Assembly (NCBI GenBank): GCA_046563655.1
Contig: CM102289.1
Location: forward strand, 8,866,001-8,930,000
Source of the DNA: Yuukianura sp. NJ FZ-2021
Taxonomy: Eukaryota
Direction of reading: 5' to 3'
DNA: 64,000 bases
The position numbers were made by a program, and so were the translations under genes. The notes under the pieces are model-generated. The model made no database searches. It was not told the origin of the DNA and saw nothing but the letters and a program-made list of their open reading frames with translations. This document shows positions 1 through 64,000 of the stretch, piece by piece; the stretch's first letter is position 1; each line of letters opens with the position of its first letter.

Positions 1-305
1 GAATTAATTAAATACCACAAGTATAAACAAGTCAAAATACCATATAAAAACGAAGGAAATGTTCTTTGTATGAGTTTTAAATAATCAATTTTAACGATGA
101 AACTAATTTTTTATATAATTTTGTAATTTTGAATTTGAATTTTTTGAATTTCGCGCTAAATTCAAAATTTCTGCCATCCACTAAAAGTTCCATCCATTTC
201 GGGTGCATTTCTTCCAGTGGATAACCAGTGGAAGTGGCAATTAAGCCACTGGAGTTTTAAGCGTCCAGCAACACTGGTTAGGTTTTAACCTAACAAAAGC
301 CTAAC

Positions 306-3300
306 CTTGCGTTCGTCAGAAGACAAATCTCTCCAAAATAGGATCCATCGGACAGAGATGTTGCCACATCGCCCGAAGCCATCACAATGTCCACAATCCC
401 TTCCTGGATAAAGTACATTTTGTTGCCAATAGTTCCCTCTTTGATGATTATGTCACCTGGAACGACACAAAAACAAATTTGTTAGGCTAACATTTTCTAA
501 AAGAAACGATTGAATTCCGTCGATTTTCCGGCAGTTAGGTTTCTCCATAACAGTTTTCCGTTAGGTTGGCAAACTTAAAGCCCCTTATTTATGCAAAAGT
601 GGATAGTTTTATATTTTTTTTTTCCTTTTCAGGTTAGGTTTGATTAGGTTAAGAGCATAGTCATGTAATTCTCTCATGGAACGTTAAGATAAGGATTTTG
701 TTTTCTTCTGGAAAATATTTGCTGACTTTTCTAATGTAATTAGCTTCAGTTCTTCTGAACAAAAAAAAAGTGAAAATGTAGCGAAAGCTCTCATCGCTTC
801 AAGCGTAGCGCAAAAAAGTTGCTGGAATCCCTGGAAACGCGTAGGCTGTTGTTCCGGGATGAGAATACTTTGCAGTGTTCTCGAAATTTGATTTTTGGTG
901 GGTTTTAGCTTAGTTTTAGTTTTGGATTATTCCCTTCAGCCCTTCATTATTTCCGCCTGAGGTGACGAGTTAATTAGCACACGGTGAACTTTTTCACCCA
1001 AAAAATTAGCGGGAAGAACATTATTCCCGCTTTTTTTTTGAAACTCGAAACGCGCCATTCTGGAGTTACTTTAGCGTGTTACCTGGCTGGAAGACTTCGT
1101 ACTGGAGTTTCGTGACGACTTCTGACACAAAATCTGGGTCAGCATGGGCAAAGAACGGAACGGATGCAACCAGAGATCGACAGTTGTAGTTTATGACATC
1201 CTGAAAAAAACGAAAAACGACAGTTGCAAAAACAAACGAAAAATTTTTCTGTTTTAAAAAAAAACTGTTCCAAAAAAGAAGAAAGTTTTCTGTTTCTGTT
1301 GTTTTGTCCAAAAAGAGCAATTTCAAATCAATAGACACTCCTAGTGACTTTCTCCTGCTTTCCCCCATTTGAATTTCTCCACACCCCACTTTATAGCCTA
1401 AGGCAAGAGTAACGTTAGAGATCGATCTTTGTGAGAACTGCTGAGCTTGTGCCGAATGTTCTTTTATCTACACAGTAGAATACTTCCCCAGCACATTTCT
1501 CATTTTGTACAGAACAAAAGGCTTCCGTTTTTATTCAAAACCAAGCACATTTGGCGCTGATTTTTCCAATTCTGATATTTTTTCTGGTGTGACAGGTGCG
1601 TATCAGTTCCAGAAGACAAAAAAAGACAACGGAAGCTTTTTTAGCAAGGAGCCGCATGCTGTGCGTCTCATACTAAATATACCTTAAAATATATTATATA
1701 CTTCATATGTATTGTGATACACTTTGTACATATACTTACCTCCCGTAGTTTCTCTGACAGTTCGCCCAGTATGGCATCCTCGTCAAAGAATTTCCCTTGG
1801 TAGCGATGCTCAAAGTACTCCGTGATTCGAGCCTAGGAAGAAACATATTTAAATATGACAAGAATAAAGAAATATTATAATATGTAAATATGCCTAGCAA
1901 TATTCATACCCGCATATTTCTTGGAAGTTTGCGATATGCCATGTACTCTTCCACTTGCTTCAGCTAGAAAACGATGACAGAGAAACAAAAAAGATATTAA
2001 TGTCTTCAAATTCCTTTCTTTTTGTTTTTGTTTCGAATCAGCATGGAACCGACGCGCAAGAATTCAAAATCTGAAAACAAAAGGGCGGGAATGTCTCTCG
2101 CTTTGGTCCGGTTTGCAAAGGAAACACGCTTTTTTCAATTGTGGAGCTCAGAGTTAGATCATTTTGTGTCAGTAAGAAAATAGCAATGGCAAAAGCGATG
2201 TTCAGCGGCCGCTAAATTTTAAAAAAGAGCCACCCCTCCATCTATCCGGAGATGGGCAGCTCATTTACCACGTTGATCAATCGAATCTGCCCAAATCTTC
2301 GTGATCTGAACACAAAACCGACAGAAAGTGGCAATGGCAATCCATCCTGCGCGCGTTCCTTTAACTTTCAAACTTTCACTCAAATTCAAACCGTTCGAAC
2401 TTGTCGCAAAAGGGCGCTTACATTCAAATTTTTGGCGAAAATTAGCCGCATGAAAAAAAAATTCTCTTAATTTTTGTGAAATTTTACAATTTCGAAGAGA
2501 GAGATGAGAGAAAATGTGCAGAGAAAGGGTGAAATATTTTGTTTTCTTTTTTTTTTAAGTAAAAGTGCCTGAGCGAAGCGGCGTGCTTGTGTTTCAGAAT
2601 GCTTTGCGAATGCTTTTAAAAAAATTCAGTTTTTTAAATGTTCAAAATCTTACTTTTTCTCTGTACTGTCTTCTGGAAGAGTCAAGACTTTGGATGAGGT
2701 TGGTAGCATGACCCAGGAAGAGGGCATAGCAAGTAGCTCCCGAAATCATGGACAACATGGTCAACCACATGTCAGTCAAAGTGTCCGGTGGAAAGCGGCC
2801 ATATCCAATGCATAACATATGTGACATGGCTTTGAACAGAGCCCAAGAGTACTGTTCCAACCAGTAGGCATCCTAAAATTTAGAAAAAAAAAATCAAAAT
2901 TTCATTTTGAATTTCAAATTCATCCGCCCCAACTTTCACCCCCTCCATAAAATGCTCAAATTTTAATAAAATTCATACCTCTAACGCCCCCCCCCCCTCT
3001 TTTGTCGTCACAATGCGAACAGCGTATAATGTAACAATATTGAAACTTAACCCCCCCCCACCACACCAAATATAGGAGGGGGGAAAAGTGAGATACTTTG
3101 AATGGGGGGGGGGGAGATACTTTGTATGGGGGGGGGGAGGTAAAGTGAAAGTCGGAAGTGGTGATAGGAGGAGATTAGGCGTGTCATGTCGCATTATTAT
3201 GCTCCTTCCTTCTGGAATGCTTCAAAACATAACTTTTCCCTGAACCAAAAACTATGTTCTGTGCTTTCACCATTAGGTTAGGTTATGCTTCCAGCATTGG

Positions 3301-6300
3301 AAATCCATGTTGAGCAAAAGACTATCCAATGGTGGCAGGAAATACCATCTGCCTCCTCTCTGCATTCTTTAGTCTTTATTCTACTATGGGAGAAAGCACT
3401 TTCTAGAACAGCACAATCGCTGAATGCTGCTGTTTCACTTTTAGAACAAAAGCAGTTGGACAAAAAGCAGCGATGAAATGCTTTTTGGGCAAAACAAGAT
3501 AGAGTGACATCTGATTCTTTTCTGGAACAGACTTCTATAACGTAATGGATAACTTTTTCCTGTTCCTGTTCCTGCCTTTTTTCAAAATATCTTTATTCAG
3601 AAAACAAAAAAAAATGTAAAATGAAAGTTTTTTCTGAAACATGATAACTTTGAAAACGCATAGTCATTAGCTTATTCCTAACGTTAAACAATGTTAAAAG
3701 TCTCCGAAATCTAGCTATTTTCAAAAGAAAACATAGTTTTTTTTCTTAGAACTTTCACTTTCAAAAGAAAACAAGGTTTTTTTTTTGCAATTTTCCCCTT
3801 CTAAAAACTTTGTTTTCAAATTAAGAAAGTGAGCAAGGAAGAGTTAATTGATTTATGTTGTAAAAGATATCTAGAACGCGCCAAACTTACTTTTTTCTAG
3901 AAACTTTTAGTTTGAAAACTGGGCTGTTTTAACAAAGTGTTAGTTATTCCCTGTAGAAAGCCGCTTTCAGACGAGATAGACATCAACAAAGCTGACAAAA
4001 TTTTGACGGATCGTTTCATCTTCAAATATTTTCTCAGCGATGTAAGCCTGTATAGTCACTATCTCACTAAAACCGAAATTGAGTAATTTTCGGTAAAAGT
4101 TTTTCAAAAAGGGCGCACGACAGAAAATTTTTGGAGGAAGGTATCATGGTAAGGTTATTTTTTTGTGAATTTTTTTTTTGCTACAGGCGTTACGAGAAGG
4201 TAAAAACGGAAGGCAGTGTGAGTGAAATACAAATTGGAAAGAAAAAAGAGAAAGCGGTAGCTTTTCTTCTGCATTTAGAAATCGATTATTTGAAAAAAGA
4301 ATGAAACGAAGCGCAGTGTCTCCCGAAGAGTCGCAGTCATTTTTTCTTACTTTTCTTACTTTTTTCTTGTAATAACAGAAAAGCGAAAAATACGGTAGCA
4401 AAGGCAGAGGAAGGACAAAAGGTTTCATTCCAAAACAGACATGAGAACCACACTTTTTTTGAATGACAACTTTTTGAAATTTTTTGAACTTTTCTGGATG
4501 GAAAATTCTGAAGAGGGATATTCAAACTTTCCCTCCAGGGACTTTCTCTCTCTCTACCGTCAGAATCCGCCAACTGGAAAAATTTACTTCAAAAAATTCT
4601 GACTTTTTTTCATATTCGAAATGTCAATGTTGATTTCACTGACGACGGTAGGAAGGGTTACGAATTAAAAAAAAAAGTAGCAAAAGCGGACTTTTTCGAA
4701 TTTCTTTTGTCAGGTTTTTCCACTTGGGAAAACACAGAAAGAAGACGCTAACTTTTTTTAAATGAAAATTTATCTTCCACTCGATTTAAACAAAAAAGGC
4801 GGCTCGCTTTTTTAAATTTTCAAAAGTCCAAAAGTGGCACAAGCTGGTAAAAAATTTCGACGTTTCAAAAGAGACAGCGGAGTTTTAATTTCTTTGAGTT
4901 TATCTTCCGTTTTTCCGCTTTTCAAAATTTTCTGTTTTAAAATTCGCTTTTGTCTTAGAATTGTTAGAAAACGGATGAGCCTGTCATGGAATTTTGATTA
5001 AGGGCCTTGAGGGAGCCCTTGGAGCGTGAGTGACAATTCGTTCATTCGAGTTGACACTTTTTGAATAAAAAACACAAGATGTTACAGATTATGCTTACAT
5101 TAGACTAATGTTAGGCTCAAGTTAGGCTATGTTTTCACTTTTTTGATAAATTTCTTACCTGAAGTTTGTTTTTGGTAACCCAAGAGTGCTCTGGGAATCC
5201 TTGAAGCATAGGAACTAGAAACTGGAGGCACCCTGACCAATGCCCAATCAACAACATCATACAGATGAGGTTGAAAATTCGCATGAAGACTGATGCCATG
5301 TTAAGGAACTGAAATGAGACACAAAGAACAGGATTATGCAAAACTCCAAAGAGATTTAAAAATTTAGAGCTAGTAAAAATATTCCTGACTAAAGTAAAAG
5401 TGAAAGTACAGACGCGTCTTTTAAAAATTTCAAAATGAAAGTAAAGTTAGAACAAAATTGATTCAGTTCGCTAAGTTTTTAAGAAAATTCAAAAAATGTT
5501 ACAAAAGTTTGCAACTTTCGCGTTTGAAATTTCCAAAAAGCGTCTGTACTTCCAGCGGACAATTTCAAATATTCATCTCGTGTAAGATGGACGTAAGGCC
5601 CAGTGGGCCTCAAATTCACTTTCTTTTAGTCCATCTCCATTTTGAATCTACAGGAAATTCTAGCGCTAAAAAAGCCTGCAGCAGAAGAATTTTTCTTTTT
5701 ACTACGAAAACCAAAAAAAGAAGAAAATCCGTAAAAAAGTTCAGCCAAAAAATCCTAAGGCCTATTTTTTCTGTCTATTTTTCTACTGAGAAGCCCAGCA
5801 CGCGCCTCAATCTGCATTTTTTCCAACAAAGTTTACTTTCTCCCTCTCGAACGAACGCTTTCTCGGTGGATTTATTTTTAAATTGGAATTCCGTAGATTC
5901 GAGCAGCCCTTTTGGCGATGGCAGCAGCGAAAGTGTGAGTGCGGCGCTAAATTTTTTGTTTTTATACTTTTTTGCACTAAAGCAGCGAAGTAAAGAATTC
6001 TTGCAGAGCAACTCAAGAAAAAAAATTCACAACGAATCGTATGGAGAAAGTTAATGAATGGGAAAGCAGAAAGTACGTGAGGGCTGGGGGGTCTCCCCCC
6101 TCATTGGCATGCAAGGTAAACAGGGGGGGGGGTTAGAAAAGTGGGTGGTGGGGGGTAAACGTATACAAACTACTACTGAAATTCAATGTAAAAAGGGGAC
6201 TGAAGGAACAAGGAGCCTTAAGGGACCTACCTTCAGAATCAGATTTTTCCCAGAGAAGGGCTCCTTAGCACCAAAGGCCGACGAGTCCCGCCGCTTACGA

Positions 6301-9300
6301 GTACGTTTATTGTGGAGCGTTTGGCGGAGCTGTAGAAGAAAAACAAGGCAAGAAAAGAATAGGTCAGGTTAGGCCATAACCTAACCAGGTTGGAAAAAAC
6401 AACAGAAAAAGAGACGGGCAATAGACAAAAACGTTTGTGCATGACCTTTATTCTGGACAGGGGTCAATCATTATTCAAAAATTATAAAAAAAATCAAAAA
6501 ACACAAAAATTTTTAAAGATTCGAACCGGGGACACAAAAACACAAAAAATTTGTCAAAAACTAAAATTCATTCTTAGGATTCAACATGGACACACACTAC
6601 TATTTTTTACTACCTTGCTACTACTACTCACCGCATAAAAGTGCTAAAAACTACTACGACTTAAGTTCTACTCTTCCCAGAGGAATTTTTTAGTATTTTT
6701 AAAAAATGACATGAAAAAAAGTAAGTATTTTCTAAACAAAGCAAACAGAATTTTGCTCAAATCTACAAGCTTAAAATGGAGCCAGCAGGATGAGTCGCCT
6801 TTTTTGTTAATGTTTTCATATTTTCAAATTTTCCGCCTCCTACCAAGCCGTTCTTCCTCAAAACAGAGAATGTTGTTCAATTTTTTTTTTTTTAAATCTA
6901 CTTTTTGAAAATGTTTAGGTGAAAGGGAATGATTGATGATGTTCTTCAAGAACTCAACGAAGTAGCGTTTTTGTCAAAATAGAAAATAAGTTGAAACGAG
7001 AAAATCAAAAGAACTTTTTCATGAATTTCAAAAAACCTTTTCTCCTTACTCTAGACTTTAAATTTTTTTTTCTGAATTCTCTCTTAAAAAAATTTTGCCG
7101 CTTGGCTTTCATTCAGCAGCTCCATCTTCATTTCATTTGCATTATTTTCCAATCAAAGTCATTTCTCTCCCAAAAGCTTTTGGAATTAAAAGATTTCCGA
7201 ATTCAAAGTAATTTTGCTTCTACAGAATGAAGATGCGATGAATTCCAAATTTCCAGTTTTTCGTTTTTCGAAGTCTAAATTCTCCCGAATTTCAAAAATC
7301 CTCTGAACCATTTCTCACTTTTAATTTCTGTTTCCTGTTTTTTTTTCTAAAACGCTTCCGTATCGACTCCAACCATCGTTGTTACTGGATTGTGCTATTC
7401 TTTTATGTTTTTCAACCGACGAGGTCAAAGGTAACAACAGTCGTAAAACAGATCGTTAACTGGATCGTAATTGCTCTCTTTTGGCAAGGATGAAGCTTAT
7501 ATCGACCTACAGTCTTAGCACCACCGTGTGTAAACATACGGTTTCAAAATTAGAACTTAAAACGCTGTTTTTGGCGCCGACCGCCATGTACTACCACGTT
7601 TTCAAAATCTAGTTTTCTTTTTTTTCTAAAGCCAAACATTTTTACTTACATTCAATTTCGAAATTTCCAAAATTTCCAAAAATTTGATCAAAAGGAAGTA
7701 ACTATTTGATGTTAAAGCTAGCAAAAGCTCAAAGCAAATGAAATGGATCCCTTTGATTATTAAGGCTCCCTGCTCCAAAAGGCTTTTTCGACAAATCAAA
7801 AATTGAAGGATTTTTTCTTCAGGGCGGGTTCAGAAAAAACTTTTTCTACAGAAAAAAATGGAGCAAGGCTAGCGTATTTTCAAAAAGAAAAAAGTTTCAT
7901 TAGCTTGATCAACTTTCTCAAGCATTTTGAGTATGCCTCTGCCTATTTGTTTTTTCTAACTACCAAATGATGGAAGTATGTGGTATATTATGCCAAGCCT
8001 TGTTTTCTAAATTTTTCAAATTTCCAAGCGAAACTTTGTTTTTCCAAAAAACTTACATAAACTTCTTCCCATTGGGAGACGTAGCGAACCAGTCGCGACA
8101 GTCTGAGAAGACGAACCAAGCTTAAAAGTTTAACCATCCGAAGAATTTTTAAAGCCCTTCCGGCATGAATAAACTGGAAACTGTGGACGTTGTCACTAAA
8201 GTCCTGTAAAGAAAAAGAAAATTGAAATTGAACCATTTTGGAAAAAATTTCATTCAAAAATGTTTGTTTTTAAATCGGGTTTGTCACATTTTTGAAATTG
8301 AGCTGGAATTAGATTTTGTGGTTTAACTTTTCCATCAAGGAATGTCAAAATACGTAAAAAAATTCCCGCAAAAGTTTAAACAAGAGACAGAGTGAAAGTG
8401 GAATTAGATTTGACCTGGCTGTCGCTTCAAGCCCCGTCTCACTCCACTTTTTAACATGACAGATCTGACAGTCAAGGAGACAATGATGTCTTTTTAAAAA
8501 AAAACTGAAATACAGTTTTGTACTGAAAAAATTTCAAAATTTCGTTTTATTTCCAAAATTTGCTTAAGGCATGCTGCCATTGAGTCATTTCATGAACAGC
8601 GTGTGTCACAAAGTGTTTGGAGTCGATAAAATTTGATAGCGTGAAAACGTAATGGCATTTCCATCTTATTACTTTATACGAAAGATACCACTGGGACACT
8701 TTGCTTCAAGAGAATCGAATCAACGCAAGTTTTAAAAGAATCAAAATTTGAAAAAAAAAACCTGCGTGTCGAAAGTAAAAAAGTGATTCCAGGCATGAAC
8801 TTTTGGAAAAAATCCAGGTGAATTTCAAATAAGCTTTCAAGTACCAAGTGGATCCAAACACTTTGGAGTCATTTCCGTTCAAATGGATAGAAGATGAAAC
8901 ACGCCAAGGCGAGGTCAAAGGTTAGGCTTTTCAAAATTTCCAAAATGGACTGGAATTGGAAATGTAAAAATGAAGCTCCTTGGGAGCGGGTACAGGTGCT
9001 TCTAAAACCATAGAAAAAAATACAAAACGAAAAAAAAGCTTTCAGCTCCTCAGTGTGTAAGTGACGACAGTGCCGTGCTATGTGCACCACTTTTACCATA
9101 AAACGCATATTTCTAAAAGGCTTCACTTGGCTTATGCCCTCTTCATATTTATTTCAAAGTGTCTCGCCAACTAAATCCGTAGATTTATGCAATAGCGTTC
9201 CAGGAACACACGTTTTCTCGCTGATATCTGATCTATTTTCGCTATTTTTTTAGTTTCTAAAGTCGATCGATGAATTCTGGCAGAATTTTTTGTAACTGAC

Positions 9301-12300
9301 TAAAACCTGCTTGCTCTTAAGTAATTCATAAGCATCCGTTTTTGTTTAAAAAAAAACACGAATACCTAGTACGACCCGAAAAATTATTTGGTTCAAATTT
9401 TGCGCGCCAATTTTATTTTTCACAATTAACACAGTGGGACAAAATAGACAGCAAACTTTCAGAACTTTTTGCCCAAAATAAACATAGCAAAATATATTTA
9501 ATCCAATCGACGAAAAAGTAGCACTAAAAAATCTGAGTCAACATTTTTTTTGGAATTGAAAATTCCTTCTCGAGGATTTTTTTTTGTTAAGAATTTCAAT
9601 CTTTGGAAAATTTCTAGCTGTGATTTATGGAATCTCGAAGTAGATTGTGGATTTCCAACATTTCGAAAACTCTGACCTTTATTTTTGCTTCTTTAAAAAT
9701 ATGGAATTTGGCTGAACCCCGTGACCTCAGTATGGTTTATTCTCGCTGAAAAGTCTGGAATAGTGAATAGCGTACTCATTCACCCTTCTGTGTTACACAC
9801 CGCACCAAAACTTAAGTAAAGTCGCGCTCTAGGCGCGAAGGGTGCTGGCATCCCGAGTTAGTGCAATGCAGTGACTCCCACCACTTTTCCAAAGTTGTCT
9901 GTCGCAGTGAAAGCGTAGGAATCCATCTCCACTTTCACTTTGATCCCAGACAACACGGCTTTTGACACACTTTAGAACAAAATCCAAACTTTCAGCCGTT
10001 CTACTCCTTCACTTTCGTACTTTAATTCTCTTCCATCACGCAATGCATCAAAAACGAACTTCAACTGGACAGGGGGTTCACTTTTCCTCGGAATAATCTG
10101 ACTGCTGAATAATCATGCTCATTAGTTCTAGTCATTACAACCTGCCAGAAAACCTAATATGGTTAAGTCAGAAAACCTAAAATTAAAGCATACTCGAACT
10201 TTGACATCCGACAACCTCAACTTTCTTCATTTTCGACTCTACGCGCCAAATTTCAAAAAAAGTGATCGATTTTTCTGACGGTGACACCTTAAGTCTTCGA
10301 TTTTCTTTTTTATAAGCTCACAAAAGCCTTTTTGAACAAACTTCTTCGTCGTAACTTTCTGTTAGATTTTTTTACGTTAGGTTTAAACTATAGTCGATTG
10401 AGGTAAGTTAGGCTAAGGTGCATTAGACCAAGGTTTTAGCTAGTTTTTTTTTGTGATGGAATGAGACATTACGAGTAAGAGGAGAAAGTTAGGTTGAAAA
10501 TAATGGAGGTTATGTCGATAAAAAATAATCCCATTTCAGTTTTCTCCTTGTTCGAAATTAATCCTTCAAAAACTTTCTCTTTTTTCGTGAATCATAATGG
10601 GAATGAGTGACAGCGACAGGAAGATCATTAGAAGTTTCAAAAAAGAAAGTTTTTTCATTTTTTAGACTTTTTTAAAAAAAAAGTTCTTTTTTTGAAAAAT
10701 GTGGCCTTACGCAGTCCTCCATGTAGCAGATGATGAGAACAATGTAGTCAAGTGGAATGGAAGAAATGAGGTCTAGGGCAAACCAGCTTTTGAGGTAGTG
10801 CTTGGCAATGAGCACTGGATCCAAAATCACCTGCTCAGCATTGTCTTTCAGCATAATTCCTGAAAAAAAAAGAAAATTTTCAAAATTGAATTTCGAAAAA
10901 AAAAATGAATTCACTAAAGAGATCACTTTCAAAACTAAAAGTTTTGAAGTGGCCCTTGGAGAAAGCTGGGCAGCAGAGTGACACACATTTCAGGATTCTT
11001 ATTGTCAAATATCAAGTGAGTAAAAAAAAGTTTTCGTTTGAAATGAATCACTTTTTCTTTTTTGGCAAAATTTTGAACAAAATTGAAAAGTTCGTACTTC
11101 ACTTCAGAAAACTTTTTCAAGTGTTTCAAAAAACTCGAAGATTGTAAAAGAAAAAATTACTTTTTGAGAGGGATGGGTGTGACAGTAAAATTTTTGAAAA
11201 TAAGTAATAACCGTTGAATCTATGATGACCTAGTTTTGAAATTTCATAAAAAACTTTTTTATGTTAACTTTTAGATTTTCGAAAATTGAACTCCACTTTC
11301 GAAATTCCTTGACTTTTTGGTTTCTAGTTAATGGAGATGGCATGTTCCAGAATAATTTGGATCCATTTGGATCTTAAGGTCAAAAACTTTTTTTTCCCTT
11401 CAACACGAAGTGTTTGTTCATCTTGAAGTTGGCAAAAACACGTTAACACAAAAAAGGCGGGAAAGTTCGTTGTGTTACAAAATCATAAAAACTTCATTGA
11501 ACGAACCAAAAAACTTTTGTAATTTCGTGTTCCATTGATTCTACATTGATCCGTGACTTTTTACGTGACCTTGACCCAGTGACTTTTACTTTTGAAAAAA
11601 TCAAATATCAGTGACCTCTGGAAACAAAAAAATTTGCCAAAAAGTTTGCTAAAACTCATAACTATTATAAGACTGTTTTTCCTTTGCAAGCAAAACAACT
11701 TGTAAACTTTTATTTTCTCCAAAAGTACAAAACAAGTTTTAGTTTCAGTCAAAACCAAAAGTTTTCCAAATTTTGACCACGCCAGGATCCCAAAATACTG
11801 CAGCTTGACTTTTATAACACTAAAGTATCACGCTACCCGCCTTCACAATTCCTCACTTTAACAATTCTCCCTAAAAGTAGTACAGTTACACTTTATTGCC
11901 TTACAAAATCTAGCTCTGAGCGACCCCGTTTTGTATGAAACAGACCAAAATGAAACTTTTCTGTTGAAGGTTTCCAAAATTGCCAAAATTGTAGCAAGAA
12001 ATCACGCTTTGTTACTAAGAAAGTCCAGAGACGACGGTAATAAGGGCGGGAGAGACATAAAGTTGCCAAGTAATGGTCACTCTCTCTACTTTGAAAGTTG
12101 GCGGAATCTTTTGAAAAAGGTGCAGAAAACATATTTTTATAGCAGTCGATTTCCAAATTTGGATTTTTCTAGAAAAGAAAGTTCAGTCTAACCTGCTCAT
12201 AAGTTAGGTTTTTGTTTGAAAAACCAGAATTGTGTGGTGAAAGTAATAGGAGAAATGGACATTATTAGAAGAGAAATCTGTCCCACGGGAGTCTTTGAAA

Positions 12301-15300
12301 ACGGCGCGCCTAAAGAGCAAGAAAACCCATAAAGAACTGTCCTATTATTCTTGTTCCGAAGAACGTTTTTTAAAACAAGTTTTTTCAAACACGTTTTTAG
12401 AACATGAAAACACAGATGCGGATTGGAGTAATTAGAATTCCGGAACAATGGAAAGTGAGTGGGAGTGACAGAACTGGAGCTGCCATTTCCTGGAATGGGT
12501 TGACTATTCCTCGGTAGTGTCGGATACAGCAGTTCCTGTGCCACCAGATAGACTTTCTCCGCTAGACTTTTAGTTGTGACTAACGTAGAAGCCTAAATTG
12601 TTGCAAATGTAGTAAAACTTTTGTTAGTACTTGGAACGAGAGCTATTAGTTGAACAATAGTGTTGGAGTAATGGTGATGCATTGGGTGGAGTCAAATGTT
12701 TGCTCAAGAGTGAGACTCCATTAATTGAGTCCTAGAAATACATGGGACAAGGACACATAACCCTGGAAGCATGGACACATTTGGGAAGGTCCTTGGAGGC
12801 CTTAGCTGTCCTGACCATGCTAACTTTCCCCTGCGGAGAGGAGGAAGTGTCTCATTAGAAAAGGATAAGGACAATGTATCCCTGTCACTTCCAGAAGGTT
12901 CCGCATTGTCATTATTCCAACTTTCTCTAACCGGAGATGGAAAGCTAACGAACAGAAGCCTTCCAGGAACTTCCAGGGAGTTCTTCCAGCAACTTTTTGC
13001 TGGAAATCAAGTTTTGAAGAAGGAGGCTGGCGATTATGAGGAAAATGACGGATTAAGGCAGAGGAAGACAATGGGCCACTGGAGTCTCTCTGGCTCTGAC
13101 AGCGTGTTCCAGTACTCCATCACGACCACTTATGTCTCCTGGGCACCTTCTTCCTTAAGAATCACGGGTCAACAACGTTGGAAGCAACGCGAATTTCGAA
13201 ATTCGCGGTGAAAGTTTTGTCGGGATAACTGAAATTTTGAAATTGGAGGTGAAAATTTTCTGAAGGTGACTGCAATTTTGAAATTGGAGGTGAAAATTTC
13301 CTTGAGGTGAATGAAATTTTGAAATTGGAGGTGGAGGTAGATAAAGTTTTGAACTTCCGGTGTAAGTTTTTTTTTTGGTAAAAAAACGTGACTGATAGTT
13401 GAAAATTTTTGAAAAGAAGGGTGAGTCTGATGTTTTTTTTTGTGGTTAGCGTTTATGAAGACATTGAAAAAATAACTAAGAACTTTAAAATAATTTGGAG
13501 GTTGAAATGAAGAAGTTCCTTGAGGTTTTTAGACAAGGGGGGAAATGAAGTGATAAATTTGAGCTGGAGTTGTATTGATCCTGGAGATCAGTCTATGGAG
13601 TGCTGCTGAAAAAGATACATTTGGAGAAGACACTTTCTCTTGAAATTTTCTAAGGTTTTCTAGCTTTCTAGATTCTAGTTTTCTAAGGTTCCGTCTGATA
13701 GTAGCTAGAAAAGGAAGGGAGCATTTGATTTAGTTTCTCTGTGCCAAGAATGAATCTTCACACTTTCTCCATTCCCCAACCTGTAATTGGACTTTCATTT
13801 CCACTTTACTCAACGTCTAAAAAACCAGAAACGACACTACAATTCTTAAACAAAAATTACAACTGTCTGCTTCTACACCATAAATTTTCTCCCACAACAT
13901 TTCTCCAAGTTTCCAAAAAAAATCGAAATCTACTTTTCAATCAACAGAAAACGGAAAACCCTGACTACAGTTTCAAAATCCAACCATAGTGAAAAAAATA
14001 TTCCTGTTTTTTTTTTTTTTTTAAATCAAAATTTCCCGTTTTGCAACTTTTTCCAAAAATTTTGCTAGTGTAAAATCCGAACTCAGCCTTCACCTTACAC
14101 ATTCCCATGCACATTTCATTTTCATTAAGTAAAAATTGAATTGAATCGATCAAAAAACTTCGCAACGTCATTGCGTTATCAGATTTTTTTTTTACTTACT
14201 CAGCTGATTAGGTCATGTGACAGTTTTACGCACTTTGGTTTTAGTACTTTCTCTTTTTAGTTGTTTCGGATTGTTTTGTTGCTCTTGTTTTTGGGGGAAA
14301 TTGCTGCGTTGAAATTTTGAAATAGAAAATATTGAAAAAAAAATATTTCTTTAAAAATAGCGTGCTTACCTGTTCTAAAGTTGACCGCAATGTCTACGAG
14401 GAAGATGGTGTCTGAGAGACAGTTGAAGATGATCCATCGAATAGACAGGTCATCTCGGAAGAAGGAAATTGCAATGGGCAGAATGATGAGGTTGGCCACC
14501 AGGAGCAGCAGCATACACAAGTCCCAGTAGAACCTAAAGTATTACAAATTGTAACTCCAAATATCAAAATTCCCATCCATTACTCTTTATTGAGTTCAAA
14601 CAGGAAGGAAGAACACGCCTTTTGTTTATTCATTCAAAAATGGGAGCAGCCACGATTTGAAAAAAAAAACTTCGTAACGACTCTTACTCAGCGTATCTAG
14701 CATGCCTAGACTCCGTTAGAATAAGATTAGTTTGAAAAGGAGATGACAGGATGAGATTATTGAGAGCCTCCACAAACGAAAACTTATGAAAAAGGCGGGC
14801 TTTTTCAAAAATAGGCAACGCTGTACCTACCTATGTGTAGCTTTTAGTCTAATGAATGTTGCAGAAAGTAGATTTACAACGGGACGGGATACTCCTCGAC
14901 AGGAATTTCCTATTAGCCCAGTTTTGGAATATTCACAAGGAGAAAGTTGGTTTTGTGCAAGGTTCTTTGATAACAAAAGCTAATTTTCTTTAACAGGTTG
15001 AGTACTGCCTCGCTTGCTGACAAAAAGCAAAAATAAAATAGTACCAATTTAGTACCAATTCGTATGCAAAATTTAAAAAAATTAGCTGTATTGTTATGAC
15101 TATGATGCGTCGACATGAAATATTTTTTTTTGTAAAATCGAAAAGACATGAGGCATTACCCAACCTGTTAAAGAACATCAAAAGTCAACAAACCTTGGTT
15201 TTGTGTATCTAACGCTCCCATCTAACTTAGCATAGCATAGTTTACCCTCACATAGTCTAACTTAACCTAGGCAGATCCACCTTCCAGGAAGTTCCTGTCC

Positions 15301-18300
15301 AGGTAAAAACTTCAACATTATTCTATCCAACCTCCTTTCCTAATCCCACTTTGCTTTCTCCCGCCTTTTCCCCCAAAGTCCAATTTCTCTTCTTGTTTGC
15401 AAAGTAGGAACCTTAACTTTTCCATTTCACCAAAAAACTAGTGCTTACCTTCCAACGCTCAAAGTTGCCAAAAAAAGTCTACTTTTTTTGAAATGGAAGA
15501 ACTTTTGAGCAAATAAAGTTGAGGACTTGGAGAGTCCTTATTTATGCAACAGCTCTAAAATGGATTTGGTTCAAAAATAAACATAGCCCCTAGGAAAATC
15601 AATTCTCAATTTACTTTAACTTAGGAAGTCAATTTCCGTTTTTTCTTAGAAAATGAATGTTATTTGTTCAAATGAAAATCGAATTTTAAATTAGGCTCCT
15701 ACTGTGCAGGAAAACCATTTCCTAACGAGGAAGAATTTGCTGCTTATTTCTAGCTTATTTTCAAATTTAGAAAAATTGAGCCTTCATCGTCTAAATTGGT
15801 AAGTGGATTAAGAGCAAAGTGGTTTTCTAAAAAAAAAAATCTAAAAAAAAAGAAAAAAAAAAGTAAAATTCTGTTTTTATTAAAACAGATATGAATTTTT
15901 TGCACAAATTTTGTGCAAAAGTCTTAAAAACTTAATAATGACGAGCATAACTAATTAGTGTGAGTAAGTCTGTTCTCATAGTGCAGCAAGCATACTTTGC
16001 TTTCTCTCGAACTTGTAAATGAGCAATCCTGGTCGTAATTACGTAATTACACTGATGCAGTTGCATAATTACAATGAGGTAGTTACATAATTACTTAATT
16101 ACAAAGTTGTTAACTATTTGATGCATCATAAAGGATGAGGTTTATGGTTGAACTTGTGAATTGTTTAGTTCAAAAGCAAGAGGTTAACATTTTGTAGTAA
16201 GCATTGCGTCACAAAATTGCAACCTTTTCAAAATTTCAAAAGGTTTTTGAAAAACTTGTTTTCTAAGAAAAGTTCTGCAATTTAGGAAGAATTTGGTTTG
16301 GACCTTGGACATTATCTAAATTCGTGTCTGCTCAAGTGTTCAGAAAATGACTTTCAGCGCCAAAACACTTACGACCACTTAAAGTCATTCAACCAGCAAC
16401 AACAACAATTCTTAGTCCTTTGATATCCGCTTGCCAAGTTTTGAAAATCATTTCAAAAAACTTAAAATTCGGTTTTACATGGAGCAAATTGCTTTCTGTA
16501 CATGTTAAAATGCCAAATTAATGTTAATTGGTCACACTCCCGCTAAAATTTGGCAATAAAAACAAAGGCATTATGTGTTTTTAGAAATAAAAATCACCCT
16601 AAAATCAAACTTTCACTTTTAGGAAACCTTTTGAATTTAAAAAATTTTTGACAGTTAAAATAACAAATGTCAATAACTTGACAGGTGAAAGCGGAAGCAG
16701 CTTTCACTTCCATATTTTCAATTTACATTTTTTCACTTTTTTTTTCAATTTTTTGGTTTCGGATGCTGCTGCATGTCATACTCTGCTCAGAGGCATAATT
16801 CTACACCAAAATTCGGATCTTTATGATGCCATTTGAGCAAGATGCTTTCACTCTCGGCTTTCTCCCTCCTCCGTTGGGATCTCATTCACAAAATGCAGAA
16901 CTCGAGTTTTCCCGCCTCAAAAAAGCTTACTGTCGACAGGAGAAATTCCGGGAAAGTTTTGAATTTGTGTTCTGGCAAGATAAGGCATCCGCCTACGCAA
17001 GCAAACTGTTCGTATCTGACGGTTCTGCCGAAGAGGGAGGCCCATGTCCAATTTACCCACACATAAATTCCTATGGGGGATCTATTTTTTTGAAAATAGA
17101 ATGATAACAGAAGAACTGTAGAAGCATAACGTTATAGAAAAAAGTCAGTCATTCCAAAATTTAGGGTGAACAAAGTTATAATTTTCTCCTTTTTCCTGAA
17201 ATCACTTTTCCGAAAATTCCGAAATCACTTTTGCAAAGAGATCATTTCGGAAAAGCTCTTTTCAATTTTGGCGCCAAAGTGTTTTAACTGATTCACACCG
17301 TCTGACTCATTTTTCATAGAATTTCGTAGAATATAGAAGCTTTATTTTTTCAAAAAAGTAGAAAATTAAGGGAGTGTTAGTCACATAATTTGGAATTGAA
17401 AAGTCAAGTGTGGAAATTCTCAAGCACTTTCCCGCGCCATGTCATTATCACCTGAAAAATTTCGTTTTTTGAACTTTTTTTGTAAATCAAATCCTGTTTG
17501 GACCATTACCCAATTCTAGGAAGGAGGGAACATCAAAAGACCTTTTGGATGACACACACACAACAACTTCAACTTGACTGACTCAAATTCAAAGCCTTTT
17601 TTGCCGCCAAAGGGAAAGTGGAATTTGAACGACTGATTTCCTGTTACTCACAGAGCACAAAAACTGGCGGGAACTTTCAAATTCCTCGGACTTCCACAAG
17701 AACTAACTTAGATTTGATTTCCTTTTTCGGCTTCAGCGGAAAATCTAGGAAGCACGAAGTTTTTCACCCTAAAGTGAAAGCAGATTTGATCCAAGCCCAA
17801 ACATAGTTACAGTTTGGATACCTTAAAAATACAAAAAAAAGTAACTTTCAACTTTTCTTTTTCATTTTTTAAATTGAAATCATTGACTTTCAAAATTTAA
17901 AAAATGGGGTTTCTCCTTTTTATTCTGACCTTCCACGCCGGAAGTTTTGTGCTAAAGTTCAGAAAAGGCCATCAATCATATTCTAAGAAAAAGAAAAAGT
18001 TGATCCTCCTTTGAAAAAAAATTCTCATTGTCTCTTGGGAGTCTTTCGAGAGCTTCTGTTGTGGAAGGTGGCAGGCAATTTTGGCGAGAGTTTTTAAAAC
18101 AGGAAGGTAGAAGAAGTGAAAAAAAGAAAAGTGAAAGTCTTTTGGGCATTTGGAAGCCTTTGCTTGTATTTGGGGTCATAAATCAAAGTCCAGGAGGGTA
18201 GTGCTGGCGTTTTCAAAATCAAAATTTTAATCCCAAAAGAAATTACGAAATGGAAATGAGTTTTGGCTTTTACCATAAACTGAGAGAGTAGCAACCATAA

Positions 18301-21300
18301 CATCCAAGCTAACAAAAACTAGGATTTTACAAACTGCTGTTTCAAATTTTCGTGTTTTATTTTTGTAAATTCTGCTTTATTTAAGAAATGTTCTCAAAAT
18401 TTTCAAATTCTGAGATTCAAATGGGCTGTTCTCCGGAGACAAAGGGTTTGAGTGTATATTAATTCAGATTTTGTTAAAGTCAGCAAGAAGGACTCAAAAG
18501 TGTCTCTACTACGCTTGAAAATGAATGCAAAAGTCCTTGAGTAGTGAAAGTAGTGAAAGTACGAAGAGGTTCGTCTGGAGCCTACTTTTCCTATTCACTT
18601 GTAATTACTTATGCAAAAGGAACCTAGGGAAAATAGAACCTTAGGCACGCACCTAACTGAACTCAGGAACGAATACCGTAAAACTTCTATCACTAGCTGT
18701 TCTCTAAAAAACCCGGTCTCTAGTTTAAGCTCGGAGTGTTTTGGAGTAGGAATAAATAGAAGCCGCGGCTTGTATTAGAAGTTTTACGGTAAGTTACTCT
18801 AACATAACCTTAGTATAGCTGTTAAGACGAAGTAAGTTTCGAACACATAGAGTTCCCGCGCGACTAAATTCAACTCATCGACCTCTATATTCCCACCCAC
18901 CGAAAAAGTTGATTCCCCGCCCGGATCAACCAAAATTCGGTAACAACGAGGACAAAAGGCTTCTTCCATATTATCCGATCGATCACAAAACATAATGATG
19001 ATACAAAAAAACACGCCTAACAAGAACTAGTTTTGGAAATGACAAAAAGAGAAATCAGAACATAATAACAAAAAGTCCATCACAGCAGAAAATGCCAATC
19101 AGCTCATCAAGGGGCGGGCGGTGTCCAGTTTTTCCGTTTTTTCATTTCTGTGTATTGAAAGTTTTTGGAGGTAAAAACACGTTTTTTAGGAACCTCTTAC
19201 AAAAGGAAGTAATTTCATGAATCATGTTCACTCTTAGTATCATTCCGTTTGGAAAAATTTTCTGCCAAAAAACTTTGCTCTTTCCGGCCAGGCGGCAAGC
19301 AAGAACAGGAAGAGCCGACTTTTCAGAAAAAAAAATTTAGTCAATCCCGAGCAAAAAAAAAGTTGAGCGGCTGAATTTATGTGAAGAGTGGCGAACGTGC
19401 TATTTTTGGACTTTTTTGGGGAAGTTCAATTTTTATTGGCGTTGGGCTAGTAAAAGCAAGGTTGTTAGCCTAAAGTTGAACCATTCTATAGGTTTTAGCC
19501 TCACTTGAATCTTTGGCTCACCTGAAGTTGGAACAGGGGTGGATGATCCAGTGTCCAGCGTTCTTCTGCCTTATGCGTTCCTTCATGAGAGCTTTTTTGG
19601 ATCCGAATAGCTTCATGGCCAGCTTGTTGTCAGTGGGCTGGAAGAGGTTCTGGAGCTGGTTTCGGAGAAAAGACGGCTTGGACTCGGCCGCAGTCGAGGC
19701 GTGGCTCCCTGACCTTTCCAAATTTGTCATGCTGACGGTCAGGCCCTCGTCTTTTGGAGTACCGTAAAGACTCACGTCGTCACCCGAGAAATGGACACGA
19801 GAACCACTGAAACCTGGTGGACCGGCAGACCTAAACAAAAATTAGGTCAACAAAATAAGTTAGTCATTCATCAACATAAAATGAATACAGTTTGTTCAAA
19901 ATTTTACTTTCTTGACTAAAAGTTCAAAAACGTCATGGCACAACTTAACCTTACGCCTCTCAAATTGTACCCGCAGCAGCCTAACTTCAACCATAAATTG
20001 AGGTGATTAATCTAAAATTTAAATTTACCGGAAAAACTTGCTTGCAGAAGATTTTTTTTCCTTTTTATTTAGATGAAGTTGTTGCGGAGACTCATTTAGC
20101 AAAAAGTTGTACAAAAAAATTTTTCATGATGGTGAAAGTTTTGCCTGAATTCTGTCTTTTTTTTGGAATTCAAAAAATGCACCACGCAGTAGCAGTTATT
20201 AAACTAATATTTCCAGATATAGATATGGAACTTGTATCAAAAACTTTATGGTTTCCAGTATGGCACAAACTTTTAAAAAGGGAAAAAATAGAAAGTATCA
20301 TTTCTGTCTTTTTTTGGGGGAAAGTCTTGCTAAAGTAATGAGATTAATCTTCATTTTTCAGACTAATGGAACAATGAAAGGCCTCTCTAAGCCGATTTCT
20401 CTTCATAAGGAAAACTATACCAGGAGTCTCCTGCTGCTGAAGTCAAAAGAGAAAATGAGAAATTGTACCTCCCTATAAACGCGCCGAAATATAAAAAACG
20501 TGGGGAAAATTTTGGGGAAGGGCGGCAGACTCACTGGAGAGTGACAAGGAGAAAGTTCAGGGAAAAAAAGAGTGCCTTTTTCCTGTAACTTTTTTTTTCT
20601 GTTGTAAAACTTTTCTCGTCAGACTCCAATCATGGTCTCCGGTGACACAGTAAAGGTCACGTGCCTTGTCTACAGCATTTTACCCGGGTCTTTTTTGGTT
20701 CTAAGAGAAAGTCTTTGGGTTTTAGTCAAGTCCCAAGTTTCGTCGATATCTTTTCAATGAAAGTCATTGTTTTAGCCCCCAAATGTCAAGGTAGAGGAGA
20801 GAGTGCCTATAAAGATTAGGCTTTTCACCATCACTTTTTCTTTTTCAATAAGTCTTGGTGGATAGTTCTTTTTGTATAGTAAGTGGTGGGTGGTGGTGGC
20901 TCCGCTTTGGCCCCGCCACTATCTCTCCCCGCCCTTTGACCCCTCCCATTTCCCCCGCAATTCACATCCGTCTTAATCGAATCCGCACGTCTGGGGAAAC
21001 TGGGGCCTTCCGATTTTGAATTCACAAGAGAAACTAAAGAAGACTTTAAGTCCGCCAGCTCCCTCAAGTCGTTACATGGAAATGAAATTCCAATAATTCT
21101 CTTCCTTCGGTTCTGCATAGGGAAAAGGAGCAGACTTTCTCCAAATGACTCCAAAGTTTATGGAACATTTCCTGTTTCCTAACAACATTGGAATCAGAGG
21201 CTCATAAATTAGAAACCAAATTCTCATTTCCTGCCAAGGAGCCACTTTCCCGCGCTTTCTTCCTTCTCCGAAGATGAGCAAAAGACTGATGGGGATGATC

Positions 21301-24300
21301 AATACAGCAGAGACACTGCGCCAATTTAACACTACCAAAGTCTGTGACTCGTCGACGTGAACAAAAGAGCATCACAGTGCTAAAAAAATTTGAGAAATTT
21401 CAAAAAAAAGGTCAGATTTCTAAATTTTTCTAAATTGAATTTAAACAAAAACGAAATTCTGGAAAAAAGCTAAGCGGTTTCTAGAAGTGTCGAACTGCAT
21501 GGTAGTTTTGGATTTCGAGTTTTGGTGAGGTAAAAGTTGTGAAATATTTTTCTATTTTTTTTTAATTTTTCGAAATTTTGAAAACTGTTTCTCACCCGTA
21601 TCCATCTGATCTATAGTTCATGTCAGGTGAAATGTAGTCATCGACCAGGAGTGAGTCGTCATCAATGGTAAGGAGAGAGTCAGAGGGATGATGGTGGAAT
21701 CGTTCTATAAGAACAGTGGTGGGTTCTCCAACGGTGCGTCCAAGGCCAAAGTAACTCCCACCATGGTGCTCACCACCGCCCCCCGTGGGGGAGTTGGGGT
21801 GGGAGTAGGCAGTAGTCACTTGACCTGGCACAGACGCATAGGCACCACGCAGTCGTCCATTCGCCAAACGCAGAGACGGAATACGCGTCCATCGTCTCCC
21901 TTCGGTGTGCGAATTTGACCTCTCACGCTCCTCTCTGCAAAATTACACAGAAGAAATACATCAAAATTCCATTTTAAAAAAGTCTCAAAACTTCCTTAGG
22001 TCATACCTAACCTTCCACCATTTATAATTTCAAAATGTTACAAAACGCCTTGTCGCTTCAACAAAATCGAGCTGTTTTCTAACGAATTTGACCTTAATTT
22101 GGGTATGTTTTCTCCTCGTGCCAATTTGTGTCTAAATTCATTCCTTTTTTTCTGTCACAAAACCAATTTTCACAATCCAAACACAAAGGTTCTGAACAGG
22201 AAAAAATTGCAACAAAAAATAATTAAGAATGAAAATAGATCAAAAGAAAAGCATAGGAAAAATAAGGAAAAGGCAGAAATAGTTGAATAAAAAATGTAGG
22301 ACAAAGTGATTTTCGATACCTGTATATTGATTACCCATTCCTGACCTTAAGAACGAACATTTTGCTTCAAAAAAAGTTTTTTTCAAAATATACTGTTTGA
22401 ACAAACAAACGTTTCAAACAAACAGTTCCAAGAAAGTGCCGTTTTAGAAATTTTTTCCAAGTTTTTTTCTTAGAAGTTTACCTGAATCACAAATCCGTGT
22501 TTATTTGTGTGCTAATTTCCAGTGTTTAAGGATTGAAGTGTTGCTTTTTGTTTGTACTCTCCTTGGGGGATTGGAACCACTTTCACTTTTGGAGAAAGTT
22601 GGTGTTTGATTGAGCAGAAAATGTTGGCGGAAGGAGCAAAGGAGGGAAAGTGCAGAGAGATCAACTTGCACACGGACTGAGAGGCCAAAGAAGAATGAAT
22701 CCCAATAAGGAAAAAAGTTCCACCAAACTCTTCAAAAAAAAAGTGGTCAACCAGCGCCAAACCTTGCAGTGGTGTCTAGATTCCTTAGATTCTAGAATCT
22801 ATTTCTCCACCTAGAATGCTTTAGCACTAGACCAAGTCACTAGCAGGTCTTTCTCGTTCCAGGAGCACAAAGAGAAAGGAGTTGCAGAGGGTTGGGAGGT
22901 GCAGAGACAGACACATAAAAACTTTTGGGATACTTTTCCCCTCTCTCGCCAAAAGTTTAGCGCCGAGCAGCCATGGTGGAATTCTGAAGCCAAAAAACGG
23001 AGGGAGTAACTATGGTTTGGGTTTCATATACTGTTGGTGGGCTGAGTATATGTGCTTTCACCTGGGAGATTACTCCCACCTCAACCACAACAACCAACAC
23101 ACACCTAACTTTAGCATAAGAGAACACAAAGGGAAAGGAATTTAAAAAAGAGTTTGGAGTTGTTTGGCCAAATTCCACTCACTCTCTCCACAAAAGGAAA
23201 AGTGCCTTGTGGAGTAATGAAACAAGGGGCTGTGCACTTTCTCCGAAAGTTTTGAGGTTCCAAATGAAACTAAAACAAGGAAAAGCTCCTTTTTGGTTTT
23301 CATTAAAGACTTGATGAGAATTTAAATCGAGACATAAGAATTTAATAAAAACGGGTCTTAAGAAACACTTTCTCTTTCCATTTCCATTTTCATATTTCCT
23401 CACTCCAACTTTCTCTTTCTGCCCACACTCCGTCGTTGAACTTTGAATAATTCAGTGGAGAAAGTAAACCGTGGCAAATTGGGAAATTTGGTAGGACTTA
23501 AAATTACAAATTCATTTTTTACCGCCGATTTTGCTGCTTGTAAGTCATTACATACACGGTTTTATAACCAATCAACTGTACTAAAGTTTCAATAATTACA
23601 AACTCAAGTGTCAAGGACACAAATTGAAAAAAAAATCTTCTTTCAAAATTCAAATACTTAAAATCAAGCAGTGTTTTTAACACTTTTACTTTGCGTAAGA
23701 AACTAAAAGGAAAGGAGAAAATCCAAATTCTTATAAAATTCGGAAAAAGAGTTTTAAACTGTCTAATAATTTTTTTTTAATCTTCAAAAATTTACCCATT
23801 TGATTAATCTTAGTTGGAAATAAAACGTTTGAATACTTTTCTCTTGTTTTTACTTTTGTTTTCACAAATTCTTCTTCTTCTTTGAAATTTGAAACTATTT
23901 TTTTGTTTTCTTAGCTTTTTGCGATTTTTTTGGAAAACTTTCACAAAGTTATACTAAAAACGTGAGCTATTCTCTTAGTTTTAAATGCCCCCAGTTGAGT
24001 CACGTTATTCAATTACGAAAAGACTGAGGAACCAGAGTTCGCCATTTTCTTAATCTAATTTCCTCCCGTATTCGTCCAAAATCCAGCAGACGACGGAGTT
24101 AGTATGAAGCCGTAGGTCGTATGAGATTTCAGTTGTATGACATAACTAAATTATCTCCATTCTTCCCAGTTTCTTTCTTAGGTTATACTCCTCAACCAAA
24201 GTAAAAACTAAAATCTAAGTTAACAAAAAAAGTAAACCAAAGTAAAAGTAAAATAAGGAAGTGTGATCTCCCGGGAGAAAGTTTCGGCACTTCCGTTGCC

Positions 24301-27300
24301 CATTTGTTCAGGTGAGAATAAGAAAAACTTTCCCGCTCATTGGTCTCTGATTCCTTTCAAATGAAAAACTTTTCCTTCGCTCTCCAAGGCTCTTTTGGAA
24401 TAAAAATAAAAAGAGGAAGCGAGCCGGAAACTTTTCCGTAGAATAAAACTAAAACTTTCCATTCTTTTTATTTTGTAAAAGCCCTTGGTCTGCTGTAAGA
24501 CTAAGAAACAAGTTTTATTGAAATGGCTTTCGCACGTCGTTCCTTTTCTTTTTCTCTTTTGAAGCGAAGCTCAATGACGTTGGAAGAAAAAAGAGACAAA
24601 TTGTTTCACCAAACTTTCATTTGAATTTTCTTAAAAAGACGTTTTCTGTCGAGAGTTGATGTCACAAAAAGTATAGTCGTTGCTCTTTTTCAAATTTAAA
24701 CTTTGAACTAAAAGTTACTTTTTTGAAAAAAATGCATTCCTTTTCAGAATTTATGGAGTTCCTAGTGGAGAGCTCTTTGGCCTGTAAAGTGAAAGTTGAA
24801 AAAGGAAGGAAGTAGTTGCCGAATTGGCTCAAGGAGGGAGTTTCGATCTGTGTAGATAAAAGACGGAGAAAGTAAAAGTGAAAGTGGCCTGAGCCTTAAC
24901 CTGCCACCTTAACATAACAACCTGCCACTTGACTTGTGCTAGAGATTTTGACCTTTGGAGAAACTAAAGCCCTGTGTCAATCTCATCTTCAACAGCTTAG
25001 GGAATTAGAAACTTTAGAAGTTTGGAAATCGGTGTAGTTAGGGCTAATTGAACAGGAAATTTAGAACTTAATGAGATGAAATTCAATCAGCAACTTTCAG
25101 TTTCCACTTTTGCTAGAGTCAAAAACTGAAGTTTCTCAACAATTTGAAGTTTGAGTAGAAAAGAAGTAAAGTTGTGACAGGTCAAGTTGGACTGGAGTGA
25201 ATGTGACAGTATAATGTGGTAAGGGATTTGGAAAGTGAGAAGGTGTAAAACGAATGGAATAAGGTGAAAGTGAAAAAAACGTTTTAGGATAGGTTTTTGG
25301 TTAGATTTGGCAGGATTTTGTGAAAAAGAACAGAGAATATGTTTTAGAAACTCTTGCATATTCTATGGGAACTGGGATTTGAACAAGAATCATGACGGGG
25401 GTGAAAATCTCGGATTTTGTGAGGATTCTCTTACATCCGATTTTCAATTTCAATTTTTTGATGTGTTTTTTTTTGTTTCTGAGAAAACAGGGAATATAGT
25501 TTTCCTGTGCAAAGTAATTTATATAACGAGAAATTCTAAAATTCTGTTTTGCATTTCAAAAGTTTTCAAAATTCCATGATTGGTACAAAGTGCAACGACT
25601 TGATTTTTCATTTCAGTTCAACGGTAGTTTTTAATTCAATAGAAAAAAGAACAAAAATGGTAGTTGAAAAATCAGTGTAGCTACTTTCCTTTTGTTCGAA
25701 ACTTGTTTTGAAAAAAAAGTGAAAGTAGATTTTTAGAAAATTACAACCTCAAGTTCCATTAATTTTGAAAACAATGCCTCACTTTTAAATTGGAATGACA
25801 GTGATACACGTGTGTCGCTATTCAAAACTGTCTTGTCAAATTATCACAATTTTCAAAATTTTGAGCCAGCTAGCATATTATATACAACCCAAAAATTCAG
25901 TTTTGAAATTATACATGTCTGAGTAACTTAGCCAAAATCAGAAAAGTGGAAGTTTTAAAAATGGTTTAAAAATAACAATTTTACAGAACTCTGTTGAGGT
26001 TATGTTTAAAATCCGTTAATTAAAGACGTGATTTTGAAAAGTCAACAATTTTTAACACAATTCTTTAGGCTGTTTGTTTAGAATGATTGGCAGTTCCATT
26101 ACTCACTGAAATGAATGAAGCGAAGATGCAAAATTTTTTGGTGATAAATTCCAAATTTTATGGAAACTTGTCAACCCTGCGCCAAAACAACCTTGAAGCT
26201 TATCGGTTTTGTGAATTAGAGAGAAAACAGATATGACTTTGACGTTACAGCTTAAATGTGTGTATCTCAGTGCCACTTTCTCTTTTGTTTACCTAATCTC
26301 GTCCCACGCTAAACCCTCCAGCAAAACGGATTCACAACATCACTTACCAAACACAATCAATCTTAAGCCTTATTTTGTTGACTTTTGTTACATGTACAGA
26401 TTATAGGCTAGTTAAGTTGATCCTGGTTAGGTTTGGACAAGTTAGGCTCAGATTAGGTTAGCTAAACTCGTTAAGCATGAAAACCAACCATTCATTAACA
26501 CTATAAAACGCTGGTTTGGCGTAGAACCTAAAATTTACACTTAACGAGGAGAAAAATTTCCTAAACAAACTCTACCGAATTGGTTTTTTTTTAAAAAATA
26601 TATTAACAATAAAGGTGTGTGACAAACGCAATAATTTTTTGAAAATTGCTAAAAATGATTAAGTTTAAATTCAATTTTGCAATTGATTTCTAAAGCCAGC
26701 AAGTAGATTTACGAACTCTATGAAAAATTTACCACCGTCGATTGCATGTGCGGCGTTTTTTGGAAAAATTGAAAGACTTTGAAGGTTTAAGAGACTGTGA
26801 AAGTTTGCTTTCTCTAAACGTGGAGCTTTCAGTTGAAAGTGAAACTAGGTTTGGAATTTTTGTTAGCCTAAACTAAGGTTTTTTAGACACAAGTGAGTGA
26901 GCAAAGGTAATGGAGCACGTGTTTTGGGCGTCTATCTACGTTAAGCTTTTGGTCCTGGAGAAAGTCCCTGGAAAAAGATGAGGTAGAGGGATATGGAAGA
27001 TAAGCTACCCGCTCATTCACGTCTTCTAAGACGCTTCCAGCGTCTTCCAGCCTCCCCAAAAATCCATCCATGCCCAATCGATTGTTCTCCAGCCAACTCT
27101 CCAGAACTTCCAGTGTAGCCTTCATGTCTCGAGTTCATCTTTCAAAGGGACTCCCCTGGCAACTTAGCTTTGGTTATGTCTGACTTCCTTCCCATTAGGT
27201 CCCAAGTGGAGTCCACTCAAGGGCCCTTCACCATTTCAATTACACCCAACAACTTACACCAAGGGCCAAAGTGCCCCTTCAACCACTCTGGTACTGGGAT

Positions 27301-30300
27301 TGCACAAAACAAGGCTGGGTGTACTTCAAAACCGGAAGTTAAAAGCAATTTGGAAGACCGGAAGAACCGTTTTCACAAAACTCTTGTTTTAAACAGTCTC
27401 ACTTTCATTCATTGTTCACCGTTATTCTAAAGTTTCATGCTGAAACTGTGTTTCTGAAGCCCTTACAATGTAACACTAAACTTAAGTTCAAATTCAAAAG
27501 ATAACCATTTGCCATTGTAATGACTTCCCGCCAAAAGTAACCACCGTAACAACTATAGCGTGGTTACCATAATGCGAACTTTTAGTACTCCTTTTAGCAA
27601 GTCGTGAGCGTGACAATTCCGAAAACATTGCTTTTTAAATGGTGCATGTAAAAGTTGTTAAACGAGGTTGAAATTTTTTGAATCTAAAAAATTCTTCAAA
27701 AAATTTGCAAAAGTGGGATGCGTTCGTCCTGTGTGCTTGTTAAAACCAGTGGTAGAAGAAATGTCGTAGTTGGAATGCCGACAAAAATGTCGAATCTGGA
27801 ATGTCGCAAAAAGATGCTTAAGGCTACTTTTGACTTTAAGAAGCTATTAGTCGTTAGTTACTTTTCAACCAGTGTCTCTCAACAGTTTTTCATTGCCCAA
27901 TTTCCAAATTAACTTCCATTCCTAAGGTGTAAACGTTTCATCGATTTTCCATTTAGAGAGACTTAATTTGAAGAATTTAAATAAAGTGGACCCAGGCGTG
28001 TTCTAGAATTTTAAAATAAAAGGAAGGAGAAAGTTTGAGTCATCCACAGCAATAGTTACTCCCTCCAGCGCTGAGTTTCTATCTTTAGCTTTTCGGTTTT
28101 AACTGGATTTAGTCCAATTGTCAAATGTGTGTGATGAAGTATAAGTTCAACTTTCTTCATCATCTGAACCAAAAGTATCAGTGGGCTAACACTTTCTCTT
28201 ACTTTTTTTTCTAGAACGTCTAAAGAGACATCACGAGAACCAAGAATAACCTAACAAATGTGTGTCTCTGTAGTTGATAAGTTAGAAACTAACCTAACTT
28301 TGGACCAGCTCGAAGTACGATCTGAAACGACACAATCTAAAATTTTTTCTCTGTAGCATGAACATTTTTTTTCTGAGCCTTCCCATCTTCTTACTTTCTC
28401 TTGCCACTTCCTTTTGTTGTCAAGAGACATGACTTTCTAAGCGAAAAAGTTTTAACGTTACAACTAGAGACGACACTCTGCTTCTGACTTTTTCAAAAAA
28501 AAAGCAGTGCTCTTGAGTTCTGAAAAAAAAAACGGTTTCTAGAGACTGTCAATTTAGAGAAAAAAGGGCTTTTTAGAAAACTAAATCTCCAAAAACTCCC
28601 GGGCGAAAATTTGAAACAAGGCAAAAAAAGATTGTCTGCTCGTTATTAATTCTTCACTTTGGCGCTAGTTTTCCGCTCTGGTGATAATCGTATTCTGAAA
28701 GAGCGTTGACTTGTATCTTAATTTGAAAATTTTCGACAAACCACAGCAGAAGGTCGGAGTTCAAATTTGCAGTGAAGCTGTTAATGCATCTACCGTGTTG
28801 CTTCCAAGTTTTAACATTTTGGAATTTTGAGAGTTTAGAAGTGGAGCAGAGAGAAACCACAAATGGTTTTAAATTCTGTGTTGAGAATAAAGCTGGAAGT
28901 TGAAAGATTTATGAAAGATTCCGTGACCTGTCAGGACACGTTTTACAATTAAATTAGTCGTAAATCAAATGTCAGTATTGTTTGAGTAACAATTTCATTA
29001 GGGAGGAAGATATTACAGTGATAGTGTAGTGAAAGTTACCTTAACCTAACCTTAGCCTAATCTTAGGCTAACCTAACTTTTAGTAGCTTCTGGTTCCATT
29101 ACGAGGTTAGATTTATAGTCTCTTGACAAGTGGAGAAAGGTGGGAGACTCGAAAAAGGAACTTTTTAGCCTTTGATCCTGAGGTGAAATGGAGGGTGAAA
29201 GCAGTACAAAACGAACATTTTTATCTACGACAGCGCACATTTTTTCCAATTTTGGTTTTTTTTTAAGTTAGAAAAATTATTTTTTGAAAATTTTATAGTT
29301 TCAGTCAAAAATTTTTATGAAAAAAATGTAGCACTTTTAGTTTTTAGCTAGGGCTAGGACTAATTTTCATTTTAGTTAGATTGCATATAAGCCTAAAGGA
29401 ATTGAAATTTTCATTTTTTTATTTTTGAGACAAATGTCAGCTTTGCAACGTCGACTTAACAAAATTTTTTTCATCAAGTCGGCTTTTCTTATTGTCTTGT
29501 CAGTGAATTCGGAAGCAGGCCATAATCTAAGCAACAAAAATCTAAGCACGCCAAAATCTCAGCAAGCCATAATCTAAGCATGATCTTACAGTTGATTTGG
29601 ATTAGGTTTTAATGGTTAGGTTGGTTAGGTTAGGCTCTAATTAACGTTAGGTTAGGTTTGGTTAGCATAATTTCATTGCTAACTTCGTAATTAAGCATGC
29701 TTAGATTTTTGGTTGCTTAGATTTTGGCTTGCTTAGATTTTTGTTGCTTAGATTATGGCATGGACTCGTGAATTCTTGTGACTTTTTTAATTTAAATTTT
29801 GAGTCGAAAATTTTATTTTTTACTTTTGAGACTTTTGTATGCTCAGCTCTTCTTAGCGCTTAAAAACCTTAGTTTTCCGCATTTCTATACGCCAGGTTGC
29901 TCATTCTTTGTGATCTATAGGAGGCATAAATTTTACTTTTGAAATCTCCTCAGGCATCAAATCTCTTAGAATTTCATGCTTAGTTAAAAAGGAAACGAGC
30001 GGTGCTAAAAAGGCTTAAAAATGAATCACTTTGGATCCAGAACAATTAGAATTGATTTTCATAATGATTTTTACTGCACCATGCCTTGGAAATTAAGACA
30101 TTTGAAGAATTTCTACCAAAAAACGTCTTTTGATTTATAATTTTCAAAATTCATTGAAACTCTGTCACCAAGCTGATAGATTCTTTCATTACTGCGGAAA
30201 ATTATGCTAATTCATAACACTTAAATTGCAAGCATCCCATAACCTGTTCATCGATTTTTATAGTTAGGATAAAAAAAATCAATCAATGTCGAATTTTGTC

Positions 30301-33300
30301 CTTTTCACCTCAATTTTTTTTGAAAAGCTATTCTGAACGGATATCCATCATCCTTTGGACGAATTTTAACGTTAGCGTAGGTTAGGCTTCTTTTTGTGTT
30401 CAAAATTCCCGGGTGAAAGTTCAAGTTTCTTGGAATGGAAAAAGGATTTTCTTGGAATTTGCATTCGGGGCTTTGGTTACAGAGAAAGAAAGTGAAAGTG
30501 TTGGTGGATCGCTGGAGCTGGAAGTGTTGGTGGATCGCTGGAGCTGGAAGTGTTGGTGGATCGCTGGAGCTGGAAGTGTTGGTGGATTGGTGGAGCAAAG
30601 TGGCTGGAGTGGGTGTTATCTCCAGGGTGGGACTCGTGGGTGGCTGGAGGGTGAGGACTGGGTGCTATCGGATGGCCATAAGAAGCTTACACTTTCACTT
30701 TTTATCTTTTTGAGCGAAAAGCTCCACTTCTCTCTCAAATTCACACTTTCCCGATCTTATTTGAATAATTCCATAACCGAAATGGAGAGAGTACAAAAGA
30801 TCATGATGGAAATTGTTAACTGGAAATGTGCTATCATATTCCCATGAGCCCTTAACCAAAATATTAGCTCTCCATCTTGTGTCGTTTGCTGCGGAAATAT
30901 TATTAGAAGTGCTTGGATTGTATAAACTGCAGTATAAATAGAAATATAAATCTAAACGCTGAAAACACGTAAAGTAGGATTTGATTTTCAAAATGGCTGG
31001 AAAATAGAGAAAGTATGGTTTGAAGCATAAATTGAAGAAAACCAAGTTTCAATCGTGTTAAAGTTTAGAAAAAAAATCAGACACAAGCCTAACTGGATTT
31101 TTTCTTCCGTTCTTTTTCAAAATGTGTAAATTGGACTAAAAAATATTTTTTTTTTCAAATCGTCAAATTAAATGTGGTTTAGTTTTGTTGAGTTGAAAAA
31201 TTCAAATTTCGATGAAAAATTTTTATACTCGAATGAACCACCCAAATTCTAATTTATCATATACGTTTCATAATTGGAGTTTTTCAACCGTATTGATCAT
31301 TGGAACAGTTTTGCCCGCCATTAAAATTAAAAATCAACAAAAGTTTGAAAGCTAAAATTTTTTTCCTGTTTAGAAGTTTGCGAAAATGTCTCATTTTGTT
31401 TCATGTTCTTGTCAACTGCAACTCGTTAAAAGTTTTTGATTAGATGCTTTTCTAGACTGCAAAGATCCAACAAATTTGTAATTGATTCCTGTGATCATGT
31501 TACCCGATTTCATCATTAAAAGAACTCACAACTACAAAATAACTTTGAAAAGACAGACATCTTGAAATTTAGTTTACTCCCGTAAAAAAAAATTCTTAGA
31601 ACATTCGAAACCTTATAGCTCGTTTCCTTTAGACCTTTCTTTTCATGATTAAAAACGACAAAAGTAAACGAAACTGAGATTTTTTTTTGCTTTTGGACTC
31701 ATACTTAAAGCTCGTTTTTTTTTACTTTCTTCCAGATTTTGTGAACTTTCTCTTGCTCCCATCTCTGACTTTCCCTTCGGGGTGATTCCATTTCTCCCCG
31801 TTAGCCACGATATTGATTCCTTTACACTCGATTCGCGCGGATCGGGTAGGTTAGGCGCCTAACCTTAACTTGAACCTAGCCATGGCTCTGTCTCTCAAGA
31901 TTCCTAACCCTATCTATTTCATTTCAGTAACAGAATCAGACTGGGAGTGTCCGGCTTCACTTAACAAAAAAATCTCCGAATGACCTTCCATTCCTGGTCC
32001 ATGTCTAGCCATATCATCTTCCCGCCAAAAAGATTTCATTACATCACACAATCAAAAGACAGAGCGATCATCATCTACTCTTCACATAAAAAAATTACAT
32101 AGCAACAGTCGACAGATTAACTTCTCCTTCATAAGAAATTTTTCCATGCGAACTTTCAAAATTTTTTAAAGCTTTCAAATTTTGAGTACCAACAATTATA
32201 TTTTCGAAAGCAACATTTTTTTTCTCCAGAGAGTTCCGGTTTCAAATTAACCTGAAAATCTTCCATACCAAGTTCATTTCCATTATTATGCTTTTCAAAA
32301 TCTAACTTAAAAATGTTAAAATTTAAGTCCAAAACATAACAAGATTCAATTTTGTACAACAAAGGATAAAAGCATAGCATAACAAAACATTACATAATGC
32401 AATAGCATAATCGAATATAGCTTCAAAGAATGGCAGAACTTGAAGAGAATATGTAATGGACAATAATGAGATCCTCAGAGAGAAAGTCTGGCGGGAATTT
32501 TGAAATTCCCGCTTGCTTTCTCCACTTTAAACAAAAAGTTTCCTTTTGCTCAGTCTTACATTAGGTTTAGCCTTTGCTTTATTTTACGTTAGGTTTAGTG
32601 AACTGAAGATAGAAAGTGGTGGTGGTTTGGGGTTAACAGGAGGAGAGAAAGTGATTTCCCCTTGAAAAGGAAATGGACCGAGCATAACACAACGTCCGTC
32701 CCTTCAATCTCCAATCTCAACCCATCTTGAAGCAATAGACTTTGTATTTCACAAAATACTTACAAAATGCCACCACGCCGGGTGGAATTGAACCAACGAC
32801 TACCATTTTCAAACTCGGTTTTGGAACCAGAAGGCTCTCCTTTTTTGCCTAATGCTTCCCCTAGCTCTTTTTTATTAAAGCTTAGAGAATAAGTGCCCTT
32901 GGGAGAAAGCACGAACTTGCTTTCTCTTTTTTTGAGTGGAGAAATCTATCTGATTGAATGACTCAATTGGATTGAAGAGGGGTAGTAAGCTGTCAAGTGA
33001 CTTCCTTTATACTATTCAGGTGGACAGGAGTGGAGGAGCTCTTCTAAATGTCACTGGGACATGTCTCTGTCATCAATGCATAATGGATGGACGTCAAATT
33101 GACAAGAGTCCAATCAGATCCATAAACAACTCTCTCCAAACCACCAATTTTGGTCAGCCACTAACGGCTTGGACGAGGTCAGACACTGGCCAGTGGCCAA
33201 AATCGGTCTAGACATGACTTCTTTGCTTCTTCAAATATAATATCTCCATTTTTCATCAATTTTCTCATTTTTCTTTTTTAAGGCGATTGAAATCACCAGG

Positions 33301-36300
33301 AATGTCAAAAATATTTAGTCTTCATGCCCGTAATGTTAATGAAAAAATATTTTCAGTTTTTTTGTTACTAAATATTTATGTATTTGCCCATTCTCTTAAT
33401 GTTAACTAACTAAATTATTTGGGAGAGTTTTTAAAACAAATTATTTTTTGTTCGTATTTTGGATGCTTTTGACACATATTTTTGACAACCATGGTTATCG
33501 CCTAACTAAAATCTAAAAAAAAACTTTCACAGTTCACTTTCTACCAACAACAATCTTGTGAATTTTGGCATTCTAAATTTCTGAAATTTTCAAAAATAAT
33601 TGTTGTTTTTTTTTTGAAAACTTTGTTGCATTTTGGCAAAACAGAGTTTGTTTGGACATAAATGGGGTATAAAGTTTCCATTTTTTGAATCTTCTGAGTT
33701 TTTTGGAATTGGGAGCTTAGTTTTAATTTGAGTGAAGAGGTTTTAAAAGCCCGACTATATTGGATTTCTAATTTTCAAAATCGGGTGAAGATTTATGAGA
33801 ATTTAGGTGAAGTGGAAGTATTTTATGAGTATTTTCGAGACTCATTCCCACACTGCCTTTGTGGAAGAACATTTTGAGGAGTGCTCATCTGGAGAAAGTC
33901 CTTCATCGTTTTAATCTCCCGCTTTCCATTTTCTGCCTACCTTGCACAAAAACACATGGAGAATGGATCCACTTGCAACTTAGAAAAGAGAATGGGAGGG
34001 AAAATTCAAAAACTTTCAAAAAGTGGTGTGGGAATGTGGATAGACGATCAAGATCAAAACTTTTGTAGCTCTTATATGAAAACCACTTCGTTTCGGTCTC
34101 CACGAGTGGATTTCGTGTCCTTTGCTTTACGTTTTCATTTCCATGGATTCGGGTTTTCAAAATTTCCATTTTGAGTAAAAGAGCCAAGGGCCCTACCTAT
34201 GTTATTTAGTCTATTTCAAAAAAAAAACTCATTTTGAAACAACTTCAATAAATCGACATGAAACGATTATTTGTCTAAAGCCATCCGTCACAAAGACAAA
34301 ACCAAAACTTTCAAACGGAAATGTAATGTCAAGCGTGTACCAAGAATTTCCCTACTTCGAACAAAGACAACTTTTCAAAAACCGCAACATAAAAAACTTG
34401 CATAACCGGATCTTTTTTGAAATCATTTCATTTTTAGAAACACAATATAAATTTTTTGAAAAAACGGCTCCGAAACGTTAGATTTTTGAACGACACGGCT
34501 CCAGTTACAAAATTTCCTGTGAATATTTTAACCAGCGAATAAAATTATCACTATTCACAAGTTTTCACTTTCCTGAAAATTTAGTGATTCAGAACGTGGA
34601 CCAGAAAAGTGAAACAAAACAATCTTTATAATAAAAAAAAATTGTAGCAAGTTAGCAATTCCGGTGACAGTATACAACAATTTGGCGGGAAAGTATGAAG
34701 GTTTAAGTAGAACAAAATGCTCAACAAGTGAAAGTAACGAGAAAATGAGGTAAATTCGACACCGGGAGGGCGTATCGTTGTAATGTTTGTTGTTAATAGC
34801 CATTAGCCACACCGTTGCTCCGAGTCTACAAAGTCTTTAGTCTTTATAGTCTTGTAGTCTTGGCACGTTGCAAATGCTACTTCAGCAGGATAGTTCAGAA
34901 CATCAAGTATTGAACGCCTGCCAAATTTAACTTATGTCTTGACGTCTAAATTCGTTCTTCCTTCCGTTGTACTAACGCATTTGTTTTACAGAAACGAAAA
35001 CAGCAACGCCTAACATTACTGAAATTTACATAATCCAACAAAACCTAACATGTTTACTACAGAAACAGAAACTACAGAAAAATTTTCACTAAAAAAGAGA
35101 AACTTGTTTTGAAAAATACTCACGCTGAAGCCCATCGCTGCAAAATTTTCCGTTTGGCTGGCGCTGCAATTCTAGCTGTGATTGGGTTTGGCAGAGGATG
35201 AGCCTCCATTGTACCCAGTGTTCCACAAGTCAGAATAAAAATTTGCGGGAAAAAACCTAATCACACAAAAACGACTAAAACTGATGAGGGTGAGTTGTTT
35301 CCAAATGCAGTAATGATTTTGGTAGACGATTTGAAGCGTGTCGAGATTTTCACTTCCACTTTCACCTCCACCACTCCTTTCTACCTTCATTCTCAACCAA
35401 ATTCAAGTTGGGGAGTCAAGCATAAATGACTTCTAGAGGTCTCCAGAACCACTCCAGTCGGCATCCCTCCTTCAACTAAGTTTTTAAAGCAGAACAGCCC
35501 TGCCAGTCACTAAAACTAACCACAATTGATTGGATAGAAAGCGGTTTGAACCACAGAGAGAGAGCTGGAGCCCTTGGTTTTAGCTGGACTTTTCCTGGAA
35601 CATGGCTTTTGTCCTGGACTGGACTTTGGAGCAACTGGAAACTTTGTGGAGAAAAGAAGGAATGACTTCTGCTTTCTCCTGTCTTCTCCACGCCAACGTC
35701 CTTCCAGGAACAAAAGCTGGAGAGTGTTAGGAGCCCTTCACAGACAGACACACACACTTCCAGAACTCTTCCACAAGAAACAGGAAAGGTTCCAGAGTTC
35801 CAGCGTTCCAGGTAACTTCCTCTGCTTAGTTGCAGAAAACGGGAGAAAGCAGTTTTTGGTTTCCAAAATTTGTCGGGCTAAAACTGAGCCAGCCAAGGAC
35901 CTCTAACGACTTTCACTTTCAACTTTCTCTTTTCATTTGGGCGGAAGTTTCAAAAGTAAAATGGTAGAGGGAGCTCGGAATTTCAAAAAAGTTGGTTTCA
36001 CTTTAAGAAAAAGTGGTTTCACCGTAAGAGAAAGTTGCTTTCACCATAAAAGCAGAAAGCAGAAAGAGATGGAGAAATGACCAAGTGGATTAAGACGGAA
36101 AGCCGAGAGAGAGTAGGATGACAGGCTTAAAATGGACATAATTACTGTAGCAGAGAAAAAACGGCGTACGGTTTCTATTGATTTCAGATCAAATCAATCA
36201 CTTCCCAAATGATCACACTACGTCATGAGACAGCCCAATTTATTTTCTAACCTTTCACAAAAACCAAAAGTTGGGGTATAAAAATAACTTTAACATTTCA

Positions 36301-39300
36301 CACACAGAAAAAATTCAGCAGTCGTAGGCAATTTTATTGACTAAACAAATGCGAATCCAGAACTTAAAATAGACCGACAAAAAAAAAGAAAACAGTTTGC
36401 TTTTGTTTTTGTTTTCGTCAAATATGTTTCTTTAAAAGTTTTTCTTTTAACAAAAGAAAAATCAATGAATGAAAGATTAATAAGGTGAAAGTCATTTCCA
36501 AACAATTTTGAAAGAAAAACATTTTTAACTCAAAAAGTGAAAGAAATTTCTCAATTTTTTCGCGGAGTGATTTTCTTTTTATTTTCTTTTTTTGCAGTCA
36601 GAAATGCTCGAATAAGAAAATCCAGTGTAATAAAAATTGTTTTAATTACTCACTTCCAAAAACCAAATTATTTTTGTGTAATTGAGTAAAAAAGTAGAGA
36701 AATTTTCACAAAAAGTTTATGTTATGTTAGTTCATTTCAGTTTCAGTAAAGCCAGGCTAGTTTTACTGTAAAACAGAGCCAACTGAAGAGAGAGTGAGAC
36801 AGTGAGTATGTGGTTAGCAGTGAAAGTCATGAGCCTAATTAAACTAGAAATCACAAGTCCGCTTCTGTTCCCTTTTAGTTTTTATATCAAATTGGAGGCG
36901 ACTGTTGTTAAAGGGGAGGGGGCCCTTGGTGTTATTGAGTTAAGATGAAACTTAAGCCGTAATTATGTCATGAGAGTCAATGGGCCATAAGGAACCTCCC
37001 TCTGCCCATAATTTGATTCTGCTGATGGGTTGTCATTCGCCGTTCACTTTCACTTCCACTTCCAGATCAATATAAAGAGAAAGTCCATTAGGCCCTCCGG
37101 ATACTTATCCAAGGCACACGCTTCCTTCTCAACCACACAAAACAATCACACCACCTCCACTTTTTTCCAACCATCAAGCATAAGCTACAAAGCTCAATTC
37201 AAAAATCATAGACTTACTTTACCAAAAAAATGGCTCAATTTCATTTTTTTTGGTTTGTTTAATTTTCCAGCCAATTTGCATTGTGAACAAAAAGAAAATT
37301 TTACCTTTTAGAATTCTGAAGAATTTTTAAGAAACAGTCGCCAAAAAGAAAGAAAAATTTATGACTTTTTTTTTGTGCCTTGTGCGAACAAATCATAGAA
37401 TAAAAGTGACCAAAATCGGGTCAATTTTTGTAAAAAGTGAAGAATTGTGTTAAAGTGAAAGTTCCACTTCCCGCCCAAATTCGATTTTCGTCTTTTACGA
37501 ATCCGACTTTCCTCTTGAGAAATGGACAAAAATCGAAGACAAAAATTTTATTCCCAGGAGCAGGAAAGACAAAAAGTTTTTTTTTTGTCTTTGGAGGATG
37601 ATCTTTCGACTCTATTGAACTTTTTGCTGTCTTTGATGTCATGATTAGATTTTTCCTGTTCTTTTCTCAGAGGGCGCTGGGTGGACTGATTGGTTTATTC
37701 CTTGAGGAAGTGGCTCTGGGCACTTTCCAAAACCGCAATTGAACATGATCACTTTTATATCAAACACATTTTATCTCAAAACTTATCTAAAGATAATTTA
37801 TCGATAGCAAGAACTTCTAAAAAAATACAAGTTTTGGGGAATTTTTTTCAGGAAAGGCTTAGCTTTTACTCCAACTTTGTTCAAGAATTGCAAAAGTTTA
37901 AGAATTAAGAACTACAGACAAATTCGGGATTTAGAATTTGCAGGATCGATTTACTCCAGAACTTAAAAAAACTTTTAGAAATCTCTTTGAAGTCAAATCC
38001 AATAAGAAGGAGAAAGTAAAAGTTAAATTGTGAAAAAAAAAGTTCAAATGTTTTAGAAAAGTGAAAAAGGCTTTACGAAGTATTGACTTTTTAAAAAAAG
38101 AAACGGAGAAACCTGGTTGTGAGGCTACCGTTCCCACTTCAAAGTTTAAATTTTGTTTGTAAATCAAAGTTTGTTTAAGGAACTCAAATTCTCGATTGGA
38201 TTCTCTCGAAGTCTTCAAAACACAAGTCCCATGTGATTCTCAAATTTTGAAAATTTCCGCTTCCTTTTTCGAAATTCAGTTTAACATCCATTGTCTTTCG
38301 TCCTTTGTGCGGAATTGGATTCTCAATTATCTTGTTCTCTCATGCAAAGTCCAATTTCCAAAATAATTGTTCCCCAAACTCACATTTAAATTGGAAACGG
38401 AGCTTTTGAGTGTTGAAAACAGCATAATCAGTTAAGTTTGTCACCTCTTCACAGCCTATGTTGAACTAAGTTTATGCTCAAGTTAGGTTATGTTAACTTT
38501 CACCTTACTATTGTGTAGGAGAATGAAGGCGGAAGAGGAATTTGATATGTTTTTCCGTGCTGCTGAGTTGAGCTCAGTAGCCGGAAATGGCGGGAAGGAC
38601 TTTGTGTTCAAATGTATTTGAACAATGGATATCAAGATATTCAGATCAAAGGACTCCGTTTGTGTTTTCCTTTGATCTAATCCCATTTCTAGAAGAGAAA
38701 GTCACAACTTTCATCTAACATTTCCCGCTTCCAGGTAATGCTTTACTGTACTGTTCTTACAATGCAAAAGTGAAAGTCAAAGCTTTAAATTCAAACCACA
38801 AAGTTAGAAAAAGCGACCACAACTTTATGAAATAGCAAAACTAAACGACGTGTGACCTTTGGCCTCACCATAATCGTTTTTCTCTTTTTTCACTTATTCC
38901 ATAATCACCAAAATGAAAAAAAAAGTCATTACTTTAAAAAAAAATTTCAAATTACTTTTCCGCTACCGTAGGCTCACTTAGACGGCTGGAAAATATTTTA
39001 GTGCAAATTATGTTATGAATTTTTTTAAAGTTGAGTTCCAAAAAATGTGGATGGGAAGCATGTCGAGAGTTTAAAAATTCGAAATGATGTTTTTCTGCAT
39101 TTCAACTCCACGTGGATGTGCAAAAACTGAAGTTTTTTAAAAGATGGGCTACTTTATTTTGTCCACTTTCAAAATCCTCTGCCGGTAGAATGATCTTCTG
39201 TCTAGAAGTTGGTTTTGGTCAGTTTGGAGTTAAATCCTATCAATCTTTTGAGCATGACATGTACAAAGTAAAAGTTCAACAACTTGACCAACCCGCACTT

Positions 39301-41282
39301 TACAGTTTTCAGTTCCAATGCAACCAAAAGAGCTTGAAGTTAACCTAACATGACATTAGGCAGAACAAAATTCGAAAGTTTGCACCATACCACGGTGGAG
39401 AAAACAGAAAATGAGCAAAGCAGTTTAAGTGCAAGTCCATTTCCTTTCATTTTTCATCAAAGTTAAAGGTTCGTTAGTCACCAAACAGGATTTCCAAGAA
39501 CTTTAGTCCTCTTGTGCAAATACAGTTCTCTGCTTTCACGTTCTGGACATCATCATCTTTCTTTGTAACTTGACAAAAACTGGATTTATATTCAGCCAAA
39601 ATATGTTTTCGGTTTCTCTTGAACAACATTAGGAACAACAAAGCCACGCTTACCAAGAAGACTGCTTTGTTTTGAACTGGAAAGGACTAAAAAGTACTAC
39701 AAGGACTAAAAAGTAGTATAAGGACTAGAAAGTACTATAAGACAAAAGAGAAACTTACTGGTCCATTGTAACCCTGTCAGAGGTGGATTTGTTTACTCAT
39801 TTGGAGAGAGTAGTCCTGGAGACAAATTGGATCTGGAGAGCTGGAAGAGCCTTTCATTATGGACTTCTAATGCCTTGTGACAGATTAGGTTATGCTAAAG
39901 CCTAAACTAAGCTTGAAGGGTCCCTGGGTACTTTTGTAAACACTTTTCTCCATTCATACTTTCACTTTCACCATCCCCTAATGTCTCTGAGATTATCTCT
40001 ACTTACCACACTTCAACACTCATCAAAATCTTTTTAGGAAACTTTAAAGTAAAGGGGGATTGAACCATGAAAGAACAACAGTCGAAAGACTAAAATTCAA
40101 AGACTAAAGCCCTTTTAGTCTCTTAACTCAATTTTAGTCCAGGGAATTTGAAATGAGCAGAGTCTCTATTGATTAACAAAGACTGGAATGTTGAACTAAT
40201 TGTGTTGGAGCTAAGAAGAGAAAGGCAGAGAACGTCTTCATCAAAGGAGATAATTGCTGGGGAAAGGTGTATTAATTATTAATCAAGACTTTACTTTCTC
40301 TTGCAATTTTCTTCAAAAGAAACACAGAAAAGTGCAAAAACGTGTCAATGAAAGTTCCATGAAAAAAAGCTTTCTTGACAAAATTTTATTGACGGCTATG
40401 TTTCCCGTTCAAAGCTAAAACGATTCCAAACGTAACATTTAAAGCTCAAAATAACTAAAATTGAAATTGATCTAAAAGGCTTGTTTTGTTTTTGACTAAC
40501 AGAGGTACCAAAAATATTTTTAAACTTCGATTTTACTATTTTTGTTTAACCTAGTTAGGATTTTGTAACAACTGAAGTCAATTTCAAAAAAGGGAGGATG
40601 GAGAATTAAACACTTATTCAGGAGATTAGAATTACGTATAGGTGAAATGTGAAAATGGCACAAAATTCGATTTTTAGGTAAAAGATAATTCTTAAATATT
40701 AATTATCTTTTTGCGAAACTGGAAAAAGATATTTTTAGGCAGAACGGATATAATTATTGGTATCTTGGAGAAAGTCGATACACAGAAAAGGCATTGATTA
40801 GCCAAACGTCAATAATTCAAGGCGTAGCTCACAAACTGAAACTAACTATGCAACAACCTTGTATTTAACAAACTCACTTAGTTTTCAAAAAATAAATTGA
40901 AACAACCAAACTCAAAAAAATTGTTTCAGAATTTGAATTTTAGTTTTAGTTTTAAATTCCTTGCTCAAGTTTTAAATTCCTTCACAATATTCCTGCCTGT
41001 TCTAAAAATTTCTTAAATTAAAATGAACAAAAAATGGAAACTATTTGCCGAGGTTTCATTTTGCGTAAATATGTGAATTCAGGAATGCGATGCGACACAC
41101 TTATGAATAACCTTAACCTAATTTTGAATTTTGAAAACTCCAAGAATTTTGAAATTTTAAACAAAGTTTTGAGCTTACCTTCTAACGTATAGCGAGCAAG
41201 TTCGTTGGTGGCTGACTGGTTCAAACAGAAACTCGCGTTGATTCCACCGAACAGACGCTGACCTCGGAGGTTTGAGACTCAT
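306..41282 (-). CDS. Ih: Hyperpolarization-activated cyclic nucleotide-gated (HCN/Ih) channel, multi-exon; 3' end continues beyond window start
   Basis: Phase-consistent GT-AG exons 5'->3': 41282-41179 (candidate first exon), 21934-21596, 19830-19522 ([29 protein letters not shown]), 14533-14370 (FYWDL, S1-S2), 10859-10711 (S3), 8203-8057 (S4 [17 protein letters not shown]), 6329-6231, 5308-5159 (S5), 2872-2654 (pore CIGYG, S6), 1963-1910, 1832-1740, 1200-1083 (C-linker), 456-306 ([14 protein letters not shown]). The core identity is unambiguous; the choice of first exon is inferred. Confidence 0.96.
6231..6329 (-). CDS. Ih: HCN S4-S5 linker exon, 33 aa ([33 protein letters not shown]), likely cassette exon
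   Basis: Acceptor ttcttctacag, donor AAG|gtaggt, 99 nt, phase 0/0, lying between the WEEVY and FLNMAS exons. Resembles the basic insert ending NLILK recalled from insect Ih isoforms. Confidence 0.85.
13231..13333. repeat. 41-bp imperfect tandem repeat x2.5
   Basis: Unit G(A/C)AATTTTGAAATTGGAGGTG... starts at 13231, 13272 and 13313. Confidence 0.85.
29511..29767. mobile_element. Non-autonomous TIR element (MITE), 257 bp, 8-bp TSD GTGAATTC
   Basis: Direct repeats GTGAATTC at 29503-29510 and 29768-29775. Inverted arms of ~70 bp are built of four AATCTAAGCA-type subrepeats (gccataatctaagcaacaaaaatctaagca / tgcttagatttttgttgcttagattatggc). The core is TTAGG-rich. Confidence 0.8.
30496..30587. 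repeat. 26-bp tandem repeat (AAGTGTTGGTGGATCGCTGGAGCTGG) x3.5
   Basis: Three identical copies plus a partial copy, directly visible. Confidence 0.95.
35124..35209 (-). CDS. Ih: Candidate HCN alternative first coding exon B ([29 protein letters not shown])
   Basis: acaATGG start context; 86 nt open; consensus donor GC|gtgagta in phase 2, matching the acceptor at 21934. Confidence 0.55.
39682..39741. repeat. 19-bp tandem repeat (AAGGACTAAAAAGTACTAY) x3
   Basis: Copies at 39682, 39701 and 39720 with 1-2 mismatches each. Confidence 0.85.
41179..41282 (-). CDS. Ih: Candidate HCN first coding exon A ([35 protein letters not shown])
   Basis: ATG with an in-frame TGA three codons upstream; 104 nt open; strong donor AG|gtaagc in phase 2, matching the phase-2 acceptor at 21934. 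Confidence 0.65.
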
Positions 41283-42894
41283 CGTAATTCACTCAGCAAA
41301 ACTTTGCTTTACTTCTTCCCAGTTATTTCCAAATAAACAATTGGTTCAAAAAGTAGTAAGCTTCTTCAAATATTTCAAACCAGACGCCTCTTTTTAGTAA
41401 TAGTAACAAGGTTACAAAAAGAGAAGCGATGAAATAACTTCTCTAACCTTCTTAAGCTCTATTTATCAAAATTGGCTCCTTTTTCAAAAACTTTTTGCTA
41501 CGGTGTGCTTGTCCTTGTCAGAAAATGGCAAAAATTGTGTTTTGTTGCTGGATTTTGCGGAACAGTCCTGCTGCTCCTTCCAGTCCCAATGTTCACCACG
41601 CTCTTTCCACCTTTTCGCATCCTGGCGCTGGTTTCTTCGCTTCCGTGAAATCAAACGGAATCTTCTCCAGCGCTGCTGGAACTGTTTTAACGCTGCTCCA
41701 GCAGCGTCTTTCCAGCCTCTGCGCACAACTCATACTCAAACTTCACTTTCTCAACTTAATTTCCTTTTCTAACCACAATTTCCGGTGTACTGTTTTTTTT
41801 TTTTGAAAAAGAGACAAAGATGAAGTAACTTAAAAAATACAAGAGAAACTGTGACAAGAACTTGCACTAATGATGACAAAAATTTTGTTTAATTTTTTTA
41901 TGCTTAGGATGCTTGCACTTTCACTTTCCTGAAAAAATGAAAAAACCACTTTTGCATTTTGAAAAGTATATTGAAATCTTAAATTTTTGTCTGATTTTTT
42001 TTATTCTCGACTCTGCTTCTAGGTATATTTCCTATTAGCGTTGTCGTTCTAATAAAATTTCTATTCTAACTAGATTGTGATTTCACTCTTTTCACTCTCG
42101 ATACACACAAGTTCAGAATTGTACAAGAATTGTGAGACAGCTTTTTTACCAAAAACGAAAGTAGTGCCATTCTCCTGCGTTTTCCGTAGGGCATTATTTG
42201 GTTATTTTGTGAGCATTGAGTATGATTGCAGCCTTCATCAACTATTCAAAACCAGCAATTCACAAGGGAAGCTCCCAAACGCAAAAAAAAATCATTTTTT
42301 TAACATCGAACTTCACTTAAACTACCCCAACCGACTAGAATTTCTGGAACTACGAGTCAAAAATGGAAGGAAAACTGAAATTTTGAAAAAAAAATTGTCT
42401 TTTTTTTTCTCTCTGAAACCTTGTTTGTTTTTGATATGATGCATGACAGACTGGAAACCAACCAAAGTAATCACCAAGTTTGAATAAACCGAATTAGTGA
42501 AAGTTTCAATGTTTGAATGAATTTTGCATAATTCTTGGAACTGATTTGTTGAAATTGGAAAACTTGAAAGCTTTTTTGAAAACAGAGGTCAAAATATTTA
42601 TTCAGAACTTTTGGAAGATCTCTGGAACTGAGAGGTGAGGGTTTTCGTTAGGTTGGCGATGAAAGTTCTATTGGGGTTAGGTAGGTTATTCACCATAGGT
42701 TTTGTGCCTGTGTGATGAATGGAACTTTAGCAGAAGCCTTGATGATGGATTTCAGCCCGGGCTCCACACAGGGCTTAATTCCCTTATGCCTCGATGAATT
42801 TTGACCAAAGGGAAATCTCATTAGACTTCTATTGTTAGGTTGATCTCCATCCTTGATCCAGGGGAAAGCATAAGGTTGCTTAACCTAACTAATG

Positions 42895-45506
42895 TTAGGC
42901 AATGGCACAGAATTCCGCTCTTCTGAAGCGATTCAGCGCTGTTCTCAGCAAAGGACGAGGGTCACAAGGACAGTGACCTGGAGAGGTCAACCGAGGTGGA
43001 GCTAAATGCAGATCTTCTTCTTCACCGGATAAGCTAAGGTTATCCACTGATAAATTGTCGGTGAGACGGTTTTTGCCTTTTCCCGGAAAAAACGAAAGTT
43101 CGTCCTCACTGTACACAAAACAAAAGAATGTCAAACTGTCAATTTCAAAAGTAGTGGGCGGAAAAGTTGAAAAAAAGGAGTGTTGCAGTTCAAAGAAAAA
43201 GCAAGCGTGCTTTCCCGCTTTTTTCTTTTACTGTCGAACATTGAAAATATTCAAAGTGACTTTTTAGACACGAGTCAAGAATGGAGTAAGTCTTGCAGAA
43301 AATTTTGTTCCTCCTGGCGGTACTGCTTTTTCGGAGAAAGCGGGAAAAGTTTCTCCAGATTTTCAAAAAAGCCGAAGGCCTTTCTTCTTCTATAACACTA
43401 AGACTTTATTGAAATGGATGAGTTGATCCCATTTGCTAAGGAAATCTCACCTCACTGAACATTTCACTTTTCATTTTCTCCAGTTTTCTTCATTTGCAAA
43501 ATTTCAGTCAAAATTTAAAAGAAACTCGGAAATTTTTCATTTATTTCCTCCAGCGCTAGTTTGTCTCTCATCTTTTTTTTCAAAGGTTCATGTTTCATAA
43601 AAAGTTTTTGAAGAAAAAGCTTCTCTGGATTTTGAAATTACTTGATTTCTATTCAAAATTTTCGCTGTATGCAAAGCAAGTTTGTTCATCAAGAGCCCAC
43701 AAAGTTCTTCTTCAAAATCTTTTTCATAAAGCTTATCCAAATTAAAGTTTTTAAAGAATTTCAGTCAAGCGAAAGTCTTTTTCACTGTCGAGTTTTCTTA
43801 ATAACGATTTCAATCTGATATACTTTTTTATAGACTCTTATAGACTTTCTATACGGTATCAATTTCTTAGAAGATTTACAAAGTTAGAAAATGTTATTAA
43901 AACTAATCTCAGGAGTTCTAGACACAACTTTTTGCAGCCCGTGCAGAAAAAGTTTCACTTTTCTATTATTTTTTAAACTTTCTTTTTACAGAGTAAAAAC
44001 TACCTTAGTTTTCTTAATTTTGACCCAAACTGTGTGCCTTTTCAGCTCTTGAGTAAACATTTGGACCAATGAAAGTAACCAGACTTCCCAAAAGTCTCAT
44101 TTCAAAGAGAATCATGTAAGTGAAAGTGACTTTCACCTTTGACCTTATTTTTTTTTCTTCAAATGTAGAACGTACCAGTACAGAAAAAACACGTTTTGAA
44201 CATTTTATTTCGTTTTATGATGTCTTTATCCCCATGATTTCCTGTCTTATTTGCTCTTTGTGTCAAATGAACCGTGGAAAGCTTTCTCTTTGTTTTTACG
44301 AAAGAAAAAACGGGCGCTTTTTCAAATTGAGAGGAAAACTTGCAATACATAACCATTGGAGCTTGTAATGTTTTTGGCTGCAAATTGAGCATGGTTGAAC
44401 TGCAGTTTAGAAAAGCATCTTCTCAAATTGCTGAAATTTCCTTTGAAATTTTAGAAAAAACTGAGTCTTCAATCTTTCTACGAAAAGAAAAGTGACAGGA
44501 AAGGAAGATCGAAGCGTCAAGTGAATTGAAATTTTGAGATTCTTTTTTTTTCGAACATTTTTTTTCCTTTTTGAGAGTATCCTACTGCTGCTGTGTTTGT
44601 GCATAAGATTTGATGGAGGAAAGAGAAAGCACACGATATGATATTTGAATTTTAAAATGTTTGCCGCGCTCTGCAGGATGGAGAAAGGAAGTTATGATGC
44701 AGAAAAGCTGAATTTAAGCAAAAATGAGCTTCCCGCTTTTTTCGAAGTTTGGAGAGGAAAAATTTGAAAATACTTTCACCTAAGTTAAACATAAGCTATG
44801 CCGTTTGAAACTTACCTGTCGTCCGTATCCCACTGAACGAGTGGTTTGGCTTCTTGTGTATTTAGATTGAGACTTGGGTTGTTGTTGCCTGATCTTCTGG
44901 GAATAGCAAGCCTCTGAGGTGGAAGTAGTGCTCTGGAACGACTGTCAGTTCCAGAAGAACCCATGGTGTGATTGGGACTTGCCGGGATGTGAACTTTGAG
45001 ATTTCCATTGCTATGGTTAGAATCTGAGGGATTAATTACTCGACTTGACATGGACCACGGCGGACTTTCATCTACTTTGACTTTAGTTGGAAGTGTTTTG
45101 TTGGCTTGGGCTATGTGTCGCTCCAACCGCTTCTGCAACTGAGTTCCACTTCCGGCGACGACAACTTTTTCAAACCCGTCAGAATTGGTCGTATGATGTG
45201 GTTTTGCCTCACTGCTGCTGATCACGGCAGGAGAAAGTTCAGAACTGCCACTGGCGTCTAGCAAAAGGTCACTGATGTCAATTGACCCGGCTGATAAAGT
45301 TTGTAGAGTTGTTGACCCGTCAAATCTGTTTCTGTCTGGACTAAACCCAATACGGGGTTCATTCTAAAAAAAAAGTTGGTAAATGATGAAAAAATGTTGA
45401 TGAATTTTAATTTTTGTGAATTTTTTGAATATTGATAAGCTAGTTTTTGGTTTACCGTATTCTGGAGAACGTTGGGTTGAAAATTTGCTGACTGAGATTC
45501 GTCCAT
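42895..45506 (-). CDS. FAM219A: FAM219-family protein (~270 aa) with C-terminal CaaX box
   Basis: Exons 45506-45456, 45363-44816, 43108-42895 are phase-consistent; a non-coding exon donor lies upstream at 45593. Motifs QLQKRLE, RLAIP, KPLVQWDTDDSEDE, EEEDLHLAPPR, CPCD and terminal CAIA* are colinear with recalled FAM219A motifs (PLQVKLE, RLVVP, KPLVALDTDSDDD, DDEDLDLIPPK, CMCC, CHIQ*). Confidence 0.8.
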
Positions 45507-45980
45507 CTGAGTCAGGAAAAGTTAAAGGCTTACGGATTTAAACAAAAAAAAAGTTCGGTTTTTAGTAATACCGAAAAAGTTTTTGTGCTTACTTTGTATT
45601 TTAGTATTTCTAGCCTTGTTTGTCTTTAAGTTTTGTAAGATTCGATGCAAAGTTTAACATTTCTTGAGCTCTGAAGAACTTTGAGCAGCTGTAAAAGGTT
45701 TGCCGGTGAAAGTCGGTTCGGGGGAAATCGGAAATGTGGAGTGTTTTGTCACTTTCTCCGTCACTTTGGCTTTGTTGAAGTAAAAACGAACCAAAATTTT
45801 TGAAATGCTTTCACCCGTTTCTTGGCGGTACAATTTTGGATGGCTTTATTGCAAACTTAGTTTGAAGAATTTAGTAAAATTTCACCAGGTAGTGCTAAAT
45901 TGTGTTGGATATTATAAGTAATGTTAGGATATTAATAGTTTAGTTGTCCTTGGCGTTCTTGTTTTTGCGCAGTTTAGTTA

Positions 45981-47192
45981 TTATTGCGTTTTGGTTGGCG
46001 TGCCCATCTTCTCCAGCTCCATCTGCAAATCATTGACGTTTAGTCACATGACCTTTAAATAATTAATTTTTTTTGTATTTTGTTTCTCACGTATGAAATG
46101 ACAAGTCCAATGACATTGACACGTTCAGGAAGAGTAAGGCTGTCGTTGTTGAATTTTATATGAAGTCCAGTTGAAATTCCTCCAGTCACTTCTGCCACAT
46201 TTCCTTTCTTTTCTTTCTGTTTCTTATCCTTATCCTTGGGCTCTTTAACTTTCTTATCCTTTTCGTCCGCACCGTCTTTAACTTTCTTATCTCCACAATC
46301 TTTGCTCTTTTTATCCTTGTCCTTGCAATCTTTGTCTTTCTTTTCTTTGTCTTTGTTTTCTCCGCCGTCTTTGTCTTTATCTTTGACCTCCTTGTCTCCC
46401 TTATCTTTGTTATCCTTGGCGTCTTTGTCGTCAGTAGCATCTTTGTCTTTTTTATCCTTGGCATCTTTGTCTTTCTTATCCTTATCCTTGGCGCCCTTGT
46501 CTTTATCTTTGCAATCCTTATCCTTCTTGCCTTTAGCTTTGATGATCATCTACATTTTTAACAATGTTGAAGTTGTTTTTTTTTGTTTGACATTTTTTTT
46601 TAAATTCAGAATTACTTTCATCTCTCCATCGTTTTTGTTTCCTTTGCTACTGATACTGAGCAGTGGATGGTCGAGTGTATCATTCAAAACGATTTGGCGC
46701 TTCTTGTCCTTTCCTTCTTTTTCCTTCTTGTGCTCTTTGACCTCCTTTGTGCCAATTAACACTGATCCAATTGACTGGCCAGATGCATCTTGTAGCTGCA
46801 TTCGCACTCCCTATTCAAGCATTTCCAATTCAGTTTTGGAAAATTTGCAATTTGAAATTTTTTGAAACTAATTTCTATAAAGGAAACCAGTGCTCCGGTG
46901 TTCGAAAGCCTCAGGACGTCAGCATGCGCAGCATCTCTGATCACCAAAGAAGTTTCAGGCTGACCAAGATTCAAATCCAGAACAAACAAAATTGGATTTC
47001 CGTCAGCATCTTTTATAGTGTACTTGGTTCCATCATCGCCTTGACCTTGAATTCGAGGTAATGTCAAGTTTAGGTCACGAGGTCACGAGAAATTAGCGTT
47101 AATAAGAGAAAACTTCTAAAAGTATTACCTGGTAGCACAGAAAAAGAAATTGTTTTCAGAAGACTTGGCAAAACTGGAGCTGCAGGATCCAT
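45981..47192 (-). CDS. Putative scramblase/LURP-one (tubby-like fold) protein, ~305 aa, with Lys/Asp-rich low-complexity insert
   Basis: Exons 47192-47129, 47045-46888, 46810-46616, 46549-46091, 46022-45981 are in phase. Repeated hairpin motifs (YTIKDADGNPILFV, LVIRDAAHADVLRL, MQLQDASGQSIGSV, VLNDTLDHPLLSI) precede a terminal hydrophobic helix (IKFNNDSLTLPERVNVIGLVISY). AATAAA on the minus strand at 45845-45850. The gene model is solid; the fold is inferred. Confidence 0.6.
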
Positions 47193-47683
47193 TTGATCAC
47201 AAGATTTCAAAGTCTCAAAAGAAATGTTAAAATTCGGAATTAACTTTTGCAGCAAAAAAAATTCTGAAGCGAGTTAAACCACTACTGAATTAAAGTTGCA
47301 AAGTTCCAGTTCGTAAATTTCAAAATCCAGCAATTATCACCTCCCACCTATTAAAAAAGTGACAAACAAGTTGTAATATTTCTAATTCCAAGGTAAATTG
47401 CACTCTGCACTTCAACTACAAATTCCAACTGTCCACTTATCCCAGTTTGTATCTCATCCTCATATGCCACTTCCTACGTTGTTTGTTAGTTCCAAAAAGG
47501 AAATGATGCCATGCAAAAAGTGTAACCTTGCTCTCTGAGTCATTCATGTGTCAGGAAAAACTCACTGGAAATCGTGACATGTTTTTGAAACATTTTACAT
47601 TTTTAGTAAAAGCAAAATTTTAACTAAAACCGCATTTGACTTTTCATGTTTTTAATATTCTTGAGTCAAAAATGTTTTGTTTC

Positions 47684-48705
47684 TTAATGGATCTGCGTGC
47701 CGCTCTTGCAGTTCTCAGAACCGTAATTTTTGTGACCCACTTTACATGGTAATTGATGTAAACCATTTAGCATTGTCCTTTTGGTTTTGATTTGAAAGTC
47801 ATAGCATTTGGGTTCAAGGTCACCAAAATTGTACTGGGCAGTTTCGTTCTGTCCAGCACAAAATGCTTGAGTTGACAACTGGTAACATTCGCCGTTCTGG
47901 ACAAACCATGCTTTTGATGCTTCGGAAGTTTCTAGACAAAGTCGTTTTTGGCATGCTGGAGACGAAGATTCGTCAAGTGCCAACCACTCGTCTATGGCAC
48001 ATGGACCCTTTAAGGATGTAACGAAGTTCATAATTTCAAATTTTCTGAAAATTTTTCAAAAATTCGAAATTTTTGAAATTTACCTGTTCAAACAGAGTGT
48101 AGCATTGTTCTGTTGGCGGCCAGTAGGTCAATGGTCGATGAGTTGGTCCAGCGTACATTTTGCAATCACAGTCTCCGTAAGTGTCGTCTCCACCAATCAA
48201 ATAAAATCTCATGTTTTTCCCACATGGAGACACGCCTTTTCCAGGAACATAACATTTTCCAGTTCTGTTAAAAATTCGGTGGTAAATTCCCCATTCTGGA
48301 ATGTCTTCTCCGCATTTCGAGTTTCCTCTAAAACAACAATTTTAAAATTTCATATTTTCAAAATTTTAAAAGTTCAACATTTTGAAGAAAATAGATTTAC
48401 TTGATGTTTTGAATTTTTGAACTTTCATGGCTAAAATGGCGCTGAGACGTCTTTCCTTTGGCTAATAAATCCAACAATGAAAAAGTATTTTTAGAGTCGA
48501 TTGGAAAAGTTGAATTGTTGATTATAATTTCCGATGGTTCATTTTCCACTTGCACTTGAATTTGAACACTGTCGCGCTCTGGATGGAATTCCGTAGTGCC
48601 TAAATTTCGATAATGTTGACCTTGACCTAACCATTTTAGTGAAACTGCATTTATTTCTACAATGCAAATCAGTAGAAGAATGAAGACACTCCTGTATTTG
48701 GTCAT
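47684..48705 (-). CDS. Secreted cysteine-rich protein, DUF4789-like (~290 aa)
   Basis: Exons 48705-48401, 48327-48084, 48007-47684 are in phase. Signal peptide MTKYRSVFILLLICIVEINA; motifs GDCDC..YWP..CYTLFEQGPC and GECYQLSTQAFC. Confidence 0.72.
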
Positions 48706-49995
48706 TGCAAGAAATGTTCAACTTTTCGGTGTTGATTTGAGAGTAAGTTTATAAGAATGGCAATGCTATGCAAAATTCAAGATTTTTGCAAGTTTTTGAG
48801 AGCCAATGAAAAGAATTTTCAAGGACACTTCAACAATAAAGGTATATAATCACAGAGTGCAAAAACTGAAATCTCTCCTGAAAGATTTGCATCTTCCCTG
48901 CGTATAAGATTTTTCCAAAATTTGATTACATTGACCACGCCCATGCAGTGTAGTATTTTTTTGATTATTTTGCAAAGCTGTGATCATCTTCATCTCGAAA
49001 ATGAAATTTCAGGGTTTAAAAAAAACATAAAAATTATCGTTTCTGGGAGTGTAGCATTTTCTTTTACTCAATTCTTGAAATCAAAAACAGGCGATGATAT
49101 CATCCTACCAAAACAGGAAATTTGATTTTTTGCGAGATTTTTTTTCAGAATAGATTTTCTCGATGTTGTCATATCAACGACTGAATTTTCAAAAACGGTT
49201 TAACAACAAAATTTTGATTTGGACAAAATTGATTCAAAAGTTAAAATTTTGGGCCTCTTTGCAAAAATTCATTCTTCGAAATGAAATTTCTTGTTACTGC
49301 TCAATCCTGCTAGAATCTTAACTTGAAAATTCACTTTCTAGTTTCAACTGGAATTTTTTTTAAGTAGCAAGCAAAAAGCTCGCTGTGTAGGTATAAGTTG
49401 AACAAGGATTGGCACTTTCGAAAAGCAAGAAAAAAAGTTGCAAAATGATGCCCGACGCCGTCGTTTGGTTTCAGTAAGTGCGTCATTGCGAATTGAGGTT
49501 AAGACTTATTGGTCAAATTGGTTTGACCTTGACCTTTCACCGCGCTTTTTTTTATTAAAGAGTCTCAAATACAATTTTGAAAGTTGTGGGGCTATTGCTC
49601 TTGGCCTTTGGTTTTGGATTTTTGGTCTACTTCAACTGCTCATGTCTTCGCCATTACTGCAATCGAATTGGAATCGGTAATTTCCCAATCAAAAAAGTAT
49701 TTAATGCGCAGAAAACTTGTTGAAACTTTTTTAATCTGTAATTTAGGCAAAAGTTCTGGTTCAAATGGCAGTCGGATTCAAAATGAAGCTAAAAGGAATT
49801 TGTCCCATGGAGCACTAAATGCAACTCCTGAAAATTGTCGATTTGAATGATTTAACTTTTTAGATTCGGAGTTTGTATTTCAGAAAATTTTGGAAAATGT
49901 TAACATTTGTATATTTAAATTCAAATTCAAATAACTTGAAGTTGGAAATTCTGTTTAGTAAGCTTCATCCATTGTGTTATGGTGGGAGTCCAAGT

Positions 49996-50823
49996 TTACG
50001 TAACACAAATCTGCAAAAAGTTATTTAATTCCTTATAACAAATTGTATAACGAATTATACTAAATTCCGGCTTACCTCAAAGAACACATCATGGACACAT
50101 TGGCCAACGTCCATGAAACTCATACACTGTGGATCATTGTCCATTTTCACTTTGTCTCCTAAAAAAAAACCAATATTTAAAAAATTTAAGATTTTGAAAA
50201 TTTAGAAAATAAGTCCAAAACATTTACCGTGATCTTTAATGCATTTGTCAACTCCGTCTATGATTGCTTTCCTAACAGGAGCTGGCATTGCAGCCTCAAT
50301 GTACGCCAACGCTTTTTGGTGATTAATTTTTCCCTCTGGTGTGAGCTTCATTTAAAAAGCGTGTTTTTTTAGAAGAAGAAAGTTTAGTATTTAAAAAAAA
50401 AATAGAATCGTTTCAAAATACCATTTCCTTCTTTTCGAGAATACAAACTCCGAGGCACTAAGTAAATAAAAGCGATACACATTTTTGAGAATATGAATTG
50501 GCTTGAAATTTGAAAACGTTTTTTAAAAAAGTGGTTTCTTACAGCTAACTTTTCGACGGGAATTTTAAAAACTGATTTGATTCCAGCCTGTTGCAAGCAG
50601 TCAGTAATTTGTGCCTTTTGATGCTCATTTAAATTTACTGGATGACCCTGACAAGTTGTTTCCTCTTGTCCAAAAATCTGGAGAAAAAGTACAAATTATT
50701 TTTTAACACAGTCAGCAAAATGTCATTTTCAAAGTTGCGTGCAAAAAGAAAACTTACTTGAGTTGAAAAATATAGCAAACCCAGCACAATCCCCTCCAGT
50801 GCTAAACTTTGAAAAAGTTTCAT
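49996..50823 (-). CDS. Odorant-binding-protein-like secreted protein (~150 aa, 8 Cys)
   Basis: Six exons: 50823-50758, 50677-50543, 50457-50422, 50345-50228, 50158-50076, 50010-49996. Signal peptide in exon 1; C2-x3-C3 (CLGVC) followed by LTPEGKIN; C5-x8-C6 (CMSFMDVGQC); one extra N-terminal and one extra C-terminal Cys. Confidence 0.75.
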
Positions 50824-51281
50824 TGTTCAAACCTTTGAATAAAACAAGTTTTCCAAGAAAAAATGGAAAATGGAAACATTCAAATAAAATTGAAATTGTT
50901 GGTTTTTATATCAAAAAATAATAAGTAGTTCTGAAACACTTAAATTTTAATTCTATATAATTTTTTTGCTCTTGCCTTCTGAAAAAAAAATATTTGCAAT
51001 GATACACTGGCATAATTTTTGAAATTACAGTCATCTTTTTTAATTTCTAACATTTATAATCAAGTTCAACTGAAGCACAAAACAAAAACTCAACACGAAA
51101 AAGTTTTTATTTTGTTTTCAAAAATATGACTAAACCGATTTTCTAAAAATAGAAGTTCCAGTTGACCTTGAGTTGCATCGCTGACCTTTGTAGTTTCATG
51201 TGTTTTAGCAAACGCTGTTATATGCTTAATTGTTCAAAGTTGTTTTTCGGTCCAGCATTTTGGCAAGTATTTTTGTACTTT

Positions 51282-52192
51282 TCAGTAGTAGTAGACTCCA
51301 TACACTGTCACGGTGCAAAAGAGGCTGTTCTAAAAATCCAAAAAGCCGAAATTCAAAATTCAATTTAAAAAGTCGAGAAAAATCCAAAATTCAAAATTTG
51401 TCGAATGAGACATGATATGATGTCTCAGGTCATCTTTTGTATCTTACGTTTCTGAAACTGTATGATGCAGAGTAGTCTGAATCTTGGTCCCACATACATT
51501 TCGTTGCAGCCAGGATTCCTTGACCTCTGAGTTCACCAATCGTGACATGCGTAATGAGTTTGTAACGGTGAAACTCCAGGGCCTTCACTTTTTCGTTAAT
51601 TGACGTCGTCATTTCTCTGATCCACGCTTGAACTTCAGACGCCACGTACGTCTTTCCAGCAATCACTTCGCGCAAGGCTTCTTGAATGATAGCGACAACT
51701 TCTCCTGGACGAAACTTCTCAGAGTACTCGGGCCTGATTTTCTTCAGAATCAACGGAGCAATGACAGGAGCACCGGAACCTGAAAAATACAAAATTGTTA
51801 TGCGTAGTGTCACTTTTTAGAAGAATTTCATGTGTGTGACCTTGACCTTCTTCTTGACCTGGCACCGTCTCCTCTTCACCCTCCGATTCATGATCGCTCT
51901 CTTCCTCTTCTTCGAAATCTTCATACTCTTCTTCATCTTGAATCAAAATGGTTTAAAAATTTAAAGTTCCGTTTGTTTAGAAAGTGATTGTTTAGAAAAA
52001 GTGAAAACCTTCGCCTTCTCCATCTTCCATGCTGGTGACAGATTCGGCGGGAGGACGTTCCTGGACAGCAGAGTCACGTTCACGCTCAGCCTTGCTGGCT
52101 CTGCCTTCATTTGGTTCCGTTTTTTCAGTTTCTTCTTCTTCCTCTTCCTTACTACTTGGCTTCCGCTTCTTCACTTCTCCTGCGTCAGACAT
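51282..52192 (-). CDS. Tctex1-domain dynein light chain (TCTEX1D2/DYNLT2B-like), ~219 aa with acidic N-terminal extension
   Basis: Exons 52192-52009, 51936-51841, 51779-51448, 51329-51282. Tctex motifs RYKLITHVTIGELRGQG, CMWDQDSD and NSLFCTVTVYGVYYY*. Confidence 0.88.
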
Positions 52193-52394
52193 TTTCAAAC
52201 TTTCTTGCAACTTCGCACTAGAAAAGCGTCAAAATGTTTAAAATATTCAGCACTGATCAAATTCAATTCTCGCTCCAGAAATTGAAAACAGAACTTCGTT
52301 TCTTGACAAGGTAAATAGAATATCTTGCATTTCTTGCATGTTTTTTGGAAACTGAACAAACAGCGAACCTGATTTGTTTGGATTTTGCTAACAA

Positions 52395-52408
52395 AAACCC
52401 ATAGCAAC
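52395..52408. promoter_or_regulatory. Imperfect RFX X-box (GTTGCTATGGGTTT) in the divergent promoter between the Tctex1-domain and DNAI1-like genes
   Basis: One perfect half-site (GTTGCT-AT), about 200 bp upstream of the Tctex ATG. X-boxes are the established regulators of ciliary genes, but the second half-site is degenerate. Confidence 0.4.
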
Positions 52409-52915
52409 GATGTAAACTTTGAATTATTTTTAAAAAAGTTTTAGTTCGTCTTTTTCTGAGCCTATATTTTATACAGAATATTTTAGTAAATATACTTTAT
52501 ATAATGCTTAGTGAAACTTAAAGTTAATGAAACTTAACTTGTAACACACTAGGTGTCAGCCAAAATCAAAAATAGCACAAAAGTTTGTTCAATTTATTGA
52601 ATTTTTTAAAACTTCAGTGAATATGGCAAAACTGAATGAAAACAGGGAATAAAAGTCAGGCATTTATTGCCCTTCTTGATTTCAACGATTAATAAAACGC
52701 GTAATTTAGAAAATATTAGTTTAAAAAAAAAGAATTTAAAATATTTGAAATTATAAATAGAAATTGAAATCGTGAATTTTTTAAATGCGAGAGTTTTGCC
52801 AAGGCATTTTATCTTCCGTATCTTACTGCTTAAAATTCAGATTTGTTTTTTAATTTCCGTTTTATTGAAAACTTTTTTTCCGGAAATTTTCAGTTTTTTA
52901 AGTTTAGATTTTAAA

Positions 52916-55900
52916 ATGGCGGCTCCTGCAAAAGCCTTAGGGCGTCGTAAATCACATAGACGTAGAAAAGAAGATGATGACATGTACCGTGTGGCACCGG
53001 TTCAAAAACCGCCAAATCAAGAAAAGTTATCGGCAGAGGTAAAACATAGAAACTTTTTAAAAACTTTCAAAATCCGTTTGGTTTTGTTATTATCTAAAAT
53101 TCACTATTCTAAAATACTTCAGGAGCTACAACAAGAAGTGGTTCGAACCCTAACAACCTTTGATGCGTTGAAACCAAAAAACAATATTGTCTGGGACTTC
53201 AAGGAAAAGTTTGAACTCAATTAATTACATTTTCAATGCGAATTTTTTTCAAAATTTTGAAAATTGGTTGATTTTTCAGTGCGTTCATTCTTGCTGTGGA
53301 TGATGAGAGTAGTTACTCCACCTTGTTTTCAATGGCATCTGAACTTGTTGACCCCGGTGACGTTGGAGACGTTGATACAGACGAATTGGGTATTTCAAAA
53401 TCCGAAATTTTTCAAAAACTTGACATTTTATACGGTGACCTTTGACACGATTTGCCCAAGGTGACCTCATTGACGACATTTCTGAGAAAGAAGAAGATGA
53501 AAATGCACCAAAAGTGGAAGTTGTTGAGGAAGCACCAAAACCCGTCATCGCAGCCAAGTTGGCACCCAATGTTTCTGGCAAAACTGATGCAAAAGAAGAA
53601 GACATTGAGGAACCAGAAGGTGATTTCCAAAAACTGTTCAAAATTTAAAAAAAAATACTTTCAAGTTTTTTGTTTTAAAATTTAGAGGAGAAAGAAGAGG
53701 CTCCAGCGGCTGCTGGTTCCGAAGGAAGTCAAAAGAAGTTGTTGAATTTGTTCAATTTTTGTGAAAGAGCCGCTCAAACGGAGACGTTCAAACATCGAGT
53801 CAGCCTTTAAAAAATTACCCTAATTTTCAAAATTTTGATTCATTTTTCAAAAAATTTATAGGAGCATAGTGTCCAAACAGAGAATCCAGTGAAGGCTCAT
53901 TACAGGTGAGGTCAAAGGCCAAATGCCAAAAACCAAAAACTTTGAATCTCATAAAAATTTCTGGATTTTGAAATTTTGAAAATATCAGAGACATGTGCAA
54001 TCAGTGGATCATTTACGATGCTTACAAAGCGGATGCTGTCAATCGTCCAGTTGAAAAAGAAGCGGGAAAAGACGATTTTGTGCTGGAAGGAGATGAGAAT
54101 AATCCGGGTGCTGAGCATGCGCAAACGCATGAGGAACATTCCAAAGACACAATCAAGAAAGACGACTTGTAAGAAAACGAAGACTTTTTCAATCTCTAAT
54201 TTCCATTTAGTTTTCAAATTTTCATTTTTTTTTTAGAAAACTGGCGGAAAAACCAAAAGTGAAAATGCGGAAAGCGTCTTATTTAAGTGAAGGTTACCAA
54301 ATTGGAGGCGGCGACCAAGCGATCATGCTGAAAGCAGTTGACGGTCTTCGTTTCATGGAGAGACTCGTTGGATGCAACGTTTTTGAAGATGTCATTGAAG
54401 GTAAGACTGAAATTTTTCATAATTTTGCTTTTTTTCAAAATTTAAAACAAGTTTTTGAACCAGACTTCAAGTACTATGAAGATGGAGCAGACGAATACAG
54501 AGATCCGAGTGAGCCCATTTACGGTACACTTTTGCCTCTCTGGAAATTCCATTACGACAAAGCTAAGAAGATGCATGTCACGTCCATCAGTTGGTCAATT
54601 TCTGAACCTGACATGTTCGCCGTGACATTTGGATCATGTGACAACTTTTTTCAAACATGCGCATGCGTGAACTTAATCTTGAGCATAACCTAATCCAAGT
54701 TTCTCGTAGTTAACTTTATGCATCCCGTTCGGCATGGATTGGTCCTAGTTTACACTCTGAGAAATACGACGTACCCTGAGTTTGCTTGGACGGCCCCCCG
54801 GGGAGCCATGAGTTGTCACGTCCATCCGCAGTATGAATCTCCCATTTACGGTCACTTTTGGCCAAGTCCAAGGTTGCTATAGCAACGAAATAGTTTTCCT
54901 TTAACAGGTTAGGCAGTAAGTTCTGTTTTCGAAAAATCTTGAGTCATACAATTTTTTCTACCTTTCTTCTACAGCAATGGGTACTGGGTGAATTCACTTT
55001 TAAAAATTTCTTGCAAAAAGCTTAAAACTCGAGTTATTGCCTAACCTGTTAATGGAAAAGTATTTCTTTGTTTATCTACCTTGGCCAAGTCCATGTTAAT
55101 TTGTCCCTTGATTCACATTTTGGCGTGCTTTTTAGACGAAATTGTTTGGTGGCTGTGGGACTGTATGATGGAAACGTCGGAGTGCTCAACCTTGAAAAAA
55201 ACGAAGACAACCAAAACAGAACCGAGATTTTGAGAAATGTTGCCACGGTGCTGAAACACCGTGGTGCAATTTGGTCAGTCAAGTGGGGTCCGGATGACAT
55301 CGATGGCAATCCGGTCTTCTATTCGTCCGGTTTGGATGGAAAATTGATGCAATGGACCATCGGGACACCAGATACACAACAGTCAGGAGGTTTGCAAGGA
55401 ACGGAACTAGCGACATTTCATCTGCCCAACAATCCTGTTCCTGGGCCGGACGGAACACGATACAAGCTTTTTGGTTGAAAAAATTTGGAGAATCATTTAA
55501 AATTTTGAGAAAAAAATTGAAAAGTTTCCAAATTTTGAAATCTTAACTTTGCTGAATTTGTTAGGGTGTGGAAGGGTCCTTGCTTTCCATCCGAAAGAGA
55601 AAACGATTTTTCTGGTTGGAACAGCCGAAGGGAAAGTTTTGAAATGCTGTGTCAACTATGCCTCAAAATTTCAAATGGTTTTGAACAATTTCAAAATTTT
55701 GAAGAACAATTTGAAAATTTAGATAAATTTTGTTATGCGTGGTTAAGGTTTTTGATGCGCACTACTTGCCAGTGGCAGCACTTGAGTGGAACCATTACCA
55801 CACTGACATTTTTCTGTCTGCCTCGGAAGACTGGACAATCAAAATTTGGGATCAAGACACCCAGTACAGATCTTTATTTTTCGAAACAAATTTTCAAAAT

Positions 55901-56541
55901 TTTAATTTTGGAATGTGATATGTTTACTTCTTGAAAATTTTAGAGCTCCAATGTACATGTTCGAAGTGGGTGTGCCAATTTTGGACGCTTGTTGGGCTCC
56001 CTACAGCTCCACAGTTTTTGCAGCTTCGACTGACGAAGGGAAGGTGAGATTGGTTTCGATTACTCTTTGATTTTGTCTATTTTTAAAATTTTAAAATTTC
56101 GAAATTTCGAAAATTTGAAAGGTACTGGTGTACGACTTGGTCATAAACAAAGAGAGGCCAATCTGTAATCAACAAGTTGTGACTAAAAAGAAAGTTCGTC
56201 CACACCGCCTCCAGTTTAATCCTCTTCACCCAATACTCATTTTGGGAGATGACAAGTAAAAACCAAATTATAAAATTTTGATTTCATTTGTTGTAAAAAT
56301 GTTTTTGTTCAGGAGTGGACTGTTAACTCTGAAACTGTCACCCAACCTCCGGATTTTTCCAAAAGACAGTCGAAATATTTTTTACTTGGAGGGAGAGGTC
56401 AGAGTTCAATATGAAATTAACAAATTGAAAAGACTTTTGACTCTTGTACGGGATCCAGAAAGTATGCAATCAAACACAATTCAGGATGAACAACTACTCA
56501 CTGAATTTGAAAATATCGAGGTTACGAAACAAGAAAATTAA
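52916..56541 (+). CDS. DNAI1: Axonemal dynein intermediate chain, DNAI1/IC78-like (WD40)
   Basis: 16 phase-consistent exons: 52916-53038, 53123-53208, 53280-53389, 53461-53619, 53686-53798, 53862-53905, 53989-54168, 54237-54400, 54464-54637, 54710-54830, 55136-55473, 55565-55677, 55748-55863, 55944-56043, 56122-56255, 56313-56541. Motifs NLFNFCERAAQT, NQWIIYDAY, DFKYYEDGADEY..GTLLPLWKF, VAVGLYDGNV, FLSASEDWTIKIWD, WAPYSSTVF, LKLSPNLR. Confidence 0.9.
54871..55081. mobile_element. Non-autonomous TIR element (MITE), 211 bp, in DNAI1 intron, 12-bp flanking direct repeat TGGCCAAGTCCA
   Basis: Direct repeats at 54859-54870 and 55082-55093; termini AGGT...ACCT. Arm gaaatagttttcctttaacaggttaggcagtaa matches the reverse complement gaaatacttttccattaacaggttaggcaataa. 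Removing the element and one repeat copy shrinks the 305-bp intron to 82 bp, like its neighbours. Confidence 0.8.
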
Positions 56542-57178
56542 AACGACAGCTTTCTGTTCTGATAATTAACGTGGAATATTATTATTTCTTTTTATTTATT
56601 TATACTTCGATAAATGTTATCACATATACAATTTTTTAACCATTTACATAATTTTATATAACTTGGCATGACCTGAATCGGATTTAAGTCGAAAGCTGAA
56701 GTTGGTCTAAAAATATTCATCGCTTGGGAGTCTTTGCGCCAATTGTTTTTGGGTCGTTACTTGTCCCAGTTTCAAACGGAATAATAATAAGTAGCTTTCA
56801 AAAATGTAGACTAAAGTTCTCAAAATCTCCATATTTTATAACAATTTAGATACAATGATAAAATTTTTATTTTTTAAGTTATTTATTAAAATTAAAATTT
56901 TTTCATGAGATGAAAATAGAAGAGCCAATATATTTTACAATTTTTTTTTCTGTTTTTTCTGTGTGGTAGCCTTTTATTTCACTTTGCAAACAGAACGTCG
57001 AAAAACTAAAAAAAAACTATAAATCCACATTCTTCACTTCAAAATTCAAAAGAATACTTAAAAAATATGGTCGCACGATTTCGTTGAACTAAACTCAAAA
57101 AGTTTAACACTGAAAAAATAAAAATAAAAACACTTTACAAAAACATTAATTAAATGCATTCGTACGTTTTCAAAAATT

Positions 57179-58969
57179 TTAGTTTGGAATATTCCTCCAA
57201 AGATGGACACAAAAGATAACAGTCAGGACGGAATCCACACACAACGCCGCCGTCCAGGCCCCAAGGACCCAGCCATACGTCGGTACTAGAATACCCATTT
57301 CATATAGAATCAGCGGTACCAAGTTTACCGTCAAAGTGGTACCCACGACCTGGTAGAACACATAAACGGTATCTCCTGTTCCATAAAACAGGCTGTCCAT
57401 CACATTGTTGTACGAAAGTAGCACAAACGTCCAGCCAATGTAATTGAAATTCTGAGCCGACTGAGCCTGAACTTCTGGATTGGTTGGATTAAAATACTTG
57501 GCAATATCCATCCAAAAGAAGTATCCAAGCGTGAGCAAAATCGTGTCCCAGGCGGTAAGGGCTAAAAATGCTTCCTTTGAAGTCTCCCGAATGACTTTCT
57601 TAAGGGCTGGCCCCTTCGCCTCATGTCCAACGAGGACTTTAACGTAACTGGAAACAGAGTTGGTTGGAACCAGGAACACACCGAACATTATAGTCATGAG
57701 CAGATTCCATCCGCCGACTTGTGTAGAGCCAAGAGAATTTAAAAATTTCAAGGTCATCATGAAGTAAAAGAAGTTTCTAATTGCGGACTCTCCAAAATTG
57801 GGCCAACTGACGACGAAAAGTTCAGACATTTTGGTTTTGAAGTCTCTTCGAATTGAAATGTCCCACCAAAATTCCTTCAAACTGACACGTTCTATGACAT
57901 GGAGAAAGAAAAAGTTGACGAAGAGATCAAAACTGCTTTGAATGACCTTGTAAGTTCCAAGGTCATCTGAGTCCCACTGGAGACTGAAGGGACCTTGTCT
58001 AAATAGGAAGTAATTGAAGAGGAAAGTACTGATTAATTGAATTAGTTGAACGAAAATGAGGTGTCCACTGGTAGTTATGTAGAGAAAGTTGACCATGGCG
58101 TAATTCAGGAGCATCATGGGGAAACTGAAGGCGCTGAGCCATAGGAACCTCTTCGTGGCTTCGACAATCTCCGGCGGAGTGTCGATGAAACTGACAAATT
58201 GTTCGGTGAATCCGAGAATAAATGCTGCCAGTACAATTCCAGCTCCAGCGAGCAGCACAAATGCGAGCTTCAATCCGCCAAGCGCTTCCGACCGATTTTC
58301 TTTGTAATTCTTTCCAACAAAGTGAAACAAACTGGAGAAACAAAAAAAAGTGAAAAATTTCAAAACAAAAAGTAAAAAGTAGCAGACAAACGCTGAAGAA
58401 AAGTATTCAAAAGTTCAAAATGCGCGACGCAATCTACTGTTTTTTTTTTGTTTTTTGTTTTTTTTTTGAAAATTTTCAAAATTTTGATACCTGTTTCCAA
58501 TTCCTTCCTTGATGACCTCGAGAATGACATCGACAAAGGCAAACTGACCAGCCAGGGCCAAACTGTCCGTGGACGGAAGTGATCCAACATAAAACATTGG
58601 AATTAAATACGAAAGAGATGGAACGATATTGGCAAAAATAAATTTTGTCAAAATTTTGGACGGAAACAGAATTTTGACAGGTAGTAGAAGATACTGGCAG
58701 CATTTTGCGGTGGTTAAGCGTCTCAGTTTGGATATGAGCTTAATTTGACTGGAATGGACATGCGTCGAGTCATTTTGACTTTCGGCGTCACTGTCAGCCA
58801 TGTCTCCAACGACACTTAGCAACGGCGTAAATTCTTCTCCGCCGGTAGTCCTTTTCTTTCCAGAAGCCACCAGCACTGCCCCACCGTCCCCACCAGTGCC
58901 CCACCAGTCAGTCGCTTCTTTGAGGGAGTCCCTCCTACTCCGAGTAGTTTCTGACACAGTAGGTGACAT
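57179..58969 (-). CDS. MATE-family multi-pass efflux transporter (~543 aa), two exons
   Basis: Exon 1 58969-58491 (AG|gtatca, phase 2) joins exon 2 58331-57179 (tttctccag|T). Many hydrophobic segments; motifs LAGQFAFVDVILEVIKEG, FGESAIRNFFY, YNNVMDSLFYGTGDTVY. Confidence 0.8.
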
Positions 58970-60491
58970 TTTTAGACCAAATTTTAAAAAAAATACGCAC
59001 CCAAAGTAAGTTTTTAGTAAAATAAAATTAAAATTTGAAATAAATTCAATTTTTTTTTTGCAAATTCCAGTGCAAAAAGAGAACTGGAACTGCTACAGCT
59101 GTTGAAGCCGCAAATGCATTTCATTTTATAACGACTGAAAGTGTAAGAATTGCAAAAAGTTACCACTAAAACTGAACTGGAGTTGTTTGAAGTGTAAAGT
59201 TTTTGCACTGTAATTAGTGCCAAATTTTTTGCAAGTGTTGTATTTAAATAAGCCTCCAGAAAATAGAACTTTTAGGCACAATGCAAGGTAAGATTGCAAT
59301 GTCAGATTGCAGTCGACTAAAAAAAGTTATTTGCACAGAGAGATTAGTTAGAAAGTTGGAAAAGTTAAGCGTTCAAGGACGTTTTGCGAAAAAGTAACTC
59401 TTTTTTTTGTTTAACCTTTAGAACCATCTGCAAATCCACGCAAATCCGGAACTGATAAATCAGAAATCTATCGCAATCGCAACATGCTAAATGTCGTGGG
59501 CGAAGTCCCAACAAGCATGAGTAGCAATCTGGTCTAGTATAAAAGCTGATTTGCCTGATTAAAACTCGTGGATTACAGTTTCATCAAGAGTTTTCGCACA
59601 AGATTATAGGTATTATTGAACTTTACGAGGCTAAAGTTTAGCAACCTTAACACAAAACAAAGTTGTTCAATTACACACTTACAAAATTTTCAGCTGCAAA
59701 ATTTCAAAAACGAAAAAACCGTAGAAGACCGAGAGTGGGCGTTTTGCAAATTGCATGTAACATGCACTTTGTTTAGACACAAATCGATTAGCAGGTACCA
59801 ACTTTGAAAATAAAGCTTTCGCTAAAAATTCCTTGCTTCAATAACGACGAGCTACTAATAATATGGACAATACGGTTAAATATATTTCAAGTTTCAAAAA
59901 TTTTGAACAACTTGAAGTACACTGACTTGAAGTGACAAAAGTTTTCTGGAATTCCGGAACTTGAAATTTACCATGATAAACAACCTTTGCAAAATCTGAA
60001 ACGCTGAATTTTAACGTCATTTGGCGACGTCTAGGATTATGAAGCGTCTTTGTTTACCATCTTGTCAGAAAATTTAGTTGACAAGTTATGTTTGACTTCT
60101 AAACTTTATGTCGTGGGAAAACTAGAGAAAAGGAAAATCGTCACTTTGTCTGTGACAAAGAAAAATGAATAAAAGGAAACATTTCGGATGTTTGTAACTT
60201 AAACATGTAACTTAAGAAATTTGGTGACAATTTAATGTTAGGAAATTTTGTAAGAATAAGTGTAAATGACATAATGAGGAAATTATCACTAAATATTTTG
60301 AGTCTTTCCTTGACAGAATAAACTTAGTAAATATTATGTGGAAGAAGGCCGTGAAAGTAAAAGGGCGGATTACTCATGCGGATTTTTAACCTGTCGTTAT
60401 CCAAACTCAAATTCTGGTGACCTTAGTGTTACGTATTTGGTGGGTTAAAGTGTGAATGTGTCTGTTTTTTGGCAATACGGAGGAATGGATT

Positions 60492-61072
60492 TCAGCTGAG
60501 ATGGGTAGTTGCATCTTCGATGATTCGAGTTGCCTCTTTGTATTCCTCAGTCTTTCCGACAGCAGTATCACGATTCGAATCCACGAGTTCTTTCAGTTCT
60601 CCAACGGCCGTCTAAACATAAAAACAAACGATTGGAGTGAGACAATTGAATTGAATGGCCGATTGACGTAAAAACGAAGTGAAGACAACTATACCGTAAG
60701 GCGACGACAAACATCAGGAATCATCATCTCCGTTTCCCTCAAGCAGTTTTTCTGCAAATCCAGAAATAAATCAATCGTCACAAAAACGTCAGATTATCGT
60801 CACTGCAGTGTGCAGTTGGACAAATAGGAACAGAATTCCAAGCTCACAGCGTTTTTAAGGATTGTCGCTTCCTTTCCTTCGTTTTCATATTGAGTCACCA
60901 AAGTCCTCTGCTGCCCTGCCTCTTTTTCGTAACTCTGCTTGTCCTTCGTAAGTCGCTTGACAATACCGAATTTGATTTTGAGGGCCTTGACAATCGCTGG
61001 ATCTGGCGGAGATTCGTTTCCTTCTTCAGCGGCCGTCGTTCCGGAATCCTTGGGAGATGAGTCATCAGCCAT
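60492..61072 (-). CDS. TBCA: Tubulin-specific chaperone A (~133 aa)
   Basis: Exons 61072-60848, 60751-60695, 60611-60492. Motifs LKIKFGIVKRLTKDKQSYEKEA, LRETEMMIPDVCRRL and EEYKEA match the TBCA pattern. Confidence 0.92.
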
Positions 61073-62068
61073 GTTGAAACAAGCGACACTGACTCGGGTT
61101 CTGTTCTAAGAAATGACAATCAATATTTATAAGCCATGATAAACGCTTAATTAATTTGTGTAATAAATCTTACCTGTTAATTAAAATAAGATACGTAAAT
61201 TTAACAAAATGGAAACGAAATGAGCAAAATAAAAATAAAATGACCAAAACGTCAACCCACACACACCCCCGGTTTAATACGTCACCACATTGCACGTATG
61301 GGCAAAAATATCACCAATCATACATTAATTGTAGTAGTCAAATGCAACTAATCACAAACTTTCACACTAACTTTTACCGATATCGTTTCGTAATATTACT
61401 CGTATTTATTTATAATATGATAACGATAACCAACTCATTCCATTAATTAATTAGTTAGGTGTTTAAAAATAACAATTTCCACAATACAGCTTGAAAATGC
61501 CCATATCTGAATAGGTGATTGCGGGCCGTGAGTGCGAAATTTTCAAATCGTTTCAGTATCATATGTTTCCCGCCTTTATTGGGAAAAATTCTGAATGAAT
61601 TGTAAAAGAATGAACGTTCTTGGCAAATGGTAAATTGATTAAAATTTGGGCTGAAAATTGACCGGTTAGATCCAGCTTGGATACGTCAATTAACATTCTC
61701 CAACTGCCAATTCGGTTGAGTTTCGATAGATTGACGACGGCATCGTCGAAGTCAAAGTCGTCGACGCAGTCGCAAACGACGCAGAGCATGCATAGGAGGA
61801 GGGATGGGTGGTATTTCTTGAAAAAATGAATAGGAAGGACTACGGTACGCCCGAAATCAGGCGGAAGAAGTTAAATTCATCACCAAGGACAAGGAGACCT
61901 CACCGTGCGAAGTGCGAATTAATAAAACTCATTACGTTTGTTGTCGTTCTGACCGTGACCTTGTCATAACCATTTTCATTGGCATTGAACTCGAGACAGC
62001 AATCAGTCGTTACTGATAAGAACTAAATCGTTCATCCCATTCATCCCAAGATCCAAACTCCTATTACA

Positions 62069-64000
62069 ATGCAGAGAAGTCAACGATCCAATGCGGGCAA
62101 CATCTACAAAAAACGTTTAGAGGAAATTCAAATGGAAGCTCCAAGGGCGAAGAACAAGGGGAAGGTCAAGACTAAATCGAAATCCAAGAGCCCTCCAAAG
62201 ACTGCGAAGAAAGCAACCAAGAGCCCAGCCAACAAGTCACGTTACTCGTCTAGCGGCAATCGGTATAAGTCATACGTTTGAATTACGAACTTGAAATAAC
62301 ATAAATAAATGGATAAATTCAATACTAATAAGAAGAATTATGTTAGCGCATGCGCATTGGGTTCCTGTTCTTGAGTATTAATAACTGTCTACTATTAGAT
62401 TACTAATTGACTAATTGTTATTTTCGGAATTACAGGGATTCCGAGTCTGTGTCAGAGGAAGATCACTGGGATTCGGAGAGTCAGGCAGTTTCTGAAGAAG
62501 CATACTCAACTCACTCTGATGAGACGGCGACATCGACCAAGACGACACCCAACTCCAAAACATCGGCTGCCGATTCTTCACATGCTTCGTCTCCAGCAAC
62601 TCGTGCCAGCTTACGAATCAAACAAAACCTCAACAGATTCAAATGTCCACATTGCAAGGCAACTTTTGCTGAACTACGATACGTCGAATTCCATTTGCAG
62701 CAAATGCACAAATCTGCTCTGGAAGAGGAAGAAGAAGATGAAGACGAGGATTTACCCTTTGTACAAAAGAAGAAGTCACCAAGTACTTCACCTGCTGCGA
62801 AAAACAAGCAAGATACGCCGGTAGTACACTCGAAATTGAAAAATACCGCGTCGGATATAGAAGACGAAGACAACAATGACGCTGACATGGACATGATGGA
62901 ATTTGAGTCGGAAGATCCGACTGCCAAGGCCAAACCGGAAGACGTAGATGACTATTACGAGATTGAGCAAAACGACGGCTCAGGCACTTCTTATTACGTA
63001 TGCCGAAGGTGTCCAGATTATAAAACTCAGACAAAGCAAATAATTGTGAGTCACGTGCAAAGCCACATTTCGAACAATTATGTCTGCCCATACTGCCACT
63101 CAAAATTTAAAAATCGGGCCAGTTTGGAAACACATCTTTACAATCATACCGGAGTGAAGCCATTTTGTTGCAAACTCTGTGACCTTACTTTCAAAAGTTC
63201 CGATGACATGCTCAAACACTGTCGTACTGGTCACAGTCAAAAGGAAATCCGGCAAGGCACTGTCGCTCCTGCTGCCTCAGTCTCAGGCAGACCAAGTCCA
63301 ACAAATGCTCGGAAACGCGGCGGTCAAGGTGAATCTAAGTCTCCGGATTCTCCGTTTACTTGTCCCTACTGCTTCGAAAGTTTCATGAGCGTTGTCAATT
63401 TGAAAACTCATCTTAACATTCATAAAATCAAGGGAGAGGCGGATGAAGAGACGGACAAGACTCTGTGGGCTGAAATTGCAAAACAAAGTGTAAATGAAAT
63501 TGATGTCGGAGGGAGTCAGCGATTCAGTGACTTTGATTTTGAACCATCCAGGGGAAAGAAGGCGAAGAAAGAAGTATTGATTCAACATGCTGAACCGGAG
63601 ATGAAGCTGTTTGGGGAAAACCCAATGTCAACATTTGTCTTGTCGGAGGAACACGAAGCACCGCCGCAGTGCAAAATTTGCAACAGAGTGTTTCTGTACA
63701 CGACTCAGATTGAAAGACATATGCAGACGGAACACGGATCAGCGATTAGCCCTTCATCACCGTCGCTTATGCCTCCTCGACGTGTAGCAAGTAAGTTAGT
63801 TTTAAAAAAAAAATTAAAAAACAAAAAAAAATATTTTTTTTTGAACTTTTTTTTTAATTACAGAAACCTTTTTTTTCGTGTTTTTTTTAGCATCTCCATT
63901 TCGAAGTTCCGCTGGTTCTGGCTTGTCCAATCAAAATTCTCCTTCCAGAGATCTCACGCCCGTCATCACTTCAGTGGTATCTCAAGCTGCCGTACCGGAT
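62069..64000 (+). CDS. C2H2 zinc-finger protein, continues past window end
   Basis: Exons 62069-62262, 62436-63790, 63891-end are in phase. Six C2H2-type fingers, e.g. CPHCKATF..HLQQMH, CPYCHSKF..HLYNHTGVKPFCCKLC with a TGVKPF linker, CPYCFESF..HLNIH and CKICNRVF..HMQTEH. Confidence 0.88.

Follow-up and report, generated by a model that had tools for sequence, protein, structure and literature searches.

The locus studied here raises the question of how a MATE transporter gene of prokaryotic appearance comes to lie among animal genes in a 64,000-nucleotide stretch of Yuukianura sp. NJ FZ-2021 DNA (contig CM102289.1, positions 8,866,001 to 8,930,000; here called the window). The reading that fits best is an old transfer followed by domestication, not contamination and not a transporter of ordinary animal descent; the gene probably encodes a functional 12-helix MATE-type antiporter that was derived from a prokaryote, anciently acquired by a soil-arthropod lineage, and since domesticated. 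A sequence-only reading of this DNA had proposed a domesticated horizontal acquisition. The prokaryotic likeness and the integration into the host stand, but the gene is neither private to this animal nor recent: it appears to belong to a small, old eukaryotic clade.

The gene occupies the minus strand from 58969 to 57179 and consists of two exons with a 543-aa product; the spliced coding sequence of 1632 nt has a single, terminal stop. Exon 1 (58491..58969; 159 codons plus 2 nt) starts at an ATG at 58969, with its MSP.. aligned to the MAP.. of a homologue on metagenome contig L001, and encodes the N-terminal extension, TM1, and the beginning of TM2. The intron (58332..58490, minus strand) is of spliceosomal type, with GT..AG borders, a length of 159 nt, phase 2, and a GC content of 0.26; it interrupts a Ser codon (AG, then T), and homologues are continuous over the splice junction (...EG(I/V)xNSLFHFVG...). 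Exon 2 (57179..58331, minus strand) encodes the rest of TM2 through to TM12 and ends with a TAA stop at 57179-57181. Upstream lies an exon of the gene for tubulin cofactor A, TBCA (60803..61105, minus strand; Pfam TBCA, 3.9e-10), and on the other side, convergent with the MATE gene, is a gene for an axonemal dynein intermediate chain (53981..56538, plus strand); both served as synteny anchors and the latter also as a host marker. The contrast drawn earlier between one intron in 1.6 kb of coding sequence and much-interrupted neighbours is supported by the two-exon model and by the dynein gene, which was recovered by tblastn in pieces of ~70-590 bp; the contrast is therefore real, as judged from these tblastn pieces. 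Scanning the window for Rfam families and tRNAs gave no matches.

The gene product is a highly divergent MATE transporter of the MOP superfamily. Its exon-2 product matched Pfam MatE (PF01554) in two stretches with 57.6 bits against a cut-off of 24.9; the exon-1 product alone had no Pfam match, but its residues 105-157 align with the first 56 profile positions of NF045539 (MATE_efflux1, named by NCBI as Na+-driven efflux). Among NCBIfam models, NF045539 fitted the window protein best, with coverage of profile positions 4-56 and 60-411 of 411, and was matched by all 60 sequences of alignment A4; the NCBIfam NorM model matched only 1 of the 60. Exon 1 scores 28.5 bits and exon 2 scores 81.6 bits, far below the cut-off of 350, and the window protein is therefore placed outside the NF045539 equivalog; full-length family members scored 128-175 bits and prokaryotic sister proteins 230-263 bits. 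When the model was run against two prokaryotic and 14 control genomes, nothing exceeded the cut-off. An AlphaFold2 (AF2) model of the exon-2 product (pLDDT 88.2, pTM 0.82) comprised the end of TM2 and TM3-TM12. The full-length homologue P0005 was modelled with 12 long helices (pLDDT 91, pTM 0.87); the 12-helix count is taken from this homologue, and TM1-2 of the window protein were placed by alignment. MATE structures were the best Foldseek matches (probability 1.00, TM ~0.55-0.77, identity 10-17%). A protein atlas look-up returned only generic MATE and WD40 clusters.

The motifs that had suggested a bacterial or archaeal subfamily, YVGSLPSTDSLALAGQFAFVDVILEVIKEG, GESAIRNFFYF, and NNVMDSLFYGTGDTVYVFYQ, are present in the window protein and align with conserved blocks of prokaryotic relatives. 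The window protein has the same 12-helix plan as the NF045539 branch, and the two share LA..SQ..F....E.IQE, IDTP, (D/E)S..RN..Y, and DSLFYG.G.T.Y..QS; identity to members of that branch (Lewinella WP_157974436.1, Dehalococcoidia, Nitrososphaerota) is only ~28%, with scores below 350, and the animal protein alone has a 101-aa extension, an intron, and eukaryotic neighbours. The proposed affinity with bacterial or archaeal MATEs rather than with animal SLC47 is upheld by NF045539 as the best model, by the Lewinella MATE (28% BLASTP identity, E 6e-32), and by a family profile that reaches no MATE in the PDB. That profile found no chains at E<=0.01 and none at E<=10 in a PDB library that includes human MATE1/SLC47A1 and plant MATEs, so that no sequence relation to SLC47 or plant DTX proteins is detectable. 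The fold is shared with these proteins (Foldseek TM 0.65-0.77 to human MATE1, AtDTX14, CasMATE, and NtMATE2), and by analogy the window protein would be expected to work as they do, through cation-coupled export of organic compounds. Identity in the structural alignments is 12-17%, not above that to bacterial MATEs; human MATE1 reaches 14-16% in Foldseek alignments compared with 28% for the Lewinella MATE by BLASTP. From the failed sequence detection and the low identity in the Foldseek alignments, we infer a probable origin separate from that of SLC47. DinF-type structures (DinF-BH and ClbM) were the only solved structures reached by the prokaryotic cousin P0029, marginally (E 0.013-0.12), and none was reached by the profile of the window's own family; the TM1 Asp of the DinF class has no obvious counterpart in TM1 of the window protein.

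The nearest relatives outside the family are prokaryotic MATEs of 430-470 aa that lack the extension and that, among the matches listed, are named as Lewinella, Dehalococcoidia/Chloroflexota MAGs, Nitrososphaerota, and Bacteroidota. Together with P0019, the family formed one clade amid prokaryotic groups in a 95-row tree (99 SH-aLRT) and in a 49-row tree (100/100); the tree rows included no canonical eukaryotic MATE or SLC47 protein. P0019, which derives from a metagenome contig and has no N-terminal extension, may be either a prokaryotic or a divergent eukaryotic member. The family stem branch is very long; the P0029 group came out as the sister of the family (97/97), with a long-branch warning, and this relation disappears once that group is omitted. 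The loci of relatives were collected with an eight-sequence alignment (A3), of which 80 were kept, mostly close to P0023, with the P0029 group and P0019 left unsampled. Since, beyond a narrow set of recipients, its closest relatives come from another domain of life, the gene is, on this phylogenetic pattern, a predicted horizontal acquisition.

The recipient group indeed appears to be narrow. A profile search of 1.84e9 representative proteins yielded 311 matches at E<=1e-3. In a look-up of 5.8e9 protein clusters, including NCBI and UniRef, with 8000 candidates scored per word-indexed search, the named family members among the matches listed were Folsomia candida, Bradysia coprophila, B. odoriphaga, and Pseudolycoriella hygida. 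The clade thus appears not to be widespread in Metazoa, its named carriers listed being one springtail and three Sciaridae. The window protein was 45-62% identical to copies on three metagenome contigs (L001-L003).

The gene is physically integrated in the host genome. The intron recurs at the same codon and in the same phase, with GT..AG borders, in L001 (1114-1171) and L002 (2876-2958), and is absent from L003. The gene order TBCA-MATE-dynein is conserved in L002, where TBCA lies at 484-735 and the dynein chain at 4363-7786 on the opposite strand, and L001 retains the end of the dynein neighbour gene. The genes around the MATE gene in the window are eukaryotic (HCN channel, Tctex-1, TBCA, WD40/dynein, and C2H2). 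A dynein exon used as query had eight matches, for which a cephalopod (39%) was the sole organism listed by name, but the cluster of the best match contains Orchesella proteins. Among six proteins compared by tblastn, the dynein neighbour was closest to that of the springtail Orchesella, with a mean identity of 52% over 600 aa to Orchesella DNAI. Codon use is host-like: GC3 is 0.50 in the MATE gene and 0.45 in neighbouring exons, with an RSCU correlation (r) of 0.56. Logan DNA contigs from two runs covered 30 of 30 bins across the gene and its flanks, in fragmented fashion, and a run from another study covered 28 of 30, its pieces being mostly ~90-97% alike.

Residues that are conserved across the family and its prokaryotic relatives are retained in the window protein. 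The TM2 Glu position is D/E in 60 of 60 sequences and is represented by the Glu in LEVIKEG; the TM7 block has an acid in 58/60, an Arg in 58/60, and an Asn in 59/60, seen here as Glu, Arg, and Asn in GESAIRN; and the Asp of the TM10 block (39/60) is found in MDSLFYG. In NorM-VC the cation is bound by conserved acids of the C-lobe, in TM7 and in TM10; based on conservation and on this analogy, the residues listed above are the candidate coupling residues. A dN/dS of 0.13 between L001 and L002 shows that these orthologues evolve under purifying selection. Against the window copy dS was saturated, and hence the ratio was not computable.

The N-terminal extension is encoded at 58667..58969 (minus strand). 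Its hydrophilic character is confirmed (GRAVY -0.38); its length had been put at ~95 aa and is in fact 101 aa, counted to the conserved FPS anchor that starts at residue 102. The extension occurs family-wide in variable length and is lacking in the prokaryotic relatives, and the corresponding segment of P0005 was modelled as disordered (to ~residue 37). Known MATE proteins have a cytosolic N-terminus, on the side where adaptor complexes bind, and by analogy the extension would lie on the cytosolic side. The acidic di-leucine motif that had been pointed out, EFTPLL, is found at residues 46-51 (58817..58834, minus strand) and fits [DE]xxxL[LI]. At the corresponding place L001 has EFSPLL and L002 has ETSPLL, so all three close orthologues retain E-x-[ST]-P-L-L within a segment that is otherwise poorly conserved; the related ES[ST]PLY occurs in P0006 and P0008. 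None of the other family rows examined, those of F. candida and the Sciaridae among them, carries E-x-[ST]-P-L-L. A [DE]xxxL[LI] match arose in 11-15% of shuffled extensions (0.15 for one extension); therefore, the motif alone is weak, and its conservation among orthologues is what counts. That conservation makes it plausible that the di-leucine motif targets the window pump to vesicles.

Four other explanations have to be weighed against these data. Bacterial contamination or an assembly chimera could be suspected from the prokaryote-like sequence and from the GC content of the coding sequence (0.449), which is above the window mean of ~0.36; however, neighbouring exons have a similar GC content (0.427) and GC3, the reading frame needs a GT..AG intron that is conserved in two independent metagenome contigs, the eukaryotic flanking genes are conserved on one of them, and the Logan contigs span the locus in runs from more than one study. 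The argument that the intron and the animal neighbours speak against contamination is thereby strengthened by the intron in L001 and L002, the TBCA/dynein synteny, and the host-like codon use. The shared intron and gene order therefore rule out contamination, to which we assign a practically negligible probability, and indicate that the acquisition is old. A relic that is decaying or has lost its function is also very unlikely. The window copy does have the longest terminal branch of the orthologous trio (0.74 versus 0.17 and 0.40), but its frame of 543 codons is open, the TM2 Glu, the TM7 acid, Arg, and Asn, and the TM10 Asp are all present, the AF2 model is confident, and its sister orthologues are constrained at a dN/dS of 0.13.

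An ancient eukaryotic or arthropod MATE that was vertically inherited, lost in nearly all other animals, and made to look prokaryotic by divergence is improbable, although less so than a relic. The very long stem and an identity of only ~28% to any prokaryotic protein would fit such a history, P0019 might be a further eukaryotic member, and an AU test (p 0.09) leaves acceptable a separate clade of the 12 non-sciarid rows apart from the sciarids; the tree is therefore compatible with a hexapod-wide vertical history. Set against this are the named carriers listed among 5.8e9 clusters, confined to one springtail and three Sciaridae, the mere 311 relatives found by an exhaustive profile search, the match of 60/60 relatives examined to NCBI's prokaryotic model NF045539, the lack of a sequence-level link to human and plant MATEs, and the intron-poor gene structure, with one intron here and none in L003. 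In addition, three papers report the passage of other genes among springtails, mites, and Sciaridae (PMC12051294, PMC11665903, PMC13389597). The remaining alternative concerns the location of the pump rather than its origin: it might work as an efflux pump at the plasma membrane, or secrete metabolites that the animal itself makes, with EFTPLL having no sorting role. Most characterized animal and bacterial MATEs work at the cell surface, and the frequency of the motif in shuffled extensions and its absence from the other family rows examined point the same way. The retention of E-x-[ST]-P-L-L in three of three orthologues amid a poorly conserved segment, the related motif in P0006 and P0008, and an N-terminus expected on the adaptor-binding side argue for sorting instead; a surface pump is quite possible nevertheless, if not the location that we favour.

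On the old, domesticated transfer that we prefer, the ancestor of this gene probably passed long ago from a prokaryote to a soil-arthropod lineage, with springtails as the best-supported host of the acquisition. Domestication would have added the spliceosomal intron and the hydrophilic, presumably cytosolic N-terminal extension and brought codon use into line with the host, and the gene now has a stable place between TBCA and the axonemal dynein intermediate-chain gene. Folsomia candida and sciarid fungus gnats carry members of the same clade, either paralogues or orthologues. The pump would export organic cations or secondary metabolites from the cytosol, with H+ or Na+ as the exchanged ion, using the TM2 Glu, the TM7 Asp/Glu-x-x-x-Arg-Asn block, and the TM10 Asp. 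In the window lineage, E-x-[ST]-P-L-L may route the pump to endosomal or lysosome-related vesicles, where the acidic lumen would power toxin sequestration.

The distribution of the family is reminiscent of other alien genes in these animals. Bradysia coprophila is reported to carry 28 alien P450s, 17 of them springtail-derived (PMC12051294); terpene synthases that B. coprophila acquired from mites have been described (PMC11665903); and HGT-chimera cluster 3 is reported to be common to springtails, fungus gnats, and mites (PMC13389597). The taxon pattern of the MATE gene is the same, Collembola and Sciaridae, with no other named insects among the matches listed; unlike the P450 and terpene synthase genes, it encodes a membrane transporter and is ultimately of prokaryotic type. 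The accessible text of the three papers does not mention this MATE gene, and the F. candida accession, MatE, PF01554, and "multidrug" are absent from 12 of the 15 supplement files of PMC13389597. A literature search, with subscription papers outside its scope, found no paper on MATE transfer into springtails or Sciaridae. In the maximum-likelihood tree, F. candida and the sciarids formed a clade with support of 99/100; however, an alternative with the 12 non-sciarid rows as one clade, a group picked after the tree had been seen, was not rejected by the AU test (p = 0.0897), and the direction of a springtail-gnat transfer is thus not established, the nesting notwithstanding.

The transfer of functional genes from microbes to animals is still debated case by case, and membrane transporters are rare among the accepted transfers, since they depend on being targeted correctly in the recipient. 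The locus described here passes the usual tests for contamination, namely, an intron, a gene order shared with an independent contig, and orthologues under purifying selection, and it displays the add-ons that a bacterial pump has gained in a eukaryote. A bolder reading, rather unlikely as a whole, is that this is the first prokaryote-derived MATE shown to be fixed in animals and that it belongs, with P450s and terpene synthases, to a transferable "chemical ecology kit" that passed from microbes to springtails and then among soil arthropods to sciarids, a new N-terminal signal having enabled vesicular, H+-driven sequestration of dietary or self-made toxins in the window lineage. With this locus it could be tested directly whether a short N-terminal signal suffices to redirect a prokaryotic pump. 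Since its distribution mirrors that of the springtail, mite, and gnat P450s and terpene synthases, the family would add a transporter to the gene-exchange network of soil arthropods.

The MATE transporter gene lies on the minus strand of the window at 58969..57179. Exon 1 (58969..58491) opens with an ATG at 58969, exon 2 (58331..57179) ends in a TAA stop at 57181-57179, and the 159-nt intron between them (58490..58332) has gt...ag ends and a GC content of 0.26. Joined by these coordinates, the exons yield a 1632-nt coding sequence of 543 residues with one stop, the terminal one; the junction falls inside a serine codon (AG/T), and all full-length homologues read ...EG(I/V)xNSLFHFVG... unbroken over the splice point. 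The single intron, its junction and the motifs quoted in the sequence-only reading, which were found in the translated protein, were all correct.

That reading had also found the protein's motifs more like those of prokaryotic MATEs than those of SLC47, and our searches agree. The 383-residue exon-2 product (P0002) scored 57.6 bits against Pfam MatE (cut-off, 24.9), and the top NCBIfam model for the window protein was NF045539, "MATE family Na+-driven efflux transporter", which covered it end to end, although the scores of 28.5 (exon 1) and 81.6 bits (exon 2) are far short of the 350 that the model requires. AlphaFold2 modeled P0002 with a pLDDT of 88.2 and a pTM of 0.82, and the full-length homologue P0005 with a pLDDT of 91 and a pTM of 0.87, giving twelve long helices behind an N terminus that was unstructured and of low confidence to about residue 37. 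In Foldseek, both models matched NorM, VcmN, PfMATE, Aq_128, DinF, human MATE1 and plant MATEs (TM-scores of about 0.55 to 0.77, 10 to 17% identity); since structures of every class were matched alike, the fold cannot tell MATE classes apart. A sequence profile of the family, the small eukaryote-like clade to which the window protein belongs, retrieved no PDB chain even at E<=10 from a library that includes human MATE1 and plant MATEs. Taken together, the domain, fold and profile results show that this is a true MATE-fold protein without a specific relation to SLC47.

Three metagenome contigs encode relatives of the window protein, at 62% (L001), 59% (L002) and 45% (L003) identity. L001 and L002 carry a GT..AG intron at the identical codon and phase (AAC AG/gt...ag/C or T), and L002 has the gene order of the window, with the tubulin cofactor A gene (TBCA) upstream of MATE and, downstream in convergent orientation, a gene for an axonemal dynein intermediate chain; the end of the same dynein gene is present on L001. 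It follows that contamination is excluded, as the intron and the animal neighbors had been taken to indicate, that the gene resides in an animal genome, and, from these sequence comparisons, that the insertion predates the split of the three organisms. L003, which comes from the same metagenome as L002 (Ga0194135), has no intron at that position in its gene (1065-2198, encoding P0005), and the occurrence of this intronless copy beside an intron-bearing syntenic orthologue implies that the family has both intron-free and intron-bearing lineages. Codon use and DNA-contig cover also speak against contamination. The MATE coding sequence has a GC content of 0.449 and a GC3 of 0.50 (neighboring exons, 0.427 and 0.45), and its RSCU correlation with neighboring exons was 0.56, compared with values of -0.05 to 0.43 when four of the prokaryotic relatives were used instead. 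DNA contigs from two runs covered 30 of 30 bins over the gene and its flanks, and those from a run of another study covered 28 of 30, in pieces mostly about 90 to 97% alike.

The other genes of the window are eukaryotic as well: an HCN-type channel, Tctex-1, WD40/dynein, TBCA and a C2H2 zinc-finger protein. Among six retrieved proteins, those of the springtails Orchesella cincta and O. dallaii were closest to the dynein neighbor (mean identity of 52% over 600 aligned residues; summed bits, 637 to 639), versus 212 to 352 bits for the other four, including 275 for a cephalopod. On this small set of comparisons, the host is most probably a springtail or something closely related to one. The long, intron-rich HCN-type cyclic-nucleotide-gated channel gene (293-19841, minus strand) matched Pfam Ion_trans_N (19521-19841), Ion_trans (14260-14541 and 2645-2872, the pore with CIGYG) and cNMP_binding (293-481), and probably continues past the window start. 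Next to the axonemal dynein intermediate-chain gene is a dynein light-chain gene of the Tctex-1 family (51433-52228, minus strand), whose product is very acidic in its N-terminal part, so that two dynein components lie side by side. Two adjoining cysteine-rich exons (47687-48341, minus strand) scored 22.5 and 23.6 bits for Pfam DUF4789, under the cut-off of 27, and a low-complexity, K/D-rich long open frame with KDKDK repeats (46058-46549, minus; 46164-46862, plus) had no Pfam match.

The family makes up a very small part of the MATE superfamily. P0002, as the query of a word-indexed search, returned 14 proteins (37 to 61% identity), and the family profile returned 32 at E<=1e-20. An exhaustive HMMER search over 1.84 billion representative proteins gave only 311 at E<=1e-3, of which 125 reached E<=1e-10 and 24 reached E<=1e-30. 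The named carriers are three sciarid fungus gnats found by family profile, Bradysia coprophila (LOC119071909), Bradysia odoriphaga (HA402_006182) and Pseudolycoriella hygida (Bhyg_12287), and the springtail Folsomia candida (XP_035702382.1), found by cluster look-up. The next relatives are proteins of 430 to 470 residues without the N-terminal extension, such as Lewinella WP_157974436.1 (28% identity to P0002 over its full length; E, 6e-32). Scanning prokaryotic species genomes with this group gave 179 relatives among 245 candidate stretches; the best 80 were mostly from Dehalococcoidia/Chloroflexota MAGs, with six from Nitrososphaerota (Cenarchaeum, Nitrosopumilaceae, "Thaumarchaeota") and two from Bacteroidota, including Lewinella. 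NF045539 matched all 60 sequences of a joint alignment of family and prokaryotic relatives. Within the prokaryotes, P0023-type MATEs of Dehalococcoidia/Chloroflexota and Nitrososphaerota MAGs (L004-L080 versus L062, L067, L068 and L072-L074) are 56 to 65% identical, and the two groups adjoin in the tree (support, 100), which suggests that this type moved between domains.

Trees were built from the family and its prokaryote-like relatives, with no canonical eukaryotic MATE among the rows; fragments (P0003, P0004, P0017, P0018, P0020-P0022 and P0033) and representatives of <400 or >620 residues were omitted. In a quick search of 95 rows (LG+G4), the eukaryote-like sequences formed one clade (SH-aLRT, 98; 99 with the metagenome protein P0019) within an unresolved set of prokaryotic groups. 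A careful search of 49 rows (LG+C20 PMSF), with 14 of 71 prokaryote-like representatives, recovered (UFBoot/SH-aLRT) the family with P0019 (100/100), the family alone (92/91), the window with L001 and L002 (100/100), and a clade of 19 rows that includes the three named Sciaridae (100/98) and whose sister is the Folsomia group (99/100). The family was sister to the prokaryote-like P0029, P0035 and P0037 (97/97, with a long-branch warning). When the P0029 group was omitted, the family joined a Lewinella/Dehalococcoidia set with weak support, and the order of P0019 and the family was no longer resolved. An AU test did not reject a single clade of 12 non-sciarid rows, a group chosen post hoc after tree inspection (delta lnL, 14.6; p, 0.0897). 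Consequently, neither the donor lineage nor a springtail-to-gnat direction is fixed by the trees. P0019 (456 residues), which lacks the N-terminal extension, has a very long branch and has the FFP.PSF and GNS.F blocks in common with the animal family; it may stand for the donor lineage or come from a further eukaryotic carrier.

L001 and L002 differ by a dN of 0.21 and a dS of 1.6 (dN/dS, 0.13); dS relative to the window copy was saturated. When family members are aligned with prokaryotic relatives, the TM2 Glu is D or E in 60/60 sequences, the TM7 acid is present in 58/60, with an Arg (58/60) and an Asn (59/60) after it, and the TM10-block Asp in 39/60; the window protein retains all of these (LEVIKEG, GESAIRN, MDSLFYG). 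The protein would be a cation-coupled exporter through which organic cations or secondary metabolites would leave the cytosol, with a coupling site formed by the TM2 Glu together with the polar block of TM7/TM10.

The hydrophilic N-terminal extension noted earlier is real, with 101 residues to the FPS anchor and EFTPLL, an acidic di-leucine ([DE]xxxL[LI]) motif, at residues 46-51. Extensions of 32 to 112 residues occur in all 27 family rows with a recognizable anchor (P0019, 7). The motif reads EFSPLL in L001 and ETSPLL in L002, where it lies with a conserved DW in an open frame 5' of the first ATG (2445-2604); this position points to a probable further 5' exon, or to an unusual start. The remaining family rows examined lack it; in P0006 and P0008 its place is taken by ES[ST]PLY. 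Such a motif arises by chance in 11 to 15% of shuffled extensions. The N termini of solved MATEs are cytosolic, so the conserved signal would be on the right side for adaptor binding, and plant vacuolar MATEs perform H+-coupled substrate loading into the lumen; in an acidic vesicle, an H+-coupled MATE would do likewise. Vesicular retargeting is a reasonable but putative idea. We give it a fairly low probability, only slightly below that of a role solely at the surface or in secretion in which sorting plays no part, and assign the remaining weight to neither.

The earlier proposal is supported in part: the gene is best read as a horizontally acquired, domesticated prokaryote-type MATE, but the acquisition is old and common to a small arthropod clade. 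Searches of the open full-text literature found no account of a MATE transfer into springtails or Sciaridae. A gene cluster common to springtails, fungus gnats and mites has been reported (PMC13389597), and a window-type MATE is not listed in passages of that paper or in 12 of its 15 supplement files. Passages of other work attribute the 28 "alien" P450 genes of B. coprophila to springtails (17), mites (10) and fungi (1), and its five terpene synthases to mites (PMC12051294); canonical terpene synthases are recorded in Sciaridae, Collembola and Acariformes (PMC11665903). The window MATE would join these horizontally acquired chemical-defense genes of soil arthropods.
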